In this document: piece after piece, positions 1-64,000 of the stretch | Numbering within the stretch: the stretch's first letter is position 1 | Layout: each line of letters opens with the position of its first letter | IMG/VR virus record: IMGVR_UViG_3300017605_000626 | Location: 1 to 64,000 of that record | DNA: 64,000 bases | Origin: a virus | Lineage: Duplodnaviria > Heunggongvirae > Uroviricota > Caudoviricetes | Strand: one strand, 5' to 3' | The notes under the pieces: model-generated | What the model was told of the DNA's origin: nothing | The model's input: the letters and a program-made list of their open reading frames with translations, nothing else | Databases searched by the model: none | Program-made: the position numbers and the translations under genes

Positions 1-402
1 AGTCTTGATTAATTCGCTTAACAGACCAAGCGATTTTTGGCGAGTGTCAACCTTTTCGTTAGCCGCACAAACAGCTAAAGCAAAAATCCAAGGATCTTGC
101 TTAAATGCTCTATCCTTTCTACGAACATCAGCAATTAATTCCAAAACTTTATCAGGATTTTCCTTTAAACATGCTTCAATATTTTGTGCATTTTCTTTGG
201 TTAATTTTGCTTCTGTAGTATAGTAAGATCCGCCTTCAGTGCCAAGGATTAGAAATCTTTCTAACCGCTTAAAATTATCTAATGCAAAAACAAAACAACC
301 TTCATTATTCTGCACTTGTGGCGCTGTAGACACTACAGCAGGAACAGGTTCTCTGACTGAAGTATTTTTGTAGTTGAATGACGTATATGCTTTGTGACTC
401 AT
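1..402 (-). CDS. Ro60/TROVE-domain protein (Rsr-like), N-terminal ~134 aa; the C-terminus runs off the window start
   Basis: Not in the ORF track because it has no stop inside the window. The minus frame from ATG (402..400, SD GGAGG 9 nt upstream) is open to position 1. Translation is MSHKAYTSFNYKNTSV..FKRLERFLILGTEGGSYYTTEAKLTKENAQNIEACL..DPWIFALAVCAANEK. This matches the Ro60 TROVE N-terminal signature (human Ro60 RLHRFLCFGSEGGTYY...LFALAIC). Confidence 0.6.
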   Translation of the reverse strand, partial: MSHKAYTSFNYKNTSVREPVPAVVSTAPQVQNNEGCFVFALDNFKRLERFLILGTEGGSYYTTEAKLTKENAQNIEACLKENPDKVLELIADVRRKDRAFKQDPWIFALAVCAANEKVDTRQKSLGLLSELIKT

Positions 403-511
403 TGAGGAAATGCCTCCATTTTATTTATTTTATTTTTTACTAACAACACCATAACTCTTTGACACTATAAGTCTTTGTTTAACAATGCTTTACACAAGGC
501 ATTTGCCTAGT

Positions 512-736
512 TTACCTATTTAAATTTCTTAGAGTTTTCTCCGTTTCGGGATGCATTATGCCAGCAGCTAATTCTCTTTCAGCATAATGCACCTCATTCT
601 CTTCTGCTTTAATCCACCAACCGTCGTTACCTATAGTGCAAGCAGAATTAGGTGGATGACCGTCTAACTTAGCTAACAATGATTCTAAATTTCTACGAGA
701 TAATATAATTGTATGTTGTTCACTTAATACTTTCAT
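512..736 (-). CDS. hypothetical protein (74 aa)
   Basis: Track ORF, co-directional with its neighbours. Confidence 0.35.
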   Translation of the reverse strand: MKVLSEQHTIILSRRNLESLLAKLDGHPPNSACTIGNDGWWIKAEENEVHYAERELAAGIMHPETEKTLRNLNR

Positions 737-831
737 TTATTTTTCCTTTTAATTATCACTGAACAAGTGAGTATGCAGGAGTTTTATCTTTTATGGTTGA
801 TAATCCTACAAGTTCGGCTCAGTAATTCCTT

Positions 832-1593
832 TTAGTTTTTTACATACTGACTGAAATCAAGCACATCATTAAAGATTACCTGTGCTTCAGTCTTTGCGTT
901 ACTATTGATCACGTTCTGAATATTGTCTGGTCCACCGAACATACTAGTCATTCTCTCTACTTGTGGAGTTAGATTTTCCGCAAGCCTAGCCAGCTTGTAC
1001 ACTTGGCGAAGCAGCTTATCAGAGTCACACCAGAAGTTGGATAATACTCGGTATTCTACACCATAAGGCTTTGTACGAAAGCATCCAGCCTTACCATACA
1101 TCTTCTTTCTTTCAGTATCATGATCATTAAGCACAGACCACATACCAAGAGTTAAATCACAAGCTCTGATTGTTTCTGGTGTACCGCCTTCAATGTGCAA
1201 ATGACCTCCAAAGGTTCTTAGTGTAGTCCTTGCATCAGGCGGCTCATTCATATCCAACGTCCAAGCATTAAAGTCCGGCATACAGCCCATTTCCATAGCG
1301 CCTTTTACACTCTTTAAATCTTCTTTAATATAATGAGCACTAGGAACAGCCAGCAATCGACCTCTCCAATACTTCTTTCTTACTTCCTTAATCAATTGTA
1401 GAACATTGTCTACAAACTGATCTTCAGTTTCGGCAGGTGGAGGGGTAATTTCAATAGCCACACCATCCAATTCAACTCCGCCATGAGTCAATTGTTCAGC
1501 ATTTCCTTTAGTTCCAGTGATAGGTAAAATTCCAGCAGGCTTAAAAACTCCATCCATCTGCAACGCATATTCGATATCGTATCCGAGTTTCAC
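832..1593 (-). CDS. hypothetical protein (253 aa)
   Basis: Long ORF. Its ATGA start/stop overlaps the upstream gene at 1590-1593, typical of phage operon packing. Confidence 0.5.
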   Translation of the reverse strand: MKLGYDIEYALQMDGVFKPAGILPITGTKGNAEQLTHGGVELDGVAIEITPPPAETEDQFVDNVLQLIKEVRKKYWRGRLLAVPSAHYIKEDLKSVKGAMEMGCMPDFNAWTLDMNEPPDARTTLRTFGGHLHIEGGTPETIRACDLTLGMWSVLNDHDTERKKMYGKAGCFRTKPYGVEYRVLSNFWCDSDKLLRQVYKLARLAENLTPQVERMTSMFGGPDNIQNVINSNAKTEAQVIFNDVLDFSQYVKN

Positions 1594-2615
1594 CAGTTTC
1601 TCGCTCCTAATTGAGAATGAATATTATATAACCAATCTGTATCCATTGTGGCATAACCAGTGTATTTAGGTACATTGGCTAATTCAACTACTGTTTTTAC
1701 ATACTCATTAAATGAGCATTTATTACCATATTTAAATTGCAATAAGTATAAAACTGGAAATTCTAGTGGATGATACTTTGCTTTTTCCATCCTTTCTTTT
1801 ATTGTGTGCCCATAACTATAATAGTCACTAGGACTTAGATTTAACTGGCAATCTCCAATTAAAGATCCATAACCATAATAATATCCATGTTGTTCTTTTA
1901 GAGATTTTTGTTGTGGTTTTGGTCTCCACGTCCCTTCTTGTAATTCTCTAAAAGTCTTTATAGTTATGTTGTCATCATATATCGGGCCATGACTTATTGG
2001 GTAACGTGTTGTAGTAAGTCCAATAATATCTTTATTTCCACCTGGAGATCCTACCATTACACACGCCACAGCAGCTAAGGTTGGATGAATACCTTTAGCT
2101 GTTAATGCGTGGAATAATTCCATACAATGATTTTCTGTTCTTCCTTCTTGAATAATAGACATACATCTTAAAAATGTTAATACTACATCTGCTGGATAGA
2201 CTTCAATATCAATTTTATAGGTAAATTTCTTTCTGTTAAATAAAGGTTTAATCTGTAATAAGCTCATTAATGCATCGACAAAAGGTTTAAAAGCCTCTAC
2301 ATTTTTCTCTGCTACAGGATAATGTGCATATCCACCATAAATTTTGAGATATTTAGCTTTAGTAAATTCTTTTAAATATGATGATCTAAGCATAGCAAAA
2401 CAACCTTGATTTGGATAATTCTTTACTAATTTTTTGTCTGCGTCTAATAATTTGAATGATTCCATATAGAGAGTTGGTGGAGGCGGTGCGATTCGAACGC
2501 ACATTTCCTTTTGTATAGAAAGATAATCATTAACAAGCGGCTCATGGTATTGGGCATAGCATGAACAAAAGTAGTTAACGGATTTTTTTGTCCTACCGTT
2601 AGACGACGCCCCCAA
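1590..2615 (-). CDS. hypothetical protein (up to 341 aa; the true start may be internal)
   Basis: Long ORF in a co-directional array. No recognisable motif by eye. Confidence 0.5.
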   Translation of the reverse strand: MGASSNGRTKKSVNYFCSCYAQYHEPLVNDYLSIQKEMCVRIAPPPPTLYMESFKLLDADKKLVKNYPNQGCFAMLRSSYLKEFTKAKYLKIYGGYAHYPVAEKNVEAFKPFVDALMSLLQIKPLFNRKKFTYKIDIEVYPADVVLTFLRCMSIIQEGRTENHCMELFHALTAKGIHPTLAAVACVMVGSPGGNKDIIGLTTTRYPISHGPIYDDNITIKTFRELQEGTWRPKPQQKSLKEQHGYYYGYGSLIGDCQLNLSPSDYYSYGHTIKERMEKAKYHPLEFPVLYLLQFKYGNKCSFNEYVKTVVELANVPKYTGYATMDTDWLYNIHSQLGARNW

Positions 2616-2618
2616 AGT

Positions 2619-2981
2619 TTAAGTTACAAGTATGTGGTAAAAAGAAATCAAAAACGCCATATGAAGGAACTGATCAAAGCCTATTACTATAAAGAACTTA
2701 CGAATTTCTTTAGCTTCCCACAAATAATGAGTTACTTTACTACTGAAATAGTCCACAATGAAGTGGATACAACCATTTAAAGAACAATACAACCAAACAT
2801 TTTTAAATTGAGCAAGACTTAGAATAACAACTAATGTACTGAAATATACAAATACATGCCAGCTTAAAGCCCATAAACTTTTCCATTTGTTCATTGACAT
2901 ATATTCAGACTGCAATACAAAGTCCGCAATAAAATGCACTAATAAAACAAATGTCAAAAGAATAGAAAAATTTTCTTCCAT
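2619..2981 (-). CDS. integral membrane protein (approximately 4 TM)
   Basis: Hydrophobic segments LLTFVLLVHFIADFVL and VFVYFSTLVVILSLA. Confidence 0.45.
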   Translation of the reverse strand: MEENFSILLTFVLLVHFIADFVLQSEYMSMNKWKSLWALSWHVFVYFSTLVVILSLAQFKNVWLYCSLNGCIHFIVDYFSSKVTHYLWEAKEIRKFFIVIGFDQFLHMAFLISFYHILVT

Positions 2982-2991
2982 TTCATTATAC

Positions 2992-3231
2992 CTACCTAGA
3001 TACCCACCTAGCAGAAATTATACCTTCACCTAATCCAACCTTTTTAGCAGGAAAATAAGCCAATCTATTACCCATTGTATCTGTATCTACATAGCCTCTA
3101 ATTAGAGTGCCAGCCCGACAATCTTCACTTCTACAGCGAAGTATCAAAGCTTCATGCCCGCCTTTTTCTTCTGTATTATAAATATCAAATGATTCATTTC
3201 CACAATTACTACACATCATTTTTATAGACAT
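2992..3231 (-). CDS. zinc-ribbon protein (79 aa)
   Basis: CSNCGN...C..EDC cysteine pairs. Confidence 0.4.
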   Translation of the reverse strand: MSIKMMCSNCGNESFDIYNTEEKGGHEALILRCRSEDCRAGTLIRGYVDTDTMGNRLAYFPAKKVGLGEGIISARWVSR

Positions 3232-3334
3232 TAAATTACCTAATTAAAGTAGATATACATATACCAATATAAACAAGCAAAGCATAAGCCAATATTATTG
3301 CGGTTTTATTTATTATTTTTTCAATCATAAAATT

Positions 3335-3413
3335 TGGTAGCCCCTATAGGATTTGAACCTATGATCTATCGCTTAAAAGGCGAGTGCATTGAACCAGACT
3401 TTGCTAAGGGGCT
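3335..3413 (-). tRNA. tRNA-Lys (anticodon TTT), CCA encoded
   Basis: Minus-strand cloverleaf: acceptor AGCCCCT/AGGGGCT, T-arm ATAGG-TTCAAAT-CCTAT, anticodon loop CTTTTAA (U33, TTT, A37), discriminator A + CCA. Confidence 0.75.
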
Positions 3414-3694
3414 ATAAATGTATATAAAACAAAGATATTTGAAATCACAGTTAAAATCATTACTGTGTTTAATCCAATTAGTGTTTTGTTATACTTAACC
3501 TGAAAAACAATTAAGCATCCAACAGCACAAAATAATTTTGCAAAAAACAGAGTCTCACCAACTCCGAAATAATTCATTGATTGACGAAGCAATGGATTAC
3601 CTTCTATGTCAATACCTACTCCACTAACTAACAAGTAGGTTAAAGCCCCATCTAGAAACTGCAATATAGCACTGAGATATGGATTTGTCAACAT
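3404..3694 (-). CDS. small membrane protein (96 aa)
   Basis: Hydrophobic ORF filling the gap between two tRNAs. Its 3' end overlaps tRNA-Lys by about 10 nt, so the real stop or start may differ. Confidence 0.35.
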   Translation of the reverse strand: MLTNPYLSAILQFLDGALTYLLVSGVGIDIEGNPLLRQSMNYFGVGETLFFAKLFCAVGCLIVFQVKYNKTLIGLNTVMILTVISNIFVLYTFIAP

Positions 3695-3708
3695 AGGTTT
3701 TAAAGAGT

Positions 3709-3785
3709 TGGAGGCCCCGGTCCGACTTGAACGGACGACCCCAAAATTAGAAGTTTTGTGCTCTATCCAACTGAGCTACGGGGCC
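3709..3785 (-). tRNA. tRNA-Arg (anticodon TCT), CCA encoded
   Basis: Acceptor GGCCCCG/CGGGGCC, D-arm GCTC..GAGC, anticodon stem CAAAA/TTTTG with loop CTTCTAA, T-arm GTCCG-TTCAAGT-CGGAC, discriminator T + CCA. Confidence 0.8.
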
Positions 3786-3790
3786 ATAAA

Positions 3791-5140
3791 TTAAGAGGAC
3801 ATTACATTAGACTGCATTTGATCTAACAACACTCTATGAAAATTTGCTTTATCTACTTTCTCCATAGTGTAAGAACTACAAAGATACCCCTCATTCCTAG
3901 TGTGTCCTATAGATTGATATCTTACTGGAATTCCTATATGCTGGCCGATCAAAGCGCATAGTTCATAACTAAATACAGTTACTATTTTACCATTAACTTT
4001 TACAGGAAAATTTCTATCACTAACCTGGTTTAAACAACTAACTGCAATATTGAATTTAAATCCTTCATCATCATTAATCGTTCTTACAAAACGTTTCACA
4101 GCATCTAAATGAATTAGGCGGCCTAAATTTAAATATTCTTTTATGTCAGTTAAGATAGCTTCTTTCATTAAATCTAAATCCAAAGCACCAAAACGTAGTG
4201 TGCCTTGAAATTCATTTGGTTGATTAGTTAAATCAAGGTAAGACATTTTAGGATCTTCAGTTGGAAATGGACCAGCACCATGACGTGTCATATAAGGTCT
4301 AGTCACATATGTGACAGTAACATTCATTTCCTTGTCTGATTTAATTCTTTGTAAATGAGCTTTCAAGTTTAAAATAGTTTCTTTTACATTGGTTAAACCA
4401 GTTTTACTGTGTGTTACATAGGGGAAAAATCTATGATCTTGGTCTAAAAGTAATCCCTGAGCACCTTCAAATACCAAGTTTTTATAGGTATTTAAATATG
4501 CTTCATCAGTTATTGTAGAACTGCTGTTCATTTGAACAGCCGTATTTACCCAGTTATACATGAGCGCCACTGATTCCCATTTTTCTTTAAACCAATTAGA
4601 TGGGTAATCTACTTTCGCTTCTTGAAGCCTATGACTTACATAGAAATCACGTATATTAGCTAATTTACCTTTAACTACTTGAAAGTTGTTAAGATCACTA
4701 GCATGTATAGTAGTTCTTGGGAATTTTTTGTGCCTTTGAACAGTTTCGTTAATTCCTACACCACAAGTAGTGCCTTTTTTTGACAACTCTGCATTGAGAA
4801 GCATATCATAAGGCGTAGTTACTATCGCATCTCTATGAATCTTTAGAATTATCTTTTTATCATATTTTTTTTCTAGTTCTTTAGCTTCTTTTTTCCAAAG
4901 AAACGGATTAAGAATAAATTCTTTACCGAGAAATGTATCTGCACCACAAAATGTACCGCTGCCAAAATGGTGGAACACATGCTTATTTCCAGCAGGAGTA
5001 GTTACAGTGTGACCAGCTTGTGCCCCGCCATTAAAGCGAATAACACAGACATTGTTCCTGCATTCATTAACGAAATATTCAGTCCAATACCCTTTACCGG
5101 AATCTCCAAAATTAGCATCTATTACAACGTAAATATTCAT
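3791..5140 (-). CDS. adenylosuccinate synthetase homolog (PurA/PurZ family), 449 aa
   Basis: N-terminal P-loop GDSGKGY (PurA GDEGKGK) and GGAQAGHT (PurA GGHNAGHT). Collinear similarity to E. coli PurA through the C-terminal FGALD region. Confidence 0.8.
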   Translation of the reverse strand: MNIYVVIDANFGDSGKGYWTEYFVNECRNNVCVIRFNGGAQAGHTVTTPAGNKHVFHHFGSGTFCGADTFLGKEFILNPFLWKKEAKELEKKYDKKIILKIHRDAIVTTPYDMLLNAELSKKGTTCGVGINETVQRHKKFPRTTIHASDLNNFQVVKGKLANIRDFYVSHRLQEAKVDYPSNWFKEKWESVALMYNWVNTAVQMNSSSTITDEAYLNTYKNLVFEGAQGLLLDQDHRFFPYVTHSKTGLTNVKETILNLKAHLQRIKSDKEMNVTVTYVTRPYMTRHGAGPFPTEDPKMSYLDLTNQPNEFQGTLRFGALDLDLMKEAILTDIKEYLNLGRLIHLDAVKRFVRTINDDEGFKFNIAVSCLNQVSDRNFPVKVNGKIVTVFSYELCALIGQHIGIPVRYQSIGHTRNEGYLCSSYTMEKVDKANFHRVLLDQMQSNVMSS

Positions 5141-5367
5141 TTGCGTCTCAATGTAATTAAAGGAAAATGAAACAGTTCAATTCCTTTTTTAGTAATCATA
5201 GAACAGGCTTTAATAATCAAAATATCTTTCAATGTATCAGGACGTGATAACCAATAAGACTGTATATTCAATTCAATACAAAGATTTTCTACATCTGCCT
5301 GTAAATCAGTAGCTACTACGAATTTATGTAAATCTTCGCCTTTAGGTTGCCAATTAACTTGTATCAT
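5137..5367 (-). CDS. hypothetical protein (76 aa)
   Basis: Track ORF with 4-nt overlaps to both neighbours. Confidence 0.4.
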   Translation of the reverse strand: MIQVNWQPKGEDLHKFVVATDLQADVENLCIELNIQSYWLSRPDTLKDILIIKACSMITKKGIELFHFPLITLRRK

Positions 5368-6140
5368 AGTTTTGTATAGCTAGATATCGCTTTTACCAAT
5401 TTAACAATGTCATGAGCATAGAAACCAGCAGAATTTAGTCCATTAAATTCTACTACATATGATTCACCATTATATAATGCAACGTCCATAACACAGCATT
5501 CATGAGGCAACCACATATCTGCTAAGGCTTGAGCCTCTTTTAACACAGCTTCATCAGTCTCTTCATATTGATATGGTTGATCGGATAGTCTGTAAGAACT
5601 GCCAGTTATAATTTTACCACCAACAATGAAATATCTCCATTCCATATCAATCTTTTTTGGAATAGATAAAGATATTTTAGTATCGCTGTTCATTTCACAT
5701 TCTACTGATTCAAGCCGCTCAACCCAAGAAATAAGATCTTTTCCAGTAATAACGTGTCCTGCAAAACTCTTTGTGTCGTCTAAAGGGCGAATAAACCAAT
5801 TAAATCTCAATCCTGCAAAATGCAAAGCATCATGTAAGGACACTATTAAAGCATCTTTGTTAAGCATAGCAGGATGCTTATAATTATACATATTTACAAA
5901 AAAATTGTCATTATGAAAGACGTATTTCCAATTAAGAGACTTTGCTAACTTGACTAAAGAAGTGGAGCCATGAGGAATAAAATCAGTGCCTTCAAGGTTA
6001 AGAGAAAGTTCATTCTCTTTAATCCAATTAAGAACACGATGCTGTTCTATCATAATAAAGAATTCTTCAGCTTCTTTTAAAGCAGCAAGCATTCTACCTG
6101 TTGTTCTATCTTTGCAGTTTTGAATTACCCATGTAGACAT
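5364..6140 (-). CDS. ATP-grasp-like domain protein (258 aa)
   Basis: C-terminal VALYNGESYVVEFNGLNSAGFY resembles the ATP-grasp (E-x-N) nucleotide-binding segment. Weak call. Confidence 0.4.
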   Translation of the reverse strand: MSTWVIQNCKDRTTGRMLAALKEAEEFFIMIEQHRVLNWIKENELSLNLEGTDFIPHGSTSLVKLAKSLNWKYVFHNDNFFVNMYNYKHPAMLNKDALIVSLHDALHFAGLRFNWFIRPLDDTKSFAGHVITGKDLISWVERLESVECEMNSDTKISLSIPKKIDMEWRYFIVGGKIITGSSYRLSDQPYQYEETDEAVLKEAQALADMWLPHECCVMDVALYNGESYVVEFNGLNSAGFYAHDIVKLVKAISSYTKL

Positions 6141-6222
6141 TGTTATACCTTAATTATTGAGCAAGTTTATGTTAATAGGGTTAATTTTCAATGTTAACCT
6201 ATTAACGTCGGCTCAATTCCCT

Positions 6223-6414
6223 TTACCAACTATGCCAAGAACAATAAACAATTTCCTTATGACAATTAGGGCAGTGATCAAAAGAAGTGTTAGTTAAAAT
6301 ATTACAATTATCACAAGTAATATAACATGTTCCATCCAAAGAATCACTGTCATAAGTTACTGTAGTTTGGTCTGGTTTTAAATCCTCTAATTTGTTTATA
6401 ATTTTTATTGTCAT
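6223..6414 (-). CDS. zinc-ribbon protein (63 aa)
   Basis: CDNCN...CPNCH. Confidence 0.4.
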   Translation of the reverse strand: MTIKIINKLEDLKPDQTTVTYDSDSLDGTCYITCDNCNILTNTSFDHCPNCHKEIVYCSWHSW

Positions 6415-7298
6415 CTGTCTAGGTAAACTCTTACAAAGTTTTTGCTGTTATCAATGACTAAAGAGCTTTTATCCTCATGAACAACCAGCCCCACTTCTTT
6501 ATAGCCAGCACTTCTTTCACAAGCAGCAATAGTATTAACAATACCTTGAGCTAGATAGCTCTCATCTCTCACCGAGATGGCGGCTTCACCTAACAATCTT
6601 TTCCAAGTCTTTTCTACTGGCTGGCTATTAACAGGTTTGATAATCAAATGAAAAACATTCCAATATTCTTGAGTAACAGCTAGAAGTTTTTCAGTATCAA
6701 TATCTTCTTGACATCCCACGCCCATAAAGCTTCTAATATGTTCGGCTTCAATGATAGGCAGAACACACTCATCACCAATGGTAAATAGATAACCTTTCTT
6801 GTTTCTCTTTCTCCAGGCGTCAGTCTTAACCTTGAAAGTAGCAAACCACCAAGGTAAAGAATAAGATTCTCCTCCATTACTACCACCATTTGCTTCCAAA
6901 TAAATAGAAGCAACCTGCTGCGTTATAGCGTCAACAGAAGCCTCAAACTGAGTTACCTGCAACGGCGCTCTATCAGAAAAAGCATCCCCAACTCCCATAC
7001 ACATAATGTGGGGATCTCTTACAGGCTTGGTATCATAAATTTCTTTCATGATAACGCCAAGATCATGCTTGATAATCTGCTCAGCAAGCCGACCCATAGA
7101 ACCTGTTTCATCTACAGCTAAGATAATAGGTGTAGATTCTGGATTAGCGTCTGAGTCTACTGATTCACGAAAATCAATCTTACTAGGATCTAAGGCAGGA
7201 TCAATTTCCCTTTTAGTAAAAATCTCTTTTCTAGATTTATTGCTAACTGTTTTAGTATAGCTTGTCCAATCATTTGCATCCCAACGTGCATTTCCCAT
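6411..7298 (-). CDS. von Willebrand factor A (vWA)-like domain protein
   Basis: ILAVDETGSMG, a MIDAS-like DxTGS motif. Confidence 0.5.
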   Translation of the reverse strand: MGNARWDANDWTSYTKTVSNKSRKEIFTKREIDPALDPSKIDFRESVDSDANPESTPIILAVDETGSMGRLAEQIIKHDLGVIMKEIYDTKPVRDPHIMCMGVGDAFSDRAPLQVTQFEASVDAITQQVASIYLEANGGSNGGESYSLPWWFATFKVKTDAWRKRNKKGYLFTIGDECVLPIIEAEHIRSFMGVGCQEDIDTEKLLAVTQEYWNVFHLIIKPVNSQPVEKTWKRLLGEAAISVRDESYLAQGIVNTIAACERSAGYKEVGLVVHEDKSSLVIDNSKNFVRVYLDR

Positions 7299-7341
7299 TT
7301 TATTTATTCCTTTATTATTTAATTTTTAATTAAAAAAAAGT

Positions 7342-7470
7342 GCCATTCTATTGGATTCGAACCAATGACCCACAGTTCCTGAGTTAACCTTTCTTCTTCG
7401 GCTACGACTACATAGCAAGTAGTTGAAAAAAGATATTTTGACTGTTGCTCTGCCTCTGAGCTAAGAACGG
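7342..7470 (-). ncRNA. tRNA-like gene with all canonical arms but an approximately 65-nt anticodon loop (approximately 58-nt insertion)
   Basis: Minus-strand acceptor CCGTTCT/AGAATGG (7 bp, 1 GU), D-arm GCTC-AGAGGCA-GAGC, perfect 5-bp anticodon stem ACAGT/ACTGT separated by 65 nt. The T-arm ATTGG-TTCGAAT-CCAAT is perfect. Discriminator C, followed by an 8-nt U-tract. Confidence 0.45.
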
Positions 7471-7915
7471 CATAAAATTGTTAGGCTAATGCTGGTGTTC
7501 CTTCATCAATACCATTTTGCAATACTTCTGTTGCTTTGTCAAGATCTTCTTGGGTTAACGGAGCTTCCTCTTCTTTCTTTTCAGGAACTTTTCCACCGTT
7601 ATCTTCCCAAATGTCTGTTGCTGGTCCGCCCATTTTAGTCCTTTATTGTAATCATGAAACTGCAATTAAAAACACTCCGACTGCAATAGTAGTCGATATT
7701 ACCCAAATAAATTTGTTTGATATTCCTGCTCCATAAAAATCTTTGTCTAAATGATTAATAAGGTTAAAACTAACCACACAAAATACAAAAGATAGCACTG
7801 AAACACCAAGAGCGAATGCCATTTTATCTCCAAAAAAAACCACTGAGCAAAGAAAGATTTAGCAGTTTTTATCTTAAAAGGATAATGCTTAATCAACGGC
7901 TCAGTGGTTTATAGG

Positions 7916-9151
7916 TTATTTTTTAGGTACAGATAAATCCAAGGCTAAATCCTTGGCGGTCTTAGCTTGCAAAAGATCAATTAAAGCTTGGGCACCATTA
8001 GCACTTCCACTTTGCCCGCCACCCATAACTACGCTAGGAACCCAAGCACCTTGATACTTAGAAATTGCATCAGCATACTTTTCGTTAACGGCCAAATATG
8101 CTTGTAGCTTTTGAGTTAAAGCACCATCAGCAAACATAACCAGCTTTTTCTTCTCTGACTCACCTTGACCTTCAAGGATTAATTTCTGCTTAGTAAATTC
8201 AGCGGCATCACGCTCTAACTTTGCAACTTCTCTCTGTTGCTCGGCTTGTGTAACTGCTTGAGCCTTAACAACTTCTTGATCCCATTTAGCTTTAGCAGCA
8301 TTGGCTTGGCCTTCCATTTCCACAGTCTGCTTTCTCTGTTCAGCTTGCTTTGCCTGTGCAATAGAAGTTTGAACTTGCATTGCTAGGTCTTGCTGCTTCT
8401 TGATTTGACCTTCAACTGTTTCATCGTAATTAAGCTGTTTAATTGAAAAGTTAAACGGCTTAAGACCAAACTGACTGAGTACACCTTTCTCTTGCCGAGA
8501 AATCTGGCCATTCTTATCTCTAGTAATTTCTACAATCGTAACAGTTTTCTCAATCTGCTCATTAAGAGGGTCTTTTACACGAATATCTTTTTGTGTGGTT
8601 TGATACACACCATTTTCAATCTGATCTTCAATATACTTGATCAAATCGTTACGCATTTCTGCTGATGACTGCTTAGACGACATTAAAGAACCAGTTAAGT
8701 ATGTGGCTTTGTTTACTACAGTTTCAATAAGTTGTTTTTGAATAGCCTCTTGACTACCAAACTTTGTATACAGATTATACAAATTCAGCTTGTCTAGCGG
8801 AACTTCATACTGAATTGAGCCGACTAAAGTGCCATGTCCATTATCATTGAATCTAATGGGAATTTGAAAATCATAACTATCTCTCTTCTTAAAATAAGTG
8901 GCTCTACCACCACCTTGCCACTTAATTCCAGGATTGATATTGTAAGAGATTCCACCCATTGGATATTGAACAATCAGAATATCCTCTGCATTTGTCTTTT
9001 CAAACAAATTCATCAACACAATTGGTCCAATGAAGAACAGAATTAATCCAGCAAAAAGCAATTTACCAAACTTTTTTGCTGCTCCAAAAGTATTTTCTAG
9101 ATTACTAGGTCTACTGCCAGGTCTAAAGTTCATTTTGATCTTCTTCCTCAC
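7916..9151 (-). CDS. SPFH/band-7 (stomatin/HflKC-like) membrane protein with coiled-coil tail
   Basis: N-terminal TM (LLFAGLILFFIGPIVLM), a central domain, and a long A/Q/E/K-rich coiled-coil segment typical of the SPFH family. No single diagnostic motif. Confidence 0.45.
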   Translation of the reverse strand: MRKKIKMNFRPGSRPSNLENTFGAAKKFGKLLFAGLILFFIGPIVLMNLFEKTNAEDILIVQYPMGGISYNINPGIKWQGGGRATYFKKRDSYDFQIPIRFNDNGHGTLVGSIQYEVPLDKLNLYNLYTKFGSQEAIQKQLIETVVNKATYLTGSLMSSKQSSAEMRNDLIKYIEDQIENGVYQTTQKDIRVKDPLNEQIEKTVTIVEITRDKNGQISRQEKGVLSQFGLKPFNFSIKQLNYDETVEGQIKKQQDLAMQVQTSIAQAKQAEQRKQTVEMEGQANAAKAKWDQEVVKAQAVTQAEQQREVAKLERDAAEFTKQKLILEGQGESEKKKLVMFADGALTQKLQAYLAVNEKYADAISKYQGAWVPSVVMGGGQSGSANGAQALIDLLQAKTAKDLALDLSVPKK

Positions 9152-9410
9152 TTATATTAATAGTTGTTGATGGTTTTTCAGAAGGTTTTTGGCCTTGTTC
9201 AAGCTTTTCTTTTAAATCAAGAATTTCTGCTTTTAGTTCTTGATTCTCTAATTCTTGCCTAATAATTCTTTCTAAGGAAGCCAATTCATTTCCTACTTTA
9301 TTACGAAACACTGGAAATAAAGGTGTGTTTGTATAAATAGGAATCATTATTTGAGTTACAGCAAAATAAAAAAACATTACAATTAAAAATAATTCGATTA
9401 CAAATATCAT
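9123..9410 (-). CDS. small membrane/coiled-coil protein
   Basis: TM helix then an E/K/L-rich coiled coil. Confidence 0.35.
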   Translation of the reverse strand: MIFVIELFLIVMFFYFAVTQIMIPIYTNTPLFPVFRNKVGNELASLERIIRQELENQELKAEILDLKEKLEQGQKPSEKPSTTINISEEEDQNEL

Positions 9411-9808
9411 ACACTCTCCTTTATTTTTGGTACATATCCTTCTCTATTGTGCGGTCCACTTGGGGCACAAACTTTTTTCATAATGTCCTTGTCAAATGCT
9501 GGCCTAATAGGAACTGGAATTTCCCAATTCCTAGAATTACAAGTATAGCACCTTAAATATCCCTGATATCGCCATACTACCTTGTTTCCTTCACAGTTAG
9601 CGCAATATACTAACCTCCCTTCCATGTATTCTTTTGGTGCGTCTATACGCACAATTTGAGGCTTTGCCTGATGATCCCACCAATTTTTCCAATTAAGCAA
9701 AAAATTCGCTAACTTTCCTTCTGGATATTTAATGGCCCAAATACCAAAAGAAAAATAGATCAAAAGACCTGCAACAAGAACTAGAAAAATGATTAATAAC
9801 ATCATCAA
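9407..9808 (-). CDS. membrane-anchored zinc-ribbon protein
   Basis: N-terminal TM, C-terminal CANCEG...CYTCNSRNW. Confidence 0.4.
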   Translation of the reverse strand: MMMLLIIFLVLVAGLLIYFSFGIWAIKYPEGKLANFLLNWKNWWDHQAKPQIVRIDAPKEYMEGRLVYCANCEGNKVVWRYQGYLRCYTCNSRNWEIPVPIRPAFDKDIMKKVCAPSGPHNREGYVPKIKESV

Positions 9809-9895
9809 TCCTTTACTTTGACAAGTTTACTATTCTCATTTTGTTTGTCAACAATACTTTATTCCTACAAAGTAACACTGTAACTCGTTGTATTT

Positions 9896-9941
9896 AAACG
9901 CATTATATAGGGCATTTACCTTTTTATTCAAGGCAGTAGAA
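9896..9941 (-). promoter_or_regulatory. sigma70-like promoter (TTGAAT-N16/18-TATATAAT), copy 1 of a 31-bp repeat
   Basis: Minus strand reads TTGAATaaaaaggtaaatgcccTATATAATg. The 31 bp ggcatttacctttttattcaaggcagtagaa (9911..9941) is identical to 17603..17633. Confidence 0.5.
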
Positions 9942-9954
9942 GGGCTAAGTTTTT

Positions 9955-10042
9955 GGTAGCGGCGGAGGGAATTGAACCCTCACGGAATTTAATCCACCAG
10001 ATTTTAAGTCTGTTGCGTATTAGCCAGTTTCGCCACGCCGCC
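9955..10042 (-). tRNA. tRNA-Leu (anticodon TAA), type II with long variable arm, CCA encoded
   Basis: Acceptor GGCGGCG/CGCCGCT, D-arm GCG..CGC, anticodon loop CTTAAAA, long variable arm, T-arm GAGGG-TTCAATT-CCCTC, A73 + CCA. Confidence 0.8.
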
Positions 10043-10195
10043 ACATTTAACACCCACAGAAATGAGCAATTGCAATAATGATTGAAGTTACAAGCATTGA
10101 ACCAATAGCATAAAATATCATTGGTTTATTACTCCTATAAAATCCTCTGATACCTCTCAAACTTTCTCTAGCTTCTGACTTATAGGCACGAACAA

Positions 10196-10504
10196 TCATC
10201 TTATTAAATAATGATTAAATAAATTAAATAGTAAACAATTTGGAATAAGCATTACCCAATATCTCCAACTAAATAGTTTAACATTAGAATCATCACTCAT
10301 AACTCCTACAAATAAAGAAAATACTACCAGCCATAACCAATAATTGATAAAAAATGCTATAAAAATACTGAAAGAACTAATCCACCATTTCCAACTAGGG
10401 AATGGAGAATAAAATCCAGATATGCTGGCACCCAGATAAAACCCAGTAATTAAAGCTATCCAATCAATCAAAGTCATGATAACACCTCTATAAAAAAAGG
10501 GCAA
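10196..10504 (-). CDS. integral membrane protein
   Basis: Multiple hydrophobic helices. Confidence 0.4.
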   Translation of the reverse strand: MPFFYRGVIMTLIDWIALITGFYLGASISGFYSPFPSWKWWISSFSIFIAFFINYWLWLVVFSLFVGVMSDDSNVKLFSWRYWVMLIPNCLLFNLFNHYLIR

Positions 10505-10536
10505 GTAATTTTTTACCTGCCCTTTAACTTGATTAT

Positions 10537-10899
10537 TTACCGAACCTTATGCTCAGTGTTAAACTCTTCAATCTTTCTCTGGAAATTCTGGTGGAAATTT
10601 GAATACCACCTTTTTGCATGTTCTTCATTTTGTCTCTTGAAGAATGCTTTTCTCTTATCTGGATCTTTAGAATCTTGGCGGGCTTGACGCTTCACACCAC
10701 GAAGTAAATCTTCGTAACGTCTTAAGTCCTTATTAAGAGAGAAGAATTCCTTTCTCTCATCTTCGATCTCTTTAGAGGTGTTAATGATTCCATTAACAAA
10801 CACTACCTTGCTTAGATCGAACAACTTACCCTTAATGCTGTTGATGATGGTGCTCAGATTTTCTTGAGTGTAGAACTCTTGATCTTGTGAGGCAGACAT
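10537..10899 (-). CDS. hypothetical protein (120 aa, basic)
   Basis: Track ORF. Confidence 0.45.
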   Translation of the reverse strand: MSASQDQEFYTQENLSTIINSIKGKLFDLSKVVFVNGIINTSKEIEDERKEFFSLNKDLRRYEDLLRGVKRQARQDSKDPDKRKAFFKRQNEEHAKRWYSNFHQNFQRKIEEFNTEHKVR

Positions 10900-10942
10900 G
10901 ATATTCTCCTTTTAGTTGAAAAATAAACTACGGTTCAGAAAA

Positions 10943-11377
10943 CTACTTGCAAAGATTGTTCAATTCTCCAAAATCAGCCTTCTCTAGTGCCTTGGTAAAG
11001 GCTTTGTCAAACTTGTTAAGAGACTCTTGTGCCTTCTTTCTTTGTTCAAATGCAGCCTTGGTGTATACGGGTGGCAGGGCTTTTCCCTCCCCATCAAATG
11101 ATATTTCAGGCTTAATCTTTTCAAGTTCTTTCATTAAGTCTTTACGCTTGTTATACGCCTTAACAAGAGTTGCAACCTTTGCGTCCTGTTCTGCTTCACT
11201 AAGAAGCTTAACTAACTTTTGGCGAAGTACAGGAGCGTCCTTAGCAATTGCAGCAACTTCTTGATAAACGCTAACAATAGCTTTACTGCCAGTTAATTGC
11301 TCTACAGGCTCTGCAACTTCCGCAGGAATTGCATTCTGGTTCTCCAAGTCCACTGAGGTATTCTCGTCTTGCGACAT
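10943..11377 (-). CDS. hypothetical protein (144 aa)
   Basis: Start ATG at 11377 preceded by AAGGAG. Confidence 0.5.
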   Translation of the reverse strand: MSQDENTSVDLENQNAIPAEVAEPVEQLTGSKAIVSVYQEVAAIAKDAPVLRQKLVKLLSEAEQDAKVATLVKAYNKRKDLMKELEKIKPEISFDGEGKALPPVYTKAAFEQRKKAQESLNKFDKAFTKALEKADFGELNNLCK

Positions 11378-11633
11378 AGTATTGTCTCCTTTTTATTTTT
11401 ATTGAATTTTGAAGAAAGAAATAATTTTGTATAGTTAAATCTTTCTTAGCCCTGTGAAACAGTATTTTTGCTTTAACGTAATCAAGCAAAGTCCTTCCCA
11501 TACTTGACTTTAAAGTATACTCGTTCCATTCAACATCATCTTTTAATTTTTCAAGGAATCTTTGCAATACTTCATCAAGATTATTACTACATATACTCTG
11601 TACTTCTTGTTCAATTTCTTCAATTAAGGTCAT
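11283..11633 (-). CDS. hypothetical protein (116 aa) with C-terminal CxxC..CxxC
   Basis: Overlaps the downstream gene by 95 nt in another frame, so its true extent is uncertain. Confidence 0.3.
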   Translation of the reverse strand: MTLIEEIEQEVQSICSNNLDEVLQRFLEKLKDDVEWNEYTLKSSMGRTLLDYVKAKILFHRAKKDLTIQNYFFLQNSIKIKRRQYYVARREYLSGLGEPECNSCGSCRACRAINWQ

Positions 11634-11643
11634 TTAAACCTCT

Positions 11644-12054
11644 TCAATACAGTCTATCGTCAAACTTGAAATTATCTGGTAGAAATGGTTTCCACTTAGG
11701 AGAAAAAATACAATTAGGCGGCGCATCCTTAAACATCGGTGCAATTTGTTCATCTTTATATCTTGCTAAGCCGCATCCAATTCGGGTTACAAGGTATGTG
11801 TTTTCAGGATTAGCTTTAAAAACAATTAAAGACAAATCTACGTATGCTTTAATATCCTCTAAATAAGAAGGCATTAATTTATTGCCTCTCCAATAACAAG
11901 TTGGAATTGCAAATGATTGTCCCTGTATCCCTGCCCCCTTGCCATACTTCGCACCAAACTGTTTATACGCGATTAAAGCAGCACCGCGCCCGTGATGACC
12001 CTGAGAATTACTTCCAAAGACAAAGATTTCATTAGGTTTAAGTTTAGTTATCAT
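11644..12054 (-). CDS. hypothetical protein with glycine-rich Rossmann-like motif
   Basis: IFVFGSNSQGHHGRGAALIAYKQFGAKYGKGAGIQGQ. Family not resolved by eye. Confidence 0.45.
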   Translation of the reverse strand: MITKLKPNEIFVFGSNSQGHHGRGAALIAYKQFGAKYGKGAGIQGQSFAIPTCYWRGNKLMPSYLEDIKAYVDLSLIVFKANPENTYLVTRIGCGLARYKDEQIAPMFKDAPPNCIFSPKWKPFLPDNFKFDDRLY

Positions 12055-12242
12055 AGATCAATGTTTCTTAAAACCGTACAAGTCTGTACTTCTGTGTCAA
12101 CTTCTACGGTTAAGTATTCTCCAAACCATTTATAGACAATTTCTATAATTTTATCTTCTTCTTCCGATTGCGGCTTTATTCCAGCCTCTTCAAGTCCAAA
12201 ATATAAAGCATCAGGATCTTTGAAAGTGCAGCGTATTTTCAT
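12051..12242 (-). CDS. hypothetical protein (63 aa)
   Basis: Overlap-coupled to its neighbours. Confidence 0.35.
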   Translation of the reverse strand: MKIRCTFKDPDALYFGLEEAGIKPQSEEEDKIIEIVYKWFGEYLTVEVDTEVQTCTVLRNIDL

Positions 12243-12245
12243 AAA

Positions 12246-12608
12246 TTATTCCTCTATAGCTCTGTAATATTCTTTAGACCCAATTCGAGCATCAATTACA
12301 TTTTTATACTCAGATAATTTTTGGACCATTCTTGGTCTAGCCACATCATTAAAACTATGGCAAATAATTATTGCATTACTATGATCTATGTGCCCCCTAG
12401 ATACCTGTAAATACCAAATCACAGGCATAAAAGTCTCTGCCAAAGTAATGTTTGGGTCTGGTAAGAACACAATATCATGGTCAATACTAATAATATCCCA
12501 TTTAACTGGTGATCTTAGGGCGGCTATGGCCTCAGTATTTGTGCGGGATACATGCCAAGTTTTATCTGGCGGCTTTCTAACGTCGTCTATAAAGAGTTTG
12601 TTTTTCAT
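12246..12608 (-). CDS. hypothetical protein (120 aa)
   Basis: Track ORF. Confidence 0.4.
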   Translation of the reverse strand: MKNKLFIDDVRKPPDKTWHVSRTNTEAIAALRSPVKWDIISIDHDIVFLPDPNITLAETFMPVIWYLQVSRGHIDHSNAIIICHSFNDVARPRMVQKLSEYKNVIDARIGSKEYYRAIEE

Positions 12609-12798
12609 TTACTTTCCTTTTAAATTCTCTAATTACAGCCAATTCACGTTCTTCTTTTTCAATCTCAGCTAAGATTTCATCTGTTTCTTTTCTTAATTTG
12701 TCCCATTCTTCTTGGCTACATGGAATCTTTTTCTCGGTTAAAGGGGTTTCACTAAGAAAACGATGAAATTGATCAGCTCCTAACATTAATTTCTCCAA
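12577..12798 (-). CDS. hypothetical protein (73 aa)
   Basis: Track ORF. Confidence 0.3.
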   Translation of the reverse strand: MEKLMLGADQFHRFLSETPLTEKKIPCSQEEWDKLRKETDEILAEIEKEERELAVIREFKRKVNEKQTLYRRR

Positions 12799-13077
12799 TA
12801 AGTTGAAGGACTCCTACAATTAAAGAAACAAAAAATCTCCAACTATAGTTCTCTTTAAAGCAGCACCAAATAAAACTCCAGAATGGAGTTAATAAGGTCG
12901 ATAAAATGCAATGAGAATCAAACCACCAAGTTATAAAGTCCATTTATCCTCCACATAGATGTTTAATGAATTTTCAAAATTAAAGAACAAACTCACTAAT
13001 TAAAATACCAACCATAATTCCAGCTAAAATACCCACAAAAAAATATATCCAACACCAACCTTGAATTTCTTCTATAG

Positions 13078-13290
13078 TCATTTTAGTGGCTCTAAGTCTG
13101 GATATTTCTTGTTTAACTCATCAAATACTTTCGCTAAGTATTCGATGCGTTCATTAAAGCCCATCAAGTGAGTATTCTTGTTGATCTGAGTTATATCAAG
13201 GTTCCTTAGCCTAGTTAATTCACTAAGATACAGAAAATTAACTTTTCTTTCCAGTTCATAGAATCTTTCTTCATTCATATTAGTTACCAC
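13078..13290 (-). CDS. hypothetical protein (70 aa)
   Basis: Track ORF. Confidence 0.35.
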   Translation of the reverse strand: MVTNMNEERFYELERKVNFLYLSELTRLRNLDITQINKNTHLMGFNERIEYLAKVFDELNKKYPDLEPLK

Positions 13291-14071
13291 TTGCGTGCAT
13301 TATAAGAACAGTTGCGCCTGCTACTATCGCATATTCTCCAACTCTTTTTATACCAGTTAAAAGCTTAGCACTAAAGGATTTCTTAGCAGCGGCCTTGTAC
13401 GCACCAGTTGCTTCTTTGGAATCTTTAATTGCTTTGTTAGCAAGAGCCAAAGCTAACTCTGTTTTATCTAATCTTTCTTGTAGAATTTGATTCTCTTGTT
13501 CGGTTAAGGCTAACAAATGAGTTTTAGATTCTAAGTCTAGTATCAAAGAATCATAATCCACTTTCATTACAAGCCAGTCTTTCACTTCTACAACTGTAAA
13601 TGCCAAGTTACCAGTCGGAGTAATTTCTGGCTCAATGCCTAGAATTTCCTTTACATCTTTAGCCACTTCAGTAGGCGTGGACTTGGCCTTTATAGAATCT
13701 GTTTTCTTCTTATTAAGAACCTTGCGCTGTTCAATAACCTTTAATTCCTTAGCTTTGAGTTTTTCAAGTTCAGCAATTAACTTAATCTTTTCCTCTCGCT
13801 CACTAGTTAATTGCCCAACAAAATCTTCATAAGTCTTAATACTTTGATTGGCTTGCTTCTCTACACCTTCTGCATAACCGAGCTTTCTTGCATCGTCTAC
13901 CAGGCTTTTGCCTACATAACCAATTATGAAGGCAAAGACAAGGATAGTGCCAAGGATAACAATTCTCTTGAAGGTAAACCAATCCTTAACAGGTTGAGGA
14001 ACTATAGGGCGGGTTAAAGACCCATTTTCTCTCAGCTTAGCATCCAGTTCACTTCGTTCTTTCTCGCTCAT
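13280..14071 (-). CDS. membrane-anchored coiled-coil protein (263 aa)
   Basis: TM helix (IVILGTILVFAFIIGYV), long heptad-rich regions and a C-terminal hydrophobic helix. Confidence 0.45.
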   Translation of the reverse strand: MSEKERSELDAKLRENGSLTRPIVPQPVKDWFTFKRIVILGTILVFAFIIGYVGKSLVDDARKLGYAEGVEKQANQSIKTYEDFVGQLTSEREEKIKLIAELEKLKAKELKVIEQRKVLNKKKTDSIKAKSTPTEVAKDVKEILGIEPEITPTGNLAFTVVEVKDWLVMKVDYDSLILDLESKTHLLALTEQENQILQERLDKTELALALANKAIKDSKEATGAYKAAAKKSFSAKLLTGIKRVGEYAIVAGATVLIMHASGN

Positions 14072-14539
14072 TGATTTTCTCCTTGATCAGATTTAATGCG
14101 GTTAAAGTGCTTCTAATTCAACTTGTTCTAAATCATCACCACATTCAGCACAAATAGGTTGTCCAGAATCTAAAACATTTATTATAAACTGATCTTTAGT
14201 CAGTGTAACAGCATCTTCGCACTTATTTGGGCATCGAAGGGTTATATATTCCATAATTAAATGTTCTTCTCACTTTTACACACGGTACAACGAGCACTCT
14301 TGAAATTGCTTTTTGCACCACGTAAATTATGCAAGCGTCTTTTCTTTCCATATACCTTGTCCTGGTATTCGTGTTCACAGTTACAAGGCAAGACCACTGG
14401 TTTCATTTTATTTTCTCCTAAGAATCAAAATCCATAATAACAAAGCACCACCAAGATAAGCAATTAAGCATATAATTGCAATGTATTGTACTAAAAATTC
14501 CATTTCTTATTTTCTCACTTTTTGTTTTATAAAGGGTAA

Positions 14540-14573
14540 TAAAAGAAAACCCCGCCCAATTAAGAACGGGGTA
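14540..14573 (-). terminator. rho-independent terminator (minus strand)
   Basis: Hairpin ACCCCGCCC..GGGCGGGGT followed on the minus strand by TTTTCTTTT. Confidence 0.45.
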
Positions 14574-14663
14574 GTCTTAGATGTAATGAACTATTTACGA
14601 GTTAGAGAACAAGTGATCTATAGAGTAGTATCTCCTTTCTGTACTGTAGTTTAAAATATACTG

Positions 14664-14867
14664 CTAAACCCCATTTAGGTCAGCAGTTTCTACTATGACC
14701 AAATTACCATCAGCTTTTACTAATGATAGTTCAGTCATAATCTGATGGATTTCAACCATTGTATGAGAAGGCACATATTCTGCCTTTTTGCGGATTGACT
14801 TGGGAAATTGAGATAAGATCCGGTTAATAGTCGGATCAATCTCTTCCATAGTTAAATCGTCTGGCAT
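14664..14867 (-). CDS. hypothetical protein (67 aa)
   Basis: Track ORF. Confidence 0.35.
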   Translation of the reverse strand: MPDDLTMEEIDPTINRILSQFPKSIRKKAEYVPSHTMVEIHQIMTELSLVKADGNLVIVETADLNGV

Positions 14868-14879
14868 TCTATGCCTCCT

Positions 14880-15170
14880 TTATAAATGAATTAATTGCTT
14901 TTTCTTGTTGTGCGTAGCAAGAAAAGCTTCAACTACGGTCTTAACTTCATACTTTAATTCGTCAGGAACTTCACCGCAAGAACCTGATGTGTAACTAATA
15001 ACTCTACTATATTCAAAGTAACCGCCGCCGTTATAACTCTGAATCCCTTTGTGCCAAAGAATGTTACTATGAATTTCATTAGATAACCATACAACAAAAT
15101 TGTCTGAATCCACCACATATTGACCAAACTCTGGATTATGTAATGAGTAATACTTAGCTACATAAAGCAT
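14880..15170 (-). CDS. hypothetical protein (96 aa)
   Basis: Track ORF. Confidence 0.4.
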   Translation of the reverse strand: MLYVAKYYSLHNPEFGQYVVDSDNFVVWLSNEIHSNILWHKGIQSYNGGGYFEYSRVISYTSGSCGEVPDELKYEVKTVVEAFLATHNKKKQLIHL

Positions 15171-15343
15171 CGCAATTTCCTCATAACAAAGAAATTATGT
15201 GATCCACAATGCTAAGAACAAGTTTATTGAAATAGGCTAATTCAACAGTACTCAACGATTTTCTATGGTTAAGCTCCTGTATAATCAAGTCAATTGTATA
15301 AATCCTGTCTTTAATTAGCCCTATTCGATGCACTTGTTCAATC

Positions 15344-15982
15344 TTACTCGTTGTTTGCCGAGTACTTAGATTTATATTCTTCATCTTTTTCAATTGTTTT
15401 CTTAAAAAACATATTTGCAGCGGTATGGTAAATGATAATTCCTTCTGCGGGTTTAAAACCAGGAGAAGCTTTGCTTCCATTGACACTTAAATCTTCTAAG
15501 GTTCCCCAAATAGCGTTTTCATTAAAAATACCTCTATATAGAACAGGTACTACATGGCAACATTTTGGAGCATTTTCAGGCGTCCATCTTGTAGTATTAA
15601 ACAAAGAAAATCTCTTTTCACCTAATCCGTATCCTCTTTGAATACCTCTGCCCCACCATTCACCAAAGTGAGTTCCAGGACCAAGTTTAGCAAGCTCTTC
15701 AGATTCTGCACGAACCCAATTAGCAAAACCTGCATTGTCATTTTTAGGAGTAATCCATTTATTTCTGGAAGCAGCTATAATTGCCAACCCATCCTTCACG
15801 CAAGTAGCCGTCGTTTCAACAAAATGTTCAGATATTAAAGGGTCAATAGAAAAGGCATTTACATAGTTAATTGTGATAGACGCATTAGTTCCGTCTATTT
15901 TTTCAGATATGACAATTTCTCTACTTAATCTTGGTATTTTAGGAAACGGCTGAAAATCCATATTATCCTCATTGTAATCCAA
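15344..15982 (-). CDS. RNA ligase (Rnl2-like nucleotidyltransferase domain)
   Basis: Motif I EKIDGTN (T4 Rnl2 EKIHGTN), the lysine-adenylation KxDG motif. Confidence 0.55.
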   Translation of the reverse strand: MDYNEDNMDFQPFPKIPRLSREIVISEKIDGTNASITINYVNAFSIDPLISEHFVETTATCVKDGLAIIAASRNKWITPKNDNAGFANWVRAESEELAKLGPGTHFGEWWGRGIQRGYGLGEKRFSLFNTTRWTPENAPKCCHVVPVLYRGIFNENAIWGTLEDLSVNGSKASPGFKPAEGIIIYHTAANMFFKKTIEKDEEYKSKYSANNE

Positions 15983-16214
15983 AGTGTGAGTTTATCCTCA
16001 TGATCTCTCTATTTAACTGTACTTCTCTCTCAAACAGGTTATTATCAGGCTGGTTAAACCTTTGCCTATTAATTGCAACCATTTCCGGCCATAAAGAGTT
16101 GGTGGCTAAATCTACAGCGTTAATTCTAGTCCAGATATGCATTCTTTCATATCTAGTATCCATTAAACATTGACTTTGAAAGAACAATTCTTCAAAAAAG
16201 GCGGCTTTATTCAT
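15969..16214 (-). CDS. hypothetical protein (81 aa)
   Basis: TTAACCG motif 18-24 nt upstream of the start. Confidence 0.4.
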   Translation of the reverse strand: MNKAAFFEELFFQSQCLMDTRYERMHIWTRINAVDLATNSLWPEMVAINRQRFNQPDNNLFEREVQLNREIMRINSHFGLQ

Positions 16215-16446
16215 GATTTTTAGGATAAGCGTCGGTTAAAAGGCCAATAAAGTCAAACTTAGCAAATTCAGCCTCTAAGTTCCTATCCTCTTGGCAAACA
16301 AGGGATTTAACATGGTCAACAAACTGCAAAAAAGTAGTTTGACCAGATTCAAGAGCAATTAATAGTTCTTTCACTATTACAATCCTTTGCTTCTCATAAT
16401 CCTCGTTAGGAAACGGGTTAGGAAGGTCTTTTGTGCTTATTGCCAT
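16207..16446 (-). CDS. hypothetical protein (79 aa)
   Basis: SD AAAGGTGG and a TTAACC motif upstream. Confidence 0.4.
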   Translation of the reverse strand: MAISTKDLPNPFPNEDYEKQRIVIVKELLIALESGQTTFLQFVDHVKSLVCQEDRNLEAEFAKFDFIGLLTDAYPKNHE

Positions 16447-16548
16447 AGCAAACCACCTTTCTGGTTAAGAAATGGATTCTAGGTGCCTTTACGTGCGATT
16501 AAATGGCAAATCTCACCACATTATTGCACATCATGCTCATATTCTTCG

Positions 16549-16734
16549 TTACTTGTTAATACAATTGGATTGCACATCAGGGAAAAGAAGGTTAAACAAA
16601 CTGTTCAAACACTTCATACAAAGGGTAATTTTTACGGTGGGATTATCTTTATTAGAGAAAATAGCAAGCTCTTTACGAACATCTTGATTATTGTCACATT
16701 GGAAACAATCGTCTGTAGAAGGTTTAAGAATCAT
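16549..16734 (-). CDS. small Cys-rich protein (61 aa)
   Basis: CFQCDN...CMKC. ATGA-coupled to the upstream gene. Confidence 0.3.
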   Translation of the reverse strand: MILKPSTDDCFQCDNNQDVRKELAIFSNKDNPTVKITLCMKCLNSLFNLLFPDVQSNCINK

Positions 16735-17330
16735 TCTGGTATCTCCAAAGCAAAGATTTCATCAGCTACTCCACCAGCACAAGCCAACATTTGCTGGATA
16801 TATCCTCTTGAATAAAGAGAATAGGCATTAGAATACCAAACGCCTTTTGACCAATGACCACCAGATTCATTTGCTACGGTAATGTCACCAGTGTTATCAA
16901 TAAAGGCGAGTTTATTCCAACCCCCAACCAATTGCTCAAGCAAATCAAGTTTTTCCTTGTAATCAGGAAGGAAATATTTTTTCAAGATTTTTTCGGTAAA
17001 GGTCCAGGTATCTGACTTACCTTCTGGAATTCCTTTAATGTCAATAACTCCGTTATGAAATACCACCACATCTTTAGACATTTCAAACGGATGGCACATT
17101 TCTAGGCCAATAGTGCCATGTGTGCCCGCCCTAAAGTGCGCGACATATGGACGGCCATTAATCTGGTTAAAAAGCGGTCTTATATCGGCATAATACATTG
17201 TTTTATATACTTCTAGCTTTCCATTATTAGCAAAAGCAATGCCAAAACCGTGTGGGTTATGATGATAAGCATTTTCAATCTTATTTTCTGGCATTAACTT
17301 CCCTTCTCTACTACAAAGCAACAAACACAT
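16731..17330 (-). CDS. class-II glutamine amidotransferase-like (Ntn, YafJ-type) protein
   Basis: N-terminal MC(LLLC) putative nucleophile Cys2, HGFGIAF segment. Confidence 0.4.
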   Translation of the reverse strand: MCLLLCSREGKLMPENKIENAYHHNPHGFGIAFANNGKLEVYKTMYYADIRPLFNQINGRPYVAHFRAGTHGTIGLEMCHPFEMSKDVVVFHNGVIDIKGIPEGKSDTWTFTEKILKKYFLPDYKEKLDLLEQLVGGWNKLAFIDNTGDITVANESGGHWSKGVWYSNAYSLYSRGYIQQMLACAGGVADEIFALEIPE

Positions 17331-17342
17331 GAAATTTCCTTT

Positions 17343-17549
17343 CTAATTTTGGCGGGTTAATGGCACTTGAACGGTTAAAACGTTGAATACTGCGGTATTA
17401 ATTTCTTCAATCCTAAGAAGAATATCTTGCGGGTTAACATAGTTATTCAATTCACCGTGGAACTTAGAAGAGGAGAGATAAGAACGGATAAATTCTAATC
17501 CTTCTTTCATGATACGATTCTCTTCTTGCAGCTTGGAAATGTAGTTCAT
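17343..17549 (-). CDS. hypothetical protein (68 aa)
   Basis: Directly downstream of the repeated promoter. Confidence 0.4.
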   Translation of the reverse strand: MNYISKLQEENRIMKEGLEFIRSYLSSSKFHGELNNYVNPQDILLRIEEINTAVFNVLTVQVPLTRQN

Positions 17550-17587
17550 AAATGTGTCTCCATTGATAAGTCTAAATCCTTTCTTAT

Positions 17588-17633
17588 CAGCACGTTATAC
17601 GAGGCATTTACCTTTTTATTCAAGGCAGTAGAA
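17588..17633 (-). promoter_or_regulatory. sigma70-like promoter (TTGAAT-N18-TATAAC), copy 2 of the 31-bp repeat
   Basis: Same 31-bp sequence as 9911..9941. Confidence 0.45.
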
Positions 17634-17821
17634 TCCTTATGCTTCAATAAAGATACGTGAAAAAGTTGGATTAAAAGCCTTTGGATCGTATTCATATTGC
17701 AATTTGTAGTTGTTCCATGAATAAAGCCCAAAACCTTGAAATTCTACTTTTTCAAACAAAGTTTTTCTTTCTCCATGAAACAAAGAAATTTTATAGCCTT
17801 TAGAACACAGAGCTAGTAGTG

Positions 17822-18613
17822 TCATTTTTGTTCGGTTAAGTACAAGAAGGCACTGCCAGGAGTTTTCATTTCAATAAGTATTTGTACTACTTCTTCAGCA
17901 AAGAAAGACAATTCTTTGTCCTTGGCTAATTTTTTAGCAGCATAAGCAGCAGCACCAGCAGCACCAGCAGCACCAGCACCAGCAGCATAAGCAGCATAAG
18001 CACCAGCAGCAGCAGCATAATCACCAGCACCAGCAGCATAAGCAGCAGCAGCATCAGCAGCAGCATAAGCAGCATAAGAAGCATCAGCATAAGAAGCATC
18101 AGCAGCGGCAGCAGCAGCATAAGCAGCATCAGCAGCAGCAGCAGCAGCAGCATAAGCAGCATCAGCAGCATCTTTAGTGCCTTCTATTTCACATCTCTTT
18201 GCTGCATTTAATAAAGAATTTTTATGGGTTTTATTTAATTTTGCAGCAGATCTTAAAGCACGCGGTAAAATACGTCTTATTGTCATTTCTACGACTTTAC
18301 TAAGAAATTCTTTTTCATCCAACGTACCAGAAGTTCCAAGTTGTGCTACAGCAATTCTACGCAACCCAATAGCTCTAGCTCTGTCAGATGACCAATCACA
18401 ATCATTCAAAGAAATTTTCAAGCTCCTTAAAGATGGTGCTACACACTTTGGTTCATCACCGTGCGGCCAGCCAAAAGCATAGCAAACAGCCGCTTCCACA
18501 CACATTTTACCAGGTATAGGCTGGCCTTTGCCCTTACACAACCCTGCATCAACTACTTCTAAAACCTTAACGGCGTTTTGTTCTGTAATCTCCATTTTAT
18601 TTCTTCTTATCAA
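17822..18613 (-). CDS. protein with Ala/Tyr/Asp low-complexity C-terminal half
   Basis: Approximately 110-aa run of AAYAAAAAADAAY encoded by a GCAGCA repeat. Confidence 0.5.
   Translation of the reverse strand: MIRRNKMEITEQNAVKVLEVVDAGLCKGKGQPIPGKMCVEAAVCYAFGWPHGDEPKCVAPSLRSLKISLNDCDWSSDRARAIGLRRIAVAQLGTSGTLDEKEFLSKVVEMTIRRILPRALRSAAKLNKTHKNSLLNAAKRCEIEGTKDAADAAYAAAAAAADAAYAAAAAADASYADASYAAYAAADAAAAYAAGAGDYAAAAGAYAAYAAGAGAAGAAGAAAYAAKKLAKDKELSFFAEEVVQILIEMKTPGSAFLYLTEQK
17926..18171. repeat. (GCAGCA/GCATAA)n trinucleotide microsatellite inside a CDS
   Basis: Approximately 245 bp of GCA/GCT-phase repeats. The opposite-strand poly-Leu ORF is an artefact of it. Confidence 0.8.
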
Positions 18614-18926
18614 TTAAGTCCATGAATTTTTCCCAAGAAATTGTCCCCTCGCTCGCCACATATATATACCAGGCTAGTCTTTGCGGGCTTGGATACATCT
18701 TAAAAAGATTTAGATATTTGTCCACAAAGAACTCTTCAGCAGTCAAACCAAACGGCAATAAAATTTGGTTTGACTCCTCAATTAAGTCTTTAACTGTAGC
18801 TTTCTTTTCCATTATGGGTGCACCGTAGGTGTGCCTAAGAAGGCAAGGATTACTAACGTAAGAAAAAGAATTAAAAGAACCCAACAAAAAACACAGCCCT
18901 TTTGATTTGACATATAGCCCCTCCAA
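18597..18926 (-). CDS. hypothetical protein (109 aa)
   Basis: Track ORF. Confidence 0.4.
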   Translation of the reverse strand: MEGLYVKSKGLCFLLGSFNSFSYVSNPCLLRHTYGAPIMEKKATVKDLIEESNQILLPFGLTAEEFFVDKYLNLFKMYPSPQRLAWYIYVASEGTISWEKFMDLIDKKK

Positions 18927-19026
18927 TTAAATTAGTGGTTATTGATCCGTATAACCCAGATTGCATATACTTTTATGTCGTCACTTCGACAAGTATTATT
19001 AGGGTTATACGGAGTGTAACAACTAA

Positions 19027-19227
19027 TTAAAGCCCTTTATATGGAATCACTCCAGCCATATTTTGATGATGAGATTCTAAGTGTTTCTTTAAATGACTAT
19101 AACTAAAGAAAACAAGTGTAATTTTTGTTTTCGGGTAAACACACGAATCACATCTTTCAAAAACTGAATTAGTTATTTTAAGAACTTGTTTTTTCTTTTT
19201 CATAAATATTATCTTCCTTAAAGACAA
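19027..19227 (-). CDS. hypothetical protein (66 aa)
   Basis: Track ORF. Confidence 0.3.
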   Translation of the reverse strand: MSLRKIIFMKKKKQVLKITNSVFERCDSCVYPKTKITLVFFSYSHLKKHLESHHQNMAGVIPYKGL

Positions 19228-19396
19228 TATGCTTTTTCATCCAGTTATGGTATTTATTTTCACTGGTTACAATCTTACCAATTAACTGCTGAATCTTGCC
19301 AATTAATAACCAGTAGAAGAAATACAAAGCAAACCAAGCAAATCTAATTTTATTCATAAACTCTTCAGTAAATATCATCAATAACCTCATCTTCAA
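19178..19396 (-). CDS. small membrane protein (72 aa)
   Basis: Hydrophobic segment. Confidence 0.3.
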   Translation of the reverse strand: MKMRLLMIFTEEFMNKIRFAWFALYFFYWLLIGKIQQLIGKIVTSENKYHNWMKKHIVFKEDNIYEKEKTSS

Positions 19397-19610
19397 CCAG
19401 ATTTTGCTCGTTAAGATTTGGTAAAAACTCTTCCCAAACTCTGGTTATATGCATGTCAACCCACCAAGAAACTAAAACCAATAATTCATTCATATGGATT
19501 ACCTCCAATTATAGCCTTAATTAGTGAATAAATGGGATTGTTTAGCGTTTAACGACGAAGTAATCGCAGCTAAAGACCTTGGACGTTCCAGATTTATCCA
19601 CTAATTAAGG

Positions 19611-19766
19611 TTATAACTTCTTTTTTCTTTTGTGCCATCTAATTCTATCACATTCACGACAATCCCTAGCACCACTAGGATTTATATAGGTATTTTTCCA
19701 ATTATATTCATGCCCATTAGGGCAATGAGTTTTTGGGGAATTAAGTTTTGCAAAGTAATTAGGCAT
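19611..19766 (-). CDS. small Zn-finger / HNH-like peptide (approximately 51 aa)
   Basis: Hand translation MPNYFAKLNSPKTHCPNGHEYNWKNTYINPSGARDCRECDRIRWHKRKKEVI. TAATG overlap with the upstream gene. Confidence 0.3.
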   Translation of the reverse strand: MPNYFAKLNSPKTHCPNGHEYNWKNTYINPSGARDCRECDRIRWHKRKKKL

Positions 19767-20008
19767 TATAGCTTGTAATAGGAGATGAAATTAAGAACAG
19801 ACTGTGAGGGTGTATAACCAAGTTGTGCGGTTAAATACCGAGTATACATTCTTTCCTTGGCCTTTTCTTCTTCAACAGACAAAAGGGAAAATGCTTTTTC
19901 GTCAATGCATCGTACTGTAAACTCGGCCACAGCATCAGCAGCAGCATAATCTCCGGTTAAAACTAGAGCAGTTCGAGCAGCAGAAGTTACAATCTTTTTG
20001 GCAGTCAT
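19766..20008 (-). CDS. hypothetical protein (80 aa)
   Basis: Track ORF. Confidence 0.4.
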   Translation of the reverse strand: MTAKKIVTSAARTALVLTGDYAAADAVAEFTVRCIDEKAFSLLSVEEEKAKERMYTRYLTAQLGYTPSQSVLNFISYYKL

Positions 20009-20725
20009 AAATCCCCCTAATTAATAAGCGTGTTAGGTAGTGGAATTAAATTGATCAAACGGTTAAACACTAATTCAATCGCCTCATCAATTGATTCCAG
20101 GTTATTAGCAAAACAGATCATTGCTAAATCACCTAAAGAATAATATGGTAATTCAAATATCTTTCTTGCTTTTTCATCATTTGTCATAAATCACCAATTA
20201 AAAAGGTAAATGGGAAGTAGGCGGCAACAGCCTGCCAGGACTTCCCATTAATAGGTCGTTCAGTTTCCCAGATTTAATTTATTTTGTTGTTTAGAATCTC
20301 ATTGTGTAGCCCTCCATATGGTTAAATACGCCTTATGGCGCATATGCTTATTAATGGCGGGTTTGGCTAGGTCCACCATTAACCTCTGCTGAGGCTATAT
20401 CTTATATATTATCTAATTTAATTTAATAAAGCTCTTTTCGTTACGTTCGCGCAAAGCATACAATCCCATACCAAAGCAATTGTAAACCGTTTTACCTTCC
20501 ACGGATAAGGAAAGCGCATAACAAATTGAGCACTAGTTGGAGCAATTTCCACACTAGCTTTGCAAGTCTATCGGCTATCCCCGTGTCACTCTTATCAGTT
20601 AGTATAATTCGCGGTTAAACGCCTTCAATTATACTCCTTGGACAAAGAAAATGACCGCAGTTCAACTAGCCGCACTTAGATTATTTCCAGTATTAGCTTC
20701 AGCCTAAAGCCACAACCAAAAATAC

Positions 20726-21379
20726 CTATGCGTTGGTTAAAAAATTACGGAGATAAACCAAATTATGCTGACTGTTATTTGGATCTTTCTCAGTAATTTG
20801 TAGATTAGTAAGCAGTTTATCTAGAGAAACATTGAACTCGCCTTGAACTGCCCTAATCTCAAACTCCTCTACTACATGGAGACAACGTGCAATCCATCTG
20901 GGGTGGAGACACATGTTAAAGAGCCTAAACTCCACCGTTTTATGCTCTGTTGGAAAGGATATGCAATCATGATGCAATCCAGTTCCTTTAATCCGCTCAT
21001 TTGCAGCCCCATCATTAAACCAAGTACCACTACCGCGACGATATACATTTGGGCGGAAAGACAATTTCTTTTCTTTGTAGAAATTCATAACTTTGCCGCA
21101 ATCAAGCAATAAAAGAGAGTAATTGCCTGAGTTATGGATATGCATTCCACAGGTTTTATTACCTTTAGCGCCGATCATCTTGAGAAAAGCCGCCATCTCA
21201 AACACTTGGGCTTTTTGATCCCAATTAAGAACAGGACTGACAACTTCCACACCAAATGGTTCAATTGTCGGATCTATCTTATCCACCCAACCAGGAAACC
21301 AATCCTTTAAGGCTCTTACTTGGTTCTTATAGGTAGAACCCCTTATACCAGCAACCTCAAACTCAATTCCAAATGGCAT
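20726..21379 (-). CDS. putative amidoligase-family (COOH-NH2 ligase) enzyme
   Basis: GMHIHNSG, a G-x-H-x-H segment characteristic of the phage-associated 'putative amidoligase' family. Weak call. Confidence 0.35.
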   Translation of the reverse strand: MPFGIEFEVAGIRGSTYKNQVRALKDWFPGWVDKIDPTIEPFGVEVVSPVLNWDQKAQVFEMAAFLKMIGAKGNKTCGMHIHNSGNYSLLLLDCGKVMNFYKEKKLSFRPNVYRRGSGTWFNDGAANERIKGTGLHHDCISFPTEHKTVEFRLFNMCLHPRWIARCLHVVEEFEIRAVQGEFNVSLDKLLTNLQITEKDPNNSQHNLVYLRNFLTNA

Positions 21380-21538
21380 ATAAATTCTCCAATTAAGAAT
21401 TAAATCGTTTTATTAAAACAATTAACAAAGTAATTGCCTTAATAAAACGGGCGATATCCCCGGTGATACCGCCCATTCACAAGCTATATCGCTATAGCCA
21501 ACACTAGGGCAAGTTATCCGGCATCCTAGTAAAAACGG

Positions 21539-21928
21539 TTAAGCCTTTGCACGAACGATCTTATTCTTGCTTCCCTTGGGACGACCACGCCCTTTCTTAG
21601 AGTTGCCATTAACAAGAGAATTTGCCAGTTTCAGCAAATCCTTTGGGTTAAGCTTCTCCAAAGCCGCAAGAACGGGATTCTCCATAGTCGCCACAACATT
21701 CTTGGGACGACCGTTAGGGAGCAATCTCACCGCAACCTGAACATCTAGATTATCGTGACCAGGCAAAGCCGAATAACGGGAATTACCTACTCCAGTTCCG
21801 GTTAAGGAATAGATTCGGTTGCCCTGTGCATTCGGCTCAGATAGCCGATCAGCAGGGAGTTTGCTGGTATCAATGGTTAACGTGAAACCAGGCCCACTGA
21901 TCGTGGTTACATTTACAATCTTAGGCAT
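21539..21928 (-). CDS. AT-hook DNA-binding protein
   Basis: C-terminal KKGRGRPKGSKNK. Confidence 0.45.
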   Translation of the reverse strand: MPKIVNVTTISGPGFTLTIDTSKLPADRLSEPNAQGNRIYSLTGTGVGNSRYSALPGHDNLDVQVAVRLLPNGRPKNVVATMENPVLAALEKLNPKDLLKLANSLVNGNSKKGRGRPKGSKNKIVRAKA

Positions 21929-22079
21929 TTGTTTTTCACCTCCTTTTTTGTAGAAATTAAAGAGTTTAGGACTTGTTAGGGCAGATAATATAGCTACTTC
22001 GAAGTGTAGAAGGTATCCCGTGGGATACCCCTACTAGCAATTATCTGCCCTAGCAAAGCCTAAGCTTTGCTTTCTACGA

Positions 22080-22541
22080 TTACTTGCATTCAACCGTAGA
22101 ATTTTCCATTCTTGTGCGGAATTGCTGCGTTTCTGCGTCAAAGGTCGCCCTAAGAACGTAGCGCACAATTAAATCATTGTCTGGACCGCTACCTGACAAC
22201 ACAAACTTTTGTCTGATTCCCTGATCGGTGAGCGTGTTCCTGTCAAACTGAAACTGTGCTTTCTCGTCAATGCGGACTTTATAGACGGCATTGCTCACCA
22301 TTCCGATGCCGACAGTATTATCCCCTTCTTTGACGTGGAATTGTACTAGGCCGATTGAACCATTAAACATCAGGTGAATGTTGGCAATTAACGAACCTGA
22401 AACTGCAACTGGTTCAGTAGTGCATGGCGCACTAAAGACTCCGCTCATTGGGGATTCTTCAGTGTAGTTCTGTTGCTGAGCAGCGGCATTCAAACTCAAA
22501 CAACAAACAATCATCATCAAAACGGTTAACATGCTTTTCAT
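22080..22541 (-). CDS. secreted protein with signal peptide
   Basis: MKSMLTVLMMIVCCLSLNAAAQQ. Confidence 0.5.
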   Translation of the reverse strand: MKSMLTVLMMIVCCLSLNAAAQQQNYTEESPMSGVFSAPCTTEPVAVSGSLIANIHLMFNGSIGLVQFHVKEGDNTVGIGMVSNAVYKVRIDEKAQFQFDRNTLTDQGIRQKFVLSGSGPDNDLIVRYVLRATFDAETQQFRTRMENSTVECK

Positions 22542-22574
22542 GCTACTAATCTCCTTTTTGTTTGGGCTGAGAAA

Positions 22575-22868
22575 TTAATACTGAATCTTGGCTGACAGAT
22601 AGGCAATATCTGTCATTGCTTTTTCCGCCTTATCTTCTGCGGTTACTCCAACTTGAGCCTCATACCGCGCAAGGTCAGCTTGCCGACGGATAAGAGCCTC
22701 TTTTCGCTTTTGATCCTTCGATTTGGGCATTAAAACCTCCATTTGAGATATACTTACTGCTGCACCAGGTACTCGCCTTCTAAAATCTGTTACAGAGTTT
22801 CTACTAGCACGCCGCCAATTCATGAAAAAATCTCCGGTTAAGTAAAGAGAACTAGGCTGTAAAGCCAC
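22575..22868 (-). CDS. hypothetical protein (97 aa)
   Basis: Track ORF. Confidence 0.4.
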   Translation of the reverse strand: MALQPSSLYLTGDFFMNWRRASRNSVTDFRRRVPGAAVSISQMEVLMPKSKDQKRKEALIRRQADLARYEAQVGVTAEDKAEKAMTDIAYLSAKIQY

Positions 22869-23234
22869 ACACAGAAAAGAAAGAAAATCTCAAGCCAATC
22901 ATCTTTCATGGCAATTATCCAATTAAAAATTTTTTAGTGCAATTTTGACAAACTAGAGCAGAGAAATGTTTTACCCAAATTAATGGGTATTTGCAGTTAT
23001 AACAGCGTCTATTAATAATTCTAGACACCATTCTGCTAAAGAAGTATCTAATACTGTCAAACATGAAACCTCCAATTCCTTTTCTAAAAACTAAAACGTA
23101 TTTAGTGTTTAGAAAAAGATTATCCAGTTATTCAAGCGATACTGGTAAACGCTCTCTTGGCTACAGGCGCATATAACCTCCAAGGTTATTTATTCAATTA
23201 AGAGAGAGGCAAATTCTACGTCTCACAGAATGGA

Positions 23235-23510
23235 TTAACTACGCGGTAAAGACTTGATGAGTCTTTCGTAGGCGTTTGGAAATTCTTTTTCGTAGTTAGG
23301 ATCAACTTCTCCTAACTCGTAAAGCTTTCCAGAACGAACGATAATCTTGTTTTCTTCCGAGTTAAACGCCATGATACCAGAAGTATTGATTGATTTACCA
23401 TCTTCAAACTTCGGATGGTTAAAAACCTTTCCATGAAGCCTTGGCGTTCTAGCTTCCGGTGCTTGAAACGGGTTATCACACGTAACGCACCAGTTTTCCA
23501 ATCTAGGCAT
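23235..23510 (-). CDS. hypothetical protein (91 aa)
   Basis: Track ORF. Confidence 0.4.
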   Translation of the reverse strand: MPRLENWCVTCDNPFQAPEARTPRLHGKVFNHPKFEDGKSINTSGIMAFNSEENKIIVRSGKLYELGEVDPNYEKEFPNAYERLIKSLPRS

Positions 23511-23528
23511 TTCTTCTCCTTTTTGCGG

Positions 23529-23804
23529 TTAAAACCCGCTACCTAAAAGATTTGCTAACAAACCAGAAATAAACTCTCTGTGCCTTTCAAGCCGATAAAG
23601 CTCTTGTGGCTCGTTCTGGCTTTTAATCCAACTAATTGCCCTGTTAACATCGTCCATCAATTCCCGCAAACATGGGAAACTTGGATAACGTGGATGTTTT
23701 CTCTTTGACGTGATTTGTCGCACGTTAACGGGATTAGTTAAACCAGGGCAATTAAGACAGCCATTAGAATACACTGGAAAATTGCAGTTATTGCACAGTT
23801 CCAC
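23529..23804 (-). CDS. hypothetical Cys-rich protein (91 aa)
   Basis: CNNCNF...CLNCPG. Confidence 0.4.
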   Translation of the reverse strand: MELCNNCNFPVYSNGCLNCPGLTNPVNVRQITSKRKHPRYPSFPCLRELMDDVNRAISWIKSQNEPQELYRLERHREFISGLLANLLGSGF

Positions 23805-23808
23805 AGGG

Positions 23809-24063
23809 TTAACCTCTCATGGATTTGAGTTTCTTGCTATGCACGCTACCAGTTCTACCAGATTTTGCTTTGTGAACTGGTTTACAACCGTGTTTCAGGG
23901 CTTGGATTGCCTTCGTTTTCTCCGCATTCTGAATTTGCTCACGGTTATCACCCTTTACGTTCCAGTTACAATCAGGAAACCCACAAGAAGGACATTCTGC
24001 CTCTTCTGGGAAACCATCAGGAACCATTATGGTATCGCTGGCACACTGTGGACAATAAAGCAT
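23809..24063 (-). CDS. zinc-ribbon protein (84 aa)
   Basis: CPQC...CPSC..C. Confidence 0.4.
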   Translation of the reverse strand: MLYCPQCASDTIMVPDGFPEEAECPSCGFPDCNWNVKGDNREQIQNAEKTKAIQALKHGCKPVHKAKSGRTGSVHSKKLKSMRG

Positions 24064-24073
24064 GGTTAAAACC

Positions 24074-24340
24074 TCACCCGTAAACTAGGATTTGTCTACC
24101 TTCTGGGCCTTTCACACAAATTCCACGGGATAATGGGCCGGATGAATCCCGCTCACCGTCAAAGAATTCTCCAACGGGAAAGTAATTGCTGGTTAAGAGC
24201 CAATTAAAAGCCTTTCTTTCCCATTCTAGGTACTCATCGCTGCAATACCCTTCATAATCAAAATCGGCTGGAAGGATATCGCACAGATTGCGGTAAAGCT
24301 TTCTGGTAGGACGAAAAACCATTGTTACAGTGTTTTCCAT
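24074..24340 (-). CDS. hypothetical protein (88 aa)
   Basis: Track ORF. Confidence 0.4.
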   Translation of the reverse strand: MENTVTMVFRPTRKLYRNLCDILPADFDYEGYCSDEYLEWERKAFNWLLTSNYFPVGEFFDGERDSSGPLSRGICVKGPEGRQILVYG

Positions 24341-24528
24341 AGCAAAACCTCCAGTTAAGAATTAGGGCTTATTGGAGAGGGCTTCGATTATAAACCCGTT
24401 GTTAAAGGGGTTTACGGGTAGAGTTATATAAGGAACTCCAGTTCCGTATTTCGCTCAATTCGCAATTGAGCACGGTATTTTTATATTCCCCGTTGTGCTC
24501 TGGAGTAACCAGCCCTCTCTAATAAAAC

Positions 24529-24731
24529 CTAATTACCTGTTAACTTAACCAGGTATCCGCGCAAAGTAGAAAGCTCTTCGTGTGGATCGGTTGAGATTAT
24601 GAATCTAGCACCATTGGGATGATTCCCGCTGGTTAACAAGATGCATCCCTTTTCTTCGTAATTCATCATGGCAGGAACGGCTCTTGTCATTATCTCGCTT
24701 TTAACAGCGATTGTGTAATGTAGTGGTTTCA
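24529..24731 (-). CDS. hypothetical protein (approximately 67 aa; track ORF trimmed to the SD-supported internal ATG)
   Basis: ATG MKPLHY with AGGGGAAA upstream. Overlaps the stop of the next gene. Confidence 0.35.
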
Positions 24732-24911
24732 TTTGGTTTCCCCTGAGTGAAGGAACATGATTGAAACGGTTAAACAAATTAGGGTTAATGCGCCTGTAAA
24801 CCAGGTGGCGAAAGTTTCGTTTTGCTTTAACGAAACTCCATAGCAAGCCGCCATTAAGACGGTCATTGCTAGAAACAAAAACGAAAGCGTGTAATTAACG
24901 ATTTTATACAT
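24729..24911 (-). CDS. small membrane protein (60 aa)
   Basis: Two hydrophobic helices. Confidence 0.35.
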   Translation of the reverse strand: MYKIVNYTLSFLFLAMTVLMAACYGVSLKQNETFATWFTGALTLICLTVSIMFLHSGETK

Positions 24912-25039
24912 TTCTCAAAATTCCCCCCAAATTTTACCATTAAAGCCGATTAGAAGCCCTTTTTCATTCAACCAGGCACACTAGAGATTTTCCAAGATTC
25001 ACAAAATTTAATTTGCGCTTATTGGGAAACCACCAGGCC

Positions 25040-25070
25040 AAAAAAATAGGGAAGGCATTATGCCTTCCCT
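25040..25070 (-). terminator. rho-independent terminator of the 386-aa island gene
   Basis: Hairpin AGGGAAGGCAttatGCCTTCCCT followed on the minus strand by TTTTTTT. Confidence 0.6.
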
Positions 25071-25094
25071 TGTACCAAAAAGCCTATTAGCTAT

Positions 25095-26255
25095 TTAGGC
25101 TTTGTGAAGGTTCCTGTTAACGTGCCTCGTTAACTCTTGAACCTGCCTCTTTAGTTCTCTAGCTTGCTTGCGAGCTTGCTTTTCCTTCATTCGTGCCTGC
25201 TTATCTTTCAACCGATCAAAGGCAGAGAATTGACTAGACATTTCTTTTTCTTGTCTAGGTCTACCATAGATTGCTCGGGTGATTGCTCCAACTGTGGGTA
25301 ATTCAATTACCTGACCTGCCTCGCAGTATTGTTTATCTGTCAAGTCAGGTTCAAATGACCTGTTAGGTAAGCTTGGAATACAGATAGGCACTAACACGTC
25401 CCTATACTGGTACTGGCAGACCTGCCTTGATTTGATAACTTGCTTGGCAGACTGCCAAAAGGTTTCTTGAAAAGCTTGCGCTTGCTTTGTTTCTTGCGCT
25501 TGACCATAGAAACGAGTCTCTATCTTTGTGAAAGTCTGGCTTGATTCTCGGAGTATAACGTTCGTCCACATAGGCATATAAACGAAACCTGCCTGCCTGA
25601 CCTGACCTGTGGGAAAGTGTAATCTCTTCTTATGCCAGATCTTGAACCGTTCAAAATGGTTCCTTTCAATCTTCAATCGTCTCCATAGCAGAATTTTTTC
25701 CTGTGGCTTGTCAGGAACTGTTTTGACCTGTGCCTTTCTATCGTCTGGCAGGCCTGGCTTGACCTGCCTTTTCTTGGGATAGATAAGCCTTTCAATTCCT
25801 GCCAGTTCTGCAAGCTTGCGAGTGTCTTTAGGGAAGTGTCTTCTAGCTTTTTCTAACTGGACAATCAAGGTTAGAGGAACATGGGAATCACTTTCCAAAG
25901 GCAGGAACGTGAAACCATGCACATTATCCTGACTGTTGCCTTTGGTCCAACTGTCAAAACTTTCCGTAGCATAGGCAATACTGGCTTGTATTGCCTTGTC
26001 AAGCCTTTCCAAGCTTGCTTTGCGTTCCTGTGCCTGCCTTTTCCAGACAGGCTTAACCTGCTCGAACGTGGAACGTTTTTCGAGCAAACTGGAAAAGTGT
26101 TCAAAGGCAGTCTGCCTCTTTTCCCTTCCAAAGATATCTTGTTTTTCTGCGAGGCAGTTCCAATCTCGAATAGCTTGGCTTTTGTCGATACCTGACAAAG
26201 CAATACAGGTTTCGACAAATGACCAAGCAATAACATGCCAACTAGGACTAGTCAT
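25095..26255 (-). CDS. basic K/R/Q-rich 386-aa protein (possible DNA-binding / replication-initiator-like), hypothetical
   Basis: Long ORF inside the GC-rich island with its own terminator. C-terminal basic coiled coil. Contains the CCTGCCTG repeat motif internally. Confidence 0.5.
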   Translation of the reverse strand: MTSPSWHVIAWSFVETCIALSGIDKSQAIRDWNCLAEKQDIFGREKRQTAFEHFSSLLEKRSTFEQVKPVWKRQAQERKASLERLDKAIQASIAYATESFDSWTKGNSQDNVHGFTFLPLESDSHVPLTLIVQLEKARRHFPKDTRKLAELAGIERLIYPKKRQVKPGLPDDRKAQVKTVPDKPQEKILLWRRLKIERNHFERFKIWHKKRLHFPTGQVRQAGFVYMPMWTNVILRESSQTFTKIETRFYGQAQETKQAQAFQETFWQSAKQVIKSRQVCQYQYRDVLVPICIPSLPNRSFEPDLTDKQYCEAGQVIELPTVGAITRAIYGRPRQEKEMSSQFSAFDRLKDKQARMKEKQARKQARELKRQVQELTRHVNRNLHKA

Positions 26256-26535
26256 TGCCTGCCTGCCTTTCCGATACCGTGCAATAAGTATCGTGCCATC
26301 CGTTCAATCCACCGCAAAACTCGCATTGTGTTTCCATGCCTTCATAAACTGGCAGGTAGGTAGGAACTATTTGAACCTGCCTTGCGTTCTTTCTGTTCTT
26401 TCGATCAAAGCGCTTGCAAGTTTTTTGAAACCTTGAGAATAACAGTCTTTTCCCAAGCTTTGAATCTGCCTGCTCAATAGACTTCAAAGGCAGGTTCAAA
26501 GTTAGTGTAGTTTGGTATCCGTATAACTTGTTCAT
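26248..26535 (-). CDS. hypothetical protein with C-terminal Cys/His cluster
   Basis: CEFCGG..WHDTYC. Confidence 0.35.
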   Translation of the reverse strand: MNKLYGYQTTLTLNLPLKSIEQADSKLGKRLLFSRFQKTCKRFDRKNRKNARQVQIVPTYLPVYEGMETQCEFCGGLNGWHDTYCTVSERQAGND

Positions 26536-26555
26536 TGTTTTACCTCATTGCGGAC

Positions 26556-26594
26556 ATAAAAAAAATGCCTGCTAGCACGATGCTAGCAGGCATT
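26556..26594 (-). terminator. rho-independent terminator
   Basis: 14-bp perfect inverted repeat AATGCCTGCTAGCAcgaTGCTAGCAGGCATT followed on the minus strand by TTTTTTTT. Confidence 0.65.
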
Positions 26595-26620
26595 GGAGAA
26601 AATGACCTGCCTGACCTGAC

Positions 26621-26967
26621 CTACTTTCCTGCCTGCCCCTTGTTCAATCCCTTCAGGTAGGCTTCAAGCAAGGGCTGGAATTGCGCGTCTGTGCGTGCCT
26701 TGCGTGCCAGTTCCTTTTTCTCGTCTGCGTCCGGAAATTCCGTGGAACTGTCTGTAATTCTGATCGAGACTGCGAACGTTCCAAGCTTCAACGTGTCCTG
26801 AAAAACAGTTGTGATGCCTGTCGTTTTCGATGCCTGATTCTGTTTGATGATATCGGCAACGTCGATTGACAGATGCGAACCATCAAGAACAGCACTCGAA
26901 CCCAAGCGCGTCATATCTGTAAAGCGCTTTACTGCCTCTGCCTTTACTGCCTTTGTTGCCTTTGCCA
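26621..26967 (-). CDS. hypothetical protein (115 aa from the SD-supported start MAKATKAVKAEA)
   Basis: AAGGAG 7 nt upstream of ATG at 26967. The track ORF extends further upstream. Confidence 0.5.
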
Positions 26968-27351
26968 TGATAATCTCCTTATAGGTGAAAAGGTTTTTTT
27001 GAGTGTCGATACACTCTATTTGTGCATGGAATAACCCATGCACAAACCATAGTATCGACTAGATTGCTCGCAGGTCAGAACTATCTACAATGAAGGAATA
27101 GCCGTTGTGCCTGACAAGTGAAACCTGCTCGAAACGGATGACCAGTACTACAAAAACCCCGTGATAGCTGAAAAGTTCTCCTTCGCGCTCATACATAGTG
27201 GCTTGCATGGGATTATCCTTTCCGCTCGTTAGCGAGGCAAGTTCAATAGAGGAACGATTGCTAGGCAATGTCCTAGAACATACACAACAAAAGAAGCAAT
27301 GAGTAAAGCTGGAACTGCAAAGAGTAAGCGCATGTTAATCCTTTCCTACTC

Positions 27352-27648
27352 TTACAGGTAGCATTTCGAGATAGCGTCACTAGCAGACCTATACAGGTTA
27401 GTGTATCGTCTATTTAGGTCTTCTGGGTTTTGCTCTACTGGCTTTCCTGACCTGTCTGTGTATAGGCCAATATACATACTGTTTGTCGCACAATCTGGAC
27501 AGGTCAGACTCATGAGCCGTTCAATTCTTTTTTCGCGTGCCTTTCCTCTGCCAAGGTTCCTGCCTGATACCAGATGGCCGCACTTGAGAGTAAAGCATTT
27601 TGGATAATCGTCTATGTGCTCACCATAATTGTCTTCTAGTCTCTTCAT
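27352..27648 (-). CDS. zinc-finger protein (98 aa)
   Basis: CFTLKCGH...CPDC. Confidence 0.4.
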   Translation of the reverse strand: MKRLEDNYGEHIDDYPKCFTLKCGHLVSGRNLGRGKAREKRIERLMSLTCPDCATNSMYIGLYTDRSGKPVEQNPEDLNRRYTNLYRSASDAISKCYL

Positions 27649-28659
27649 TGAATAGCGCCTGCCTTGCGCTCTTGAAAAACAAAGTTTAGTTTACTAGAGT
27701 GCAAACCCAGTACCATAGGCCAACCTATTTTTAGACTAGGAGAATGAATCACTTACATGCCTGCCTGTCAAATGACAGGAACGCAAGTGTAACTTGATTA
27801 CCCTTTTTGTGCAAAACAAGGAAAAAAGTGGAAACCTGCCTGCCTGATACAACAAATGTATTTTTGTAGTCTAGTCGATACACTTTTCCACAAGGCAATC
27901 TAATTGCCAATCTGTGTATCTACTACAATACAAAGTACTTAGTGAAAACCTTGCACATACAATGTGCATATGCCTCAAATTCGCACGTAAATAGGCCTAG
28001 AATCGTTCCTGCCTGCCTGCCAGTACCTCAGCATAGGCGAAAATTGAAGTGTTTAGAATCAACAAGTTAGACTTACTATATTTTACGAATTTGCAGGCAT
28101 GTTCCACTTGAAATAAATACAAATGTATGAACATACTCAACAAACATACATATGTATGTAGCAACAAATGTATGTATGCGCCTGGCAACAATACTACAAT
28201 GCTAGCATTGTAACAATGTAGCAATGTGGCAATGTGCCTGCGTATCATTATATAGTGCATTCTTTCATGCCTGCCTGTGTACCAAGTTCACTATGCAATG
28301 CCTTTGTGTGTAGGGCATAGTGCTTCTTTGCCTGACCTGCCTGCGTAGTGAATAAACCGTCTGCCATGCAAGGCAATGTGGAGGGAAGCATAGGTGAGCT
28401 GACCTGCGAGGTATGTGCGCGGAAGGTTCCTGTATCGCGTGGGGTTTCAGGTTCCTGTATGGCAGACGGTTTCTGTGGCATGGGAAGAGAATACCACGGC
28501 AGCCAAGCTTTTGTTGAATCTAAACGAGTTACGAGCGAAAAGTGGGTGGAAACTGTGGCAGATTCGGTGCCTTTTCGGTGCCTGGCAGACCGAGCCGGCA
28601 TGGGTGGGCGGTGCAGACCTGGATATAGAGCGTAAGGCTACTCTGACAAAAAATGGAAA

Positions 28660-29045
28660 ATAAAGGGTTTGTCAACCTTTTAATGCATATTATAGGTTAA
28701 TGTTTATATAGAGATATACTACAGGCGGGAGAAAATATAGTAAAATATGAGAGAATATATAGGGGAGAAAATAAAATAGGGGCTTGCAAGTGTCAACCTT
28801 TTTGTGGGTGGAAGTCCTATTTCTTACTGATTATATAAGTGTCATGGGCTATAATTAATAAAACAATGAGTATACAGAAGAGTAGAATGTCAGTTATAAT
28901 TGTGGGGTACATTGACTTAACTCCTTATTTCTTAATAACTTTGTATATTTCATAGGCGACAAAACCGCCCAAAATAAAGACTACAAGCCATATAATAACC
29001 AGATAAAAAATAATAATATTACTCATTGAGTGTCAACCTTTTTTA
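28660..29045 (+). repeat. three copies of (T/G)TGTCAACCTTTT(T) each preceded by a short palindrome
   Basis: Copies at 28665-28680, 28786-28800 and 29025-29041. They could be promoters (TTGTCA/GTGTCA -35-like with AT-rich -10 downstream) or protein-binding sites. Confidence 0.4.
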
Positions 29046-29684
29046 TGAAATAATAATATTAATACAAGTGCTTTTATCTATAAAAATAATTTATACCAGA
29101 GAAACGGGGGCAAATCCTTATTGTGTAAGGACTTACCCCGTATTAAGGTAGTTTAGCGTTTCGGAGGGACTAAACTAGGTTTGGGAGAGATTTAATAATA
29201 ACCAGATTTTACAGTCTCTAACAACTCTTTTAATTCGTCTTCTAAACTTTCTAAAGCTAAAAAAGCTGGACCATTTTGATACTTTTTTTTATGTTTATTA
29301 ATGATATTTAAGATGTCTTTTAAAAGACTTTCCTGAGCTATAGAACTAAACATTCCCATATTTTAACCTGTTATCTTTCATTATTTATCGTTTAATAAAT
29401 TCTTTATAGCTGGCGGGCCATTCCACTGCTTGTCCACATGAACTACAAAACCTCCATTCAGGCATAAGTGTAGATTCATTACATTTTGGACATTTAAACC
29501 AAGGCCCATATAATTCATCCCAACTATCAAATTTCTCAACTGGTAATTGTTCCATTACTTCTCCTTTGATTTATAACCATATCTTGTATTTAGCTGGTAT
29601 TTAATGTCTTTCGGTAAATACTTATACCTTTTCTTTATATCTTTTATCAGTTCATTCATCCAGCCGGGTTTATCCAGATCAATC

Positions 29685-30011
29685 TTATCCTTTTTCATTT
29701 AATAAGTTCCTTATATCTGATTTAGTAGGTAAATTTAAACAAACTTCTTTTATTTGAGCTATATGCATTTTAACTAAACATGGGCGGGGAAGCCAATCAG
29801 CTTTACCTGTATCTGGGTGACACCTATCTAATCTATCTTCCTCGTCCCAATCATCTTTTACATCTTCCATAAACTCTTCTACTTTAGCCCTAGCTTCTTC
29901 CATTGTGTCAAATGGATCAGACATTGTATAATCATTTAAAAAAGGAAATAAATCTTTATAATCTTCAGAATCACTATAAAAATATCTAAGAACTACATAC
30001 TTATCTTTCAT
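29685..30011 (-). CDS. hypothetical acidic protein (108 aa)
   Basis: Track ORF. Confidence 0.4.
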   Translation of the reverse strand: MKDKYVVLRYFYSDSEDYKDLFPFLNDYTMSDPFDTMEEARAKVEEFMEDVKDDWDEEDRLDRCHPDTGKADWLPRPCLVKMHIAQIKEVCLNLPTKSDIRNLLNEKG

Positions 30012-30040
30012 TCTTATTTACCTATCGTTTAACAAGTTCT

Positions 30041-30406
30041 TTATAAATTATAATTTTCTTTAATAATCTTATCTTGTTCTAGTATCTTTTTATATACTAG
30101 ATAAGAAAAATTGACTTCTATATATTTATTACACTTACAAGATAATTTAAATGAGTCGGCTTGAGGTTTATAACAGCAACGCCCTTCTTTATATTTGCCA
30201 TTGAGATGATCCTCTAAAAATAAATGATCACTTTTCATATGGCCACACACACAAATAAGATTTTTCTTGTGTATTATAAAATCAGAAAAAGGTTTACCAC
30301 AAGCACAAGGACCACCATTATCTCGTTCATCATCACTTACACACATACAACCATCTTGTTTATGCTCAAAAACTAAATGGCCACATATATCACATACTTC
30401 TTTCAT
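30041..30406 (-). CDS. Cys/His-rich metal-binding protein (121 aa)
   Basis: CDICGH..C.C...CACG..C.CGH. Confidence 0.4.
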   Translation of the reverse strand: MKEVCDICGHLVFEHKQDGCMCVSDDERDNGGPCACGKPFSDFIIHKKNLICVCGHMKSDHLFLEDHLNGKYKEGRCCYKPQADSFKLSCKCNKYIEVNFSYLVYKKILEQDKIIKENYNL

Positions 30407-30541
30407 ATTAGCTCTCTTTCTTATCTACCTTTGGTCGCCAACCAAGCTTTAATAGTTCTTTAGTATGTTTTTTAATTAACTTTTTAAGTATTTCTTGAGC
30501 TTCCTCTTTTGTGGTCGGTTTAAACCCACGTTTTCTTTCCA

Positions 30542-30772
30542 TTATCTATACTCCACTATAACAGGTAATGAACCAGCCACATATTTAGGCTGAGCGCCAT
30601 ACATTTTAATTTGTTTTTCATTAAAACCAAGTTTAACTAATAAAGCGTTAAATTCTACATCATTTAAATTACCATAGTCAGCAATATTACCTGGATATCC
30701 TTTTTCATAAGAAACACTTACAAAATTCCTCAAACACTTCAATTCATTATTAGTTAACTCAACAGTTATCAT
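30542..30772 (-). CDS. hypothetical protein (76 aa)
   Basis: Track ORF. Confidence 0.35.
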   Translation of the reverse strand: MITVELTNNELKCLRNFVSVSYEKGYPGNIADYGNLNDVEFNALLVKLGFNEKQIKMYGAQPKYVAGSLPVIVEYR

Positions 30773-30795
30773 ACAATTTCCTCTAACTTACTTTT

Positions 30796-31026
30796 TTAGT
30801 GCATGTAATAAGAATTAGACAACATTCTTAATAAAGCAATTCTATTATTTCTTATGGTTGGATTTTCATCCATAATAAAAACCTTATCAAAAAAGTTTTC
30901 TACACAACCTTCAAAAAAACTACCACCATTAATAGCATTATACAATATTTTCTCTTCAGGTTGTATAAATAATTCTGGATTAACTGTATCTATCTTTTTT
31001 AATAAGTTATTAATTCTTTCTTTCAT
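30796..31026 (-). CDS. hypothetical protein (76 aa)
   Basis: Track ORF. Confidence 0.35.
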   Translation of the reverse strand: MKERINNLLKKIDTVNPELFIQPEEKILYNAINGGSFFEGCVENFFDKVFIMDENPTIRNNRIALLRMLSNSYYMH

Positions 31027-31220
31027 TGTTCATTCCTGTATAAATTCATCTCTTCAAGCTGCTCTTTAGTCAGGTAAATACCAATCTTCTTTTCACCTTC
31101 ACTTAGAAACCCAGTTCTATGTCCTTCAGTAGCATCAACCCAAAGACAGCCCCCATCATCTATCATGAATCTAATACCATCCTGAATCTTTGTCCAGTTT
31201 CTACTTATTACATTACTCAT
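31023..31220 (-). CDS. hypothetical protein (65 aa)
   Basis: Overlap-coupled. Confidence 0.35.
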   Translation of the reverse strand: MSNVISRNWTKIQDGIRFMIDDGGCLWVDATEGHRTGFLSEGEKKIGIYLTKEQLEEMNLYRNEQ

Positions 31221-32025
31221 GTATCACCTTCCAAAATTTAATATTCTTAGGATCTTCAGCAACCACAGTATTACTCTTAGCATCAAACCCAAACAAATGA
31301 GAACCAAATACCAAAGTACAAGACACCAATACTACAGGTTCATTACGACGATTAGCTGTTTTTTCTACAGTTACATCTAACTCATCCAAATTATAATAAC
31401 ATGCTATTGGCTGGCCTTCAATAATATAGGACTCATATTGTGGGGCAGCTTTACTCTTTAATGTATTCACTGTAACCATGTCTGATACAAAAATTCTTTT
31501 GCTGTCGTTGACAAGTGGCATTAGTTTAGCTAAGTTTTTCGCAAAAATAGCACTATGACACATGAATACAGACTTTTGCTGGACACTAAACAGATCAAAC
31601 CATTCATCTTCTTTAACAACATTCGGGGTATTTCGAGCCGCCCACCCTAAAGTTTTAGAAGTAATAAACTCAGATAACCTTTTAGCAATGTTATTGCTTA
31701 TATCTTGATAACCATTATCAGGCAAAGTTTCCTCTATTGCTGTAGCTAACCCACCACGAAATAATTTGGCATGTTCTCCAGGAGTTTCTATTATTATCTT
31801 TTCTTCTACATTAATTCTTTTCCAAAAAGGAATTTTTATAAATAAATTCCCAGATTCAAAGCTTTGTGTAACAGGGAATTCATCCTGCATTATCATAATT
31901 CTAGAGTTCTCTTTTCTATATTGCTCAAAATTTTCCTTTATAGACTCTTTAATTCTGGCAGCATCGAGCATTGCAATTAAATGAGTATTAGTTGGATAAA
32001 CTCTTTCAAACTTATTTTCACTCAT
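31213..32025 (-). CDS. hypothetical protein (270 aa)
   Basis: Long ORF. Confidence 0.5.
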   Translation of the reverse strand: MSENKFERVYPTNTHLIAMLDAARIKESIKENFEQYRKENSRIMIMQDEFPVTQSFESGNLFIKIPFWKRINVEEKIIIETPGEHAKLFRGGLATAIEETLPDNGYQDISNNIAKRLSEFITSKTLGWAARNTPNVVKEDEWFDLFSVQQKSVFMCHSAIFAKNLAKLMPLVNDSKRIFVSDMVTVNTLKSKAAPQYESYIIEGQPIACYYNLDELDVTVEKTANRRNEPVVLVSCTLVFGSHLFGFDAKSNTVVAEDPKNIKFWKVIHE

Positions 32026-32408
32026 ATAGTAAACCTTTTTATAAATTCCTTTGGTACATTACCATTATACTTACAAAACTCTTCTTCGTCAAGAACATTT
32101 TCACAAGCTAAATAAACCGCATTTAAATAAGTTAAGTAATAAATTCCAAATCTCTTACTCATCTTAGGAAAATCATGTTTAACATTGGTCTGAGCCGCCT
32201 CATCAAACTCTATCAATCCTTCATTAACAAACCTATTCCACCCCGCCACATGCTTCCCATCAGTCATATCAAAATCAAATTTAAGTTTTATACTTATTAA
32301 CCTCAATTCTATTAGGAACCTCCCAACTCTTACCGCCATACCAATGTGATACTTGAGCAGGTTTAAACCCAACTCCGCTAATTTTATATTCAGGATATTC
32401 TCCATCAT
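32022..32408 (-). CDS. hypothetical protein (128 aa)
   Basis: Overlap-coupled. Confidence 0.4.
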   Translation of the reverse strand: MMENILNIKLAELGLNLLKYHIGMAVRVGRFLIELRLISIKLKFDFDMTDGKHVAGWNRFVNEGLIEFDEAAQTNVKHDFPKMSKRFGIYYLTYLNAVYLACENVLDEEEFCKYNGNVPKEFIKRFTI

Positions 32409-32495
32409 CTGCTACGTACATATCCAAATCACCGTGCTCTTCCATTAGTTGCCTTAATTTCCCAATCAGTTCACTAATTTTCATAAACCTAGTCC

Positions 32496-32702
32496 TTAAT
32501 CCATTTTAGCTCGTCTACTAAATACTTCAATCATGCCGCCAAAAACCGCCACAATAAGAAACCATTGCTTATAAGTAAATAGAAATGGAGGAAATTCTAA
32601 AAGATACCTAGCCACAAGTGCATTTATAGCTATAGCAATAATACAACCAACAAGATTACAACAAAATTTCGTTACATGTTCCATTACGTTAAAAACCTCC
32701 AT
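32496..32702 (-). CDS. small membrane protein (68 aa)
   Basis: Two TM helices. Confidence 0.35.
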   Translation of the reverse strand: MEVFNVMEHVTKFCCNLVGCIIAIAINALVARYLLEFPPFLFTYKQWFLIVAVFGGMIEVFSRRAKMD

Positions 32703-33208
32703 TCATCTAAATACTCATCATCCAACTTAAACTCAGGCCAATCCCGCCCTCTGTAATACATTGCCCCTTCCTTATTAGGCCAATCTTTAAATCCAAACCC
32801 AGTATAAAGATGATAAGCCACACTCTTGTATTCTGTTCCAAGCACTAGAAGTTTCCCAGAACGAGAATTGAAATCTTCTAGTAAATGCTTTAATATAGCA
32901 GACGCAACTCCTTTTTTTCTATGTTTTGGCGGAACGTAAACATGAGCTAAATGCCCAACTCCGTACTTCTCCGCTGTCATTATATTACCCATAATTTCAA
33001 AGTGAGTGCAACTTAAACCCAAATAAAACCTTGTTACTGACTCCCCTTTTCCGGCAAACACCTTGTCAATATGCTCTTTATATTGTGAAGGTTTATGCTC
33101 AAGAAAAGGCTTTATATGTTCTTCCCAATTTTCATCTGGTGCTATAACATCTACTAAATGAATTAATTCTCTGGACTTTAACCATGCCTCTATATAACGA
33201 TACGCCAT
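32684..33208 (-). CDS. GNAT-family N-acetyltransferase
   Basis: HRKKGVASAILKHLL (R/Q-x-x-G-x-A acetyl-CoA motif). Confidence 0.5.
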   Translation of the reverse strand: MAYRYIEAWLKSRELIHLVDVIAPDENWEEHIKPFLEHKPSQYKEHIDKVFAGKGESVTRFYLGLSCTHFEIMGNIMTAEKYGVGHLAHVYVPPKHRKKGVASAILKHLLEDFNSRSGKLLVLGTEYKSVAYHLYTGFGFKDWPNKEGAMYYRGRDWPEFKLDDEYLDEWRFLT

Positions 33209-33342
33209 TCTCTTTCTTCTTTACATAAATTTTTAACGTGTTTTTGTGGATGCGTTACCCCACTACAACTGAGGATAATGAATTGGACAAAGACCGCTTG
33301 TTGATCTGCAAGTACAACCCGTCAGAGAGCATCACCTTCCTT

Positions 33343-33603
33343 TTACCTAAGCCCCACGAATGGAGTCATTTGAGTATGTGACTCATCTTTATCTACATAC
33401 TCTATGTTTTCAATACTAAAATACCAGAAGTCATCATCATAACGACATACAGGCATATCACCATATTTATCCAACACTTGGTTTAATTTTTCTATTAATT
33501 GAGTAATTTTCATATTAGCCCCATTGATCTGCAAAGGCGTCTGCAATACCTTGAAATGTGCGATTACGAATCTTTTGTCTTTCTGGTGAAGGGCTTGGCT
33601 CAT
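33343..33603 (-). CDS. hypothetical protein (86 aa)
   Basis: Overlaps the next gene. The start may be internal. Confidence 0.3.
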   Translation of the reverse strand: MSQALHQKDKRFVIAHFKVLQTPLQINGANMKITQLIEKLNQVLDKYGDMPVCRYDDDFWYFSIENIEYVDKDESHTQMTPFVGLR

Positions 33604-34135
33604 AGTACCATTTAGCCAGCTTCTTACCAGACTTACTTATTCTATATTCAGGCTCTACTATTTTGGTCGGCTTTAGTAATGGAAGTCCTTTAAGCCATAA
33701 GCAAGTTTTTTTCGGCTCACTATGTCCAAACTGAAACGGCTGTATAATCTGGTCAGGCTTTCTCCAACGAGTACTCATAATCCCAACGGGGTTCTCTATA
33801 CATATTCTAGGTATATTAGCATTAGCCAGAGACATAAAAAACTCAACCGCCTTTTCTCTATCTTGTTCTCTATTAGGAAATCTATCTTTATATTCAGGTT
33901 TAAACCATTTATTTCCAGTAATAGTAAGATAAGTACATGGTGGATGGGCTATCATCAAGTCCCATCTAGGTCGTCCACCACTAATTTCCCAATGTAGTAT
34001 TTCTAAAACATCTCCTTTTATGTGTTGTCCTTGCATTTCTGTTTGTTCTAAATCACAGGATACAGCATTATGCCCTTTAGCTGTAAAAGCTTCTCTTACT
34101 ATACCAGAAAATTCACAGGCAATCAATATGTTCAT
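33515..34135 (-). CDS. putative short DNA (cytosine-5)-methyltransferase-like protein
   Basis: CEFSGIV (motif I-like F-x-G-x-G), HPPCTYLT (PC motif IV-like), ICIENPVG (ENV motif VI-like). Only 206 aa, so no TRD. Tentative. Confidence 0.4.
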   Translation of the reverse strand: MNILIACEFSGIVREAFTAKGHNAVSCDLEQTEMQGQHIKGDVLEILHWEISGGRPRWDLMIAHPPCTYLTITGNKWFKPEYKDRFPNREQDREKAVEFFMSLANANIPRICIENPVGIMSTRWRKPDQIIQPFQFGHSEPKKTCLWLKGLPLLKPTKIVEPEYRISKSGKKLAKWYYEPSPSPERQKIRNRTFQGIADAFADQWG

Positions 34136-34136
34136 A

Positions 34137-34364
34137 TTAATACTTGTTGGCTAAATAATCTTCTAAGTACTGATCTATAATAGACACTCTAAGTTCTCTT
34201 AATGTTTCGGCTCCAACACCATTCTTTTCCGCTTCATTTAAATATTCATTAGCCTGCCCAAGTAAAGAAAATTTCTCACTTCGTATATCCTTTGTCTTAG
34301 AATATTCTATCAAGTTTTTTGCTGTCATAACAAGATGCATACTCATATCGGCCTTACATACCAT
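34137..34364 (-). CDS. hypothetical protein (75 aa)
   Basis: Track ORF. Confidence 0.35.
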   Translation of the reverse strand: MVCKADMSMHLVMTAKNLIEYSKTKDIRSEKFSLLGQANEYLNEAEKNGVGAETLRELRVSIIDQYLEDYLANKY

Positions 34365-34728
34365 TATTTTTGCCTTCTAATTGTCTTGCTAAAGCCTCAT
34401 TTAATGCTGGTTCATCAGTAATATCCACAAAAGGACCATCATTCATAGCTTTTTTAATATCGCCTTTAAGCTTAACTTCTTCATAACCTAAGTTATAGTC
34501 TAAAACATGATTTGGTTCTTCACTTTTATTTCTTCTTTCAAATGCTTTTGCTATCCATTTCATAAAGTAAATAGCTTTATCTTTGTCTTTAAATGTTGCA
34601 GTTCCAACATCTGACAATGGCACTGCAAAAGTTAATCCGCCCGGAAAATCTACTTTATATATAAAGTTATTGTCTCTGAAATACTGAAATTTAACTGTCC
34701 GACCTTTAATAAAATCTATAAGCGGCAT
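34354..34728 (-). CDS. hypothetical protein (124 aa)
   Basis: Track ORF. Confidence 0.4.
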   Translation of the reverse strand: MPLIDFIKGRTVKFQYFRDNNFIYKVDFPGGLTFAVPLSDVGTATFKDKDKAIYFMKWIAKAFERRNKSEEPNHVLDYNLGYEEVKLKGDIKKAMNDGPFVDITDEPALNEALARQLEGKNNGM

Positions 34729-34736
34729 ATTATCTC

Positions 34737-35198
34737 CTAATCAGGCAAAGGTAATGATGTCTGTAATACTGGAAGAGAAATTAAATTAAAAGGAGTTACA
34801 GTCTGAGGTTTAAATAATGAAGAACCTAATGCAAATCTAAAACCAACTGTAAGAATAGTAGCCAATCTAAAAATTTCTCTTTCCTTTTCTATTCTAAACA
34901 TGGTAGAAGGATGACAATAAAATGAATTAGTTTTATCTGTCATTTTACTTTCTATGTAATCTATCATTTTATGACGTATTTCATTACATAAATAAAAAAT
35001 TTCTTCTGATGATTTCTCTTCTAAAAACTTATCAAATATTTCCATCGCTATGCAACCATGAAAATTATCTAATTTTTCTACACCTTCGCTATCAATAGAT
35101 CCGGCAAAAAAATTATTTTCAATTATTTTTAATTTTGGATGTTTACGTTTTAATTCTCTAAACAACTGATCTATAACTATATCTACATATGTGTTCAT
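34737..35198 (-). CDS. hypothetical protein (153 aa)
   Basis: Track ORF. Confidence 0.4.
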   Translation of the reverse strand: MNTYVDIVIDQLFRELKRKHPKLKIIENNFFAGSIDSEGVEKLDNFHGCIAMEIFDKFLEEKSSEEIFYLCNEIRHKMIDYIESKMTDKTNSFYCHPSTMFRIEKEREIFRLATILTVGFRFALGSSLFKPQTVTPFNLISLPVLQTSLPLPD

Positions 35199-35200
35199 AA

Positions 35201-35788
35201 TTAAACGTACTCTTGATATTTAAATCTACCTTTAATTGGATCAGCTATTAATATCCAGCTTGGATAGGTATGAACTAAGTCGGCACTATGACTGTCCATC
35301 ATGTAGAAATTATAATCTTCATTAACCATTTTAAGTTGTCTTATTATACACTCTTCTGATCCTTCTTTCAACTGATTTCTTAAATCTCCCATTATTTCAT
35401 AGCGGGGCCTGAAGCCATGATTCATATCGTCTACAATGACCACATCTTCTTTTCTTCCAGCACGTAAAATAGCGGCTATTGAACTATGAAACGGCGATCT
35501 TGTTTCTTTAGGATCGCCGTTTGCATCAAGATATATAACACAAGGATCTGCAATTTCATTTAAAATGCCATCTAACAAATCACCACAATCCCCTAAATGC
35601 AAACTTACTTTAGGATCAAAGTTAAACTTATGCTGGCAATACCTATACTTATCAGGATTAATTTCTATAGAATGTATCTTTTTAAAACCAGCCTCAAGTG
35701 CAGCAGTTATACCATCACCATTCGCAGACCCACACTCTACAAAATCTGTAGCAACAAAACTATATAATTCTGTTCTAGAAATAGGCAC
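35201..35788 (-). CDS. FkbM-family SAM-dependent methyltransferase
   Basis: FVECGSANGDG (FkbM V-D-V-G-A-N-x-G-like motif). Confidence 0.5.
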   Translation of the reverse strand: MPISRTELYSFVATDFVECGSANGDGITAALEAGFKKIHSIEINPDKYRYCQHKFNFDPKVSLHLGDCGDLLDGILNEIADPCVIYLDANGDPKETRSPFHSSIAAILRAGRKEDVVIVDDMNHGFRPRYEIMGDLRNQLKEGSEECIIRQLKMVNEDYNFYMMDSHSADLVHTYPSWILIADPIKGRFKYQEYV

Positions 35789-35791
35789 AGT

Positions 35792-35998
35792 TTACTCCCT
35801 TACTAAAACATTATTTGTTAAAATATTTCTATTGCCATTGATAAGAATCACATCTACATTTTTAATAATACAGTTATGAATCATACTATCACCTGTCATT
35901 TCAATTGTGGCTTTTTTTGCTGGCTCCGCTAGTAAAGCACTAGGAACTGCCAACAAGCCTAGCAATGGTAATTTATTTAAAAAAAATCTTCTATTCAT
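35792..35998 (-). CDS. small exported protein with Tat-like signal peptide
   Basis: MNRRFFLNKLPLLGLLAVPSALLA (RRxFL twin-arginine motif, AxA site). Confidence 0.4.
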   Translation of the reverse strand: MNRRFFLNKLPLLGLLAVPSALLAEPAKKATIEMTGDSMIHNCIIKNVDVILINGNRNILTNNVLVRE

Positions 35999-36389
35999 TT
36001 TCTTTTCCTTTTCCAGCAGTTCTACATGTTTTAATAGTTATTTCTAATTCTTCGACAAATCCCATCAATAATTTATATTCCTCTTCAGTTATATTACCAC
36101 CACACATACATGTAGTAGCTCTATCTATTAAACCACAAACTGTTTGAATGTATTTGCTAGTCATATCATCTTATTAATAACAAAATTTAAAAACACCACA
36201 AGAACAGTACATACTATCACCAAATTTATGGCCACCATCAGCTATACAAGCATTTTTCTTTCCTTGGACACATTTTATATTTCTACACTCATAATAATAT
36301 TCCTACTCTCCTGTATGAGCATTGTATTTTTGCCAAAGAAAGGAAAATGTTCTAACTTTTCCAGCAATTGACCACATCTTGTGCAGTAT

Positions 36390-36734
36390 CTATCTTTCAT
36401 ATAACACCCTTATATCTGCAATAACTTGACTCAAAGCTAATCTTTCTGATTTGCGGGGTATAAAGCCTGATCTACGCCTATGCTCTTCCTTAAATACTTC
36501 CATGCAATCTAGTTTACCCCTTGTGTGATTACATTTATAACACGCCATAACCACCTCATTTTTATTTGCATTGTTTCTCAAAGGGTTAAGTTTTGAGTAT
36601 AGGTGGTCTAAGGTGGCGAAATTTGGAGGAGGATGTGGCGTATTCTTCCCCTTCTTAGGCAACATACATTGAACATTACACCAATGACACCGCTTATCTT
36701 GTATTAACCACAAATTATGTAATTTCGACGACAT
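36390..36734 (-). CDS. HNH endonuclease
   Basis: CHWCN...LDH...N...CYKCNHTRG. Confidence 0.6.
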   Translation of the reverse strand: MSSKLHNLWLIQDKRCHWCNVQCMLPKKGKNTPHPPPNFATLDHLYSKLNPLRNNANKNEVVMACYKCNHTRGKLDCMEVFKEEHRRRSGFIPRKSERLALSQVIADIRVLYER

Positions 36735-36737
36735 AAA

Positions 36738-37112
36738 CTATTTCTTCATTCCTCCTACATTTTCTCTAATGATATCATTCTTATTTAATTCTGTCCAGTA
36801 AATTTCATAGGCGATTGTATTATCTTCTAAAACTTCAAACATATGAGGTACTTTTGGTGGCACCGTACAATACTGTGTAGACTCTAACACAGTTTCATCT
36901 ATAAGTCCATAGCTCATCCAAGTATTTATTTTTATCTTCCCAGATTCAACAAAAAACATGTTGAACTTATTCTCATGTGAGTGTAATGAACAATATCCAC
37001 CAAGTTTTCCAACAATTCTATGAATCTCGACATTGTTTTTGTCGAACAACAATGATGTGCTACCCCAAACTTTACCCTGTACCTGCATCTTATATAAACT
37101 CCGTTGAATCAA
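36738..37112 (-). CDS. cupin-fold protein
   Basis: GGYCSLHSHENKFNMFFVESGK. Small beta-barrel size. Confidence 0.4.
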   Translation of the reverse strand: MIQRSLYKMQVQGKVWGSTSLLFDKNNVEIHRIVGKLGGYCSLHSHENKFNMFFVESGKIKINTWMSYGLIDETVLESTQYCTVPPKVPHMFEVLEDNTIAYEIYWTELNKNDIIRENVGGMKK

Positions 37113-38097
37113 AAATTGTTGCTTCTATGTGTTGCTGATCTGCTCTATCTTCAGCCCAATAATATACACAGACTAACTGGTTATCATCACGTTTGAAAAG
37201 CCTTGGATAGCCAATGTCAGAATTATTACCCTGTCTTACTATGTAATTATCCCAAGTTTTACCAAAATCAAATGATTTAGACAAATTTATGGTTCTATAA
37301 GATCTATTTGCATAAACACAAAATAAACAATTTCCTACAGAAATCAATGCTGGAGGATTACCATTATTCCCACCAGTACTAGAAACTCTAGAGGTATACT
37401 TCCATGTCTTACACTCATCTTCTGAAATAAAACAATCAATCCAACAATCACCTCTATATCTTCTACGCAAAGTAACAAATATTTTATTCTCTATTCTGGC
37501 GACTGCTGGCATTACTGCACGAAAGGCGTCACTACAAACTTGAGATATTACATTAAACTTTCCATTTTCAAGTTTAACACAAAAAGTAGAATCACTGCCC
37601 CAATGGTCTTGGTGCCGCGAAGATAAAAACACAAAATCATTTAAAACAGCAGTTCTAGACGTACAAATTAAATTGGGATCTTCAAATATATTAAATCCAT
37701 CTTTTGATTTAAAAAGAAAATATCCTTCCCAATTCTTACCATGATCAGACGAAGAATAAAAACCACCTAAAGGATCACAATCATCACCTCCAGTATCATA
37801 TGCCCCACAAACACGAATAATATTGTCTTTTAAATTGAATGACTTAGGTAGTTCATTATAAACATAGTCAGAAGCACTAAAATCTACATTGGGAACTTCT
37901 ACACTCCATGTTTCTCCCCCATCTAAACTTCTAGCTTGTACTTTCTGGTAAGGCTCTCCTATGTTGTGCATCCCTCCTTTTTCATAAGGCCCTCTCATGA
38001 AACCACAAAGAAACTCATTACCCCATTGCCAATGACCATGATTAGCAGGCCATCCCGCATACATATTTTCTTCAGAATATACAGTTACATGTTTCAT
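37090..38097 (-). CDS. BNR/Asp-box repeat protein (sialidase/glycosyl-hydrolase-like)
   Basis: Four S-x-D-x-G-x-T-W boxes: DGGETW, SDHGKNW, EDECKTW, DFGKTW. Confidence 0.6.
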   Translation of the reverse strand: MKHVTVYSEENMYAGWPANHGHWQWGNEFLCGFMRGPYEKGGMHNIGEPYQKVQARSLDGGETWSVEVPNVDFSASDYVYNELPKSFNLKDNIIRVCGAYDTGGDDCDPLGGFYSSSDHGKNWEGYFLFKSKDGFNIFEDPNLICTSRTAVLNDFVFLSSRHQDHWGSDSTFCVKLENGKFNVISQVCSDAFRAVMPAVARIENKIFVTLRRRYRGDCWIDCFISEDECKTWKYTSRVSSTGGNNGNPPALISVGNCLFCVYANRSYRTINLSKSFDFGKTWDNYIVRQGNNSDIGYPRLFKRDDNQLVCVYYWAEDRADQQHIEATIFDSTEFI

Positions 38098-38098
38098 A

Positions 38099-38587
38099 TT
38101 AATCTGGTATAGGTATTACCTTTGATAATTCAGGAAATTTAAAACCTTCTTCAGTTAATCTTAAAGCTAATGCCATAGAATCTGGTTGACTATAAGGAAT
38201 TCTACGTGTTACTGTACTGCCATACTCTCCTCCTATAATTGGCTGGTTAAATGTAAGTCTTTCAGGGAATCTAGCTGAAATATTACCTGCTAGCGTTTCA
38301 GGATCAACTATATTAGCTATTGTTGTCGGTTCAGAAGGAACTCTAAAAATCCTGTTTGCCAGTATATTAGGATCATTATCATCTGAGTAAGATTGTCTTA
38401 ATACTTGATCCACACCAGTTCTTACTTCTTGAGTAGATCTTGTATCTGGCGCTCTTAAAATATCTCTATCTCTATCGTTGCGAAGTAAAGCTTGACTATA
38501 AGCATAGTCAAAAGTTAAAAAAGGGCTGGCCATTGTGCCATCACCAAAAAAATCACTTCCTCTAGAATTACAATAATATGTTGGCAT
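38099..38587 (-). CDS. hypothetical protein (162 aa)
   Basis: Track ORF. Confidence 0.4.
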   Translation of the reverse strand: MPTYYCNSRGSDFFGDGTMASPFLTFDYAYSQALLRNDRDRDILRAPDTRSTQEVRTGVDQVLRQSYSDDNDPNILANRIFRVPSEPTTIANIVDPETLAGNISARFPERLTFNQPIIGGEYGSTVTRRIPYSQPDSMALALRLTEEGFKFPELSKVIPIPD

Positions 38588-38812
38588 TTACTTAGTCCTC
38601 TTTATCATTGTTACATATATTGGGCTGCCGCCTTTTGCTGCTGTAGCATCACCAGAACCTAGTTCCCACCCAGAGGTTTTTAAAAATTCTACTGTTTTAG
38701 ATAAATTAGGTTCAAATCCAATAATTGTAAGAAATTCTATACCATCTTTTGCGATACCTTCAAAACAAACTTTAACTACTGATGCATCTTTTGATTCTGA
38801 ATACCTTGCCAT
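38588..38812 (-). CDS. hypothetical protein (74 aa)
   Basis: Track ORF. Confidence 0.35.
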   Translation of the reverse strand: MARYSESKDASVVKVCFEGIAKDGIEFLTIIGFEPNLSKTVEFLKTSGWELGSGDATAAKGGSPIYVTMIKRTK

Positions 38813-39237
38813 TACTTCTTCCCCTTCATTTTAACAAATTTCTTTTTATTGTCAAGTACTGTTGTTACTACATGAGAAATCATTCTACTAAAAATTTCTT
38901 CGCTAGCACCATTTAATGCTATACCAATTCTTTCACATACCCCATATACTGCATGAAAAGCTTCATGTGATAAAGTTCCCATTTCTCTAGAGGTTTTTGG
39001 AAAATATGGTAAACAAATAACCGGCCAAGACTCATTATATCTAAAACAAATACCTCTAGTGCCTTCAAAGTCTTTCTCTGATATATCATCTGATAACCAA
39101 GACCTAAGCCAATTGATTATGATTTTTATATCATTGCTTATGATAACATATACCCCATAGTCTTGAACACAGCCGAATTCAATCTTTATAAATGGCGGCG
39201 CTTTTACTTTCTTGCCCTTTTTCTTTGGTTTAATCAT
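38812..39237 (-). CDS. putative HExxH zinc metallopeptidase (141 aa)
   Basis: GTLSHEAFHAVYG. Confidence 0.4.
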   Translation of the reverse strand: MIKPKKKGKKVKAPPFIKIEFGCVQDYGVYVIISNDIKIIINWLRSWLSDDISEKDFEGTRGICFRYNESWPVICLPYFPKTSREMGTLSHEAFHAVYGVCERIGIALNGASEEIFSRMISHVVTTVLDNKKKFVKMKGKK

Positions 39238-39568
39238 TATTTAGGTATTCAACCTTTAAATACTGTTGTTCCATTAATTCATCTACTCGTTTTTCTATAT
39301 CTGGTAACTTTCCTATTATACGTAAAGATTCTTGCTTAAGCCAATTTTGCATCTGAGGGCTTTGGGCCATTTTCTTAAATGCTCTTTGTTTATTAATATG
39401 TTGATGACGTTCTTCTCTACATTCGCCAACAGCTCCAGAAGGTTTGTGAATAATCCGCACACCAGTATTACTAGTATCTTTACCAGACCCGCCCTTTCCA
39501 CCACAAGTAAATGTTTGTATTTCACAGTCTTTAATGCTGACTGATAATATTTTTTGTTTATTCTGCAT
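39230..39568 (-). CDS. RF-1 domain (release-factor / ArfB-like peptidyl-tRNA hydrolase domain) protein with GGS in place of GGQ
   Basis: CGGKGGSGKDTSNTGVRIIHKPSGAVGECREERHQHINKQRAFKKM aligns to the RF-1 domain GPGGQHVNKT.SAVRLTH.PTGIVV.CQ.ERSQ..NK..A. Confidence 0.5.
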   Translation of the reverse strand: MQNKQKILSVSIKDCEIQTFTCGGKGGSGKDTSNTGVRIIHKPSGAVGECREERHQHINKQRAFKKMAQSPQMQNWLKQESLRIIGKLPDIEKRVDELMEQQYLKVEYLNND

Positions 39569-39758
39569 TATAAGCCCATTTATGAATTACTAATAAATGA
39601 TCTTTTTGCTCTAATACTTCTGGATGACAAGGACACTCAGTCGAAGAGTAATCAAGTGTTATATCATGGTATGCATCAATACACGGAAGTATTGTATGAA
39701 CTTCTTTTTCTCTGTCTTTGTACTTTTTCACCACATACTGGTATGACATATTATTCAC
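39558..39758 (-). CDS. hypothetical protein (66 aa)
   Basis: Track ORF. Competes with the overlapping + ORF, which is judged spurious. Confidence 0.3.
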   Translation of the reverse strand: MNNMSYQYVVKKYKDREKEVHTILPCIDAYHDITLDYSSTECPCHPEVLEQKDHLLVIHKWAYNAE

Positions 39759-40083
39759 AGTTCTTTAATAGTATATAAGTATTGTTTTTTAAACTAATTA
39801 AACCTTCTTTTACATCTAATACTTCTTCTGATGGTATAGACAGTATCTCTGCTATTCTAGGAAACAGCTTATTTGAGAATAGAAGAATCTCGCCAGTTTC
39901 GTATACACAGCACTCTTTAGAAGCTTCCAACAATCTTTCTGCGGTTGCTGGTAAAAGTTCTATAAATGATCCAACAACTTTAAAATATTTTTTATCTACG
40001 CAGTCAAAGAAGTGTTCTAATTCTTGCCCATTTTCTTTACCAACAACGTAATAAGCTAGACTACTGTTAAAATCTAGAAACAT
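39751..40083 (-). CDS. hypothetical protein (110 aa)
   Basis: Track ORF. Confidence 0.4.
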   Translation of the reverse strand: MFLDFNSSLAYYVVGKENGQELEHFFDCVDKKYFKVVGSFIELLPATAERLLEASKECCVYETGEILLFSNKLFPRIAEILSIPSEEVLDVKEGLISLKNNTYILLKNCE

Positions 40084-40088
40084 ATATT

Positions 40089-40556
40089 TTACGGAACTAC
40101 GTTGATAGATACCTTTGTAACTCGGCTATTCTTCTCTTCTTTAGGTGCTGGTACAACTACAGATAAAATTCCATTACTCATAAAAGCTTTTACATTTGTT
40201 TTGTCAAAACCTTTAGGTAACAAAATTCTCTTTGAAAATTGATACCTACTAAATCTAGTTGCGATCTTAGGCTCTTCTTTCTTGCCAACTATAACCAGAA
40301 AATCTCCATCAATGGTAATTTCTATATCTTTAATACTATAGCCGGGTGTTTCAAACCTATAAGTATAAGTTTCTTCATCTTTAATTAGTTCATGACGTTG
40401 ATCTTCCAATTTATCAAACTCTCTTCGAATAAAATCATAATTCTTATAACTAGGCTGTCCGTCTAAAATATTGTTTATTACATGTAAAAAATTATCAAAC
40501 TTATCTACACTACGGTTATTAATAACTTTGGTTGGTTTTGTTGCTGTTAGTCTCAT
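40089..40556 (-). CDS. small heat-shock protein (Hsp20/alpha-crystallin domain)
   Basis: FSKRILLPKGFDKTNVKAFMSNGILSVVVPAPKE matches the ACD C-terminal consensus. Confidence 0.55.
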   Translation of the reverse strand: MRLTATKPTKVINNRSVDKFDNFLHVINNILDGQPSYKNYDFIRREFDKLEDQRHELIKDEETYTYRFETPGYSIKDIEITIDGDFLVIVGKKEEPKIATRFSRYQFSKRILLPKGFDKTNVKAFMSNGILSVVVPAPKEEKNSRVTKVSINVVP

Positions 40557-40660
40557 TTGTTTTATCCTTTCAATTTACGTGGTAAGTGAGGCGTCTGGAA
40601 TTTCACCTTGTTAACTCACTTAAGATCAACAACGATTACGTGTAATACACGCTACCACGT

Positions 40661-41197
40661 TTATTCCTTTCTAAATAATGTAGGTGCTTTCACCAGATAT
40701 TGCCCTTTCAAAATTGCTCCGGGCTTCATCTGTTCCATAATAGTACATTCTAACTGCTCTTCAAGACTTTCAGAAGAAAATGGACGATATATGTGCAATA
40801 CATCATAATCTCCATAGTTCTTAAAGTCTAAGGCGTTCATATTAAATATATGCCCACCAGGATCGTCATAAACTGTTTCTAAAATTCTTAATGTGGCAGG
40901 ATCATTTTCAATCCCGAACTCATTAAAACCAAATGCTCTAGCTATTAAGAGAGTAATACCAGTTCCACAGCCAATATCTAAAAATTTAATTGAAGGAGTG
41001 GAATAGAAGTAATCTGTTGTATTAGGTATGCAGTTTAACTTTGCTGCCATCTCTGACATAAAAGTGTAAAATTCTGGAAGGTCACACCCTAAGTACCAGA
41101 ATTGATCTGGCATCTCGGCACTACCGGAAACAATTCTAGAATGCTTCTTTGAGATATTATTTAAAACTGTGAATAAAACCTTGCTATCATCATGCAT
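40661..41197 (-). CDS. class I SAM-dependent methyltransferase
   Basis: LDIGCGTGITLLIA motif I. Confidence 0.55.
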   Translation of the reverse strand: MHDDSKVLFTVLNNISKKHSRIVSGSAEMPDQFWYLGCDLPEFYTFMSEMAAKLNCIPNTTDYFYSTPSIKFLDIGCGTGITLLIARAFGFNEFGIENDPATLRILETVYDDPGGHIFNMNALDFKNYGDYDVLHIYRPFSSESLEEQLECTIMEQMKPGAILKGQYLVKAPTLFRKE

Positions 41198-41200
41198 ATT

Positions 41201-41530
41201 TTAATTGCCTTCAGTTATATTATAACTTTCAATACATAAAAAATCTTTAACTCGATTAATAGACTTTTGCTTTTTTATGCTAGAAGAAAATACCATGTCA
41301 CAAAAAAACTGGGAAGAATTCTCTATAAAATGCTTTTTCCATTCTGGGTATTCCTCGTCCAATATTTGATTAATCGTCTCGTCATCAAGCTCTTCATTAT
41401 ACTCTTCTTTAAAAAAAGCCGCAGCCTCTTCCAAACATCTCTGCTCCATCTTTTGTTCACTAAAATTAATTTGTATTTTCAATTTGGGTATCTGTGTCCT
41501 CAACTTCAGGAAGATACTCAACGTTATCAA
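41201..41530 (-). CDS. hypothetical acidic protein (109 aa)
   Basis: Track ORF. Confidence 0.4.
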   Translation of the reverse strand: MITLSIFLKLRTQIPKLKIQINFSEQKMEQRCLEEAAAFFKEEYNEELDDETINQILDEEYPEWKKHFIENSSQFFCDMVFSSSIKKQKSINRVKDFLCIESYNITEGN

Positions 41531-41825
41531 CGGTAATTAGGTATACTTGTTGAGGTCCATAATGTTTCATACCTATGTGGGTATCAGATGTTGAATAAAC
41601 TCCCTGTCTGGATATTTTCTTCATTTCTGCCTGTATGATTTTCTCAATAATTGGAAAATTTATTTCAGCAGAATTTTCTTCTATAGTGTAAGGGCCTGTT
41701 TTAAGTTTAATCCCATCACCATTTATAAACAGCACTGTGAATAATATATGAAATTTCATTTTATACAATGTAGAATAATTGTGGTTCTTCTTCTCTGGAA
41801 ACAAAAACTTTAACGTTCTTTCCAA
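41466..41825 (-). CDS. hypothetical protein, possibly exported (the start is probably the internal MKFHILFTVLF)
   Basis: Signal-peptide-like segment. Overlaps its neighbours. Confidence 0.35.
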   Translation of the reverse strand: MERTLKFLFPEKKNHNYSTLYKMKFHILFTVLFINGDGIKLKTGPYTIEENSAEINFPIIEKIIQAEMKKISRQGVYSTSDTHIGMKHYGPQQVYLITVDNVEYLPEVEDTDTQIENTN

Positions 41826-42096
41826 AAACGTCCATTAATATGCTAGGATCTAGTATACTAAATCTTTCCTTCAAAAACAAGCAAATTTCTTGTTTATCTA
41901 AAGAAAGTTGATAGCTATCTTCATTAAGTTTAAATGACTCTATATTCTCTGCAACTTCAACAGAATCATCTGACTCATAAAGTATAAAAGAAAAATTATC
42001 AAGGGAAGGGAAGTAATCAAATACTTCCCTTGTAATCTCCTCAAAATACTGTTCAGCAGCCTCTTTTACCTGTTCTTTCAAGAAATCTGAATTCAT
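41761..42096 (-). CDS. hypothetical acidic protein (111 aa)
   Basis: Track ORF. Confidence 0.4.
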   Translation of the reverse strand: MNSDFLKEQVKEAAEQYFEEITREVFDYFPSLDNFSFILYESDDSVEVAENIESFKLNEDSYQLSLDKQEICLFLKERFSILDPSILMDVFGKNVKVFVSREEEPQLFYIV

Positions 42097-42920
42097 TACT
42101 TTTTCTTTCCAAATATATCTTTTAACTTGTATTTCTTACCTGACTCTATCTTCTTGTACTTTTTTGGAGTTGGCACAAATCTTAAAACTTCATCTATACC
42201 AATTTTTACATCTTTCTTTAGAGGTTCAAATTCTGGAATATCTTTTGTAGACTCTAAATTGTTTGCATCAAATCCAGATAAGAAAGTAGATGTACTACCA
42301 ATGTTAGAATTAGCGCCACTAGCATAAGACAATGTTCTCTGTCTAGTGTTCTTATTCACCACCACGCCGCCTCTACCACTATAATTACTTATAGTATTAC
42401 CGTGTGCAATGCCAATACCTTGAGCAGTAGTCCAAGCACTTTGATCAGCACCTAAATAAGTAAAGGTCCAATTACCAAGCTTCTGCTTTTCATCAATTAT
42501 AGTGCGGATTGCCTGCTGAGTATATTCAGTTGAAGCATTCTCCCTACCATCGGTCATGACCATAGCCAATACTTTGTAATCACCGAGTTTCTTAGTTTTA
42601 ATCGCATCTTCAAAAGCCTTTACCGTTATTCCAATAGAATCATACAAAGCAGTCCATCCATTAGGGCTATAATTTTCCTTTGTAAGTTCTGGAATCTCTG
42701 CAATAGGGACTAAGTTATGTAGTACGCTGGCCTTAGTATTAAACTTAGCAAATGACATGTAAATATTCTTAGCCAACTTGCTCTCTTTAATGCCCCGCAC
42801 ATACTCATTAAATCCAGAAATAGTCTCATCAATATTCTGAGCCATTGATCCAGACTCATCAATAATATACAGAACTACAGTTTTTACATCTTTTACTGCT
42901 TTCTTAATTGTCTTTCTCAT
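42096..42920 (-). CDS. vWA-domain protein
   Basis: VVLYIIDESGSMAQ MIDAS motif (DxSGS), downstream T and D. Confidence 0.6.
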   Translation of the reverse strand: MRKTIKKAVKDVKTVVLYIIDESGSMAQNIDETISGFNEYVRGIKESKLAKNIYMSFAKFNTKASVLHNLVPIAEIPELTKENYSPNGWTALYDSIGITVKAFEDAIKTKKLGDYKVLAMVMTDGRENASTEYTQQAIRTIIDEKQKLGNWTFTYLGADQSAWTTAQGIGIAHGNTISNYSGRGGVVVNKNTRQRTLSYASGANSNIGSTSTFLSGFDANNLESTKDIPEFEPLKKDVKIGIDEVLRFVPTPKKYKKIESGKKYKLKDIFGKKK

Positions 42921-42926
42921 TGTTAT

Positions 42927-43205
42927 TTATCCTTTATTTACAAAAGCCAATAAAATTTCTTTTACCTTTTTAACTTCATCAAATACGTCTTGAATTGTTG
43001 TTCCTGTAGGCTTTACATTAACTCCGTCTTTATCTGTTCCCGGAAATACACTACCACCTTTTCCACTTGGTGTAGGAAAATCACTTACTGCTTGCGGATA
43101 AACCCGCTCACCAGAATCATCCACCCAATAATTATATCCAGCTTCTCCAGTCAACTTCGGTGTTCCAACTGCATCACTATTATCTTTAACTCTTTTCCAA
43201 GCCAT
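42927..43205 (-). CDS. hypothetical protein (92 aa)
   Basis: Track ORF. Confidence 0.4.
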   Translation of the reverse strand: MAWKRVKDNSDAVGTPKLTGEAGYNYWVDDSGERVYPQAVSDFPTPSGKGGSVFPGTDKDGVNVKPTGTTIQDVFDEVKKVKEILLAFVNKG

Positions 43206-43326
43206 TTTTATTTCTCCTATAAATTAGTTTATTTCAATTCCTTCTAAATTATCTTCATATGGTGACGGCCACTCTAACGATTCTCTTTGTCTTTCCCAAT
43301 CTGTTTTATCTACTTCGTCTGCCATA

Positions 43327-43785
43327 TTATCTCCCGCTTGAGCCAAATCCCTGTGCTCCTCTTACAGTCTCAGTTAGTTTTTCAACCTCTACAACTTCAT
43401 CATGTGGTATTTCTACCCTTATTAATTGTGCTATTTTATCTCCACGTCTTATTCTATATGGTTTTTCAAACGGCCTATACGCTAGCAAAACAACAATCTC
43501 TCCAGTATATTTAGAATCAATTACTCCTCCAACTACTTGAATGCCTTTCAATGCCATTGAAGATCTAGTTTCCAATTTAGCTCCAGCAGATGGTGTAAAT
43601 TCTATAGCAACTCCAGTTCTTACTTTATGCACCCCCCAACCAAAACCAAACTCAGTGTCTTCTAAGGCAAATAAGTCATAACCAATATCACCGTCATGTG
43701 CTAACTTTGGTAATATAGCTCTATCATCTAATTTCTTTACTAATAATGCCATTAAATCTCCTTTAAATAAAATCTTGTCCGGCAT
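43327..43785 (-). CDS. dut: dUTP diphosphatase (dUTPase)
   Basis: C-terminal motif V RGAQGFGSSGR and overall trimeric-dUTPase length (152 aa). Confidence 0.8.
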   Translation of the reverse strand: MPDKILFKGDLMALLVKKLDDRAILPKLAHDGDIGYDLFALEDTEFGFGWGVHKVRTGVAIEFTPSAGAKLETRSSMALKGIQVVGGVIDSKYTGEIVVLLAYRPFEKPYRIRRGDKIAQLIRVEIPHDEVVEVEKLTETVRGAQGFGSSGR

Positions 43786-43969
43786 CTACTCCAATTGCTT
43801 TAGTTCTTATTTTTGTTGGATGCTGCCAATACCATTGATTTTGAAACTTTGAGTAAACTGCCTCATGATCGCACTGATAACAAGTTCCACACAAAGAGCA
43901 AACATAGTGACTAGGACATTCACATTTCTTATCCTTACTTACAGGTTTTAAGTGACAGAAGCAACTCAT
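43763..43969 (-). CDS. zinc-finger protein (68 aa)
   Basis: C.C..H..CSLCGTCYQCDH. Confidence 0.4.
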   Translation of the reverse strand: MSCFCHLKPVSKDKKCECPSHYVCSLCGTCYQCDHEAVYSKFQNQWYWQHPTKIRTKAIGVDAGQDFI

Positions 43970-44590
43970 TTAAACAAAAACCGTTTTCATGAAAAAACCA
44001 GAATTTACATTACCATCATTATTAAATGCACTATTGGGAGTAAATTCATTTACTGAGCCATTACACTCTAATTCTAAAAATTCTCCGTTTTGTTGGAAAT
44101 TAAATTGTAACGTGCAAGCTGGATTGTATAAATGTATTTCATTTCCTGCAATAGGACTTTGTGACACAAACAATATTTCTTTTTGTATAACATCTTCACT
44201 ACTAATATTATATTCTATTTTTTGTGAACTAATAATGCTAGCATTAAGACCAGAAATAGCTTCAAATTCTAGATCATCAAATTGCTCTAAAATAAATTCA
44301 ACTGTACAAGTTCTTGGATCAATACTACGAAAAGTAGCTGAACCATGCGTCTTTCCAATATAAGACCAACCTTTCTCACAGATATTATTTGTGTTCCCAT
44401 TCATCTTTGTTACAGAAGAATAATTTATATTATTTATGGGCCTTACAAATACGTGTGGTTCTGGCATAAACCACACTCTAGCTCTGTCTGGTGCTCGTCT
44501 AACTTCAGATAAAGTATTTTCACTATTTTCTTTTGGATATACTCTTATTAATCCATGACTCATACTATTAGTATAACACCTCTCGTGCAC
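43970..44590 (-). CDS. hypothetical protein (206 aa)
   Basis: Track ORF. Confidence 0.45.
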   Translation of the reverse strand: MHERCYTNSMSHGLIRVYPKENSENTLSEVRRAPDRARVWFMPEPHVFVRPINNINYSSVTKMNGNTNNICEKGWSYIGKTHGSATFRSIDPRTCTVEFILEQFDDLEFEAISGLNASIISSQKIEYNISSEDVIQKEILFVSQSPIAGNEIHLYNPACTLQFNFQQNGEFLELECNGSVNEFTPNSAFNNDGNVNSGFFMKTVFV

Positions 44591-44599
44591 TTTGTCAAA

Positions 44600-46855
44600 C
44601 TATTCTTTAGTCCAAAAATCCTCAACATGCAGCTCACTTCTAAATGGAATGCTTTTTACATATGCATTACCTGCTCTGACCATACAATCATCAATAACTT
44701 TTAATGCTTTTTCTACATTTTGTTCCGGCACTTCAATTAATAATTCATCATATACATTATTTTCAAGGAACATTCCTAGCTCATCCATGTAATGCCAGAG
44801 AAACGGCTTACCATTTTCATCAAAACCACACCCCATTGCCATCTTAAGCATGTCACAGCCAGTGCCCTGAATCACAGCATTTTTACCCTCACGTTCTGTA
44901 GCTAAACTCATCATGAATAACTTTCTATTAATTTCTCTCTTGTATTTGGCCATGAACATCTTTCTAAATACATCATTCGCTTTGTCTTCTTTCTTAACTT
45001 TATAATCAGTCATTACTAGATTAGTGCATGTTTCAAAAGTCGGTCTAATATAGTGCCTTATCCTTCCAGCTATAGTTCTACTCATTAGAGTTTCTTTGGC
45101 AGATTTACCAGATCTTTCTAGATATTTAATAAGATTAGGAACAGCCTGATAATATGTAGTTAATAATTCTTTAGCTTCTTTTATAGAAATATTTAAATCA
45201 TCTGCTAATTTCTTTTCTGTCATTCCATAAGCAATACCAAAGTTAATAGACTTTACAGCATCCCTTAATTTCTTGTGCTCTGGGCAATCGCATTTTTTAT
45301 GATCATCAAAAAAGTAAGCACAATCATCAAGAGGCTGTCCCTTTTTATCTCCTTTATTATAAAAAAGCTTTACTCCCTCAAAAGTACCATCCTTTGCAAA
45401 ACCATTCTGCCATTTATCCTTAAACATGACTTCTGCTACTACTGAATGTACGTCCCATTCTTTATTAAACGCCTCAACCCAACTAGGTTCCTGACTAAGC
45501 TCTGTCATGATTCTCAGCTCTTGTCCAGAGAAATCAGCAGTAATCATCTTATAACCTGGTCTAGCTATAAAACATCTTCTCCATTTTGAATCTTTAGGAA
45601 TATTATAAAGATTAGGTTCGGCACAACTAGGTCGGCCAGTTCTAGCTCCAATCAATCTGAATTCAGCATGAATCCTGCCAGTTTCTTTCTTAATAGACTT
45701 TATATAAGGTTCATCGTATGTTGTAATAAGTTTATTCAACCTCCTAAATTCTTTAAGTAAAGAAATAACTTTAAACTCACTCGAAAGTAGTAATAAAGTT
45801 CTGTCTTTTGTGTCCTTTAACTTTCTGGCAGGAATTCCTGTTTTTAGCAAAGCCTCTAGTAGTTGTTTGGGGGATTCGTAGTCTAATAGAGCTAAACCCT
45901 CTGATTTACTAGCAAGCCTTGCCTTCTCATTAACTTCTCTTCTTGCTTCTTCAAACTCCTTTCTTTTAAATTTTCTCAGCTCCCTGTCTACTTCATTTCT
46001 CCATGATTCTTCTAAACCTGTTAAATCTTTCTGTACATCATCCTTTCTTCCACAAATTGGAATGAAGAATTCGTCCATTTGTGAAATAACTTTTTTCTTC
46101 TCTTCCTCTACTTCTGCCATTCTGAGCTTCCACTGGTCTTTATCCAGAAGTAACCCGTTTAGGTGCTGGTCACAGAAGGCTGGTAATGCATCACAATCGA
46201 CCTGTACTGCGTTCTTTATTCCCATCGAGGTCAATATACCTTCCTGACCTTTCATAACAGCCAGTGGCAATCTAACGTCTAATGCCGCATATAAGAATTG
46301 TTCATCAGTGAGTGGACTGGTTAAATCAAATGTCTTTTGCTGGCTTTTATCTATAATAAGACCACAATAACGAGCCACACAATCATCTAAAGCCCAGAAA
46401 TCTTTAATTGTAAAGGGAATCTGACCAGTATATATGTTCTGTTCAGCTATATAGCAATCATAAAGATTCCATAATTTAATACCTAAACACCACTTAAGTA
46501 CTGTATAATCAAAGACAGCATTAAACAAAACCTTCTTTGTTTTGTTAGTTTCCAAATACTTCTTAAGCAGGGCAACCAAATCGGCAAACTCAGGCCCGCC
46601 CTTATAATTGCCTTGTGAATTAACTAGATCTTTACTAAAGCCTAACAAGTCAATTACACACTGAGCTTCTTTATTGCCAATTTGGATTGTCCTTATTCTT
46701 CTATCGAAGAAATCTTTAGTAATGTTGCCTTCAGTATCTACAACAAACACTTCCGTTCTGGACAAAAACTCTTCCAAGAGGGGAAGTTTATCATTTGAAT
46801 CTATAAGAATTGGATTTAGCTTTGGATTTAGGTTTTCTACGTTTAATAGTTCCAT
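44600..46855 (-). CDS. family-A DNA polymerase with N-terminal 3'-5' exonuclease
   Basis: Exo I VVDTEGN. Pol A motif A ITADFSGQELRIM, motif B RDAVKSINFGIAYG, motif C VYDELLIEV. SD AAAGGAA. Confidence 0.9.
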   Translation of the reverse strand: MELLNVENLNPKLNPILIDSNDKLPLLEEFLSRTEVFVVDTEGNITKDFFDRRIRTIQIGNKEAQCVIDLLGFSKDLVNSQGNYKGGPEFADLVALLKKYLETNKTKKVLFNAVFDYTVLKWCLGIKLWNLYDCYIAEQNIYTGQIPFTIKDFWALDDCVARYCGLIIDKSQQKTFDLTSPLTDEQFLYAALDVRLPLAVMKGQEGILTSMGIKNAVQVDCDALPAFCDQHLNGLLLDKDQWKLRMAEVEEEKKKVISQMDEFFIPICGRKDDVQKDLTGLEESWRNEVDRELRKFKRKEFEEARREVNEKARLASKSEGLALLDYESPKQLLEALLKTGIPARKLKDTKDRTLLLLSSEFKVISLLKEFRRLNKLITTYDEPYIKSIKKETGRIHAEFRLIGARTGRPSCAEPNLYNIPKDSKWRRCFIARPGYKMITADFSGQELRIMTELSQEPSWVEAFNKEWDVHSVVAEVMFKDKWQNGFAKDGTFEGVKLFYNKGDKKGQPLDDCAYFFDDHKKCDCPEHKKLRDAVKSINFGIAYGMTEKKLADDLNISIKEAKELLTTYYQAVPNLIKYLERSGKSAKETLMSRTIAGRIRHYIRPTFETCTNLVMTDYKVKKEDKANDVFRKMFMAKYKREINRKLFMMSLATEREGKNAVIQGTGCDMLKMAMGCGFDENGKPFLWHYMDELGMFLENNVYDELLIEVPEQNVEKALKVIDDCMVRAGNAYVKSIPFRSELHVEDFWTKE

Positions 46856-46876
46856 AGTTCCTTTCAGTTTAAAATC

Positions 46877-46905
46877 ACTATACTACAATTTAACTTTTTT
46901 GTCAA
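46877..46905 (-). promoter_or_regulatory. sigma70 consensus promoter for the leftward (polymerase) operon
   Basis: Minus strand reads TTGACA-17nt-TATAGT, then AAAGGAA SD, then ATG. Confidence 0.6.
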
Positions 46906-46948
46906 CATGTTTATTTTTAAAAAATGTGCTAAAAAGTGAAAATAGTTC

Positions 46949-46977
46949 TTGACAAATCTTACTTTTCATGGTATAAT
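46949..46977 (+). promoter_or_regulatory. sigma70 consensus promoter (extended -10) for the rightward late block
   Basis: TTGACA-17nt-TGgTATAAT. Confidence 0.65.
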
Positions 46978-47189
46978 ATCCTTCGTTGTTGAACGAGGTC
47001 AATGACTATAGTGAGTTTACAGTGAGAAACCAATGTTATACAAACAACAATGTAAACCCAATGTAATCACATACTTACACATGAATATACTATATATAGT
47101 ATATAGTGTAGTACCTAAAGTATAGATATATAAGAGATTAGAGTATATATTAGAGTATAAGTAATGAATATATAAAGGATTATGACTAT

Positions 47190-47462
47190 ATGAACCTAAC
47201 ATTTAGAGAATGGATAGAACCTATATTAACCAATAGAGAGATTAATGTTGCTGAATTCTGTAGAGGAGTATCAATATCTAGAGAATCTTTCTACAGATAC
47301 TACAATGGCAAGATGATGCCCTCCCCCTTTACTTGGATGGAGATACTAGACTATCTCCAACTCGAATCCACAGAGCTACCACCACAGGTTAAACTCTTTA
47401 AAAAAGAAAGAGGTAGACCTAAAAGAAAATATATTATAGAGAATAATCATAAAATAGAGTAA
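47190..47462 (+). CDS. putative DNA-binding regulator with AT-hook (90 aa)
   Basis: First plus-strand gene. KKERGRPKRK at the C-terminus. Confidence 0.45.
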   Translation: MNLTFREWIEPILTNREINVAEFCRGVSISRESFYRYYNGKMMPSPFTWMEILDYLQLESTELPPQVKLFKKERGRPKRKYIIENNHKIE

Positions 47463-47573
47463 AAGTTGACCAAACTAGGCAAATTTCGATAAAAATGGTA
47501 CGGCCGTGTGGTATAATGATAGTAGGTCAAAGAATACTTACCCTGCGCAGAAAGGTATGGTTCAATATAAAGT

Positions 47574-48071
47574 ATGACATTTATATACTTAAATGGTAGT
47601 GATAGAAAAGAATTTATAAAAAACTATCATGCTGAATGGTTAAAAAGAAATTTAAAGCGTGTTAATAGTAATAGTTCAGAACCTAAAGAAATATTAAAAT
47701 TTTATAAAAAAAATTATTCAAAAGTTAAATTTTACGGTGGTATTACTCGTAAATTAGCAACCAATCTAAGTAAAAATTTAAGAAAGTTTTTAAACAAACA
47801 TCAAGAAAGAGATTTGGCTATATCCAATTTAGGATGTTCCATGAATTTTTTAAGGGGATATATTGAAATCCAATTTAAATCCGGAATGACTTGGGAAAAC
47901 TATGGTAACGGTAGAAATAATTGGAACATAGACCATATAATTCCCTTGTCTAAATTTGATTTAACAGACAAAGAACAACTTGTTAAAGCTTGTAATTTTT
48001 CTAATTTGCAGCCATTATGGGCTATTGAAAATACAAGTAAAGGCAACAAAGTACTTTCACAGACAGCTTAA
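47574..48071 (+). CDS. HNH endonuclease (terminase-associated)
   Basis: NIDHIIPLSKF...NLQPLWAIENTSKGNK. Positioned immediately upstream of TerS/TerL. Confidence 0.65.
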   Translation: MTFIYLNGSDRKEFIKNYHAEWLKRNLKRVNSNSSEPKEILKFYKKNYSKVKFYGGITRKLATNLSKNLRKFLNKHQERDLAISNLGCSMNFLRGYIEIQFKSGMTWENYGNGRNNWNIDHIIPLSKFDLTDKEQLVKACNFSNLQPLWAIENTSKGNKVLSQTA

Positions 48072-48086
48072 CATTTATAGTATAAC

Positions 48087-48743
48087 ATGCCTATTCTAGA
48101 ACCGCAACTACTTTGGCAGGAAGCTCAGGAGAAAGATAGAAAGCTAACTCCTAGTGAGCGCAGACGTGTGGTTATGTGGCTACAACACTCACACCCAGAG
48201 TTATTTAATACAGATATAGCCAGAGTGCTTGGGGTTAGTGATAAGCTTATCAGAAATGATAAAGAGCTTATCCGCAAGAAAGCCGCAGAAGAAATTAAGA
48301 ATGATAGCATAGAATTGATTATATCAGATATCATTCAGGTTTACAATAAGCAAGCTCAAGATTTAGAAAGAAGTAAACGTAAGGCGGTTTTGGGCAAGGG
48401 TGAGTACAGAATGCATTCTCTGGCAGTTGCACAGATTGAGAACATGAAGCTCAAAGCTTTACAGGATGTGGGCTGGATTCCAAAGAATCTTGGAACAGGC
48501 TTCACAGAAAGTTACAGTTATGTGGTAGATGTGGGTGAGAATGGAATGATTAAAACCCAGAAGGTTGAGCAGAAGATGGAAAAGAAAAGTAAAATTCCAA
48601 ATAAATATCTTCCTCAACTTGATTCTGTCACTAAGATAATTAGTTCTGAGCCTACAAAAGAAAATACATCAAAAGATAAAAATGAAGAAAAATTTATTTT
48701 CCAAGCAGTAATAGGTGATGATGGAGCAAAGCAAACTAGTTAA
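48087..48743 (+). CDS. putative terminase small subunit
   Basis: N-terminal HTH-like segment (DIARVLGVSDKLIRN). Position directly before TerL with overlap. Confidence 0.45.
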   Translation: MPILEPQLLWQEAQEKDRKLTPSERRRVVMWLQHSHPELFNTDIARVLGVSDKLIRNDKELIRKKAAEEIKNDSIELIISDIIQVYNKQAQDLERSKRKAVLGKGEYRMHSLAVAQIENMKLKALQDVGWIPKNLGTGFTESYSYVVDVGENGMIKTQKVEQKMEKKSKIPNKYLPQLDSVTKIISSEPTKENTSKDKNEEKFIFQAVIGDDGAKQTS

Positions 48744-50007
48744 ATTACAACTTCCAGAAATGCATCCAAAGCAGGCAGAACTTTTAATGAAGTTCTATAC
48801 TGATCCTAAAGTTAATTTTATAGTGGGGGCTACAGGAACTAAAGTTGGCAAAACTTATGGTGCTGCTATAGTAGCCACTAAATTTGCGCTGGAAAATGAA
48901 GATTCAATAGTTTGGTGGATTGCTCCTGCGTATGCTCAGGCGGAGATTGGATTAGATTATATTATTAGATTCTTGCCTAAAGAATGGAGAACTTACAATG
49001 GAACTGATCATGTTCTTAATGTTCTTAAGCCAAATGGCGAATATCACAGCAGAATTGAATTTAAAACCGCAGAAGATCCTGATAAATTAAGAGGATTTAG
49101 AGTAAATTTAATTATTGCTGATGAAATGGGTCGTATAAGAGACGCATCATATGAGTCTTTTATGACTACCAGAACACAAACAAGAGCCAAAATTATATTT
49201 TTAAGTACTCCATTTGGTCATAATAAGTTTTGGGAGTTATACAAAAAGGGAGATAAATCGAGAATAGCTGAAGGTGAGGAAGATCCTTTCCCAGAATATT
49301 TTAGTTTAAACTTACCAACTAGCTGTAATCCTTGGATATTACCAGAAGTAATTGAAGAACAGAGAAGATCATTAGATTCTGAAACTTTTAGACAAGAGTA
49401 TCTTGCCGAGTTTCTTACAGATTCTTCATCTGTGTTTGGTGATTTTAGAAGTTGTGAAAAAGGATCATTAGAGCCGCCAAAAGCCGGCACTAAATATGTA
49501 ATGGGGCTGGACTTAGCTCAGAGTCATGACTTCACTGTTATTACAGTGATGGATATAGAAAGAAGACATGTTGTATATTTTGAAAGATTTAATCAAGTTA
49601 ATTGGGAATATCAGTATCAAAGAATAATAGATGTCTTTTTGAAATATAACAAAGCAACATGTGTAATGGACGCTACAAGCCAAGGTAGCCCTATAGCAGA
49701 AACACTTATGAGAATGGGTGTTAATGTTATTCCATATAAAACTTATACTAATATTGCCAAGAGAGAATTAATTGAAGCTTTAAAAATATCTATAGATAAT
49801 AAAGCCATTTCATTTCCAAAGATTCCAGAGCTTAGAAGAGAATTAGAAGATTATGAAATGGAAAAGAAAGATTCTGGAGTTATCACTTATCATGCCCCAA
49901 GAGGAAGAAATTCTTGGGATGATTGTGTTATTAGTTTAGCTCTTGCTAACTTTCTTTTGATGGGTGATTCAGAAGGTTACAAATACTACAACATACGGGG
50001 AATTTAA
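48715..50007 (+). CDS. terminase large subunit
   Basis: Walker A GATGTKVGKT, Walker B LIIADEMG, C-terminal nuclease-like acidic residues. Confidence 0.7.
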   Translation: MMMEQSKLVKLQLPEMHPKQAELLMKFYTDPKVNFIVGATGTKVGKTYGAAIVATKFALENEDSIVWWIAPAYAQAEIGLDYIIRFLPKEWRTYNGTDHVLNVLKPNGEYHSRIEFKTAEDPDKLRGFRVNLIIADEMGRIRDASYESFMTTRTQTRAKIIFLSTPFGHNKFWELYKKGDKSRIAEGEEDPFPEYFSLNLPTSCNPWILPEVIEEQRRSLDSETFRQEYLAEFLTDSSSVFGDFRSCEKGSLEPPKAGTKYVMGLDLAQSHDFTVITVMDIERRHVVYFERFNQVNWEYQYQRIIDVFLKYNKATCVMDATSQGSPIAETLMRMGVNVIPYKTYTNIAKRELIEALKISIDNKAISFPKIPELRRELEDYEMEKKDSGVITYHAPRGRNSWDDCVISLALANFLLMGDSEGYKYYNIRGI

Positions 50008-51064
50008 CTTGAAATATATACTGCCAGAAAATCATATAGAGCAGATCAAAGCAATAGATCAATACCGTAATCATCCTGCACGTAGGCAACATCACGTAAC
50101 ACCTATTGCAGCGCCTTTATATGTTGTTACAGCTATATTCAATCCCCCACGATACTACACACGTTATAAGCTGTATCAGCAATTTGAACAGATGGTGGAG
50201 AACGCTGGTGGTATTCTTTATACTATTGAATTAGCATTAAGAGACAGAGCTTTTGAAGTGACAGTACCAGATAATCCACACCACATTCAGTTAAGAACAA
50301 CTTCAGAAATATGGAGTAAAGAACTTTTACTTAATCTTGCTATACAAAGATTACCAGCAGATTGGGAATATGTTGCTACTATTGATGCAGATGTAGAGTT
50401 TGCAAGACCGGATTGGGTTAATGAAACATTACATCAATTACAGGTTTATAAGATTGTTCAGATGTTTAGTCATGCTACAGATTTAAATTTTGAATTTGAG
50501 CCTATAAATACTCAAACAGGATTTGTTTATGATTATTTAAAAGGCCATCCACATCCACATAGAATTAATGCGACTAGAGATAAGAAAGGACATTGGAATT
50601 ACCCTTACCTTCCTGGACATGCTTTTCATAGTGGTTATGCTTGGGCTTATAGGCGTTCTTCTTTGGCTGATCTTGGAGGCTTGGGTGATATTGCAATTCT
50701 TGGTTCTGGAGATCACCACATGGCATGTGCTTATCTTGGAATGGTAAAAGATAGTATTCATGGTGGAATGCATCAGTCATTCAAGGATTATTGGCAAGAA
50801 TGGCAGGCAAGATCAGAACGACACATTAAAAGAAATATAGGGTATGTTTCTGGCTCTATAGATCATTATTTTCATGGTCCAAAAAGAAATAGAAATTACA
50901 ACAACAGATGGAAAATTTTAGTAGATGAACAATTTAATTACCACTTAGATCTTAAGAAAGATGTACAAGGTATGTACATGTTGACTGATAGAAATATTAA
51001 ACTGCGGGATAAAGTTAGAGAGTATTTCAGAAGTCGTCAAGAAGATGATATTCGTAGTGATTAA
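49964..51064 (+). CDS. hypothetical protein, possibly GT-A-fold glycosyltransferase-like (366 aa)
   Basis: YVATIDADVEF DxD-like motif. Where a portal would be expected, but too short and not portal-like. The start overlaps TerL by 44 nt and may be the downstream TTG. Confidence 0.3.
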   Translation: MIQKVTNTTTYGEFNLKYILPENHIEQIKAIDQYRNHPARRQHHVTPIAAPLYVVTAIFNPPRYYTRYKLYQQFEQMVENAGGILYTIELALRDRAFEVTVPDNPHHIQLRTTSEIWSKELLLNLAIQRLPADWEYVATIDADVEFARPDWVNETLHQLQVYKIVQMFSHATDLNFEFEPINTQTGFVYDYLKGHPHPHRINATRDKKGHWNYPYLPGHAFHSGYAWAYRRSSLADLGGLGDIAILGSGDHHMACAYLGMVKDSIHGGMHQSFKDYWQEWQARSERHIKRNIGYVSGSIDHYFHGPKRNRNYNNRWKILVDEQFNYHLDLKKDVQGMYMLTDRNIKLRDKVREYFRSRQEDDIRSD

Positions 51065-51400
51065 ATGGGAGGATTCGTGGCTAAATTAGAAATTACAAAT
51101 TTAAAAAATGGTGATTCAGTAACTTATCTTACTTTAGTTTCTGGCGTTATTAAAGGAAGAGGTAAGAAGAAAGTTGTGCAAGTTTATGTTCAGGCAGATG
51201 ATAGTAAATGGTATTTACAAAGAAAATCATTTGTTTTTGGTAAGAAATTTTATACTCCTTGTGTTTTTGGTCCATTACTTTCTAGTAATAATTCTGGATA
51301 TAATGTTGTAGCGGTTTTATCAAGTGATAGACCACATTCACCAGTTGATGCTTTACCTGCTGATGTAGTTAAATCAGAAGAAGTAAAGGTTTATAGATAA
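51065..51400 (+). CDS. hypothetical protein (111 aa)
   Basis: GGGAGGA SD. An alternative GTG start. Confidence 0.45.
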   Translation: MGGFVAKLEITNLKNGDSVTYLTLVSGVIKGRGKKKVVQVYVQADDSKWYLQRKSFVFGKKFYTPCVFGPLLSSNNSGYNVVAVLSSDRPHSPVDALPADVVKSEEVKVYR

Positions 51401-51417
51401 CTAGGAGAAAATAAATT

Positions 51418-51609
51418 ATGCCTTTAATTAATTTGATTTTGATATTAGGTACTGTAGGATTTTTACTTTGGTTGGTAAATAAATATATACCTATGCAGCC
51501 TACTATTAAGACTATTTTAAATGGAGCTGTTGTAGTTGGAGTTATATTATGGTTACTTAGTGTATTTGGTTTGCTTGCACCACTTAATACTATTCATATA
51601 GGTCATTAG
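51418..51609 (+). CDS. holin-like two-TM small membrane protein
   Basis: AGGAG SD. Two hydrophobic helices in 63 aa. Confidence 0.4.
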   Translation: MPLINLILILGTVGFLLWLVNKYIPMQPTIKTILNGAVVVGVILWLLSVFGLLAPLNTIHIGH

Positions 51610-51615
51610 TTTGTT

Positions 51616-51957
51616 ATGAATTCTTTATTTAAGGTTTTTGCTACTACAGTTCCCGTAGATTTAACAATTATTATAGTAGCTTTTTTTGGTATTATTACTA
51701 CATTTATAACTGTGTATTTTACTTATCTTGGTATTAAGTTGCAAAAATCTGTTAATGACACTAATGATAAAGTAGACCAATATCATGGGTCTGTTAATTC
51801 TAAGATGGACGAGCTTTTAAGATTAACAAAAGTATCGGCTATGGCAGAAGGACATTTAGCTGGAGTAGAAGCTGAAAAAACTAGGCAGATGATGATAGCA
51901 GCAGCAGCAGCAGCAGATCACCCAGAAGATGTGCCTTCTTCCATAGCAAAAGAATAA
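51616..51957 (+). CDS. membrane protein (113 aa)
   Basis: N-terminal TM pair, AAAAAA stretch. Confidence 0.4.
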   Translation: MNSLFKVFATTVPVDLTIIIVAFFGIITTFITVYFTYLGIKLQKSVNDTNDKVDQYHGSVNSKMDELLRLTKVSAMAEGHLAGVEAEKTRQMMIAAAAAADHPEDVPSSIAKE

Positions 51958-52292
51958 ATGGGGGTGTAGGACCATTCCTTTTCACAGCGCCAAACAGAGA
52001 AAATATGGGAAGACCTTTAGGAAGTATAAATAAAAAGCATATTGCTAAGATATCTTTGGTTTGTATAGTTTGTGATAAGGAATTTAAAAGATTTCCTAGT
52101 GAAGTTATTAAACCCAATCAAGGAAGATTTTGTTCTCGACGTGTAGGAATAGGGAAACATGCCATTTAAATCAGATCGTCAAAGAAGATATTTATATGCT
52201 AAACATCCCAGACTTGCAAAACGTTGGGCTAAAAAATATGGGTCTAAAATTCGCAAAAAGAAAAAAAGAATAAAGAGACGATAACTATTATT

Positions 52293-52535
52293 ATGCCTCT
52301 AGCACCGGTACTTAACCAAGCCTCACATAGATGGTACACATTTGAAGCTTTAAAAACAATGTGTATCAATGCTATATCTTTGTTTTTTGGTGTAGTAACA
52401 AATTCTTTATTAATATTTAAAAACGTAGAAACAGAAACTATATCTGTTACTAACAATATGATTATAGATAGCACTGATTTAACAAACTCTTCCACAACTG
52501 ATGGACTACAAAATATTGTTTGTGAGGATGATTAA
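52293..52535 (+). CDS. hypothetical protein (80 aa)
   Basis: Track ORF. ATGA-coupled to the next gene. Confidence 0.35.
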   Translation: MPLAPVLNQASHRWYTFEALKTMCINAISLFFGVVTNSLLIFKNVETETISVTNNMIIDSTDLTNSSTTDGLQNIVCEDD

Positions 52536-52885
52536 TGGCAATTCCGACAGAGCTTACATTTTATCAAGCAAATGATCAAGTTTTACGTATTACAGAATTA
52601 CACAACGGACTTGATGCAGATGATTTTTTTATTTCTGCTGCTGTAACTGCAACATTAAGAGATAGGTCTGGAACTGCTGTTCCTGAAGTTGATGGGCTTG
52701 TATTAGATTATGTTCCAGATCCAGGTGGTGATCCAGACTGGTTGGAAGGAACATATCAAGGAGAAATTCAGGATACTTTCGCTGCCCCTACTGGTGGTGG
52801 GTATGAGTGTCAGATTACTGCTATTCAAGGTTCTACAGTAGGTAATTGGTTCATCAAATCTAAGGTTGCTGTTCGGAGATCATAA
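52535..52885 (+). CDS. hypothetical structural-module protein (116 aa)
   Basis: SD GAGGATGA. Confidence 0.45.
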   Translation: MAIPTELTFYQANDQVLRITELHNGLDADDFFISAAVTATLRDRSGTAVPEVDGLVLDYVPDPGGDPDWLEGTYQGEIQDTFAAPTGGGYECQITAIQGSTVGNWFIKSKVAVRRS

Positions 52886-53518
52886 ATGTCTGATTCATAC
52901 TTACCCTACCAGAATCCAACAATTGTTGATAAAAAATTAGACAGTGAGTCTATAACAGTTGGCGCTAATACAGTTGAAAGAGAACGTATTCAAATGTCTG
53001 GGCGCGGGGCAACAGATATTGCGCCTATTACTGTAGATGATGGTCTTCTTGTTAACTTTTCTAAAAATGCTATTGATACTTATGAAATGTGTTTTTCTGT
53101 TGTGGCGGCAGGATCTGGTGATGCGTTAGAAATTGTTGGTAGTGCAAGTAGAATTGGAAGAATATTAGAAATATATGTTTCTGAGCCGACTGTAGCACGT
53201 ACTTTTCAGTTTTTGAAAAGAAGTAGTGCTGCTTTAGGTGGAACTTTTGTAACTCCAACATCAACACCTTTAGATAGTGCTAATGCTGCTGCAACTGTTG
53301 TTATTAAAAATTACACTGCTGTTCCTACTTCTGGATCTTTAGTTGGTAGTCCTATTTTTAAGAAAATTCTAGCAACTTCACAGCATATAGACAAAACATG
53401 GGTAGATGGTGGAGGACAATCTCCTACATTAAGAGATATAACTGAAACAATTTGTATAAATGTTGATGGTGCAACTAATTTTGATGTTTATTTAAGATGG
53501 ACTGAAGCTAGTTCTTAA
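52886..53518 (+). CDS. hypothetical structural protein (210 aa)
   Basis: Coupled to the tailspike gene. Confidence 0.45.
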   Translation: MSDSYLPYQNPTIVDKKLDSESITVGANTVERERIQMSGRGATDIAPITVDDGLLVNFSKNAIDTYEMCFSVVAAGSGDALEIVGSASRIGRILEIYVSEPTVARTFQFLKRSSAALGGTFVTPTSTPLDSANAAATVVIKNYTAVPTSGSLVGSPIFKKILATSQHIDKTWVDGGGQSPTLRDITETICINVDGATNFDVYLRWTEASS

Positions 53519-53522
53519 TTAT

Positions 53523-55073
53523 ATGACTAAACCTGTGAAACCACCTAAACCTCCCAAGCCACCTAAACCGCCAATAGACCCAATCCCTCCAGTATCACTA
53601 GATCCTGTATTACCACAGGTATTTGTGGATACTGTTTATGCTCCACCTACAGGAAGTATTATTCATGTAGCCGCTGGTGGTAATTTACAAGCTGCTTTAA
53701 ATAATGCTCAACCAGGTTCTCGAATTACGTTGGAGAAAGGGACCACATTCTATGGTAACTTTGTTTTGCCAGCAAAGGCTGGATCTAGCTATATCTATGT
53801 AGAAACTGAAGGTTTTTCTATTCCTATAGGACAGCGTGTAGTTTCTCCTGAAGGCATGGCATCATTGTCTTCATCAAATTTCTCTCCTGTACTTCAAACT
53901 TCTTTTGGAGCGCATCACTTTAGATTCGTTGGAATTGAAATTAAAGCTCCTGGTATTTCAATTGACACTTTGATTCAATTGGGAGATGGAAGTGAAGCAC
54001 TCATTAATCAGCCACACCATATCATTTTTGATCGTTGTCATATACATGGAGATATTTCTCTTGGTGGTAAGCGCGGCGTATCTTTTCAGGGTAGTTATCT
54101 TGCGGTGATTGATTCACGACTTACTAATTGGAAACGTGTTGGTCAAGATACTCAGGCGATTGCGGGATGGAATGGTGCAGGGCCGTTTAAGATAGTTAAT
54201 AATTTTATTGAAGGTGCGGGTGAAAATGTAATGTTCGGTGGTGCGGATACTGTGGTCGCAAATCTAACTCCGAGTGATATAGAAATTAGTAAGAATCACT
54301 TCTTTAAACCATTGTCATGGAAAGTTGACGACCCGAGTTATGGTGGAGTTTTATGGACAATTAAGAATCTGTTAGAACTTAAGCACGCACAGCGAGTATT
54401 AATTTCAAATAATTTGTTAGAGAATAATTGGGGTGGGCAGGGTCAGGTAGGATTTGCAGTTGTGTTTACTGGACGTAATCAAAATGGAGCTAATCCTTGG
54501 GCGTGTGTTAATGATGTTACATTTGAATTCAATGAGCTTCGTAATTCTTCTAATGTCTTTAATCTGTTAGGACAGGATTTTGAATCCGGTGTTCCTAGTG
54601 CTATTTCTAAACGACTTAAGATTGCTAATAATATTATGACTGGAATTGGTCCAGCACCTGGAAGTGGTGTCGGCATAGCTTTCCAAGTTATGTCTGGTTA
54701 TGAGGATGTTAATGTTGATCATAATACTATGCTTCATAGTGGTGATACTATGATGCTGGATGGATTGCCTTCGCCTCGATTACGCTTTACCAATAATATA
54801 GTTCAACATAATAAATACGGAATTAAAGGTAGCGGCTTTAATTCTGGAAATCCTTCTATTGCTGCATTTTTGCCAAATTCTGTTATTACTAAGAATGTGC
54901 TTGCTACTCCAGTTGAGCAGGGTTGGGATCCATACTATCCGCCTGAAAATTATTTTCCTACAACTCTTGAAGAAGTTGGTTTTGTTGATTTGATAGGCGG
55001 GGATTTACGGTTAACTCCAGCTAGTCCTTATCATAATTTAGCTACAGACGGCACTGATATTGGGGCAATATAA
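53523..55073 (+). CDS. right-handed beta-helix (pectate-lyase-like) tailspike/depolymerase with N-terminal (KPP)n
   Basis: PKPPKPPKPPKPP. Repeated N-x-x-x-N/G beta-helix rungs (NNFIEGAGENV, SNNLLENNWGG, TNNIVQHN). Confidence 0.6.
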   Translation: MTKPVKPPKPPKPPKPPIDPIPPVSLDPVLPQVFVDTVYAPPTGSIIHVAAGGNLQAALNNAQPGSRITLEKGTTFYGNFVLPAKAGSSYIYVETEGFSIPIGQRVVSPEGMASLSSSNFSPVLQTSFGAHHFRFVGIEIKAPGISIDTLIQLGDGSEALINQPHHIIFDRCHIHGDISLGGKRGVSFQGSYLAVIDSRLTNWKRVGQDTQAIAGWNGAGPFKIVNNFIEGAGENVMFGGADTVVANLTPSDIEISKNHFFKPLSWKVDDPSYGGVLWTIKNLLELKHAQRVLISNNLLENNWGGQGQVGFAVVFTGRNQNGANPWACVNDVTFEFNELRNSSNVFNLLGQDFESGVPSAISKRLKIANNIMTGIGPAPGSGVGIAFQVMSGYEDVNVDHNTMLHSGDTMMLDGLPSPRLRFTNNIVQHNKYGIKGSGFNSGNPSIAAFLPNSVITKNVLATPVEQGWDPYYPPENYFPTTLEEVGFVDLIGGDLRLTPASPYHNLATDGTDIGAI

Positions 55074-55108
55074 GCCCTAAAAAATTTTAAGAAAGGAGAT
55101 AACACTTA

Positions 55109-58100
55109 ATGGTTAGAGGAACTATTGATATTCCACAACCTACTTCAGCAACATCTAATACGTTGTCGGTTGAAACCGCATCTAGAATATCTGCGGATAT
55201 TACTTTGTCTAATGCCATTAGTGTACTGTCTTCTTTAGTTAGTGCTAATTATTCTGCTTATCTTTCTCTTGTTGATAGAGTTTCTGCTAATAGTGCAGGC
55301 TCTGGAAGTGTAACTTCAACTGAACTTTCTGCTGTTAGTGCGGCTGCCAATACTCACATAAATACAGTTTCTTCTCAAGTAGAAACAAATTCAGCACAAA
55401 TGACTAGTGCTGATTTAGCATTGAGCAACGCAGTTAGTGCATTAAGTGCTCAATTGAGTATACAAGTTTCTGCTTTGTCACAAGTTCACAGTGTTCTTAG
55501 TGCTAATGTGGCCAGTATAAGCACAAATGTTTCTGCAATTAGTACTAGGTTATCAGCCTTATCTTCTCAAGTTTCTAGTAATTCAGCGCAAATGACTTCG
55601 GCTGATGATGCTATTTCAAATGCTTTATCAGTTGAAACAGCTAATCGAGTTTCTGCTGTTAATAGGGTGTCTCAAGCTTTATCGGCATTAGTTCTTGATT
55701 CTATAAAAGATGTTTCAGCTCCTTCCCCCTCAGATCAACAAGTTTTGGCGTGGGATTCAGCCGCTGCTAATTGGCATCCAATGTCAGTGGTAGCAGGGTC
55801 TGGTTCTGTTACTTCTAATGAATTATCAGCAGTTAGTGTAGCTGCACAATCAGCTATAGATACAGTTTCTGTTGCTCTTGCTACCCTTAGTTTAAATGTT
55901 TCTGCTATAAGCTCAAGACTGTCGGCTTTATCGGCTCAGGTTTCGTCTAATTCTGCACAGATGACCAGCGCCGACAATGCAATTTCTAATGCTGTGTCTG
56001 TCGAAACAGCAGCTCGTATTACAGCAGACAATCTGTTATCGAATGCAGTTTCAGCCTTGTCCGTTCAGCTTAGTTTACAGGTTTCAGCACTAAGCCAAGT
56101 GCATTCTGCTTTATCGGCCAATGTTGCTAGTCTCAGTTTAGACGTTTCCGCCATTAGCACACGGCTTTCAGCATTGTCAGCACAAGTCAGCACGAATAGT
56201 GCTCAAATGACCTCTGCCGATAATGCGATATCTAATGCGGTATCAGTACTTTCTGTGCAATTATCCCTTCAAGTTTCTGCATTATCTCAGGTACACAGTG
56301 CTTTATCTGCAAACGTTGCTACTCTATCATTGAATCAGTCGGCGATGAGTACGGCAATTTCAGCTTTGTCTGTTCAGTTGAGTTTGCAAGTTTCGGCTTT
56401 GAGTCAAGTAGTTTCAGCTTTATCTGCAAATGTAGCAGGAATTTCTACTAACGTTTCTGCAATTAGTACAAGATTGTCAGCACTGTCATCACAGGTCAGT
56501 TCTAATTCAGCTCAAATGACCTCTGCCGACAATGCTATTAGTAATGCAGTATCTGTACTTTCTACTCAGTTGTCTTTGCAAGTATCGGCACTTTCTCAAG
56601 TTCACAGCGCCTTGAGTGCAAACGTTGCTACAATTTCTTTGAATGCTTCGGCAATGAGTACAGCAATTTCTGTTTTAAGTAATCAAACTTCAGTTCTTAG
56701 ATTTGCTGGAAAACTCGTTACGCTTCAGAATGTAGATGGATCAGCAGTTTCTGCCGGTGCTCCAGTTTACGCATTTACTTCAGCTAATACATTTAAACGT
56801 GCTGATGCAGATGCTGCATCGCCTGCACCAAATGTATTAGGATTAGTTTACGACGCTAATATTGCAGTATCAGCACTTGGTAATGTTCAAGTAAATGGTG
56901 TTGTAACTTTGACTACGGCGCAGTGGGATAGTATTACAGGTGGTGCTAGTGGATTAACAATAGGCTCTACATACTATGCCGGAACAACGGTAGGAACACT
57001 TACTACTACTGCTGGCCAAGGTAGTGGTCGTCCTGTTGGTATTGCTTTGTCTACAACAGAAATGTTGTTGGTTATTGGTCAAATTGATGACTGGACTTCT
57101 GTTGTATCTTCTATTAGTTCACGTCTTTCTGCATTGTCGTCTCAAGTTTCTAGTAATTCAGCGCAAATGACTTCTGCTGATAATGCCATTAGCAATGCAG
57201 TGAGTGTATTAAGTACACAATTGAGTTTGCAAGTTTCGGCTTTGAGTCAAGTGCATTCGGCTCTATCAGCTAATGTGGCAACTTTGTCGTTAAATCAGTC
57301 GGCGATGAGTACGGCAATTTCAGCTTTATCAGTACAATTGTCATTACAGGTTTCTGCTTTAAGTCAGGTTCATTCTGCATTGTCTGCTAATGTGGCGACA
57401 ATAAGTTTGAATGTCTCTGCTCTTTCTACTTTAGTTTCCGCACTTTCTGTGCAACTGTCTTTGCAGGTCTCGGCACTTTCTCAAGTTCATAGTGCTTTGT
57501 CGGCAAATGTAGCTACAATTTCATTAAACGTTTCGGCAATATCTACTGCTGTTTCAAATGCTAATTCTGCTATAGTAGCCAACTCCGCACAGATGACCTC
57601 TGCCGACAATGCTATTAGTAATGCAGTATCAGTTGAAACGGCTAATAGAATTTCAGCGGTAAATAGAGTGTCTAATGCTTTATCGGCATTAGTCCTAGAT
57701 TCTATTGCAAACGTTTCTGCACCATCTCCGGGGGATCAACAAGTTTTGGCGTGGGATTCGGCTGCGGGTAATTGGCATCCTATGTCAGTCGCTGCTGGAT
57801 CTGGGTCTGTTACATCAAATGAATTGTCTACTGTTGCATCAGCCGTATCTGCTAACTCGGCTCAAATGACTTCGGCGGACAATGCGATTAGTAACGCAGT
57901 TAGTGTTCTGAGCGTTCAGTTGAGTCTGCAAGTTTCGGCTTTAAGCCAAGTTCATTCAGCATTGTCGGCCAACGTAGCGGCCATAAGTTTGAATGTTTCT
58001 GCTCTGTCTACCTTAGTCTCAGCGTTGTCTGTACAACTTAGTTTACAAGTTTCAGCATTATCTCAAGTTCATAGTGCTCTTAGCGCCAATGTTGCGGGAA

Positions 58101-60043
58101 TTTCTCTTAATGTATCAGCAATATCTACAGCGGTTTCAAATGCAAATTCGGCGATTGTGGCTAACTCCGCCCAGATGACTTCTGCTGACAATGTATTAAG
58201 TCAGCAAATATCTGTTCTTAGGTTTGCCGGTCAGTTACTTTCACTACAGAACGTGGATGCTTCGGCTTGCTCAGCCGGAACACCTGTGTATGCGTTTACC
58301 TCTGCCAACACATTTAAAAAGGCCGATGCTGACGCTGCTTCACCTGCCCCCAATGTTTTAGGTCTAGTTTATGATGCAAATATTGCTGTATCGGCTGTAG
58401 GAAATATTCAGATAGATGGTATTGTTACCCTTACTACAGCACAGTGGGACTCAATTACGAGTCAGAGTGGTGGTCTGACTATTGGATCAACTTACTATGC
58501 TGGAAGTACAGCAGGCACTTTAACAGTAACGGCTGGAGTAGGTAGTGGTCGTCCTGTTGGTATTGCTATATCGACGACTCAATTAGTTTTAACTATTAAT
58601 CAGGTTGATGATTGGACTTCTGCTGTTTCATCTATTAGTACAAGATTGTCGGCTCTATCTTCTCAGGTAAGTGCTAATAGTGCTCAAATGACTAGTGCGG
58701 ACAACGCAATTAGTAATGCAGTTAGTGTTTTGTCAGTTCAGTTGAGTTTGCAAGTTTCTGCTCTTTCTCAGGTTCATTCAGCATTGTCTGCTAACGTAGC
58801 TGCTATTAGTTTAAATGCATCGGCTATGTCTACTGCTATTAGTGCTTTATCGGTGCAATTGAGTTTGCAAGTTTCTGCTTTATCACAAGTGCATTCTGCA
58901 TTATCAGCTAATGTTGCTACGATTTCTTTGAACGCATCAGCAATGTCTACGGCAATTTCAGCTTTGTCTGTTCAGTTGAGTTTGCAAGTTTCTGCTTTAT
59001 CACAAGTTCATTCAGCTCTTTCGGCAAATGTGGCTACTATGTCACTGAATGCATCGGCCATGTCCACGGCCATATCAAATGCTAACTCTGCTATTGTTGC
59101 AAATTCTGCTCAGATGACAAGTGCTGACAATGCCATTAGTAACGCGGTTTCGGTTGAGATTGCTAATAGAATCTCTGCCGTAAATCGAGTATCTAATGCA
59201 CTGTCAGCTTTAGTATTGGATTCTGTTAAAGATGTCTCTGCACCAAGCCCTGCCGATGGCAATGTCTTAACGTGGAATTCTGCACAGGCGCAGTGGGTGG
59301 CATCGGCGGTTGCAGCAGGGACAGGGAGCGTCACATCTGCCGAACTTTCAGCCGTCAGTTTAGCAGCACAATCAGCATTATCTACTGCTGTTTCTGCCGG
59401 TGCTGTAACGGCTAATGATTTGTCAAATGCTATTTCTGCCTTGTCAGTCCAACTGTCACTTCAGGTGTCTGCGTTAAGTCAAGTACACTCAGCCCTATCT
59501 GCGAATGTTGTAACTATTAGTAACGATGTTTCTGCGATTAAGGCTGGTTTGGGTTCTCCCATGCAGATGCAGTGTATTAGTGCTGCTGGTGGATTTACAA
59601 TTCTTGCTAGTACGATGACAAACGTGACTGGTTTAACATTGTCGGTTGCGGCAGGTGGGGTTTATGAAATCCACGGTAAGGCAGTTTGGTATGCTTCTAC
59701 GACGGCAGGTGCTGGTTTTGGGATGACATTCCCGGCGACTACTTCTGCTAATGCTGCTTGGAAAATGTGGACAAACGTTTCGGTAGGTCATGCTACTGGC
59801 GCTAGTGTTTGGACTTCAACTTGGCAAGGAACGACATATTATAATGGACTTGCCGCACAATCAGGTTCAGCAATGTTGTCTGTAATTCAGGGTGCTTCAT
59901 CGCAGTCACCGTATTTATTGGAGATAGATGGTATCTTTGCTGCTAGTGCAGGAGGAACTATTCAATTACAAGCAAGAACTAGTGCAGTTAGTGCTTTGAT
60001 TTTCTCTAAGGGGTCTTTCCTAAGAGCTTTTAGAATTGTTTAA
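55109..60043 (+). CDS. giant Ser/Ala-rich tandem-repeat fibre protein (1644 aa) with two copies of an approximately 130-aa globular domain
   Basis: At least 10 repeats of the SALSSQVSSNSAQMTSADNAISNAVSVLSVQLSLQVSALSQVHSALSANVA module. Duplicated AGKLVTLQNVDGSA...GRPVGIA domain. SD AAGGAG. Confidence 0.75.
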   Translation: MVRGTIDIPQPTSATSNTLSVETASRISADITLSNAISVLSSLVSANYSAYLSLVDRVSANSAGSGSVTSTELSAVSAAANTHINTVSSQVETNSAQMTSADLALSNAVSALSAQLSIQVSALSQVHSVLSANVASISTNVSAISTRLSALSSQVSSNSAQMTSADDAISNALSVETANRVSAVNRVSQALSALVLDSIKDVSAPSPSDQQVLAWDSAAANWHPMSVVAGSGSVTSNELSAVSVAAQSAIDTVSVALATLSLNVSAISSRLSALSAQVSSNSAQMTSADNAISNAVSVETAARITADNLLSNAVSALSVQLSLQVSALSQVHSALSANVASLSLDVSAISTRLSALSAQVSTNSAQMTSADNAISNAVSVLSVQLSLQVSALSQVHSALSANVATLSLNQSAMSTAISALSVQLSLQVSALSQVVSALSANVAGISTNVSAISTRLSALSSQVSSNSAQMTSADNAISNAVSVLSTQLSLQVSALSQVHSALSANVATISLNASAMSTAISVLSNQTSVLRFAGKLVTLQNVDGSAVSAGAPVYAFTSANTFKRADADAASPAPNVLGLVYDANIAVSALGNVQVNGVVTLTTAQWDSITGGASGLTIGSTYYAGTTVGTLTTTAGQGSGRPVGIALSTTEMLLVIGQIDDWTSVVSSISSRLSALSSQVSSNSAQMTSADNAISNAVSVLSTQLSLQVSALSQVHSALSANVATLSLNQSAMSTAISALSVQLSLQVSALSQVHSALSANVATISLNVSALSTLVSALSVQLSLQVSALSQVHSALSANVATISLNVSAISTAVSNANSAIVANSAQMTSADNAISNAVSVETANRISAVNRVSNALSALVLDSIANVSAPSPGDQQVLAWDSAAGNWHPMSVAAGSGSVTSNELSTVASAVSANSAQMTSADNAISNAVSVLSVQLSLQVSALSQVHSALSANVAAISLNVSALSTLVSALSVQLSLQVSALSQVHSALSANVAGISLNVSAISTAVSNANSAIVANSAQMTSADNVLSQQISVLRFAGQLLSLQNVDASACSAGTPVYAFTSANTFKKADADAASPAPNVLGLVYDANIAVSAVGNIQIDGIVTLTTAQWDSITSQSGGLTIGSTYYAGSTAGTLTVTAGVGSGRPVGIAISTTQLVLTINQVDDWTSAVSSISTRLSALSSQVSANSAQMTSADNAISNAVSVLSVQLSLQVSALSQVHSALSANVAAISLNASAMSTAISALSVQLSLQVSALSQVHSALSANVATISLNASAMSTAISALSVQLSLQVSALSQVHSALSANVATMSLNASAMSTAISNANSAIVANSAQMTSADNAISNAVSVEIANRISAVNRVSNALSALVLDSVKDVSAPSPADGNVLTWNSAQAQWVASAVAAGTGSVTSAELSAVSLAAQSALSTAVSAGAVTANDLSNAISALSVQLSLQVSALSQVHSALSANVVTISNDVSAIKAGLGSPMQMQCISAAGGFTILASTMTNVTGLTLSVAAGGVYEIHGKAVWYASTTAGAGFGMTFPATTSANAAWKMWTNVSVGHATGASVWTSTWQGTTYYNGLAAQSGSAMLSVIQGASSQSPYLLEIDGIFAASAGGTIQLQARTSAVSALIFSKGSFLRAFRIV

Positions 60044-60062
60044 ATAAGATTGAAAGGAATTT

Positions 60063-62777
60063 TTGAAACAGATGAATGCCAAGGTAGAAAAAGTAAAACC
60101 TACTAAATTAGATATTAACGCTGTACAAAAAGTTCAATATTGTATCCCAATTTGGCTTCGTGACGAGCAGATAAAACACGCTATATCAAGGGTTAAGGGA
60201 AGAATTCAACCACATTATGAAGAAAGAACTGACAGTGTTGCAGTAGTCTGTTTTGGTCCTAGTTTATACGACACTTGGGAACAGCTAAAAGATTTTAAAT
60301 ACATAATTACTTGCTCTGGCTCTCATAAATTTTTAGTTGATCGTGATATAACACCTACTTGGCATATTGAAGTTGATCCTCGCGCACATAAGGTACAGCT
60401 TATAGGTCAGCCTAGAAAGGAAACAGAGTATTTAATTTCTTCTACGTGTCATCCTAAAGTATTTGACCATTTAGAAGGTTATAACGTTAAATTGTGGCAT
60501 GTTTTTGATGGAGAAGAAGATGCTATGAGAACTCTCCCACAGGGCGAATGGGCTTTGTTTGGTGGTTCTTCTGTAGGGTTGCGTGCATTGACGATAGCTA
60601 GGTTTTTGGGATTCAAAGACCTTCATGTTTTTGGTATGGACGGGTGTGAGGGCAAAACTGGTAAACACGCTGATAAACACCCTAATCAGCCAAAAGATTC
60701 TCAAGAATGTGAATATGGTGGGGTTGTATATAAAACAACTGCTTCAATGCTTGAATGTGCAAAACAAACTTGGCATGAATTAGATCAAATGCCAGATGTT
60801 AAAGCAACGTTTTATGGAGAGGGCTTGGTTCAGGCAATGTCTAAGAATTATATACCAAAAACTTTGCCTAAAGGTACACCTACAATTGGCTATCATAAGC
60901 AAGAATTGATTAGTCCAGAAGTTAAAGAACTTAATGCGCGATTACATAGGGAAAATTTATCTTATGGTGTTGGCGGAAAAGAACATGTAGAAATTGTAGT
61001 TAAATTAGCTGAAAGTATTAAAGCTGAAAGTATTGGTGATTATGGTTGTGGAAAAGGTCTTTTAGCTAAACATATTGGGAGACCTATATGGGAGTATGAC
61101 CCTTGTGTACCCGGCAAAGAAGAGCAATTAAGGCCAGTAGATCTTTTGGTATGTACGGATGTTTTGGAGCATGTTGAACCTGACAAACTTGCTTCTGTTT
61201 TAGATGATATGAGGAGATGTGTCAAGAGGGTTGGTTACTTTGTTATTAACACTAAACCCGCCATTAAAACGTATGCTGACGGCAGAAATACACATCTTTT
61301 AGTTAAAGATAAACATTGGTGGGAAACAGTTCTTTCTAAGTTTTTTAAGGTAGGAAAGATAGAAAATGTTGGAGGAAAACTACAAATTATTGTTGGACCA
61401 AAACCAAAAGATAAAATAGCAGAAACTTCTGTTGCAGCAGATTCTATAACTAAAGTTGGCAATGTAAGTTTTTACACTCCTAATCAAGCAACTAAATGGC
61501 GAGCTAATACATTGTTAATAAAAGAACCAATAACTATTCAGTGGATTAACAGTATGAAAGAGGGAGATGTTCTTTATGATGTTGGCGCCAACGTTGGTGG
61601 ATATACTATCTTAGCAGGGGCCAAAGGAGTTAATGTTTTTTCATTTGAGCCAGAGGCTGAAAACTATTCATTGCTTATGCGTAACATTCTTCTTAATAAC
61701 CACAAGTCTACGGCATTTTGCATGGCTATTAGTAAAGCTAGCAAGGTAGGAACTCTCAATTTAAGTCAAATTGGTGCTGGTGGTTCTTGTCATATGTTTG
61801 GTGATCCTCAAGATAAATTTATACATCAAGGTTGTTTAGCTATGTCTTTAGATGAACTATTAGCAGCCGGATTACCTCAGCCCACTCATATTAAAATAGA
61901 TGTAGATGGTTTAGAAGCAGATGTTATTCATGGTGCTACAGAAGTATTAAAAAAAGTAGATAGTATTTTAGTTGAAATTAATACGTCATTACCAAATCAT
62001 GTTGATTTAGTTAAACATTTAAAGGATAACGGTTTTACTTACAGTCAAGAACAGGTAGATGCTGCTATCAGAAAAGAGGGAAACTTTAAAGGTGTTGCGG
62101 AATTTTTATTTACTAAAGAATCTGCTCATGCCCCATCAGTTTATTCTAATGTTAGTGTCGATAGAGTGATTGCGGAAAAGATTAATAAAGCTAAAGTGAT
62201 GAAGTATCCCACACCCTATATCTTTATAGAGAACATTTTTCCTGAAGAGCTGTATCAAGACATTCTTAGCAATTTGCCGGATAACTATGTTTCTATTGAA
62301 ACGGTGCGTCAATTGAAAGGTTATAAAGAGAGGCTTGTTTCTATTCCAGAATCTTTTTTTTGGAAGGATCTAGACAGTAAACTTAGAACAGGTTTTATAA
62401 GAAATGCTCTTTGTACTAAATTTGGTGTTAGTAATGATTTCATAGATGAGACATTGTTAATTAGAGATTTGACTGGATATAAAATTGGGCCTCACACCGA
62501 CAGTTTAGCAAAAGTTATCAGTGCTTTGTTTTATCTCCCTTCAGATGAATCTCAGTTAGAAGCTGGAACTTCGCTATATTTGCCTAAAGATAAAAACTTT
62601 AGGTGTGTTGGTGGCCCACACCACAAGTTTGAATACTTTGATAAGATCACAACAGTACCATTTAAACCAAACAGCTTGTTTGCATTTTTAAAGACTGACA
62701 CATCTTTTCACGGGGTTGAATTGTATACTGGAAGTAAACCAAGAGATGTGCTTTTATACGATATTAGAAAAGGTTAA
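60063..62777 (+). CDS. four-domain fusion enzyme: DUF115/MptE-like N-domain, class-I SAM methyltransferase, FkbM methyltransferase, 2OG-Fe(II)-oxygenase-like C-domain
   Basis: VVCFGPSL..GGSSVGLRA..HVFGMDG. IGDYGCGKGLLAKH and DLLVCTDVLEHVEP. DVGANVGGYTILAG. IGPHTDS...FHGVE (H-x-D...H). Confidence 0.6.
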   Translation: MKQMNAKVEKVKPTKLDINAVQKVQYCIPIWLRDEQIKHAISRVKGRIQPHYEERTDSVAVVCFGPSLYDTWEQLKDFKYIITCSGSHKFLVDRDITPTWHIEVDPRAHKVQLIGQPRKETEYLISSTCHPKVFDHLEGYNVKLWHVFDGEEDAMRTLPQGEWALFGGSSVGLRALTIARFLGFKDLHVFGMDGCEGKTGKHADKHPNQPKDSQECEYGGVVYKTTASMLECAKQTWHELDQMPDVKATFYGEGLVQAMSKNYIPKTLPKGTPTIGYHKQELISPEVKELNARLHRENLSYGVGGKEHVEIVVKLAESIKAESIGDYGCGKGLLAKHIGRPIWEYDPCVPGKEEQLRPVDLLVCTDVLEHVEPDKLASVLDDMRRCVKRVGYFVINTKPAIKTYADGRNTHLLVKDKHWWETVLSKFFKVGKIENVGGKLQIIVGPKPKDKIAETSVAADSITKVGNVSFYTPNQATKWRANTLLIKEPITIQWINSMKEGDVLYDVGANVGGYTILAGAKGVNVFSFEPEAENYSLLMRNILLNNHKSTAFCMAISKASKVGTLNLSQIGAGGSCHMFGDPQDKFIHQGCLAMSLDELLAAGLPQPTHIKIDVDGLEADVIHGATEVLKKVDSILVEINTSLPNHVDLVKHLKDNGFTYSQEQVDAAIRKEGNFKGVAEFLFTKESAHAPSVYSNVSVDRVIAEKINKAKVMKYPTPYIFIENIFPEELYQDILSNLPDNYVSIETVRQLKGYKERLVSIPESFFWKDLDSKLRTGFIRNALCTKFGVSNDFIDETLLIRDLTGYKIGPHTDSLAKVISALFYLPSDESQLEAGTSLYLPKDKNFRCVGGPHHKFEYFDKITTVPFKPNSLFAFLKTDTSFHGVELYTGSKPRDVLLYDIRKG

Positions 62778-62785
62778 TTTATAAA

Positions 62786-63403
62786 ATGGCTTTCATTTCA
62801 ACAGAAGATTTCGACAGCTACTCCATCGCCGATGATCTCAACGGGAAAACCGGCGGAACAAACTGGAGTGACGCTTGGGCTGGAACCGTGGCAACGTGGA
62901 GCATTCAAACAGCTCCGTCCGGAGGACAAGGTGGTCTCGCGGCGAAAAATACTGTCGCTAATGACACCATGCTTAGGAATTTTACAGCTATCACGGTCGG
63001 CACTGTCAGTATCCGAATGCGTTGCAGTATTACCAACCCGAACGATTTTCTCGGGGGAGTGCTGAGAGATTCTGGGGGAACTCCCAGAATGTTTGTCAGG
63101 TTTGGGCCGACGGGGAACGTTGAAATTTACGATTCAGGTATTGCGAGCTACGTGTCGATTGTAGCCTACTCCGCAGACACATGGTACACGGTAGATATTG
63201 ACTTCGATACAGTTGCTCAGCCCAATCTGTATCGAGCGCGTGTCGATGGTGGCACTTACAGCGGCTACAAAACCGTAGATGGCGGTAGTTATGCAAACAT
63301 TCAGTGCATTCGCCTAGATGCGAGCGCAACCGGAACGCGAGACTTTTGGGTTGATGATATAAAACCTCCTAGTGAGAGGAGATGGATATTAGGACCACAT
63401 TAA
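62786..63403 (+). CDS. hypothetical beta-rich protein (205 aa), GC-rich gene
   Basis: Markedly higher GC (about 50%) than its flanks. Gly/Thr-rich. Confidence 0.45.
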   Translation: MAFISTEDFDSYSIADDLNGKTGGTNWSDAWAGTVATWSIQTAPSGGQGGLAAKNTVANDTMLRNFTAITVGTVSIRMRCSITNPNDFLGGVLRDSGGTPRMFVRFGPTGNVEIYDSGIASYVSIVAYSADTWYTVDIDFDTVAQPNLYRARVDGGTYSGYKTVDGGSYANIQCIRLDASATGTRDFWVDDIKPPSERRWILGPH

Positions 63404-63406
63404 TTA

Positions 63407-64000
63407 TGAATAGATACATTTATGTAGGACATGATCCGCGAGAGCAAGAAGCATTTAATGTGACTGAGTGTTCTATATTAAGACACAGTGATAATAATAC
63501 AGTGGTTGTTCCTTTAAAACTAAAAGAATTACGGCAATTTTTATGGCGACCAATTGAACAGAAGGATGGGAGAATGTGGTGCCCTATAAGTCAAGCCCCC
63601 ATGTCCACTGAATTTGCAATATCTCGGTTCACAGTTCCATTACTTCGTACCGGTGGTTGGGCAGTTTTTATGGATTGTGATATGTTATGTAGAGCAGATA
63701 TTAAAGAATTATTTGATATGGCTGATGATAGATATGCTGTTATGGTTGTTAAACATAAACAAGAAAATGGCTCTGTTATTAAAATGGATAACCAAGTACA
63801 GACCTTTTATTCAAGAAAGAATTGGTCTTCGGTAATACTTTGGAATTGTGCACATAAGTCAAATAGAAATCTTACTACGTATGAATTAAATACGTGGCCT
63901 GGAAGAGATTTACATGCGTTTAGATGGTTACAGGATCATGAAATTGGTGAGCTTCCACAAGAGTGGAATCATTTAGTTGGTGTTAGTCCACCTATTGAGA
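63407..64000 (+). CDS. GT8-like (nucleotide-diphospho-sugar) glycosyltransferase, N-terminal part; runs off the window end
   Basis: Not in the track because it has no stop. Hand translation MNRYIYVGHDPREQEAF...GWAVFMDCDMLCRADIKELFDM (DxD motif in GT8 context) is open to position 64000. Confidence 0.5.

What the first reader, a model, noticed from the sequence alone, without database searches (positions are those of the whole stretch)
1..402. Phage-encoded Ro60/TROVE ortholog, not in the ORF track because it runs off the window
The hand-translated N-terminus carries the Ro60 signature RFLILGTEGGSYY...IFALAVC. Ro60 RNPs pair with Y RNAs and participate in RNA quality control and RtcB-linked repair. 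In phages this may counter host tRNA/rRNA-cleaving defences. The remainder of the gene and any adjacent Y RNA lie left of this window.
Basis: partly seen in the sequence, partly recalled or inferred. Interest (0 to 1): 0.5.

Follow-up and report, generated by a model that had tools for sequence, protein, structure and literature searches.

The report
Phage Ro60 gene with five Y RNAs
The window's left edge holds the start of a phage gene for Ro60, a ring-shaped RNA-binding protein, and just upstream lie five small RNA genes of the kind Ro60 binds, two of which are built like tRNAs in a layout I could not find described.

Summary
Window 402→1 (minus strand) is an ATG-started ORF with a GGAGG ribosome-binding site that runs off the window. 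Its 134 residues are the N-terminus of a Ro60/TROVE protein (Pfam TROVE above cutoff; Xenopus Ro60 E 4e-18). Its closest full-length relatives are about 530 aa and carry TROVE plus the Ro60 vWA domain. The window is an uncultured tailed phage.

Phage Ro60 is already known: 355 GenBank phage records, 332 IMG/VR contigs, and the solved Thermus phage phiLo protein.

That is wrong for at least five. Y-RNA-like genes lie inside the window, on the Ro60 strand, in intergenic gaps 0.35–7.5 kb upstream.
- Three are hairpins: 758-823, 6156-6217, 7842-7905.
- Two are tRNA-shaped RNAs in which the Ro-binding bulged helix replaces the anticodon arm: 2475-2613 and 7340-7471.

Rfam misses all five. Covariance models built only from Ro-adjacent RNAs of other phages find exactly these (E 1e-6 to 2e-16).

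The tRNA-ordered form has an open acceptor stem, once with an encoded CCA. It is the un-permuted counterpart of bacterial YrlA. I found no description of it in the literature I could search.

No rtcB is present; an RNA ligase gene is. The C-terminus cannot be checked.

The parts
1..402 (-). 5' part of the Ro60/TROVE gene: codons 1-134, ATG at 402-400. The remainder lies beyond base 1.
   Evidence: Translation. Pfam TROVE 33.6 bits. PDB Ro60 E 3.8e-18. 2190 homologous clusters, mostly ~530 aa, matched at their N-termini.
413..417 (-). Shine-Dalgarno GGAGG, 10 nt upstream of the ATG.
   Evidence: Read directly from the sequence.
758..823 (-). Y RNA A, hairpin type: ACUGAGC-C-GA ... GGAUUAUC ... 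GAUAA ... CUUGUUCAGU. The stem extends to about 755-826. It fills the gap between ORF 832-1593 and ORF 512-736.
   Evidence: Model R1, built without window sequence: 50.5 bits, E 3e-9. Fold -21.5 kcal/mol, z -5.3.
2475..2613 (-). Y RNA B, tRNA-ordered. It has a 7-bp acceptor stem with G3.U70, A73 and an encoded CCA, plus D and T arms. The anticodon arm is replaced by a long arm that ends in the helix UUGUUCAUG/CAUGAGC-C-G closed by a loop. UUAUC lies at the junction.
   Evidence: Model R2: 66.8 bits, E 3e-15. Fold. Sequence.
6156..6217 (-). Y RNA C, hairpin type: AUUGAGC-C-GA ... GGUUAAC ... CUUGCUCAAU. It fills the gap between ORF 6223-6414 and ORF 5364-6140.
   Evidence: R1: 39.4 bits, E 1e-6. 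Fold z -2.7.
7340..7471 (-). Y RNA D, tRNA-ordered. Acceptor GCCGUUC/GAAUGGC, canonical D and T loops, and a long arm ending in UUGCUA/UAGC-C-GA. GGUUAAC lies at the junction. U8 follows at 7332-7339.
   Evidence: R2: 71.2 bits, E 2e-16, all helices aligned. ARAGORN -i calls c[7340,7471] with a 57-nt insert.
7832..7905 (-). Y RNA E, hairpin type (7842-7905): ACUGAGC-C-G ... GCAUUAUC ... GAUAA ... UUUGCUCAGU. U8 follows at 7832-7839, giving a terminator-like end. The next gene's ATG is at 7822.
   Evidence: R1: 42.1 bits, E 2.5e-7. Fold -26.1 kcal/mol, z -4.9. Sequence.

Best explanation
The window's left edge carries the start of a phage Ro60 gene. Ro60 is a ring of HEAT repeats closed by a vWA domain. 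The 8 kb upstream, on the same strand, carries five genes for its likely RNA partners.

Each RNA presents the Y-RNA hallmark: a helix with a bulged C (5' RAGC-C-GA paired with 3' UUGYUY). Most also have the nearby UUAUC/UUAAC motif. In three RNAs (A, C, E) this helix closes a simple hairpin, like YrlB or nematode sbRNA. In two (B, D) it sits at the tip of an extended arm that replaces the anticodon arm of an otherwise complete tRNA cloverleaf.

Proposed mechanism:
1. Ro60 binds the bulged helix on its outer surface (inferred).
2. The second module of each RNA gates the ring and tethers it to a partner: the hairpin loop, or the tRNA body with its free acceptor end (inferred).
3. The partner is most likely the host 3'-5' exoribonuclease PNPase or other tRNA-binding enzymes. 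This rests on analogy with Deinococcus and Salmonella RYPER complexes and with Thermus phage phiLo.
4. The RNPs would then degrade or handle structured or damaged RNA during infection and help the phage withstand RNA-directed host defences (inferred).

Shown here: gene identity, RNA family membership, conserved structure, and linkage to Ro60 genes. Not shown: binding, the partner, and the benefit to the phage.
For: Protein:
- TROVE and Ro60 matches.
- Ten of ten closest full-length relatives have TROVE + vWA_Ro60.

RNAs, tested with models that contain no window sequence:
- R1 was built from 24 hairpins next to Ro60 genes in 10 other phage contigs. Over all 64 kb, both strands, filters off, it gives three significant hits (50.5, 42.1 and 39.4 bits). 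The next best is 14 bits.
- R2 was built from 24 tRNA-ordered RNAs. It gives 71.2 and 66.8 bits for D and B. The window's three true tRNAs score 45, 32 and 29 bits with the Y arm deleted.
- ARAGORN with introns allowed independently calls B and D.
- All five RNAs sit in intergenic gaps on the Ro60 strand.

Association with Ro60:
- In 82 Ro60 loci, 92 of 92 R1 hits (E<=1e-3) and 47 of 47 R2 hits (E<=1e-9) are on the Ro60 strand. Most lie within 2 kb upstream or just downstream of the gene.

Structure:
- 42 non-seed hairpins: 91.6% of cells paired, against 38-48% for slid controls; 15 of 16 pairs have compensatory changes.
- 35 tRNA-ordered RNAs: 92.1% against 36-50%. The pair next to the bulged C alternates G-C (16) and A-U (11).

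Link to known Y RNAs:
- The best R1 hit, L074 5702-5775, reaches the Rfam gathering score of the nematode sbRNA family RF01656.
- A bacterial locus, L003, has sub-threshold YrlA hits upstream of its TROVE gene and rtcB downstream.

Literature:
- Y RNAs lie near Ro60 in >250 bacteria and phages (PMC4201824).
- phiLo Ro60 binds two upstream Y-like RNAs and host PNPase (PMC12135203).
- Bas63 gp130, a Ro60-like protein, counters the ppl defence (PMC11482910).
Against: - Only 134 of an expected ~530 residues are visible. The TROVE ring, the vWA domain and the stop codon are unseen. TROVE genes split into two ORFs exist in L001 and L003.
- No Rfam family (Y_RNA, YrlA, sbRNA) reports any of the five RNAs, and the tRNA model does not report B or D. 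This holds at E<=10 even in a 651-nt search covering D and E.
- The seeds for R1 were picked with a regular expression that required the bulged-helix pairing. Covariation in that helix among the seeds is therefore partly built in.
- A4 and A5 were aligned to the models, which favours pairing.
- C and D have UUAAC rather than UUAUC.
- The RNAs are scattered among protein genes over 7.5 kb, whereas most loci have a tight cluster.
- There is no expression or binding data, and the PNPase step rests on analogy only.
Confidence: 0.8

Rival explanations
1. Mechanism rival: the Ro60-Y RNPs are a scaffold for RNA repair rather than an exonuclease tether. They would hold nuclease-cleaved tRNAs or rRNA so that the phage RNA ligase can reseal them, as proposed for rsr-rtcB operons.
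For: An RNA ligase gene (PF09414, phrog_548) lies at 15344-15982 on the same strand. Phage tRNA-Lys(UUU), tRNA-Arg(UCU) and tRNA-Leu(UAA) are interleaved with the Y RNAs. L001 has RNA ligase and an AAA_33 kinase near its Ro60 gene, and L003 has rtcB. PMC7824862 describes ROT/TROVE as a platform for RNA repair with a tRNA-like partner.
Against: No RtcB, RtcA or polynucleotide kinase was detected in the window. The ligase ORF covers only two thirds of its profile and may be split. It lies about 15 kb from the Ro60 gene. No experiment shows that Ro60 presents substrates to a ligase.
Confidence: 0.25
2. Mechanism rival: the tRNA-ordered RNAs B and D act mainly as tRNA mimics. They could be decoys or sponges for tRNA-targeting host nucleases or tRNA-binding enzymes, or chargeable RNAs that reach the translation machinery. 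Ro60 would serve only to stabilise them.
For: B and D have complete acceptor, D and T arms with canonical loops. B has an encoded CCA, as all three true tRNAs of this phage do, and shares the 3' trailer CCAACUCU with tRNA-Arg. B also has G3.U70 and A73, which are the AlaRS identity elements (established knowledge; tmRNA uses them too).
Against: G.U at the third acceptor pair occurs in only 3 of 35 family members. An encoded CCA occurs in 3 of the 33 members that could be checked. There is no anticodon loop for nucleases that read it. The conserved part of the family is the Ro-binding helix.
Confidence: 0.15
3. The fragment is a truncated or decaying Ro60 remnant, and the RNAs are relics without function.
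For: Only the N-terminus is visible. Split TROVE ORFs occur in L001 and L003. Many database hits are short.
Against: The fragment has an intact start, an RBS, and all 17 invariant residues of the 17-sequence alignment. Five RNAs retain the motif and compensatory pairing. The short database hits mostly come from short contigs.
Confidence: 0.06
4. The five RNA elements are unrelated to Ro60. A, C and E would be ordinary terminators or repeats, and B and D would be tRNA genes with insertions or introns.
For: E and D are followed by U8 runs. A, C and E sit at gene ends. ARAGORN labels B and D as intron-containing tRNAs. Rfam finds no Y RNA.
Against: Models trained only on Ro-adjacent RNAs of other phages pick exactly these five in 128 kb of sequence searched. 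The sequence-specific motif, bulged C included, is not needed for termination. The 52-57-nt inserts are too short for group I introns, and they carry the conserved Y helix. In other loci the hits are 100% on the Ro60 strand.
Confidence: 0.04

Closest known systems
Thermus phage phiLo Ro60 (phiRo60) with Yrl1 and Yrl2 (PMC12135203; PDB 9KOP, 9L5Y)
   Same: A phage-encoded Ro60 with Y-RNA-like genes just upstream on the same strand. The RNAs have a stem-bulge-stem with a CGAA motif. The proposed role is hijacking host PNPase to escape defence.
   Different: phiLo has two hairpin-type RNAs; this window has five, two of them tRNA-ordered. No sequence match to phiRo60 appeared in the PDB search with the 134-aa fragment. 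The host and GC content differ. The window's TerL is only 28-35% identical to those of Thermus phages.
Bacterial Rsr with YrlA/YrlB (Salmonella, M. smegmatis) and mycobacteriophage YrlA (PMC4201824; bioRxiv 10.1101/312249)
   Same: A Ro60 ortholog with at least two Y RNAs encoded nearby, one hairpin-like (YrlB) and one with a tRNA-like domain of T arm, D arm and acceptor stem. The GNCGAA motif lies on the 5' strand of the binding helix.
   Different: YrlA is a circularly permuted tRNA. Its ends lie in the Ro-binding stem, its acceptor stem is closed by a loop, and it has no free CCA. B and D are in true tRNA order: the acceptor is open (B has CCA) and the Ro-binding helix is closed by a loop. 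[quoted passage not shown] Rfam RF02553 does not match. No rtcBA genes are present.
Deinococcus radiodurans Rsr-Yrn1-PNPase (RYPER)
   Same: It provides the working model: the Y RNA tethers the Ro60 ring to an exoribonuclease and gates the cavity. Both strands of the Ro helix are conserved.
   Different: In Yrn1 the Y stem takes the place of the acceptor stem. Here it takes the place of the anticodon arm. A PNPase interaction is untested here.
Metazoan Y RNAs and nematode stem-bulge RNAs (Rfam RF00019, RF01656)
   Same: A terminal helix with a bulged C (GGUC-C-GA/UUGACC; here GAGC-C-GA/UUGYUC), a UUAUC motif, 60-110 nt in length, and in E and D a terminal U run. One member of the phage hairpin family reaches the RF01656 gathering score.
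   Different: The window copies do not reach any Rfam threshold. They have no large pyrimidine-rich internal loop. They are bacterial-virus genes ended by intrinsic-terminator-like structures.
Escherichia phage Bas63 gp130 (PMC11482910)
   Same: A Ro60-like phage protein encoded next to a tRNA array. It is needed against the ppl defence. The authors guess that some annotated tRNAs are Y RNAs.
   Different: There the tRNA-as-Y-RNA idea is a conjecture. Here specific tRNA-shaped RNAs carrying the Ro helix are identified. Sequence relatedness to gp130 was not tested.

Membership tests
Ro60 / TROVE protein (Pfam PF05731 + PF25045) | N-terminal TROVE sequence signature | tested here: met
   Pfam 33.6 bits against a cutoff of 23. 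Ro60 structures match at E 3.8e-18, 1.2e-14 and 7.8e-11. All 17 invariant alignment columns are kept.
Ro60 / TROVE protein (Pfam PF05731 + PF25045) | Complete HEAT-repeat ring (~350 aa) followed by a vWA domain with a MIDAS site | not testable with these tools
   The gene runs off base 1, and the source contig was not found in any collection. Ten of ten closest full-length relatives have TROVE + vWA_Ro60.
Ro60 / TROVE protein (Pfam PF05731 + PF25045) | Y-RNA partner genes encoded nearby | tested here: met
   Five elements lie within 7.5 kb upstream on the same strand.
Y RNA (metazoan Y, sbRNA, YrlB-like hairpins) | A helix with a bulged C of the form xxxC-C-GA / UUGxxx | tested here: met
   Present in A, C and E at the base of the hairpin and in B and D at the tip of the long arm. 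Across phage relatives this helix is 97% paired in A5 and 91% in A4, with compensatory changes.
Y RNA (metazoan Y, sbRNA, YrlB-like hairpins) | UUAUC motif next to the upper stem | tested here: inconclusive
   UUAUC is present in A, B and E. C and D have UUAAC. UUAUC is invariant in the 24 seed hairpins, but that was a selection criterion.
Y RNA (metazoan Y, sbRNA, YrlB-like hairpins) | Score at or above an Rfam Y-RNA family threshold | tested here: not met
   No Y_RNA, sbRNA or YrlA hit at E<=10. A relative of the same model family, L074, does reach the RF01656 gathering score.
Y RNA (metazoan Y, sbRNA, YrlB-like hairpins) | Bound by Ro60 in vivo or in vitro | not testable with these tools
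   Needs RIP or EMSA.
YrlA (Rfam RF02553) | A tRNA-like domain with T arm, D arm and acceptor stem joined to a Ro-binding stem | tested here: met
   B and D: ARAGORN -i, R2 alignments, folds.
YrlA (Rfam RF02553) | Permuted order: the 5'/3' ends lie in the Ro-binding stem, the acceptor stem is closed by a loop, and there is no free CCA | tested here: not met
   B and D run acceptor-D-(Y arm)-T-acceptor. The acceptor ends are open, B has an encoded CCA, and the Ro helix is closed by a loop. YrlA is defined as permuted in bioRxiv 10.1101/312249.
tRNA | Cloverleaf with a 7-bp acceptor stem and D and T arms with canonical loops | tested here: met
   U8, the GG of the D loop and the UUCGAAU T loop are read from the sequence.
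tRNA | A 5-bp anticodon stem with a 7-nt loop that presents an anticodon | tested here: not met
   Replaced by 52- and 57-nt arms. The Rfam tRNA model does not report D in a 651-nt search, nor B or D at E<=10 in the 12-kb search.
rsr-yrlBA-rtcBA RNA repair operon | rtcB and rtcA adjacent to rsr | tested here: not met
   No RtcB or RtcA among ~55 window ORFs scanned, including every ORF of 300 aa or more. The left flank is not testable.

The most novel reading that the evidence does not exclude
The tRNA-ordered Y RNAs are an undescribed class of functional tRNA-Y RNA chimeras. B and D belong to it, along with at least 45 relatives in about 30 uncultured phage contigs. They would be processed like tRNAs by RNase P, 3' trimming and the CCA-adding enzyme, and would carry Ro60 on the arm where the anticodon should be. 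At least some would be aminoacylated: B has G3.U70, A73 and an encoded CCA, the alanine identity set that tmRNA also uses. This would couple a Ro60 ring to aminoacyl-tRNA synthetases, EF-Tu or ribosomes, or let the RNA pose as tRNA bait for host anticodon nucleases. They would also represent the un-permuted ancestor-like form from which YrlA arose.
Probability: 0.15. Interest if true: 0.8.

Novelty: new variant of a known kind. Interest (0 to 1): 0.5.

Why it matters
Taken alone, the protein is one more phage Ro60: a new, divergent member (at most ~50% identity to anything in the databases searched) of a known kind.

The added value is the RNA side.
- It shows that curated RNA models (Rfam) miss the Y RNAs of many phages.
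- It gives two working covariance models and about 140 candidate RNAs tightly linked to phage Ro60 genes.
- It identifies a tRNA-ordered Y RNA with an open acceptor end.

What the tRNA-like module of bacterial Y RNAs is for, and whether it can ever be CCA-tailed or charged, has been an open question since 2014 (PMC4201824). A natural form that already has tRNA topology and an encoded CCA makes that question directly testable.

There is also a practical warning for annotation: some over-long 'tRNAs' in phage genomes are Y RNAs.

Ro60 has been reported as a counter-defence factor in one phage (PMC11482910), so these RNAs are candidate cofactors of an anti-defence RNP.

Tried and rejected
Extending the gene leftward failed by every route:
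- No megablast match in GenBank phages.
- No exact 40-mer in IMG/VR.
- No close relative in viral, metagenome or genome contigs.
- Three complete window proteins are not on record in the assembly index.

Rfam gave only three tRNAs at gathering thresholds. It gave no Y_RNA, YrlA or sbRNA hit at E<=10 over the whole window or in a 651-nt sub-search.

A literal search for the vertebrate motif GGUCCGA or GGGCCGA found nothing relevant. The lead came instead from folding the 95-nt gap 737-831 and comparing it with repeated modules upstream of TROVE in L001.

Intergenic 403-511 (z -0.7) and 3232-3334 (z +1.1) show no structure. I dropped them.

Weak R1 hits at 33696-33721 and 10496-10525 (14 bits, E~0.6) were treated as chance.

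L001 was considered as a syntenic relative. Apart from the TROVE gene it shares only one other protein family with the window. L031 shares the vWA-like and PurA-like genes upstream of Ro60 but has only a weak Y-like hit.

The search for homologous proteins returned only short fragments, so architecture was taken from the exhaustive search instead.

The MAFFT alignments put the second stem in the wrong register. I used model-guided realignments for pair counts, with the bias that brings.

Four cultured actinophages (Myrna, Sixama, Pumpernickel, Karimac) have no strong tRNA-ordered Y RNA. Karimac has an unannotated hairpin-type one.

The literature searches and the papers I could read found no description of tRNA-ordered Y RNAs. 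The two Wolin-lab reviews could not be read.

Full report
**1. The observation**

The minus strand of window 1-402 reads from ATG (402-400) through 134 codons without a stop and leaves the window at base 1. GGAGG lies at 417-413, 10 nt upstream. Both quoted strings are present: RFLILGTEGGSYY at residues 49-61 and IFALAVC at 106-112. The mechanical ORF list omits the ORF because it runs off the end.

**2. What the protein is**

- Pfam TROVE scores 33.6 bits against a cutoff of 23 (E 3.3e-8), matching profile positions 1-81 of 442.
- PHROG 850 'RNA-binding protein' matches at 2.9e-9.
- Among solved structures the only real hits are Ro60 proteins: Xenopus 3.8e-18, human 1.2e-14, Deinococcus Rsr 7.8e-11.
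- An exhaustive search of 1.8 billion representatives finds 2190 clusters. Most of the best are 520-580 aa and align through their first ~130 residues, at no more than about 50% identity.
- Ten of ten of these relatives carry TROVE plus the Ro60-type vWA domain.
- The fragment keeps all 17 invariant columns of a 17-sequence alignment.

So it is the N-terminus of a Ro60-type protein. The ring and the vWA domain are inferred, not seen.

**3. The setting is a phage**

The window encodes a large terminase, a family-A DNA polymerase with exonuclease, a dUTPase, a spanin-like protein, three tRNAs and many small unknown genes. GC content is about 35%. It has no close relative: no megablast hit among 50,697 phage records, and the best TerL match is 40% identical.

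**4. Phage Ro60 is not new**

- 355 GenBank phage records have a match, mostly annotated 'Ro-like RNA binding protein'.
- 332 IMG/VR contigs encode relatives.
- Y RNAs next to Ro60 were reported in bacteria and phages in 2014 (PMC4201824).
- The Thermus phage phiLo protein has been solved with two upstream Y-like RNAs and binds host PNPase (PMC12135203).
- Bas63 gp130 counters the ppl defence (PMC11482910).

**5. Y RNAs are inside the window**

Rfam sees only three tRNAs. Folding the 95-nt gap 737-831 gave a stable hairpin (z -3.8; z -5.3 for 740-828). Its ends read CUGAGC-C-GA ... CUUGUUCAG, and it contains an internal GGAUUAUC.

The same design repeats about ten times upstream of the TROVE gene in the phage-like contig L001: GGGC-C-GA ... 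GGUUAUC ... CUUGCCC. It is the design of metazoan Y RNA and nematode sbRNA (GGUC-C-GA ... UUAUC ... UUGACC). The Rfam sbRNA model weakly matches such modules in L001 and L003.

A motif search then found two more hairpins in the window and two copies of the 5'-strand motif next to tRNA T-arm-like sequence. The pattern GAGCCG-N35-60-TTGYTCA occurs three times against 0.07 expected, all on the minus strand. That pattern was derived from these copies, so the count is descriptive only.

**6. Independent test of the hairpins**

I fetched 80 phage Ro60 loci and collected 24 hairpins from 10 of them. From these I built model R1 with no window sequence.

- Over the whole window, both strands, filters off, R1 gives 758-823 (50.5 bits, 3e-9), 7842-7905 (42.1 bits, 2.5e-7) and 6156-6217 (39.4 bits, 1e-6). 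The next hit scores 14 bits.
- Across 82 loci, all 92 hits at E<=1e-3 are on the Ro60 strand. They cluster within ~2 kb upstream or just downstream of the gene, and many are in loci that gave no seed.
- In a model-guided alignment of 42 non-seed hits, 91.6% of cells pair against 38-48% when partners are slid. Fifteen of 16 pairs show compensatory changes.
- The top hit, in L074, reaches the curated threshold of Rfam's sbRNA family.

**7. The tRNA-ordered form**

It calls similar ones next to Ro60 in many loci.

Their order is acceptor 5' strand, D arm, a long arm, a small variable hairpin, T arm, acceptor 3' strand. The long arm carries the Y helix at its tip, closed by a loop: UUGYUY-loop-RAGC-C-GA. 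The UUAUC/UUAAC motif lies where the arm rejoins the core.

Model R2 was built from 24 non-window examples.
- It scores D at 71.2 bits (2e-16) and B at 66.8 bits (3e-15).
- The three true tRNAs score 45, 32 and 29 bits with the arm deleted.
- R2 finds 47 hits at E<=1e-9 in about 30 of 80 loci, all on the Ro60 strand.
- In 35 aligned members, 92% of cells pair against 36-50% slid. The pair beside the bulged C alternates G-C (16) and A-U (11).

Published YrlA is described as a circularly permuted tRNA with a closed acceptor stem and no free CCA (bioRxiv 10.1101/312249). B and D are the un-permuted arrangement. I found no description of this form in the searchable literature; two reviews could not be read.

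B has an encoded CCA, as do all three true tRNAs of this phage. It shares the trailer CCAACUCU with tRNA-Arg. It also has G3.U70 and A73, but that G.U is present in only 3 of 35 relatives. D ends in A-C-U8. Four cultured actinophages lack a strong tRNA-ordered copy.

**8. Context and mechanism**

All five RNAs fill intergenic gaps on the Ro60 strand. They are interleaved with tRNA-Lys(UUU), tRNA-Arg(UCU), a PurA/PurZ-like gene, amidoligase-type genes, DUF3307 and a vWA-like gene.

There is no RtcB. An RNA ligase gene lies at 15344-15982.

The most likely working model combines the Deinococcus/Salmonella RYPER model with the phiLo data. Ro60 binds the bulged helix. The other module of each RNA gates the ring and tethers it to a host enzyme, with PNPase the prime candidate. 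This would alter the handling of structured or damaged RNA during infection. Binding, partner and benefit are all inferred. Repair-scaffold and tRNA-decoy readings remain open.

**9. Verdict**

Its placement of the Y RNAs is wrong, and its rtcB expectation is not met in the window. The protein is a new member of a known kind. The RNA complement, especially the tRNA-ordered Y RNAs, is a new variant of a known kind and the part worth following.

Noticed in passing
window 3791-5140 (-), with tRNA-Arg 3709-3785 and tRNA-Lys 3335-3413: An adenylosuccinate-synthetase homolog (Pfam PF00709; PHROG 1211, labelled 2-aminooxy adenylosuccinate synthetase, i.e. PurZ-like) sits between the Y RNAs. A homolog, together with a homolog of the vWA-like gene 6411-7298, also lies just upstream of Ro60 in L031. 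tblastn hits 202 Mycobacterium phage records, against 212 that have Ro60. This may be co-occurrence. Whether this phage makes 2-aminoadenine DNA was not examined.
   Followed up: partly
window 832-1593, 5364-6140, 16731-17330, 20726-21379 (all -): A set of amidoligase-type genes: phiEco32-like COOH-NH2 ligase, R2K ATP-grasp, a GATase_4-like protein and Amidoligase_2. This suggests a peptide or metabolite ligation system.
   Followed up: no
window 2619-2981 (-); L001 16468-16800; L087 1531-1923: A DUF3307 membrane protein is encoded next to Y RNA B. The same domain recurs near Ro60 in the L001 contig and in Streptomyces phage Karimac.
   Followed up: no
window 15181-15982 (-): The RNA ligase ORF 15344-15982 (212 aa) covers only positions 7-219 of a 341-position PHROG profile. 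A 101-aa ORF (15181-15486) overlaps it in another frame. The gene may be frameshifted or split.
   Followed up: no
L001 10001-11603; L003 10001-11595: In two unrelated loci the TROVE gene is called as two ORFs: 193+349 aa overlapping by 29 nt, and 227+298 aa. These could be assembly errors, pseudogenes or frameshifting.
   Followed up: no
L001 8490-9990 and 11617-11740: A phage-like contig of at least 123 kb has about ten Y-like modules in a 1.5-kb gene-free stretch upstream of Ro60. Four are embedded in tRNA-shaped RNAs. Another odd tRNA-like element lies right after the gene, beside a tRNA array and a tmRNA gene.
   Followed up: partly
L080 5642-5767, L061 5711-5839, L083 3507-3629: Some tRNA-ordered Y RNAs exceed the Rfam tRNA gathering score at 123-129 nt. 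Standard pipelines may therefore annotate them as over-long tRNAs.
   Followed up: partly
window 55109-60043 (+) and 60063-62777 (+): A 1644-aa ORF has no family match and carries internal 117-nt repeats (58729-59077, 3 copies, 78% matches). It is followed by a 904-aa protein with an MptE-like domain and two methyltransferase domains. GC content rises to 0.43 in this stretch.
   Followed up: no
window 42096-42920 (-): A 274-aa protein (PHROG 7371, unknown function) is homologous to the genes that flank the Ro60/Y RNA cluster on both sides in L001. Homologs also occur in L029 and L042 (L042 is the IMG/VR copy of the same contig as L002). In this window it lies 42 kb from Ro60.
   Followed up: no

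Follow-up and report, generated by a model that had tools for sequence, protein, structure and literature searches.

A phage PurA-like gene with a vWA-fold partner gene, from a candidate third branch within the adenylosuccinate synthetase superfamily

Results

The PurA-like gene and its family

The window analysed here comprises 64,000 nucleotides of a Caudoviricetes virus (positions 1 to 64,000 of IMG/VR record IMGVR_UViG_3300017605_000626). Positions 3791..5140 of its minus strand hold a 449-aa ORF encoding a PurA-like enzyme, residues 5-348 of which match Pfam PF00709 (Adenylsucc_synt) with 148 bits (E=4e-43). An earlier note on this DNA had called an adenylosuccinate synthetase homologue at this position, and both the call and its exact boundaries were borne out. 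Structures of bacterial PurA were matched as well, at E=1e-19 to 1e-21, far above chance. The top fold match of its AF2 model (pLDDT 88) was full-length PurA. The fold shared with PurA (EC 6.3.4.4, PF00709; E. coli 1ade and B. anthracis 4m9d) extends over the full length of the protein, with TM of 0.68-0.70, and takes in the C-terminal nucleotide-base subdomain.

Curated PurA models were nevertheless missed by a wide margin. The protein scored 104.7 bits with TIGR00184 (cutoff 395.55), 119.4 with NF002223 (cutoff 402), 102.2 with NF010355 (cutoff 445) and 54.6 with NF003295 (cutoff 368), and three close clade relatives likewise fell below the PurA cutoffs. In a neighbour-joining tree (100 bootstraps) containing only two PurA references, the clade of the window protein was monophyletic in 100/100 replicates and stood apart from PurZ plus PurZ0, which grouped separately in 94/100. 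A GenBank search found no near-identical phage; relatives of the enzyme are encoded in at least 343 IMG/VR stretches.

Active-site residues

An alignment of 202 clade sequences, numbered as in E. coli PurA, was used to compare active sites. The window protein has Asp13, Lys16, His41 and Gln224, each of which is shared by 201-202 of the 202 sequences, with Asp at position 13 in all 201 that aligned there. PurA and the clade have in common the P-loop, Asp13, His41, Gln224, Thr239 and Ser414, and probably share chemistry that proceeds through a 6-phosphoryl-purine intermediate. The window P-loop reads FGDSGKGY at residues 11-18, compared with the FGDEGKG of the clade. The GDSGKGY motif that the earlier note had singled out is thus real, but its Ser occupies the Glu14 position and not the Asp13 position where PurZ has Ser, so Asp13 is kept in the window protein. 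This E14S substitution occurs in 2/202 clade members and is accompanied in the window protein by D21E, also rare.

At the E. coli PurA EFGATTGRRRRTGWLD site the window protein has EFQGTLRFGALD, and positions 302-305 (Gly302-Arg305, the GRRR of GRRRR) are deleted in 202/202 clade members, leaving a short loop with a single invariant Arg and no counterpart of Arg303-305 in any sequence. The earlier note had described this shortening as the reduction of a phosphate-binding element. The shortening is real, but it is a property of the whole clade and no peculiarity of the window protein, and in PurA enzymology the stretch is established as the L-aspartate loop (Thr300/301, Arg303-305). Arg131 is also absent in 202/202, being replaced by Leu, Val, Ile, Tyr or Met, whereas the control sequences (archaeal PurA, PurZ and PurZ0) retain the full basic loop. 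Among the IMP 5'-phosphate ligands only Thr239 is kept, with N38Q in 201/202 and T129C in 195/202 sequences, and in 170/202 the trans-subunit Arg143 falls opposite a gap. T128S and the replacement of Lys331 by Cys or His further separate the clade from PurA. The clade has also acquired two invariant residues in the active site, His273 (V273H in the window protein) and Gln298. All elements of the resulting signature (Gln38, Ser/Thr128-Cys129, His273, Gln298 and the single-Arg short loop) are found in the window protein, in the motifs NGGAQAGHT, GTTCGVGINET, TRHGAGPFP and NEFQGTLRFG. The clade alignment therefore upholds the earlier suspicion that the substrate-binding loop is abnormal enough to make canonical chemistry doubtful, although aspartate binding might persist through the remaining loop Arg together with His273 and Gln298.

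At the guanine site Ser414 is kept. At position 333, 149 clade members have Asp, 48 have Asn and 5 have Lys; the window protein has Asn (D333N), in a Cys331/Asn333/Gln334 combination unique to it. In E. coli PurA, D333N switches the enzyme from GTP to XTP.

The partner protein Y

Upstream on the same strand, positions 6411..7298 encode a 295-aa protein, here called Y, with a vWA fold and a MIDAS-like D-x-T-x-S / T / D motif. Y was matched by no Pfam model, those for vWA included, and corresponds to phrog_2971. Its AF2 model (pLDDT 86.5) was matched by Foldseek to the vWA domains of integrin beta-I, pilus adhesins and TFIIH p44. Y shares this fold, and D-x-[ST]-x-S / T / D in the canonical loops, with the vWA-MIDAS partners of prokaryotic conflict and regulatory systems, and differs from them in a conserved 50-residue N-terminal extension that starts with Met-Gly and in a Gly-rich insert, EANGGSNGGESY. 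The conserved Met-Gly lies on a flexible tail; Gly occupies position 2 in 246/258 full-length Y proteins, the remainder being mostly alternative or mis-called starts. Profile matches of Y start at residue 1, with no N-terminal fusions, and the top 150 representatives contained no domain fusion hinting at function. The family is large (about 2,100 clusters at 50% identity) and occurs in at least 590 bacterial species genomes. The window Y is 54-55% identical to Y genes that abut PurA-like genes elsewhere and matches a Chlorobi Y at E=6e-106.

Genomic neighbourhood

In 78/80 viral loci the gene immediately upstream of the PurA-like gene is Y, and among 80 bacterial loci found with Y, 76 contain a PurA-like gene. 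The pair was also present in Rhizobium and Mycobacterium phages. In the closest relative (L172) the two genes abut with nothing between them, whereas three lineage-specific ORFs separate them in the window. One of these, 6223..6414 (minus, 63 aa), is zinc-ribbon-like, with weak Zn-ribbon Pfam matches under cutoff; its start overlaps the Y stop by 4 nt, and it lies inside the Y-PurA-like operon of the window phage only. Another, 5364..6140 (minus, 258 aa), encodes an ATP-grasp amidoligase of the R2K clade (PF14243 R2K_3, 67 bits; PF18299 R2K_2, 55 bits; phrog_7313). Since neither the closest relative nor any of the other 80 viral loci yielded an ATP-grasp homologue, we consider this gene a lineage-specific addition outside the core module, and the ATP-grasp and COOH-NH2 ligase of the window were rejected as module parts. 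The third ORF, 5137..5367 (minus, 76 aa), had no Pfam or PHROG match; it overlaps the ATP-grasp gene on its upstream side and the PurA-like gene on its downstream side by 4 nt each, a predicted translational coupling.

Upstream of Y, positions 7916..9151 (minus) encode a 411-aa protein that matches phrog_11908 with 120 bits and Band_7 with 15.5 bits, the latter under cutoff; it is possibly an SPFH/Band-7-like protein loosely tied to the module. A clear Band_7 protein was found upstream of Y in 19/80 viral loci from 6 lineages, but phmmer did not link these recurrent proteins to the 7916..9151 ORF. Gene X, which combines a J-domain with a pseudokinase, occurred in 17/80 viral loci and 62/80 bacterial ones, a distribution that marks it as accessory, and no homologue of it was found among the window ORFs. 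PADLOC matched the enzyme, Y and X to no known defence system. Pfam matches to 'Serglycin' were discarded as artefacts of Gly-Ser linkers in the search sequence.

NAD-related genes recur around the module. NrtR (NrtR_WHD, 74 bits, plus NUDIX), a regulator that senses ADP-ribose, was encoded in 41/80 bacterial loci from many phyla, with the operon often facing or divergent from it. Work on NrtR regulons (PMC2330246) provides the background for this association, and a published prediction (PMC9503650) describes NrtR-controlled systems that include vWA 'Mg2+-dependent peptide-binding' components. Viral loci included NadV/NAMPT in 16 (5 lineages of 40) and a Prs-like gene in 13 (2 lineages), with PncA and Metallophos in one lineage each, and a Rhizobium phage encodes NMNAT-Nudix and a PRTase within 5 kb of the module. 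The window itself contained no NAD-salvage neighbours. The dual bacterial and phage distribution of the module resembles that of NrtR-regulated NAD salvage genes and of phage prs-nadV, NARP1/NARP2. The NAD+ reconstitution pathways, as described, include neither a PurA-type enzyme nor a vWA protein, and the module is linked to them only by neighbourhood. NARP3, considered as a relative, proved unrelated, consisting of PnuC and NadR. Our literature search, which covered phage, J-domain, NrtR and anti-defence contexts, found nothing on the clade or on the pairing of a PurA-type enzyme with a vWA protein.

Discussion

Phage PurA homologues raise the question of whether the gene is an ordinary purA or encodes PurZ, and the earlier note had framed the locus in these terms. 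That choice leaves out a third, uncharacterised branch to which the protein belongs, and the vWA partner gene that accompanies this branch had been overlooked. The window gene is best read as a member of this large branch, which is neither ordinary PurA nor PurZ. As it emerges from sequence comparison, this branch is without the aspartate-binding loop, almost always has an adjoining vWA partner gene, occurs in phages and bacteria, and often lies by NAD-related genes.

That the gene encodes PurZ or PurZ0, in a phage with a 2-aminoadenine (Z) genome, is a reading to which we give next to no credence, although several features invite it. The window protein belongs to PHROG 1211, which carries a PurZ-style name, and it resembles PurZ/PurZ0 (phiVC8 6fm1, S-2L 7odx and Archimedes 7vf6) in being a phage-borne PF00709 homologue with Phe in place of Trp11; its C-terminal 'T-x-L-D-Q' motif recalls the PurZ0 and archaeal type. 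The window also holds a dUTPase gene and a family-A polymerase (PolA), the latter confirmed at 44600..46855 as the earlier note had placed it. PHROG 1211, however, mixes Mycobacterium cluster C 'PurA-like' proteins with PurZ, and tblastn match sets of the window protein and of phiVC8 PurZ hardly overlap. PurZ (FGSTGKG) and PurZ0 (FGSEAKG) have Ser at position 13 together with the basic aspartate loop, whereas the window protein retains Asp13 and lacks the loop; Ser was found at this position in 147/147 phage PurZ-group proteins, and Asp in 99% of PurA (PMC12884076). The window protein is also about 100 aa longer than PurZ and is without the context of the PurZ ATP-stacking residues Phe295/Tyr298. 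It scored 47.9 bits with the PurZ model NF038379 (amino_Aden_PurZ; cutoff 300), and the window PolA scored 46 bits with the DpoZ model NF038380 (cutoff 500), compared with 909 for the phiVC8 control. The phylogeny proposed in the earlier note places the protein outside the PurZ plus PurZ0 clade. Searches of 0.8-47 kb of the window (source genome about 124 kb) confirmed the reported absence of HD (DatZ) and MazG (MazZ) partners and extended it to DUF550 and NDT; beside 80 related viral genes, DatZ (0/80), MazZ, DUF550 and NDT were likewise absent, and DutZ accompanied 1/80. The dUTPase gene lies 38 kb away and encodes a single-domain Dut, and the same module occurs in bacterial chromosomes under NrtR. 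A restriction-enrichment study likewise reported PF00709 proteins on non-dZ (canonical) phage contigs, 14/17 of them outside the PurZ clade (bioRxiv 10.1101/2025.10.22.683976). With residue signature, curated models, tree and gene context (0.8-47 kb of the window and related loci) all against it, the Z-genome reading was rejected, and the module is predicted not to make 2-aminoadenine.

A divergent yet ordinary adenylosuccinate synthetase, carried as an auxiliary metabolic gene, is possible but doubtful. Such an enzyme would convert IMP, aspartate and GTP to adenylosuccinate and raise AMP/ATP during infection, for instance for NAD+ resynthesis, with Y acting as a regulator only. Conservation of all catalytic residues, the full-length bacterial PurA proteins that head both fold and sequence matches, the invariant loop Arg, the retained Ser414 and the Asp333 of most members are compatible with it, and an NAD-salvage context fits adenylate demand. 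Yet Arg131 and Arg303-305 are gone from the entire clade while the basic loop is present in all relatives examined that use aspartate (bacterial and archaeal PurA, PurZ, PurZ0), the ligands of the 5'-phosphate have changed and there is no Arg143, and scores are less than one-third of the curated PurA cutoffs. Clade members are moreover found in free-living bacteria (Clostridium carboxidivorans, for example), which presumably have a housekeeping purA, and this reading leaves the strictly conserved vWA partner without explanation. That the protein is a catalytically dead pseudoenzyme, kept as a scaffold or nucleotide sensor, appears very improbable: the rare E14S and D21E substitutions and the unique residues at 331, 333 and 334 could be taken in its favour, but the phosphotransfer and base-activation residues are invariant in the clade and all present in the window protein, whose branch length is unremarkable. 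Purinylation, in which an amino group of a protein or peptide would serve as nucleophile and the purine nucleotide would be attached via N6, seems improbable to us, if less so; the most attractive acceptor would be the N-terminal glycine of Y, which is nearly invariant. A carboxylate-free peptide amine would permit the observed loss of carboxylate-binding arginines, and the near-universal Gly2 of Y, its unfused and flexible N-terminus, and the peptide-ligase-type ATP-grasp in the window operon are circumstantial features in keeping with such a reaction. Conservation of the Y N-terminus could reflect a docking element or a constraint on translation initiation, and stoichiometric self-modification would bring no obvious benefit. 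We know of no precedent for N-terminal purinylation of this kind.

The model that we favour, at roughly even chances, is an NTP-driven enzyme that would activate and aminate purine C6 with altered substrates, acting with Y in nucleotide homeostasis or counter-defence linked to NAD/ADP-ribose. The proposed module has two genes, encoding the PurA-like enzyme and the vWA partner with its MIDAS-like metal-site motif. The PurA machinery for phosphotransfer and base activation is retained in full (P-loop Lys16, base Asp13, acid His41 and Gln224). Residue conservation suggests that, in a hypoxanthine-type nucleotide without a 2-amino group, the C6 oxygen would receive a phosphate from an NTP, likely GTP for most members; NTP specificity may differ in the window protein, where the guanine-reading Asp333 is Asn. 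An amine would then displace the phosphate. This amine, the phosphate-bearing tail of the substrate, or both would be recognised otherwise than in PurA, probably with the help of Y, a physical partner proposed from gene adjacency, which may stand in at the active site for the second subunit of the PurA dimer. The NrtR and nadV/prs neighbours point to a role in nucleotide-pool homeostasis tied to NAD+/ADP-ribose, which in a phage would be one of metabolic takeover or counter-defence. A bolder form of this model, which we consider speculative and rather unlikely, holds that Y and the PurA-like protein together form a new enzyme of two components, with something other than free aspartate as its amine acceptor. 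Such an enzyme would either place a purine nucleotide via N6 onto the Y N-terminal glycine or another protein or peptide, or aminate a hypoxanthine-bearing dinucleotide or ADP-ribose-type metabolite in a new ADP-ribose-induced (NrtR-controlled) pathway, borrowed by phages against immunity that targets NAD+ or adenine nucleotides.

Phage genes with an adenylosuccinate synthetase domain are now routinely taken as markers of Z genomes, and a large share of them would encode a different enzyme. Mycobacterium cluster C proteins, for example, are named '2-aminooxy adenylosuccinate synthetase' by PHROGs and RefSeq, and a Z-phage label for phages of this clade would be wrong. The rebuilt substrate pocket, the vWA partner and the links to ADP-ribose sensing and NAD+ salvage make a new purine-nucleotide reaction directly testable, and cultured systems carrying the module are at hand in Mycobacterium phages Bxz1/Catera (gp250-252), Rhizobium phage RHph_TM3_3_6 and Clostridium carboxidivorans. 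Such a reaction, if true, may represent a new layer of the contest between phages and bacteria over nucleotide pools.

The PurA-like enzyme and the Z-genome question

The open reading frame at 3791..5140 (minus strand, ATG start, 449 aa) unambiguously encodes an adenylosuccinate-synthetase (AdSS) homologue. Residues 5-348 of its product align to Pfam PF00709 with a score of 148 bits, and crystal structures of bacterial PurA were hit at E=1e-19 to 1e-21. The product carries both motifs quoted in the earlier note, FGDSGKGY and QGTLRFG. Top structural matches of its AlphaFold2 model (pLDDT 88, pTM 0.88) were full-length PurA (E=2e-24, TM 0.68-0.70), with weaker matches to archaeal PurA (2e-16), PurZ (1e-15) and PurZ0 (2e-13). 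Low-confidence stretches of the model, residues 121-130 and 301-310, are where two substrate-closing loops fall.

The earlier note asked whether this gene marks a phage with a 2-aminoadenine (Z) genome. In a 2026 survey, Ser stood in all 147 phage PurZ/PurZ0 proteins where E. coli PurA has its catalytic Asp13, an Asp that 99% of the PurA group retain (PMC12884076). A direct alignment gives F-G-D-S-G-K-G for the window protein, with Asp13 retained; the Ser of GDSGKGY, previously considered a telling change, sits at the Glu14 position. PurZ of phiVC8 and pB23 reads F-G-S-T-G-K-G and Litotes PurZ0 F-G-S-E-A-K-G. On the NCBIfam PurZ model, which has a cutoff of 300 bits, the window protein reached 47.9. 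When the window protein and phiVC8 PurZ were compared by tblastn with 50,697 phage records, the two sets of relatives showed almost no overlap: Mycobacterium cluster C, Rhizobium and some Vibrio and Listeria phages for the former, and Arthrobacter, Microbacterium, Acinetobacter, Gordonia and phiVC8-type phages for the latter. The phylogeny proposed earlier, run as a bootstrapped, distance-based neighbour-joining tree with two PurA references, placed the window protein and its homologues, Rhizobium and Catera proteins among them, in a clade at 100/100. PurZ and PurZ0 grouped separately at 94/100, and E. coli and P. horikoshii PurA also fell outside the window clade.

Genes around the enzyme agree. 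The gene at 44600..46855 (minus) does encode a family-A polymerase, but its score on the curated DpoZ model was 46 bits, against a cutoff of 500 (phiVC8 control, 909). As the earlier note had observed for HD (DatZ) and MazG (MazZ), a Pfam screen of selected ORFs between 0.8 and 44.6 kb, mostly of at least 90 aa and on the coding strand, detected no HD, MazG, DUF550 or NDT domain; the window spans about half of the source genome, and its left end lies 3.8 kb from the gene. The sole Z-adjacent item in the screened region was a single-domain dUTPase (43327..43785, 152 aa), 38 kb from the PurA-like gene, that scores as ordinary Dut. Within 10 kb of the gene in 80 related viral loci, DatZ homologues were found in none and a DutZ-like gene in one. 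The PHROG name of the window protein, '2-aminooxy adenylosuccinate synthetase', also borne by Mycobacterium cluster C proteins, is an inherited annotation. The PurZ reading is negative by residue, model, relatives, tree, polymerase, partner genes and related loci, which leaves it practically no probability, and the Z-genome lead is refuted within the reach of sequence.

A PurA-type core with altered substrate sites

Functional residues of E. coli PurA were mapped onto 202 clade members. Gly12, Asp13, Lys16, Gly17, His41, Glu221, Gln224 and Thr239, by alignment the phosphotransfer and base-activation core, are invariant, and we consider a catalytically dead pseudoenzyme very improbable. Other positions have changed systematically: Gln replaces Asn38 (201/202), Ser replaces Thr128, Cys replaces Thr129 (195/202) and a hydrophobic residue replaces Arg131, with further changes of Val273 to His (202/202), Gly298 to Gln (201/202) and Lys331 to Cys or His. 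Arg143 falls at a gap, and positions 302-305 are absent from all 202 members, leaving a single Arg of GRRRR. We take Arg131, Thr300/301 and Arg303-305 of PurA to be the L-aspartate site, and Asn38, Thr129, Thr239 and Arg143', the last from the dimer's second subunit, to hold the IMP 5'-phosphate. By these established site assignments, GRRRR belongs to the aspartate loop and is not phosphate-binding as earlier proposed. Three aspartate-using controls keep a full-length basic loop: P. horikoshii PurA (GTVTGRRRRVGWFD), PurZ0 (TTVTNKIRRVG) and PurZ (TTVTKKVRRV). The clade keeps, under selection, a PurA-type active-site core, has lost the canonical aspartate site and has partly lost the 5'-phosphate site.

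Ordinary PurA is the reading that fold and core residues would favor. Against it stand equivalog scores (105-119 bits against curated cutoffs of 395-402, with three closest-relative proteins also below cutoff), the universal aspartate-loop deletion and the hydrophobic residue at Arg131; moreover, module-carrying bacteria would also possess a housekeeping purA. We regard this reading as unlikely, although it retains appreciable weight. At position 333, the guanine-reading Asp of PurA, 149 clade members have Asp, 48 have Asn and 5 have Lys; the window protein has a Cys331/Asn333/Gln334 combination seen in no other member. The D333N substitution in E. coli PurA shifts specificity from GTP to XTP; therefore, as a lead, the phosphate donor of the window protein may not be GTP.

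An obligate vWA-fold partner gene

The same two unannotated genes precede the PurA-like gene in four unrelated settings, two of them phage-like contigs, one a chromosome of Clostridium scatologenes and one a Chlorobi MAG. One, Y (6411..7298, minus, 295 aa; family ~300 aa; 54% identity, E=6e-106), also lies beside the PurA-like gene in Rhizobium phage RHph_TM3_3_6 (gp018) and Mycobacterium phage Catera (gp250). Of 80 IMG/VR loci retrieved by the enzyme, 78 have Y immediately upstream in the same orientation; of 80 bacterial loci retrieved by Y, 76 contain a PurA-like gene. The genes abut in the closest relative of Y. Y, unnoticed in the earlier note, is therefore an obligate partner gene by strict genomic coupling. 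It corresponds to phrog_2971, has no Pfam or PDB sequence match, and belongs to a family of 2,104 clusters at 50% identity that are always stand-alone proteins of ~300 aa. Its AlphaFold2 model (pLDDT 86.5, pTM 0.87) has a von Willebrand A (vWA) fold; the top matches were integrin beta-I, pilus adhesin, bacterial vWA and TFIIH p44. Invariant Asp63-x-Thr65-x-Ser67, Thr116 and Asp176 lie in the loops that form the MIDAS metal site of vWA domains, and a Gly-rich insert has the consensus EGxGGGNGGESY. The near-invariant N-terminal Met-Gly sits on a flexible tail (Gly2 in 246 of 258 full-length proteins, exceptions being mostly alternative or mis-called starts). We consider a protein-directed reaction through this glycine conceivable but improbable.

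Of the 80 loci in each set, 62 bacterial and 17 viral ones carry the other upstream gene, X, which is not among the window ORFs. It encodes a J-domain (HPD motif), which implies recruitment of host DnaK, fused to a kinase-like domain, probably a pseudokinase, with a replaced catalytic-loop Asp (HNSIS / HNAIS / HGAIT; C. scatologenes L002:8000-9037, Chlorobi L010:6035-7087 and Catera gp249, L007:3595-4668). This casts doubt on the 'serine/threonine kinase' label given to it in Mycobacterium cluster C phages. In the window, Y and the enzyme gene are split by three tightly packed, overlapping ORFs (Zn-ribbon-like, 63 aa; R2K-clade ATP-grasp; 76 aa) not found in the other loci compared. Behind the module comes a fourth gene that differs between lineages: it encodes an FAD amine oxidase in carboxydotrophic Clostridia (C. 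scatologenes, L002:11297-12976) and a metallophosphatase in the Chlorobi MAG (L010:9229-9900), either of which could act on the enzyme's product. In 42 of the 80 viral loci, from 10 lineages (e.g. viral locus L035:8468-9094), the gene just upstream of Y encodes an unannotated protein of ~209 aa whose C-terminal tail is acidic; it matches no Pfam family and has no window homologue.

NAD and ADP-ribose neighbourhood

An NrtR-family regulator (NrtR winged-helix at 74 bits plus NUDIX), usually divergent, accompanies the X-Y-enzyme operon in 41/80 bacterial loci spanning Gammaproteobacteria, Alphaproteobacteria, Actinomycetota, Acidobacteria, Clostridium and Desulfobacteria. NrtR proteins are ADP-ribose sensors governing NAD synthesis and salvage, prs-nadV included (PMC2330246; PMC9503650). 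NrtR-controlled two-gene operons with no assigned function, nrtX-nrtY, have been described in Streptomyces, Frankia, Kineococcus, Proteus mirabilis and Hahella (Rodionov et al. 2008, PMC2330246). Recurrent neighbours in viral loci include NadV/NAMPT in 16 loci from 5 independent lineages, a PRPP-synthetase-like protein scoring just under the Pfam cutoff (13 loci, 2 lineages), nicotinamidase and metallophosphatase (12 loci and one lineage each) and an SPFH protein (19 loci); the Rhizobium phage has an NMNAT-Nudix and a phosphoribosyltransferase within 5 kb. None of these recurrent neighbours is in the window, and the phage-side NAD link is modest. The distribution resembles that of NAD+ reconstitution genes used by phages against NAD+-depleting immunity. 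PADLOC returned no match for the enzyme, Y or X, and we found no publication describing the clade or the pairing.

Other features of the window

The window is phage-like, with three tRNAs and a family-A polymerase on a 124-kb source contig, and has no near-identical GenBank phage. The polymerase likewise has no close GenBank relative; its best matches, Tunturiibacter (Acidobacteria) phages (29-30%) and crAss-like phages (21-24%), hint at a deep-branching lineage of ~100-125 kb. Amidoligase-type genes, all minus, are unusually dense in the first 21 kb: a phiEco32-like COOH-NH2 ligase (832..1593; PF14395, phrog_3815), the R2K ATP-grasp (5364..6140), Amidoligase_2 (20726..21379; PF12224) and a 199-aa ORF beginning 'MC...' (16731..17330) that is possibly an Ntn/class-II amidotransferase. 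Taken as a group, these genes hint at tagging of peptides or proteins. An RNA-repair and translation-rescue flavour comes from a cREC_REC cyclic-phosphate-processing receiver (12246..12608), an RNA ligase (15344..15982; PF09414) and an RF-1/ArfB-like peptidyl-tRNA hydrolase domain (39230..39568), all minus, and from tRNA-Lys(UUU) (3335..3413), tRNA-Arg(UCU) (3709..3785) and tRNA-Leu(UAA) (9954..10042); these genes may counter anticodon nucleases. A second vWA-looking protein, unrelated to Y (42096..42920, minus, 274 aa; MIDAS-like 'IIDESGSM', no Pfam/NCBIfam match), is encoded just upstream of the dUTPase/PolA block, and a 263-aa ORF (17822..18613, minus) contains a long low-complexity Ala/Tyr/Asp/Gly repeat tract (…DAAYAAAAAAADAAYAAAAAADASYADASYAAYAAADAAAAYAAGAG…). 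G+C-rich islands occur at 20000..28000 and 56000..60000 (0.40-0.44 versus 0.31-0.37 elsewhere). Near 47 kb the GC skew changes sign and the coding strand changes with it, from minus-strand genes on the left to plus-strand structural-size genes on the right, including a 1644-aa ORF (55109..60043).

Proposed function

In the genomes compared, the enzyme gene is strictly coupled to the gene for a vWA protein bearing a MIDAS-like motif. In the reaction we envisage, an NTP would phosphorylate O6 of a hypoxanthine-type nucleotide and an amine would then displace the phosphate; a 2-amino purine substrate is disfavoured because Asp13 is retained. The amine, the phosphate-bearing part of the substrate, or both, would be recognised in a new way. 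Y plausibly takes over from the second subunit of the PurA dimer and from the arginine loop; either role would fit a metal site that binds carboxylates or phosphates. Genomic context suggests that the product may serve adenine-nucleotide or NAD-related homeostasis, with bacteria switching the module on as ADP-ribose accumulates and phages using it in takeover or counter-defence. This composite, altered-recognition purine O6 phosphorylation/amination with Y in adenine/NAD homeostasis, we judge about evenly balanced between right and wrong. We would rather describe the gene as the enzyme-encoding half of a vWA + PurA-like module that is widespread and unstudied. As a practical warning, not every phage PF00709 gene is a PurZ, and the chemistry of this module is testable and possibly new.

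What the first reader, a model, noticed from the sequence alone, without database searches (positions are those of the whole stretch)
7342..7470. tRNA-like gene whose anticodon loop is expanded to about 65 nt (intron-like insertion or Y-RNA-like effector RNA)
A perfect acceptor stem (7 bp), D-arm, 5-bp anticodon stem and a textbook T-arm (TTCGAAT) are all present. However, the two halves of the anticodon stem are separated by 65 nt instead of 7. The insertion is far too short for a bacterial group I intron. Possibilities are a novel small intron, an engineered or decoy tRNA, or a Y-RNA-like ncRNA with a tRNA-like module (bacterial YrlA). The last is notable because a Ro60/TROVE gene sits at 1..402. 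A U-tract follows the 3' end.
Basis: seen in the sequence. Interest (0 to 1): 0.6.

Follow-up and report, generated by a model that had tools for sequence, protein, structure and literature searches.

The report
Phage Y RNA shaped like tRNA
A phage that carries a Ro60 gene also encodes an RNA with a complete tRNA body whose anticodon loop is replaced by the Ro60-binding hairpin of bacterial Y RNAs, which makes it a rearranged, not circularly permuted, relative of the known YrlA family.

Summary
On the minus strand (7471..7342) lie a 7-bp acceptor stem plus a G-1:C73 pair, a D arm, a 5-bp anticodon stem, a T arm, a U8 tract, and 64 nt where the anticodon loop should be. Standard tRNA and Rfam scans miss it.

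The insert folds as stem, internal loop (with GCCGAAG, the published Ro60 motif GNCGAAN0-1G), stem, tetraloop.

- A covariance model built from two similar RNAs of an unrelated viral contig matches it full length (62.7 bits, E=2.5e-13; ordinary tRNAs here reach 30 bits or less). It also uncovers a second copy at 2613..2475 with an encoded CCA.
- A model of the finding rearranged into YrlA order matches, full length, RNAs 100-700 nt upstream of Ro60 genes in 13 independent viral contigs (up to 63 bits).
- Eight of nine such units rescanned are also significant but sub-threshold Rfam YrlA matches.

Best reading: a Y RNA partner of the phage Ro60, homologous to YrlA but with an open acceptor end and a closed Ro60-binding stem. 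Ro60 binding is inferred, not shown.

The intron reading (ARAGORN: tRNA-Leu CAG, 57-nt intron) is weak. The supposed anticodon lies partly in a conserved Y motif, the body is class I, and CUG is a rare codon. This is a new variant of a known kind.

The parts
7342..7471 (-). Whole tRNA-shaped Y-like RNA (WIN1), from G-1 (7471) to C73 (7342)
   Evidence: Sequence. Full-length match to model R2, 62.7 bits, E=2.5e-13. ARAGORN -i call.
7464..7470 (-). Acceptor stem 5' strand, CCGUUCU. G7471 may add a G-1:C73 pair.
   Evidence: Across the family the acceptor stem covaries at all 7 pairs.
7447..7461 (-). D arm, GCUC-AGAGGCA-GAGC
7441..7445 (-). Anticodon-stem 5' strand, ACAGU (pairs with 7372-7376)
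   Evidence: The same ACAGA/ACUGU stem occurs in the permuted relative L096.
7377..7440 (-). 64-nt Y module that replaces the anticodon loop: junction loop, 10-bp lower stem, asymmetric internal loop, 6-bp upper stem, UAGU tetraloop
   Evidence: Folds. Same architecture in 18 tRNA-order relatives, with compensatory changes in every modelled pair of both stems (9 lower, 5 upper), and in re-permuted Ro60-adjacent units.
7425..7434 (-). Lower Y stem, pyrimidine strand AUCUUUUUUC (pairs with 7387-7396, GAAGAAAGGU)
7401..7416 (-). Upper Y stem GCUAUG/CGUAGC, closed by UAGU (7407-7410). In YrlA this position holds the free 5' and 3' ends.
   Evidence: Compared with the open-ended stems of Ro60-adjacent units.
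7396..7402 (-). GCCGAAG, an exact match to the GNCGAAN0-1G Ro60-recognition motif. CGAA (7397-7400) forms the 3' side of the internal loop.
   Evidence: Sequence. Motif definition from PMC4201824. A CGAA-containing bulge in phage phiLo Yrl RNAs is described in PMC12135203.
7381..7389 (-). GGUUAACUC, the family-wide conserved motif (GGUUA[ACU]C / GUUACUUC). It corresponds to 'GGgaaCUAc' in the Rfam YrlA consensus.
   Evidence: Alignment A1, the YrlA consensus shown.
7372..7376 (-). Anticodon-stem 3' strand, ACUGU
7350..7371 (-). Variable loop GGGUC and T arm AUUGG-UUCGAAU-CCAAU
7343..7349 (-). Acceptor stem 3' strand, AGAAUGG, followed by C73-A-C. No CCA is encoded.
7332..7339 (-). U8 tract just after the 3' end; likely transcription stop (inferred)
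   Evidence: Sequence. The simple terminator scan did not call it, because the preceding structure is a cloverleaf and not a plain hairpin.
1..402 (-). 5' part of the Ro60/TROVE gene (first 134 codons; runs off the window). Same strand as the RNA, 6.9 kb downstream of it.
   Evidence: Translation. Pfam TROVE, E=3.3e-8.
2475..2613 (-). Second tRNA-order Y-like RNA (WIN2). Acceptor GGGGGCG/CGCCUCC, encoded ACCA, motif GAUUAUC. It lies 2.07 kb upstream of the Ro60 start.
   Evidence: Found with R1. R2 gives 72.0 bits, E=1.4e-15, full length. Sequence.

Best explanation
The element is a non-coding Y RNA of the phage and the likely RNA partner of the phage Ro60 protein. It is evolutionarily related to bacterial and phage YrlA RNAs but has the opposite circular arrangement.

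In YrlA the RNA ends lie in the Ro60-binding stem and the acceptor-like stem is capped by a loop. Here the RNA begins and ends in a normal tRNA acceptor stem. The Ro60-binding module is a closed hairpin that replaces the anticodon loop: a 10-bp lower stem, an internal loop carrying GCCGAAG, and a 6-bp upper stem.

Proposed mechanism; every step here is inferred:
1. The RNA is transcribed from the minus strand and ends at the U8 tract.
2. Its ends are matured like a tRNA, by RNase P at the 5' end and by trimming and possibly CCA addition at the 3' end.
3. Ro60 binds the GCCGAAG-containing loop and helix.
4. The L-shaped tRNA body (D/T elbow and free acceptor end) recruits a tRNA-binding factor or nuclease. 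Ro60 is thereby tethered to that effector, as Y RNA tethers Ro60 to PNPase in Deinococcus.

What is shown here is the structure, the family membership, the homology to Ro60-adjacent RNAs and the genomic linkage.
For: 1. Structure. The tRNA body is complete and the insert folds into stem, asymmetric internal loop, stem and tetraloop.

2. Family.
- Model R2 was built only from two units of viral contig L133. It aligns the finding end to end at 62.7 bits (E=2.5e-13) and a second window copy at 72.0 bits.
- The three ordinary tRNAs of the window score 30.1, 26.6 and 15.2 bits.
- R2 finds 18 further insert-bearing members, two of them the L133 seed units themselves.
- In their alignment the lower Y stem is 92.7% paired and the upper stem 89.2%. 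Every one of the 14 pairs shows compensatory changes. The covariation score is 0.572 against 0.105 or less for slid controls.

3. Permutation test.
- Model R3 was made from the finding re-cut into YrlA order. It gives full-length hits on units 100-700 nt upstream of, and on the same strand as, TROVE genes in 13 independent viral contigs.
- Scores: L096 63.2 bits (E=2.6e-12), L309 55.7, L210 55.6, L152 48.6, then L193, L287, L001, L284, L105, L257, L145, L240 and L021.

4. Link to YrlA.
- Nine of those 13 contigs were rescanned with Rfam. In eight, the unit hit by R3 is also a significant but sub-gathering match to RF02553 YrlA. Scores are 32-51 bits and E runs from 1.4e-8 to 5e-3.
- In the ninth (L284) the YrlA match falls on the neighbouring unit.
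- The 3' half of the insert plus the T arm is colinear with the YrlA consensus: GNCGAA, spacer, GG..AA-CU(A/C), stem, variable loop, T arm.

5. Motif. GCCGAAG is an exact GNCGAAN0-1G (PMC4201824).

6. Linkage.
- The Ro60 gene is on the same strand in the window.
- Among 237 loci fetched by RNA pattern alone, 15 of the 16 with TROVE carry such units (odds ratio 30, p=1.7e-6).
- tRNA-order units lie next to TROVE in L220 (about 30 nt between the unit's 3' end and the start codon), L179 (three units), L036 and L052.
Against: - No direct match to Rfam YrlA at any threshold. The link to YrlA is transitive and passes through sub-threshold hits.
- The element is 6.9 kb from the Ro60 start, beyond the 4 kb within which nearly all published YrlA candidates were found. 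The second copy, at 2.07 kb, is inside that range.
- No close orthologue of this particular element was found in phage records, viral contigs or metagenomes. Covariation evidence therefore comes from the wider family and from an alignment fitted to the model.
- R2 also gives up to about 52 bits to some ordinary tRNAs of other loci, so part of the score is the tRNA body.
- The covariance-model E-values are rough because calibration was short.
- GNCGAAG in a 64-nt stretch has about a 3% chance of occurring at random (my estimate).
- Ro60 binding, transcription and end processing are all untested.
- An intact acceptor end, with CCA encoded in the second copy, could point to a function in or near translation rather than Ro60 tethering.
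Confidence: 0.68

Rival explanations
1. It is a genuine tRNA gene (ARAGORN: tRNA-Leu, anticodon CAG) interrupted by a 57-nt intron at position 32/33. The Y-like hairpin is cut out and the halves are joined, perhaps by the phage RNA ligase. The result is a working tRNA and possibly a free Y-like RNA.
For: - ARAGORN in intron mode calls it this way.
- Deleting the insert leaves a 7-nt loop CUCAGGA with U33 and a purine at position 37.
- In some family members the insert splits the anticodon stem, and deleting it restores perfect anticodon arms: Asn GUU in L133, L112 and L115, and Cys GCA in L036.
- Acceptor stems covary like real tRNAs, and the sister copy in this window (WIN2) and several family members encode CCA.
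- The phage encodes an RNA ligase (PF09414, 15344..15982).
Against: - The loop nucleotides CUC belong to the conserved Y motif GGUUAACUC. ARAGORN's 'anticodon' for the second copy (GAU) likewise comes from the motif GAUUAUC.
- The permuted homologue L096 has the same stem and motif but yields no U33 loop.
- The body is class I (5-nt variable loop), whereas the phage's own tRNA-Leu(UAA) has the long variable arm.
- CUG is only 6.4% of Leu codons, while the three real phage tRNAs read the commonest codons.
- At 57 nt the insert is far too short for a group I intron, and no Rfam intron or ribozyme hit was found.
- The junctions lie in a 6-nt/10-nt internal loop, not in a bulge-helix-bulge.
- No splicing endonuclease is known in bacteria (stated in 10.1101/312249).
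- Homologous modules occur in the permuted form, where no splicing could make a tRNA.
Confidence: 0.12
2. It is a tRNA mimic that acts without Ro60. It could be a decoy for host anticodon nucleases or other tRNA-targeting defences, or a processing or termination signal. On this view the resemblance to Y RNAs reflects shared ancestry only.
For: - The tRNA body and free acceptor end are intact.
- It lies 6.9 kb from Ro60.
- It sits among tRNA genes and RNA-repair-type genes.
- The I3 loop sequence varies within the family: CGAA, CGCUU, CGAC, UGAAU.
Against: - There is a strong statistical and positional link between this RNA family and TROVE genes.
- The GNCGAAG motif is matched exactly.
- Both Y stems are conserved by covariation, which implies selection on that module.
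- A decoy for anticodon nucleases would be expected to keep an anticodon loop.
Confidence: 0.15
3. It is a decayed tRNA pseudogene with a chance insertion and has no function.
For: It is missed by standard tRNA finders, and no close orthologue was found.
Against: - Full-length matches with E of 1e-12 to 1e-13 in two independent models.
- All tRNA tertiary-contact nucleotides are kept.
- A second copy with the same architecture but different stem sequences lies in the same genome.
- The family shows covariation.
Confidence: 0.03

Closest known systems
YrlA RNAs (Rfam RF02553; Salmonella Typhimurium YrlA and relatives in >250 bacteria and 22 phages; PMC4201824, 10.1101/312249)
   Same: - A Ro60-binding stem with a GNCGAAN0-1G motif joined to a tRNA-like L-shaped domain with conserved D and T arms.
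- Encoded on the same strand as Ro60.
- The order of elements along the descending strand is the same: motif, purine-rich strand, GG..A-CU., stem, variable loop, T arm.
- When the finding is re-cut into YrlA order, it matches Ro60-adjacent units, and most of those rescanned are weak YrlA hits.
   Different: - Circular arrangement. YrlA has its ends in the Ro60 stem, a closed acceptor-like stem and no free CCA end. The finding has an open 7-8 bp acceptor stem and a Ro60 stem closed by a tetraloop.
- The Rfam model does not match it.
- It lies 6.9 kb from Ro60.
[quoted passage not shown]
   Same: A YrlA-type RNA that ends up with an open 7-bp acceptor stem and a CCA tail, that is, tRNA-like ends plus a Ro60 module.
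   Different: In M. smegmatis this state arises by cutting a permuted precursor, which leaves a two-piece RNA whose Ro60 stem also has free ends. Here the open acceptor is encoded directly and the RNA is a single chain.
Deinococcus radiodurans Yrn1 (PMC4201824)
   Same: A Y RNA with D-like and T-like elements in tRNA order (D before T).
   Different: In Yrn1 the Ro60-binding helix takes the place of the acceptor stem and a small anticodon-like arm remains. In the finding the acceptor is intact and the Ro60 module takes the place of the anticodon loop.
Thermus phage phiLo Yrl1 and Yrl2 (PMC12135203)
   Same: Phage-encoded RNAs near a phage Ro60 gene with a stem-bulge-stem shape and a CGAA motif in the bulge. 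They were shown to bind the phage Ro60.
   Different: In the passages read they are described as simple stem-bulge-stem RNAs encoded just upstream of the gene, and no tRNA body is reported. Homology to the finding was not tested.
Intron-containing tRNA genes (bacterial group I introns; archaeal/eukaryal bulge-helix-bulge introns, including the archaeal tRNA-Trp intron that carries a box C/D RNA, the last recalled from memory)
   Same: A tRNA gene interrupted in or near the anticodon loop by a structured insert that may itself be a functional RNA.
   Different: - At 57-64 nt the insert is too short for group I.
- No bulge-helix-bulge is present.
- No splicing machinery for such inserts is known in bacteria or phages.
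- The insert is homologous to a protein-binding module that also exists outside any tRNA-order context.

Membership tests
YrlA (Rfam RF02553 / Chen et al. 2014) | GNCGAAN0-1G motif in the Ro60-binding module | tested here: met
   GCCGAAG at 7402..7396, with CGAA in the internal loop. Motif definition. It is not near the 5' end, because of the different arrangement.
YrlA (Rfam RF02553 / Chen et al. 2014) | tRNA-like domain with conserved D and T arms and tertiary-contact nucleotides | tested here: met
   D loop with G18G19, T loop UUCGAAU, and U8, A14, G15:C48.
YrlA (Rfam RF02553 / Chen et al. 2014) | Permuted topology: 5' and 3' ends pair in the Ro60-binding stem, the acceptor-like stem is closed by a loop, and there is no free CCA end | tested here: not met
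   The acceptor stem is open and flanked by a U8 tract. The Ro60-type stem is closed by UAGU.
YrlA (Rfam RF02553 / Chen et al. 2014) | Score at or above the Rfam gathering threshold (69 bits) | tested here: not met
   No YrlA match even at E<=10. This is expected if the RNA is a circular permutation, which the model cannot align.
YrlA (Rfam RF02553 / Chen et al. 2014) | Encoded within about 4 kb of Ro60 on the same strand | tested here: inconclusive
   Same strand, but 6.9 kb upstream of the Ro60 start. The sister copy at 2613..2475 is 2.07 kb upstream.
YrlA (Rfam RF02553 / Chen et al. 2014) | Sequence and structure homology to YrlA-type RNAs once the permutation is allowed for | tested here: met
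   Model R3 (permuted finding) gives full-length hits of 34-63 bits on Ro60-adjacent units in 13 contigs. Nine contigs were rescanned with Rfam. In eight of them the same unit is a YrlA match of 32-51 bits (E 1.4e-8 to 5e-3).
YrlA (Rfam RF02553 / Chen et al. 2014) | Bound by Ro60 in vivo or in vitro | not testable with these tools
   Requires immunoprecipitation or a gel shift.
tRNA-order Y-like RNAs of phages (family delimited here with model R2) | Open 7-bp acceptor, D arm, Y module (lower stem, asymmetric loop, upper stem-loop) between D arm and T arm, GGUUA[ACU]C-type motif, T arm | tested here: met
   Full-length R2 alignment at 62.7 bits with all stems paired. The architecture is shared with 18 other members.
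Canonical tRNA (Rfam RF00005, ARAGORN default) | Cloverleaf with a 7-nt anticodon loop; score above 29 bits | tested here: not met
   Not called by ARAGORN or by Rfam. Only a 13.4-bit local T-arm hit.
tRNA with a group I intron | Intron of about 200 nt or more with the P1-P9 catalytic core | tested here: not met
   The insert is 57-64 nt, and no Rfam intron or ribozyme family matches at E<=10.
tRNA with a bulge-helix-bulge intron | Splice sites in two 3-nt bulges separated by a 4-bp helix | tested here: not met
   In the predicted fold the junctions lie in a 6-nt/10-nt asymmetric internal loop. This was checked by inspection only.

The most novel reading that the evidence does not exclude
The tRNA-order Y RNAs may be bifunctional precursors or adaptors. 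Two versions remain open.

1. The Y module is excised by an as yet unknown phage or bacterial pathway that uses the phage RNA ligase. One gene would then yield both a working tRNA and a Ro60-binding RNA, which would be the first protein-dependent tRNA splicing in the bacterial world.

2. The intact RNA is CCA-tailed and aminoacylated, and it carries Ro60 to EF-Tu, the ribosome or a synthetase.

In either version these RNAs would be the unpermuted ancestors from which YrlA arose by tandem duplication.
Probability: 0.1. Interest if true: 0.85.

Novelty: new variant of a known kind. Interest (0 to 1): 0.6.

Why it matters
Y RNAs tether Ro60 to effector proteins. For the widespread YrlA class, neither the effector that binds the tRNA-like domain nor the origin of the family is known.

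[quoted passage not shown] This phage, and at least 16 other viral elements, carry the same Ro60-type module inside an otherwise normal tRNA with an open, sometimes CCA-ending, acceptor stem.

This matters in three ways.
- It gives a concrete unpermuted counterpart of YrlA, so the origin question can be tested. Permuted and unpermuted forms occur in related phages, and tandem copies exist in L179.
- It suggests that the effector recognises a real tRNA end or elbow.
- It shows that tRNA finders and Rfam miss a recurrent class of phage RNAs, and that intron-mode tRNA callers will mislabel them as intron-bearing tRNAs.

Tried and rejected
- Similarity searches against INPHARED phage records, using the element and the first 12 kb of the window, found nothing.
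- The 295-aa neighbour protein found no relative in viral contigs. It has more than 2,400 homologues in the protein database, but the contigs fetched for them lack the RNA at the syntenic place. One of them (L240) did supply a Ro60 locus with YrlA-like units.
- The window's own contig is not on record, so the rest of the Ro60 gene could not be read.
- The pattern GGTTAACT..T-loop mostly hit D arms of ordinary Met-type tRNAs.
- The single metagenome scan gave four distant Y-like units and no close relative.
- The half-model R1 (Y strand plus T arm) ranked the finding first, but by only about 6 bits over ordinary tRNAs. It is not decisive, although it revealed the second copy.
- MAFFT plus RNAalifold on 18 tRNA-order members recovered only the acceptor, D and T stems, because the Y stems were out of register. 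I therefore seeded R2 from two well-aligned units and let Infernal align the rest.
- A script searching for structurally consistent MAFFT subsets timed out.
- A two-sequence permuted alignment of both window copies was misaligned, so R3 used the finding alone.
- The group I, bulge-helix-bulge and known-ribozyme readings were rejected.
- Literature searches found no description of a non-permuted YrlA or of such phage tRNA inserts in the held library. Three sources could not be opened: two reviews by id and the supplements of Chen et al.

Full report
**Observation**

The feature lies on the minus strand, and the RNA reads from 7471 down to 7342. Its parts are as follows.
- A 7-bp acceptor stem, CCGUUCU/AGAAUGG, with one G.U pair. 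G7471 can add a G-1:C73 pair.
- U8 and A9.
- A D arm, GCUC-AGAGGCA-GAGC.
- A26.
- A 5-bp stem, ACAGU/ACUGU.
- A variable loop, GGGUC.
- A T arm, AUUGG-UUCGAAU-CCAAU.
- The tail A-C-U8.

The two halves of the anticodon stem are 64 nt apart. ARAGORN in default mode and Rfam at its gathering scores report only three ordinary tRNAs in the window: Lys UUU, Arg UCU and Leu UAA. A permissive Rfam scan of 7200-7600 gives only a 13.4-bit local T-arm match and no YrlA match. ARAGORN in intron mode calls tRNA-Leu(CAG) with a 57-nt intron at 32/33.

The Ro60 statement is right. Window 402..1 on the same strand encodes the first 134 residues of a TROVE protein (Pfam E=3.3e-8) that continues beyond the window. 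The window is phage DNA: it holds a large terminase, a family A DNA polymerase and an RNA ligase domain.

**Anatomy of the insert**

The whole RNA folds with acceptor and T arm in place. The insert forms one long hairpin (MFE -36.1 kcal/mol, z=-2.3). Folded alone, the hairpin has these parts.
- A 10-bp lower stem, AUCUUUUUUC/GAAGAAAGGU.
- An asymmetric internal loop, AACUACUU on the 5' side and CGAA on the 3' side.
- A 6-bp upper stem, GCUAUG/CGUAGC.
- A UAGU tetraloop.

The string GCCGAAG spans the upper stem, the loop and the first base of the lower stem. It is an exact instance of GNCGAAN0-1G, the motif Chen et al. proposed for Ro60 recognition in YrlA RNAs (PMC4201824). A CGAA-bearing bulge is also the feature used to find the Ro60-binding Yrl RNAs of Thermus phage phiLo (PMC12135203).

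**A family turns up**

Two pattern scans of viral contigs looked for a D arm followed 70-100 nt later by a T loop. They returned many hits. Some are adjacent tRNA pairs. A large group carries a purine-rich strand followed by GGUUA[UC]C or GUUACUUC shortly before the T arm.

A tblastn search of all fetched loci showed that 22 of them contain a TROVE gene. In those loci the motif-bearing units lie mostly 50-700 nt upstream of the gene on the same strand, usually two or three in a row.

Among the 237 loci of the first two scans, 15 of the 16 with TROVE carry such a unit by a crude rule, against 73 of 221 without TROVE (odds ratio 30, p=1.7e-6).

Most Ro60-adjacent units have the classical YrlA order: Y strand, T arm, closed acceptor-like hairpin, D arm, Y strand. 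Some are in tRNA order with an open, fully paired acceptor stem, namely L220 (two units), L179 (three), L036 and L052.

**Is the finding a member? Test 1**

I built model R2 from two tRNA-order units of contig L133 only, giving it the acceptor, D, lower-Y, upper-Y and T helices. I searched the whole window with filters off.
- 72.0 bits (E=1.4e-15) at 2613..2478.
- 62.7 bits (E=2.5e-13) at 7470..7342, the finding.
- Both matches are full length, and in the finding every pair of both Y stems forms.
- The three ordinary tRNAs score 30.1, 26.6 and 15.2 bits.

On 60 loci R2 finds 18 insert-bearing members, two of them the L133 seed units themselves, plus some ordinary tRNAs at up to about 52 bits. 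In that alignment the lower Y stem is 92.7% paired and the upper stem 89.2%. All 14 pairs show compensatory changes. The covariation score is 0.572 against 0.105 or less when partners are slid. One caveat applies: the alignment was fitted to the model.

An earlier half-model, R1, ranked the finding first but with a small margin (33.6 against 27 bits). Its main value was to reveal the second copy.

**Is it a permuted YrlA? Test 2**

I re-cut the finding into YrlA order. The sequence starts at the 3' strand of the upper stem, runs through the T arm and the acceptor 3' strand, crosses an artificial tetraloop, and continues through the acceptor 5' strand and the D arm to the 5' strand of the upper stem. 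I built model R3 from this.

R3 gives full-length matches.
- L096 10408-10536: 63.2 bits, E=2.6e-12. The TROVE gene starts 197 nt downstream.
- L309 55.7, L210 55.6, L152 48.6, L193 45.8, L287 45.1, L001 42.7.
- Then L284, L105, L257, L145, L240 and L021.
- Every one lies just upstream of, and on the same strand as, that locus's TROVE gene.
- Dimeric tRNAs in the same loci reach only about 31 bits.

Nine of these contigs were rescanned with Rfam. In eight of them the unit hit by R3 is also the best Rfam YrlA match, significant but below the gathering score of 69 bits. Examples are L287 (51.2 bits, E=1.4e-8), L309 43.5, L152 39.0, L001 38.6, L240 36.2, L210 35.7, L193 32.3 and L096 32.0. In L284 the YrlA match (46.3 bits) lies on the neighbouring unit.

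When the Ro60-adjacent units are re-joined in tRNA order, they fold into the same architecture as the finding: a lower stem of 8-9 bp, an asymmetric loop and an upper stem.

The closest relative, L096 unit 1, shares the ACAGA/ACUGU stem, GGGUC and the motif. Its acceptor-like stem is closed by UUCG and its Y stem is open. The finding is therefore a circular permutation of Ro60-adjacent YrlA-type RNAs.

**What it most likely does**

By homology and linkage it is a Y RNA partner of the phage Ro60. The inferred steps are these.
1. Transcription on the minus strand. A weak promoter-like site lies at 7542-7514, but such sites are no more common than in shuffles.
2. Termination at U8.
3. tRNA-type end maturation.
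4. Ro60 binding at the GCCGAAG loop and helix.
5. Recruitment of a tRNA-binding effector through the L-shaped body.

None of these steps was tested.

**Rivals**

The intron reading is weak for this element.
- The loop nucleotides CUC are part of the conserved motif.
- ARAGORN's anticodon for the second copy also comes from the motif.
- The body is class I, unlike the phage's own tRNA-Leu.
- CUG is 6.4% of Leu codons, whereas the three real tRNAs read UUA (35%), AAA (62%) and AGA (56%).
- No intron or ribozyme family matches, and no bulge-helix-bulge is present.

It cannot be excluded for the whole family. In L133, L112, L115 and L036, deleting the module restores canonical anticodon arms. Several members and the second window copy encode CCA. 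The phage also has an RNA ligase.

A Ro60-independent decoy role and a pseudogene reading are less likely, given the linkage and the covariation.

**Comparison and novelty**

The published descriptions I could read define YrlA as lacking a free CCA end, with a closed acceptor-like stem, 'resembling circularly permuted tRNAs'. They place Yrn1's Ro60 helix at the acceptor position (PMC4201824; 10.1101/312249).

The finding is a third arrangement: the acceptor is intact and the Ro60 module stands at the anticodon loop. It fails two defining YrlA features, topology and Rfam score, so I do not file it as a YrlA. I file it as a new variant of the Y RNA kind.

I found no description of it in the searchable library. 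That library is incomplete, and two reviews could not be opened.

Noticed in passing
window 2475-2613 (minus strand): A second tRNA-order Y-like RNA. It has acceptor GGGGGCG/CGCCUCC, an encoded ACCA, motif GAUUAUC and loop CGCUU (the same as L133 unit 3990). It lies 2.07 kb upstream of the Ro60 start and scores 72.0 bits with R2. It is hidden under the TTG-extended 5' end of ORF 1590..2615, whose true start is probably the ATG near 2465.
   Followed up: yes
L030, L033, L034, L042, L055, L081, L085, L095, L099, L120, L142, L147, L170, L212, L297: A different, shorter insert ('family B', 44-50 nt) occurs in many phage tRNA genes. It sits in the 5' strand of the anticodon stem after about nt 28-30. 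It begins UA(A/G)A and contains a 6-7 bp hairpin followed by ..(A/C)(C/U)GCAA. Deleting it restores perfect anticodon arms (Lys UUU, Asn GUU, Val UAC, Tyr GUA). No TROVE gene lies in those loci, and the three of them scanned with R2 gave no hit in this class. These could be a true mini-intron class or another protein-binding module.
   Followed up: partly
L005 3510-3621 and at least 25 near-identical loci (e.g. L006-L008, L013, L015, L017, L022): A normal-order tRNA whose anticodon stem is extended to about 13 bp. It is capped by a permuted tRNA-like unit (T arm, short hairpin, D arm), giving a tRNA-within-a-tRNA. It is very common in one set of metagenomes.
   Followed up: no
L179, reverse strand 6533-7215 (units at 6533, 6663, 7088): Three tRNA-order Y-like units lie in tandem upstream of a TROVE gene. 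This gene's protein is the closest among the fetched loci to the window's Ro60 fragment (39% identity). The acceptor 3' strand of unit 1 (CCACAAC) can also pair with the acceptor 5' strand of unit 2 (GUUGUAG). This shows how tandem copies could give rise to the permuted YrlA arrangement.
   Followed up: partly
window 7471 and 7342: G-1 can pair with C73, giving an 8-bp acceptor stem as in bacterial tRNA-His. No CCA is encoded here (C73-A-C-U8), whereas the three ordinary tRNAs and the second Y-like copy all encode CCA. The meaning is unknown.
   Followed up: no
window 15344-15982 (minus strand): A 212-aa protein with an RNA ligase domain (PF09414, E=1.1e-13). Together with Ro60 and the tRNA genes, it suggests an RNA repair or RNA quality-control gene set in this phage.
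   Followed up: no
window 832-7298 (minus strand), and L238-L242: The 295-aa protein just downstream of the RNA has a DxSxS-like motif and no Pfam hit. In four of the five fetched contigs (L238, L239, L240, L242) it is followed directly or nearly so by an adenylosuccinate-synthetase-like gene. In L240 a Ro60 gene lies about 700 nt upstream of it. In the window it lies among ATP-grasp (R2K) and COOH-NH2 ligase genes.
   Followed up: partly
Ro60-adjacent units in L145, L021, L016, L041, L284, L105, L152, L240: Many permuted Ro60-adjacent units keep a complete anticodon-arm-like hairpin between the GGUUAC motif and the T arm. It has a 5-bp stem and a 7-nt loop with U33 and A37, for example CUUGUAA, CUGUUAA and CUUUUAA. 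This is the position published work calls the variable 'V' arm.
   Followed up: partly
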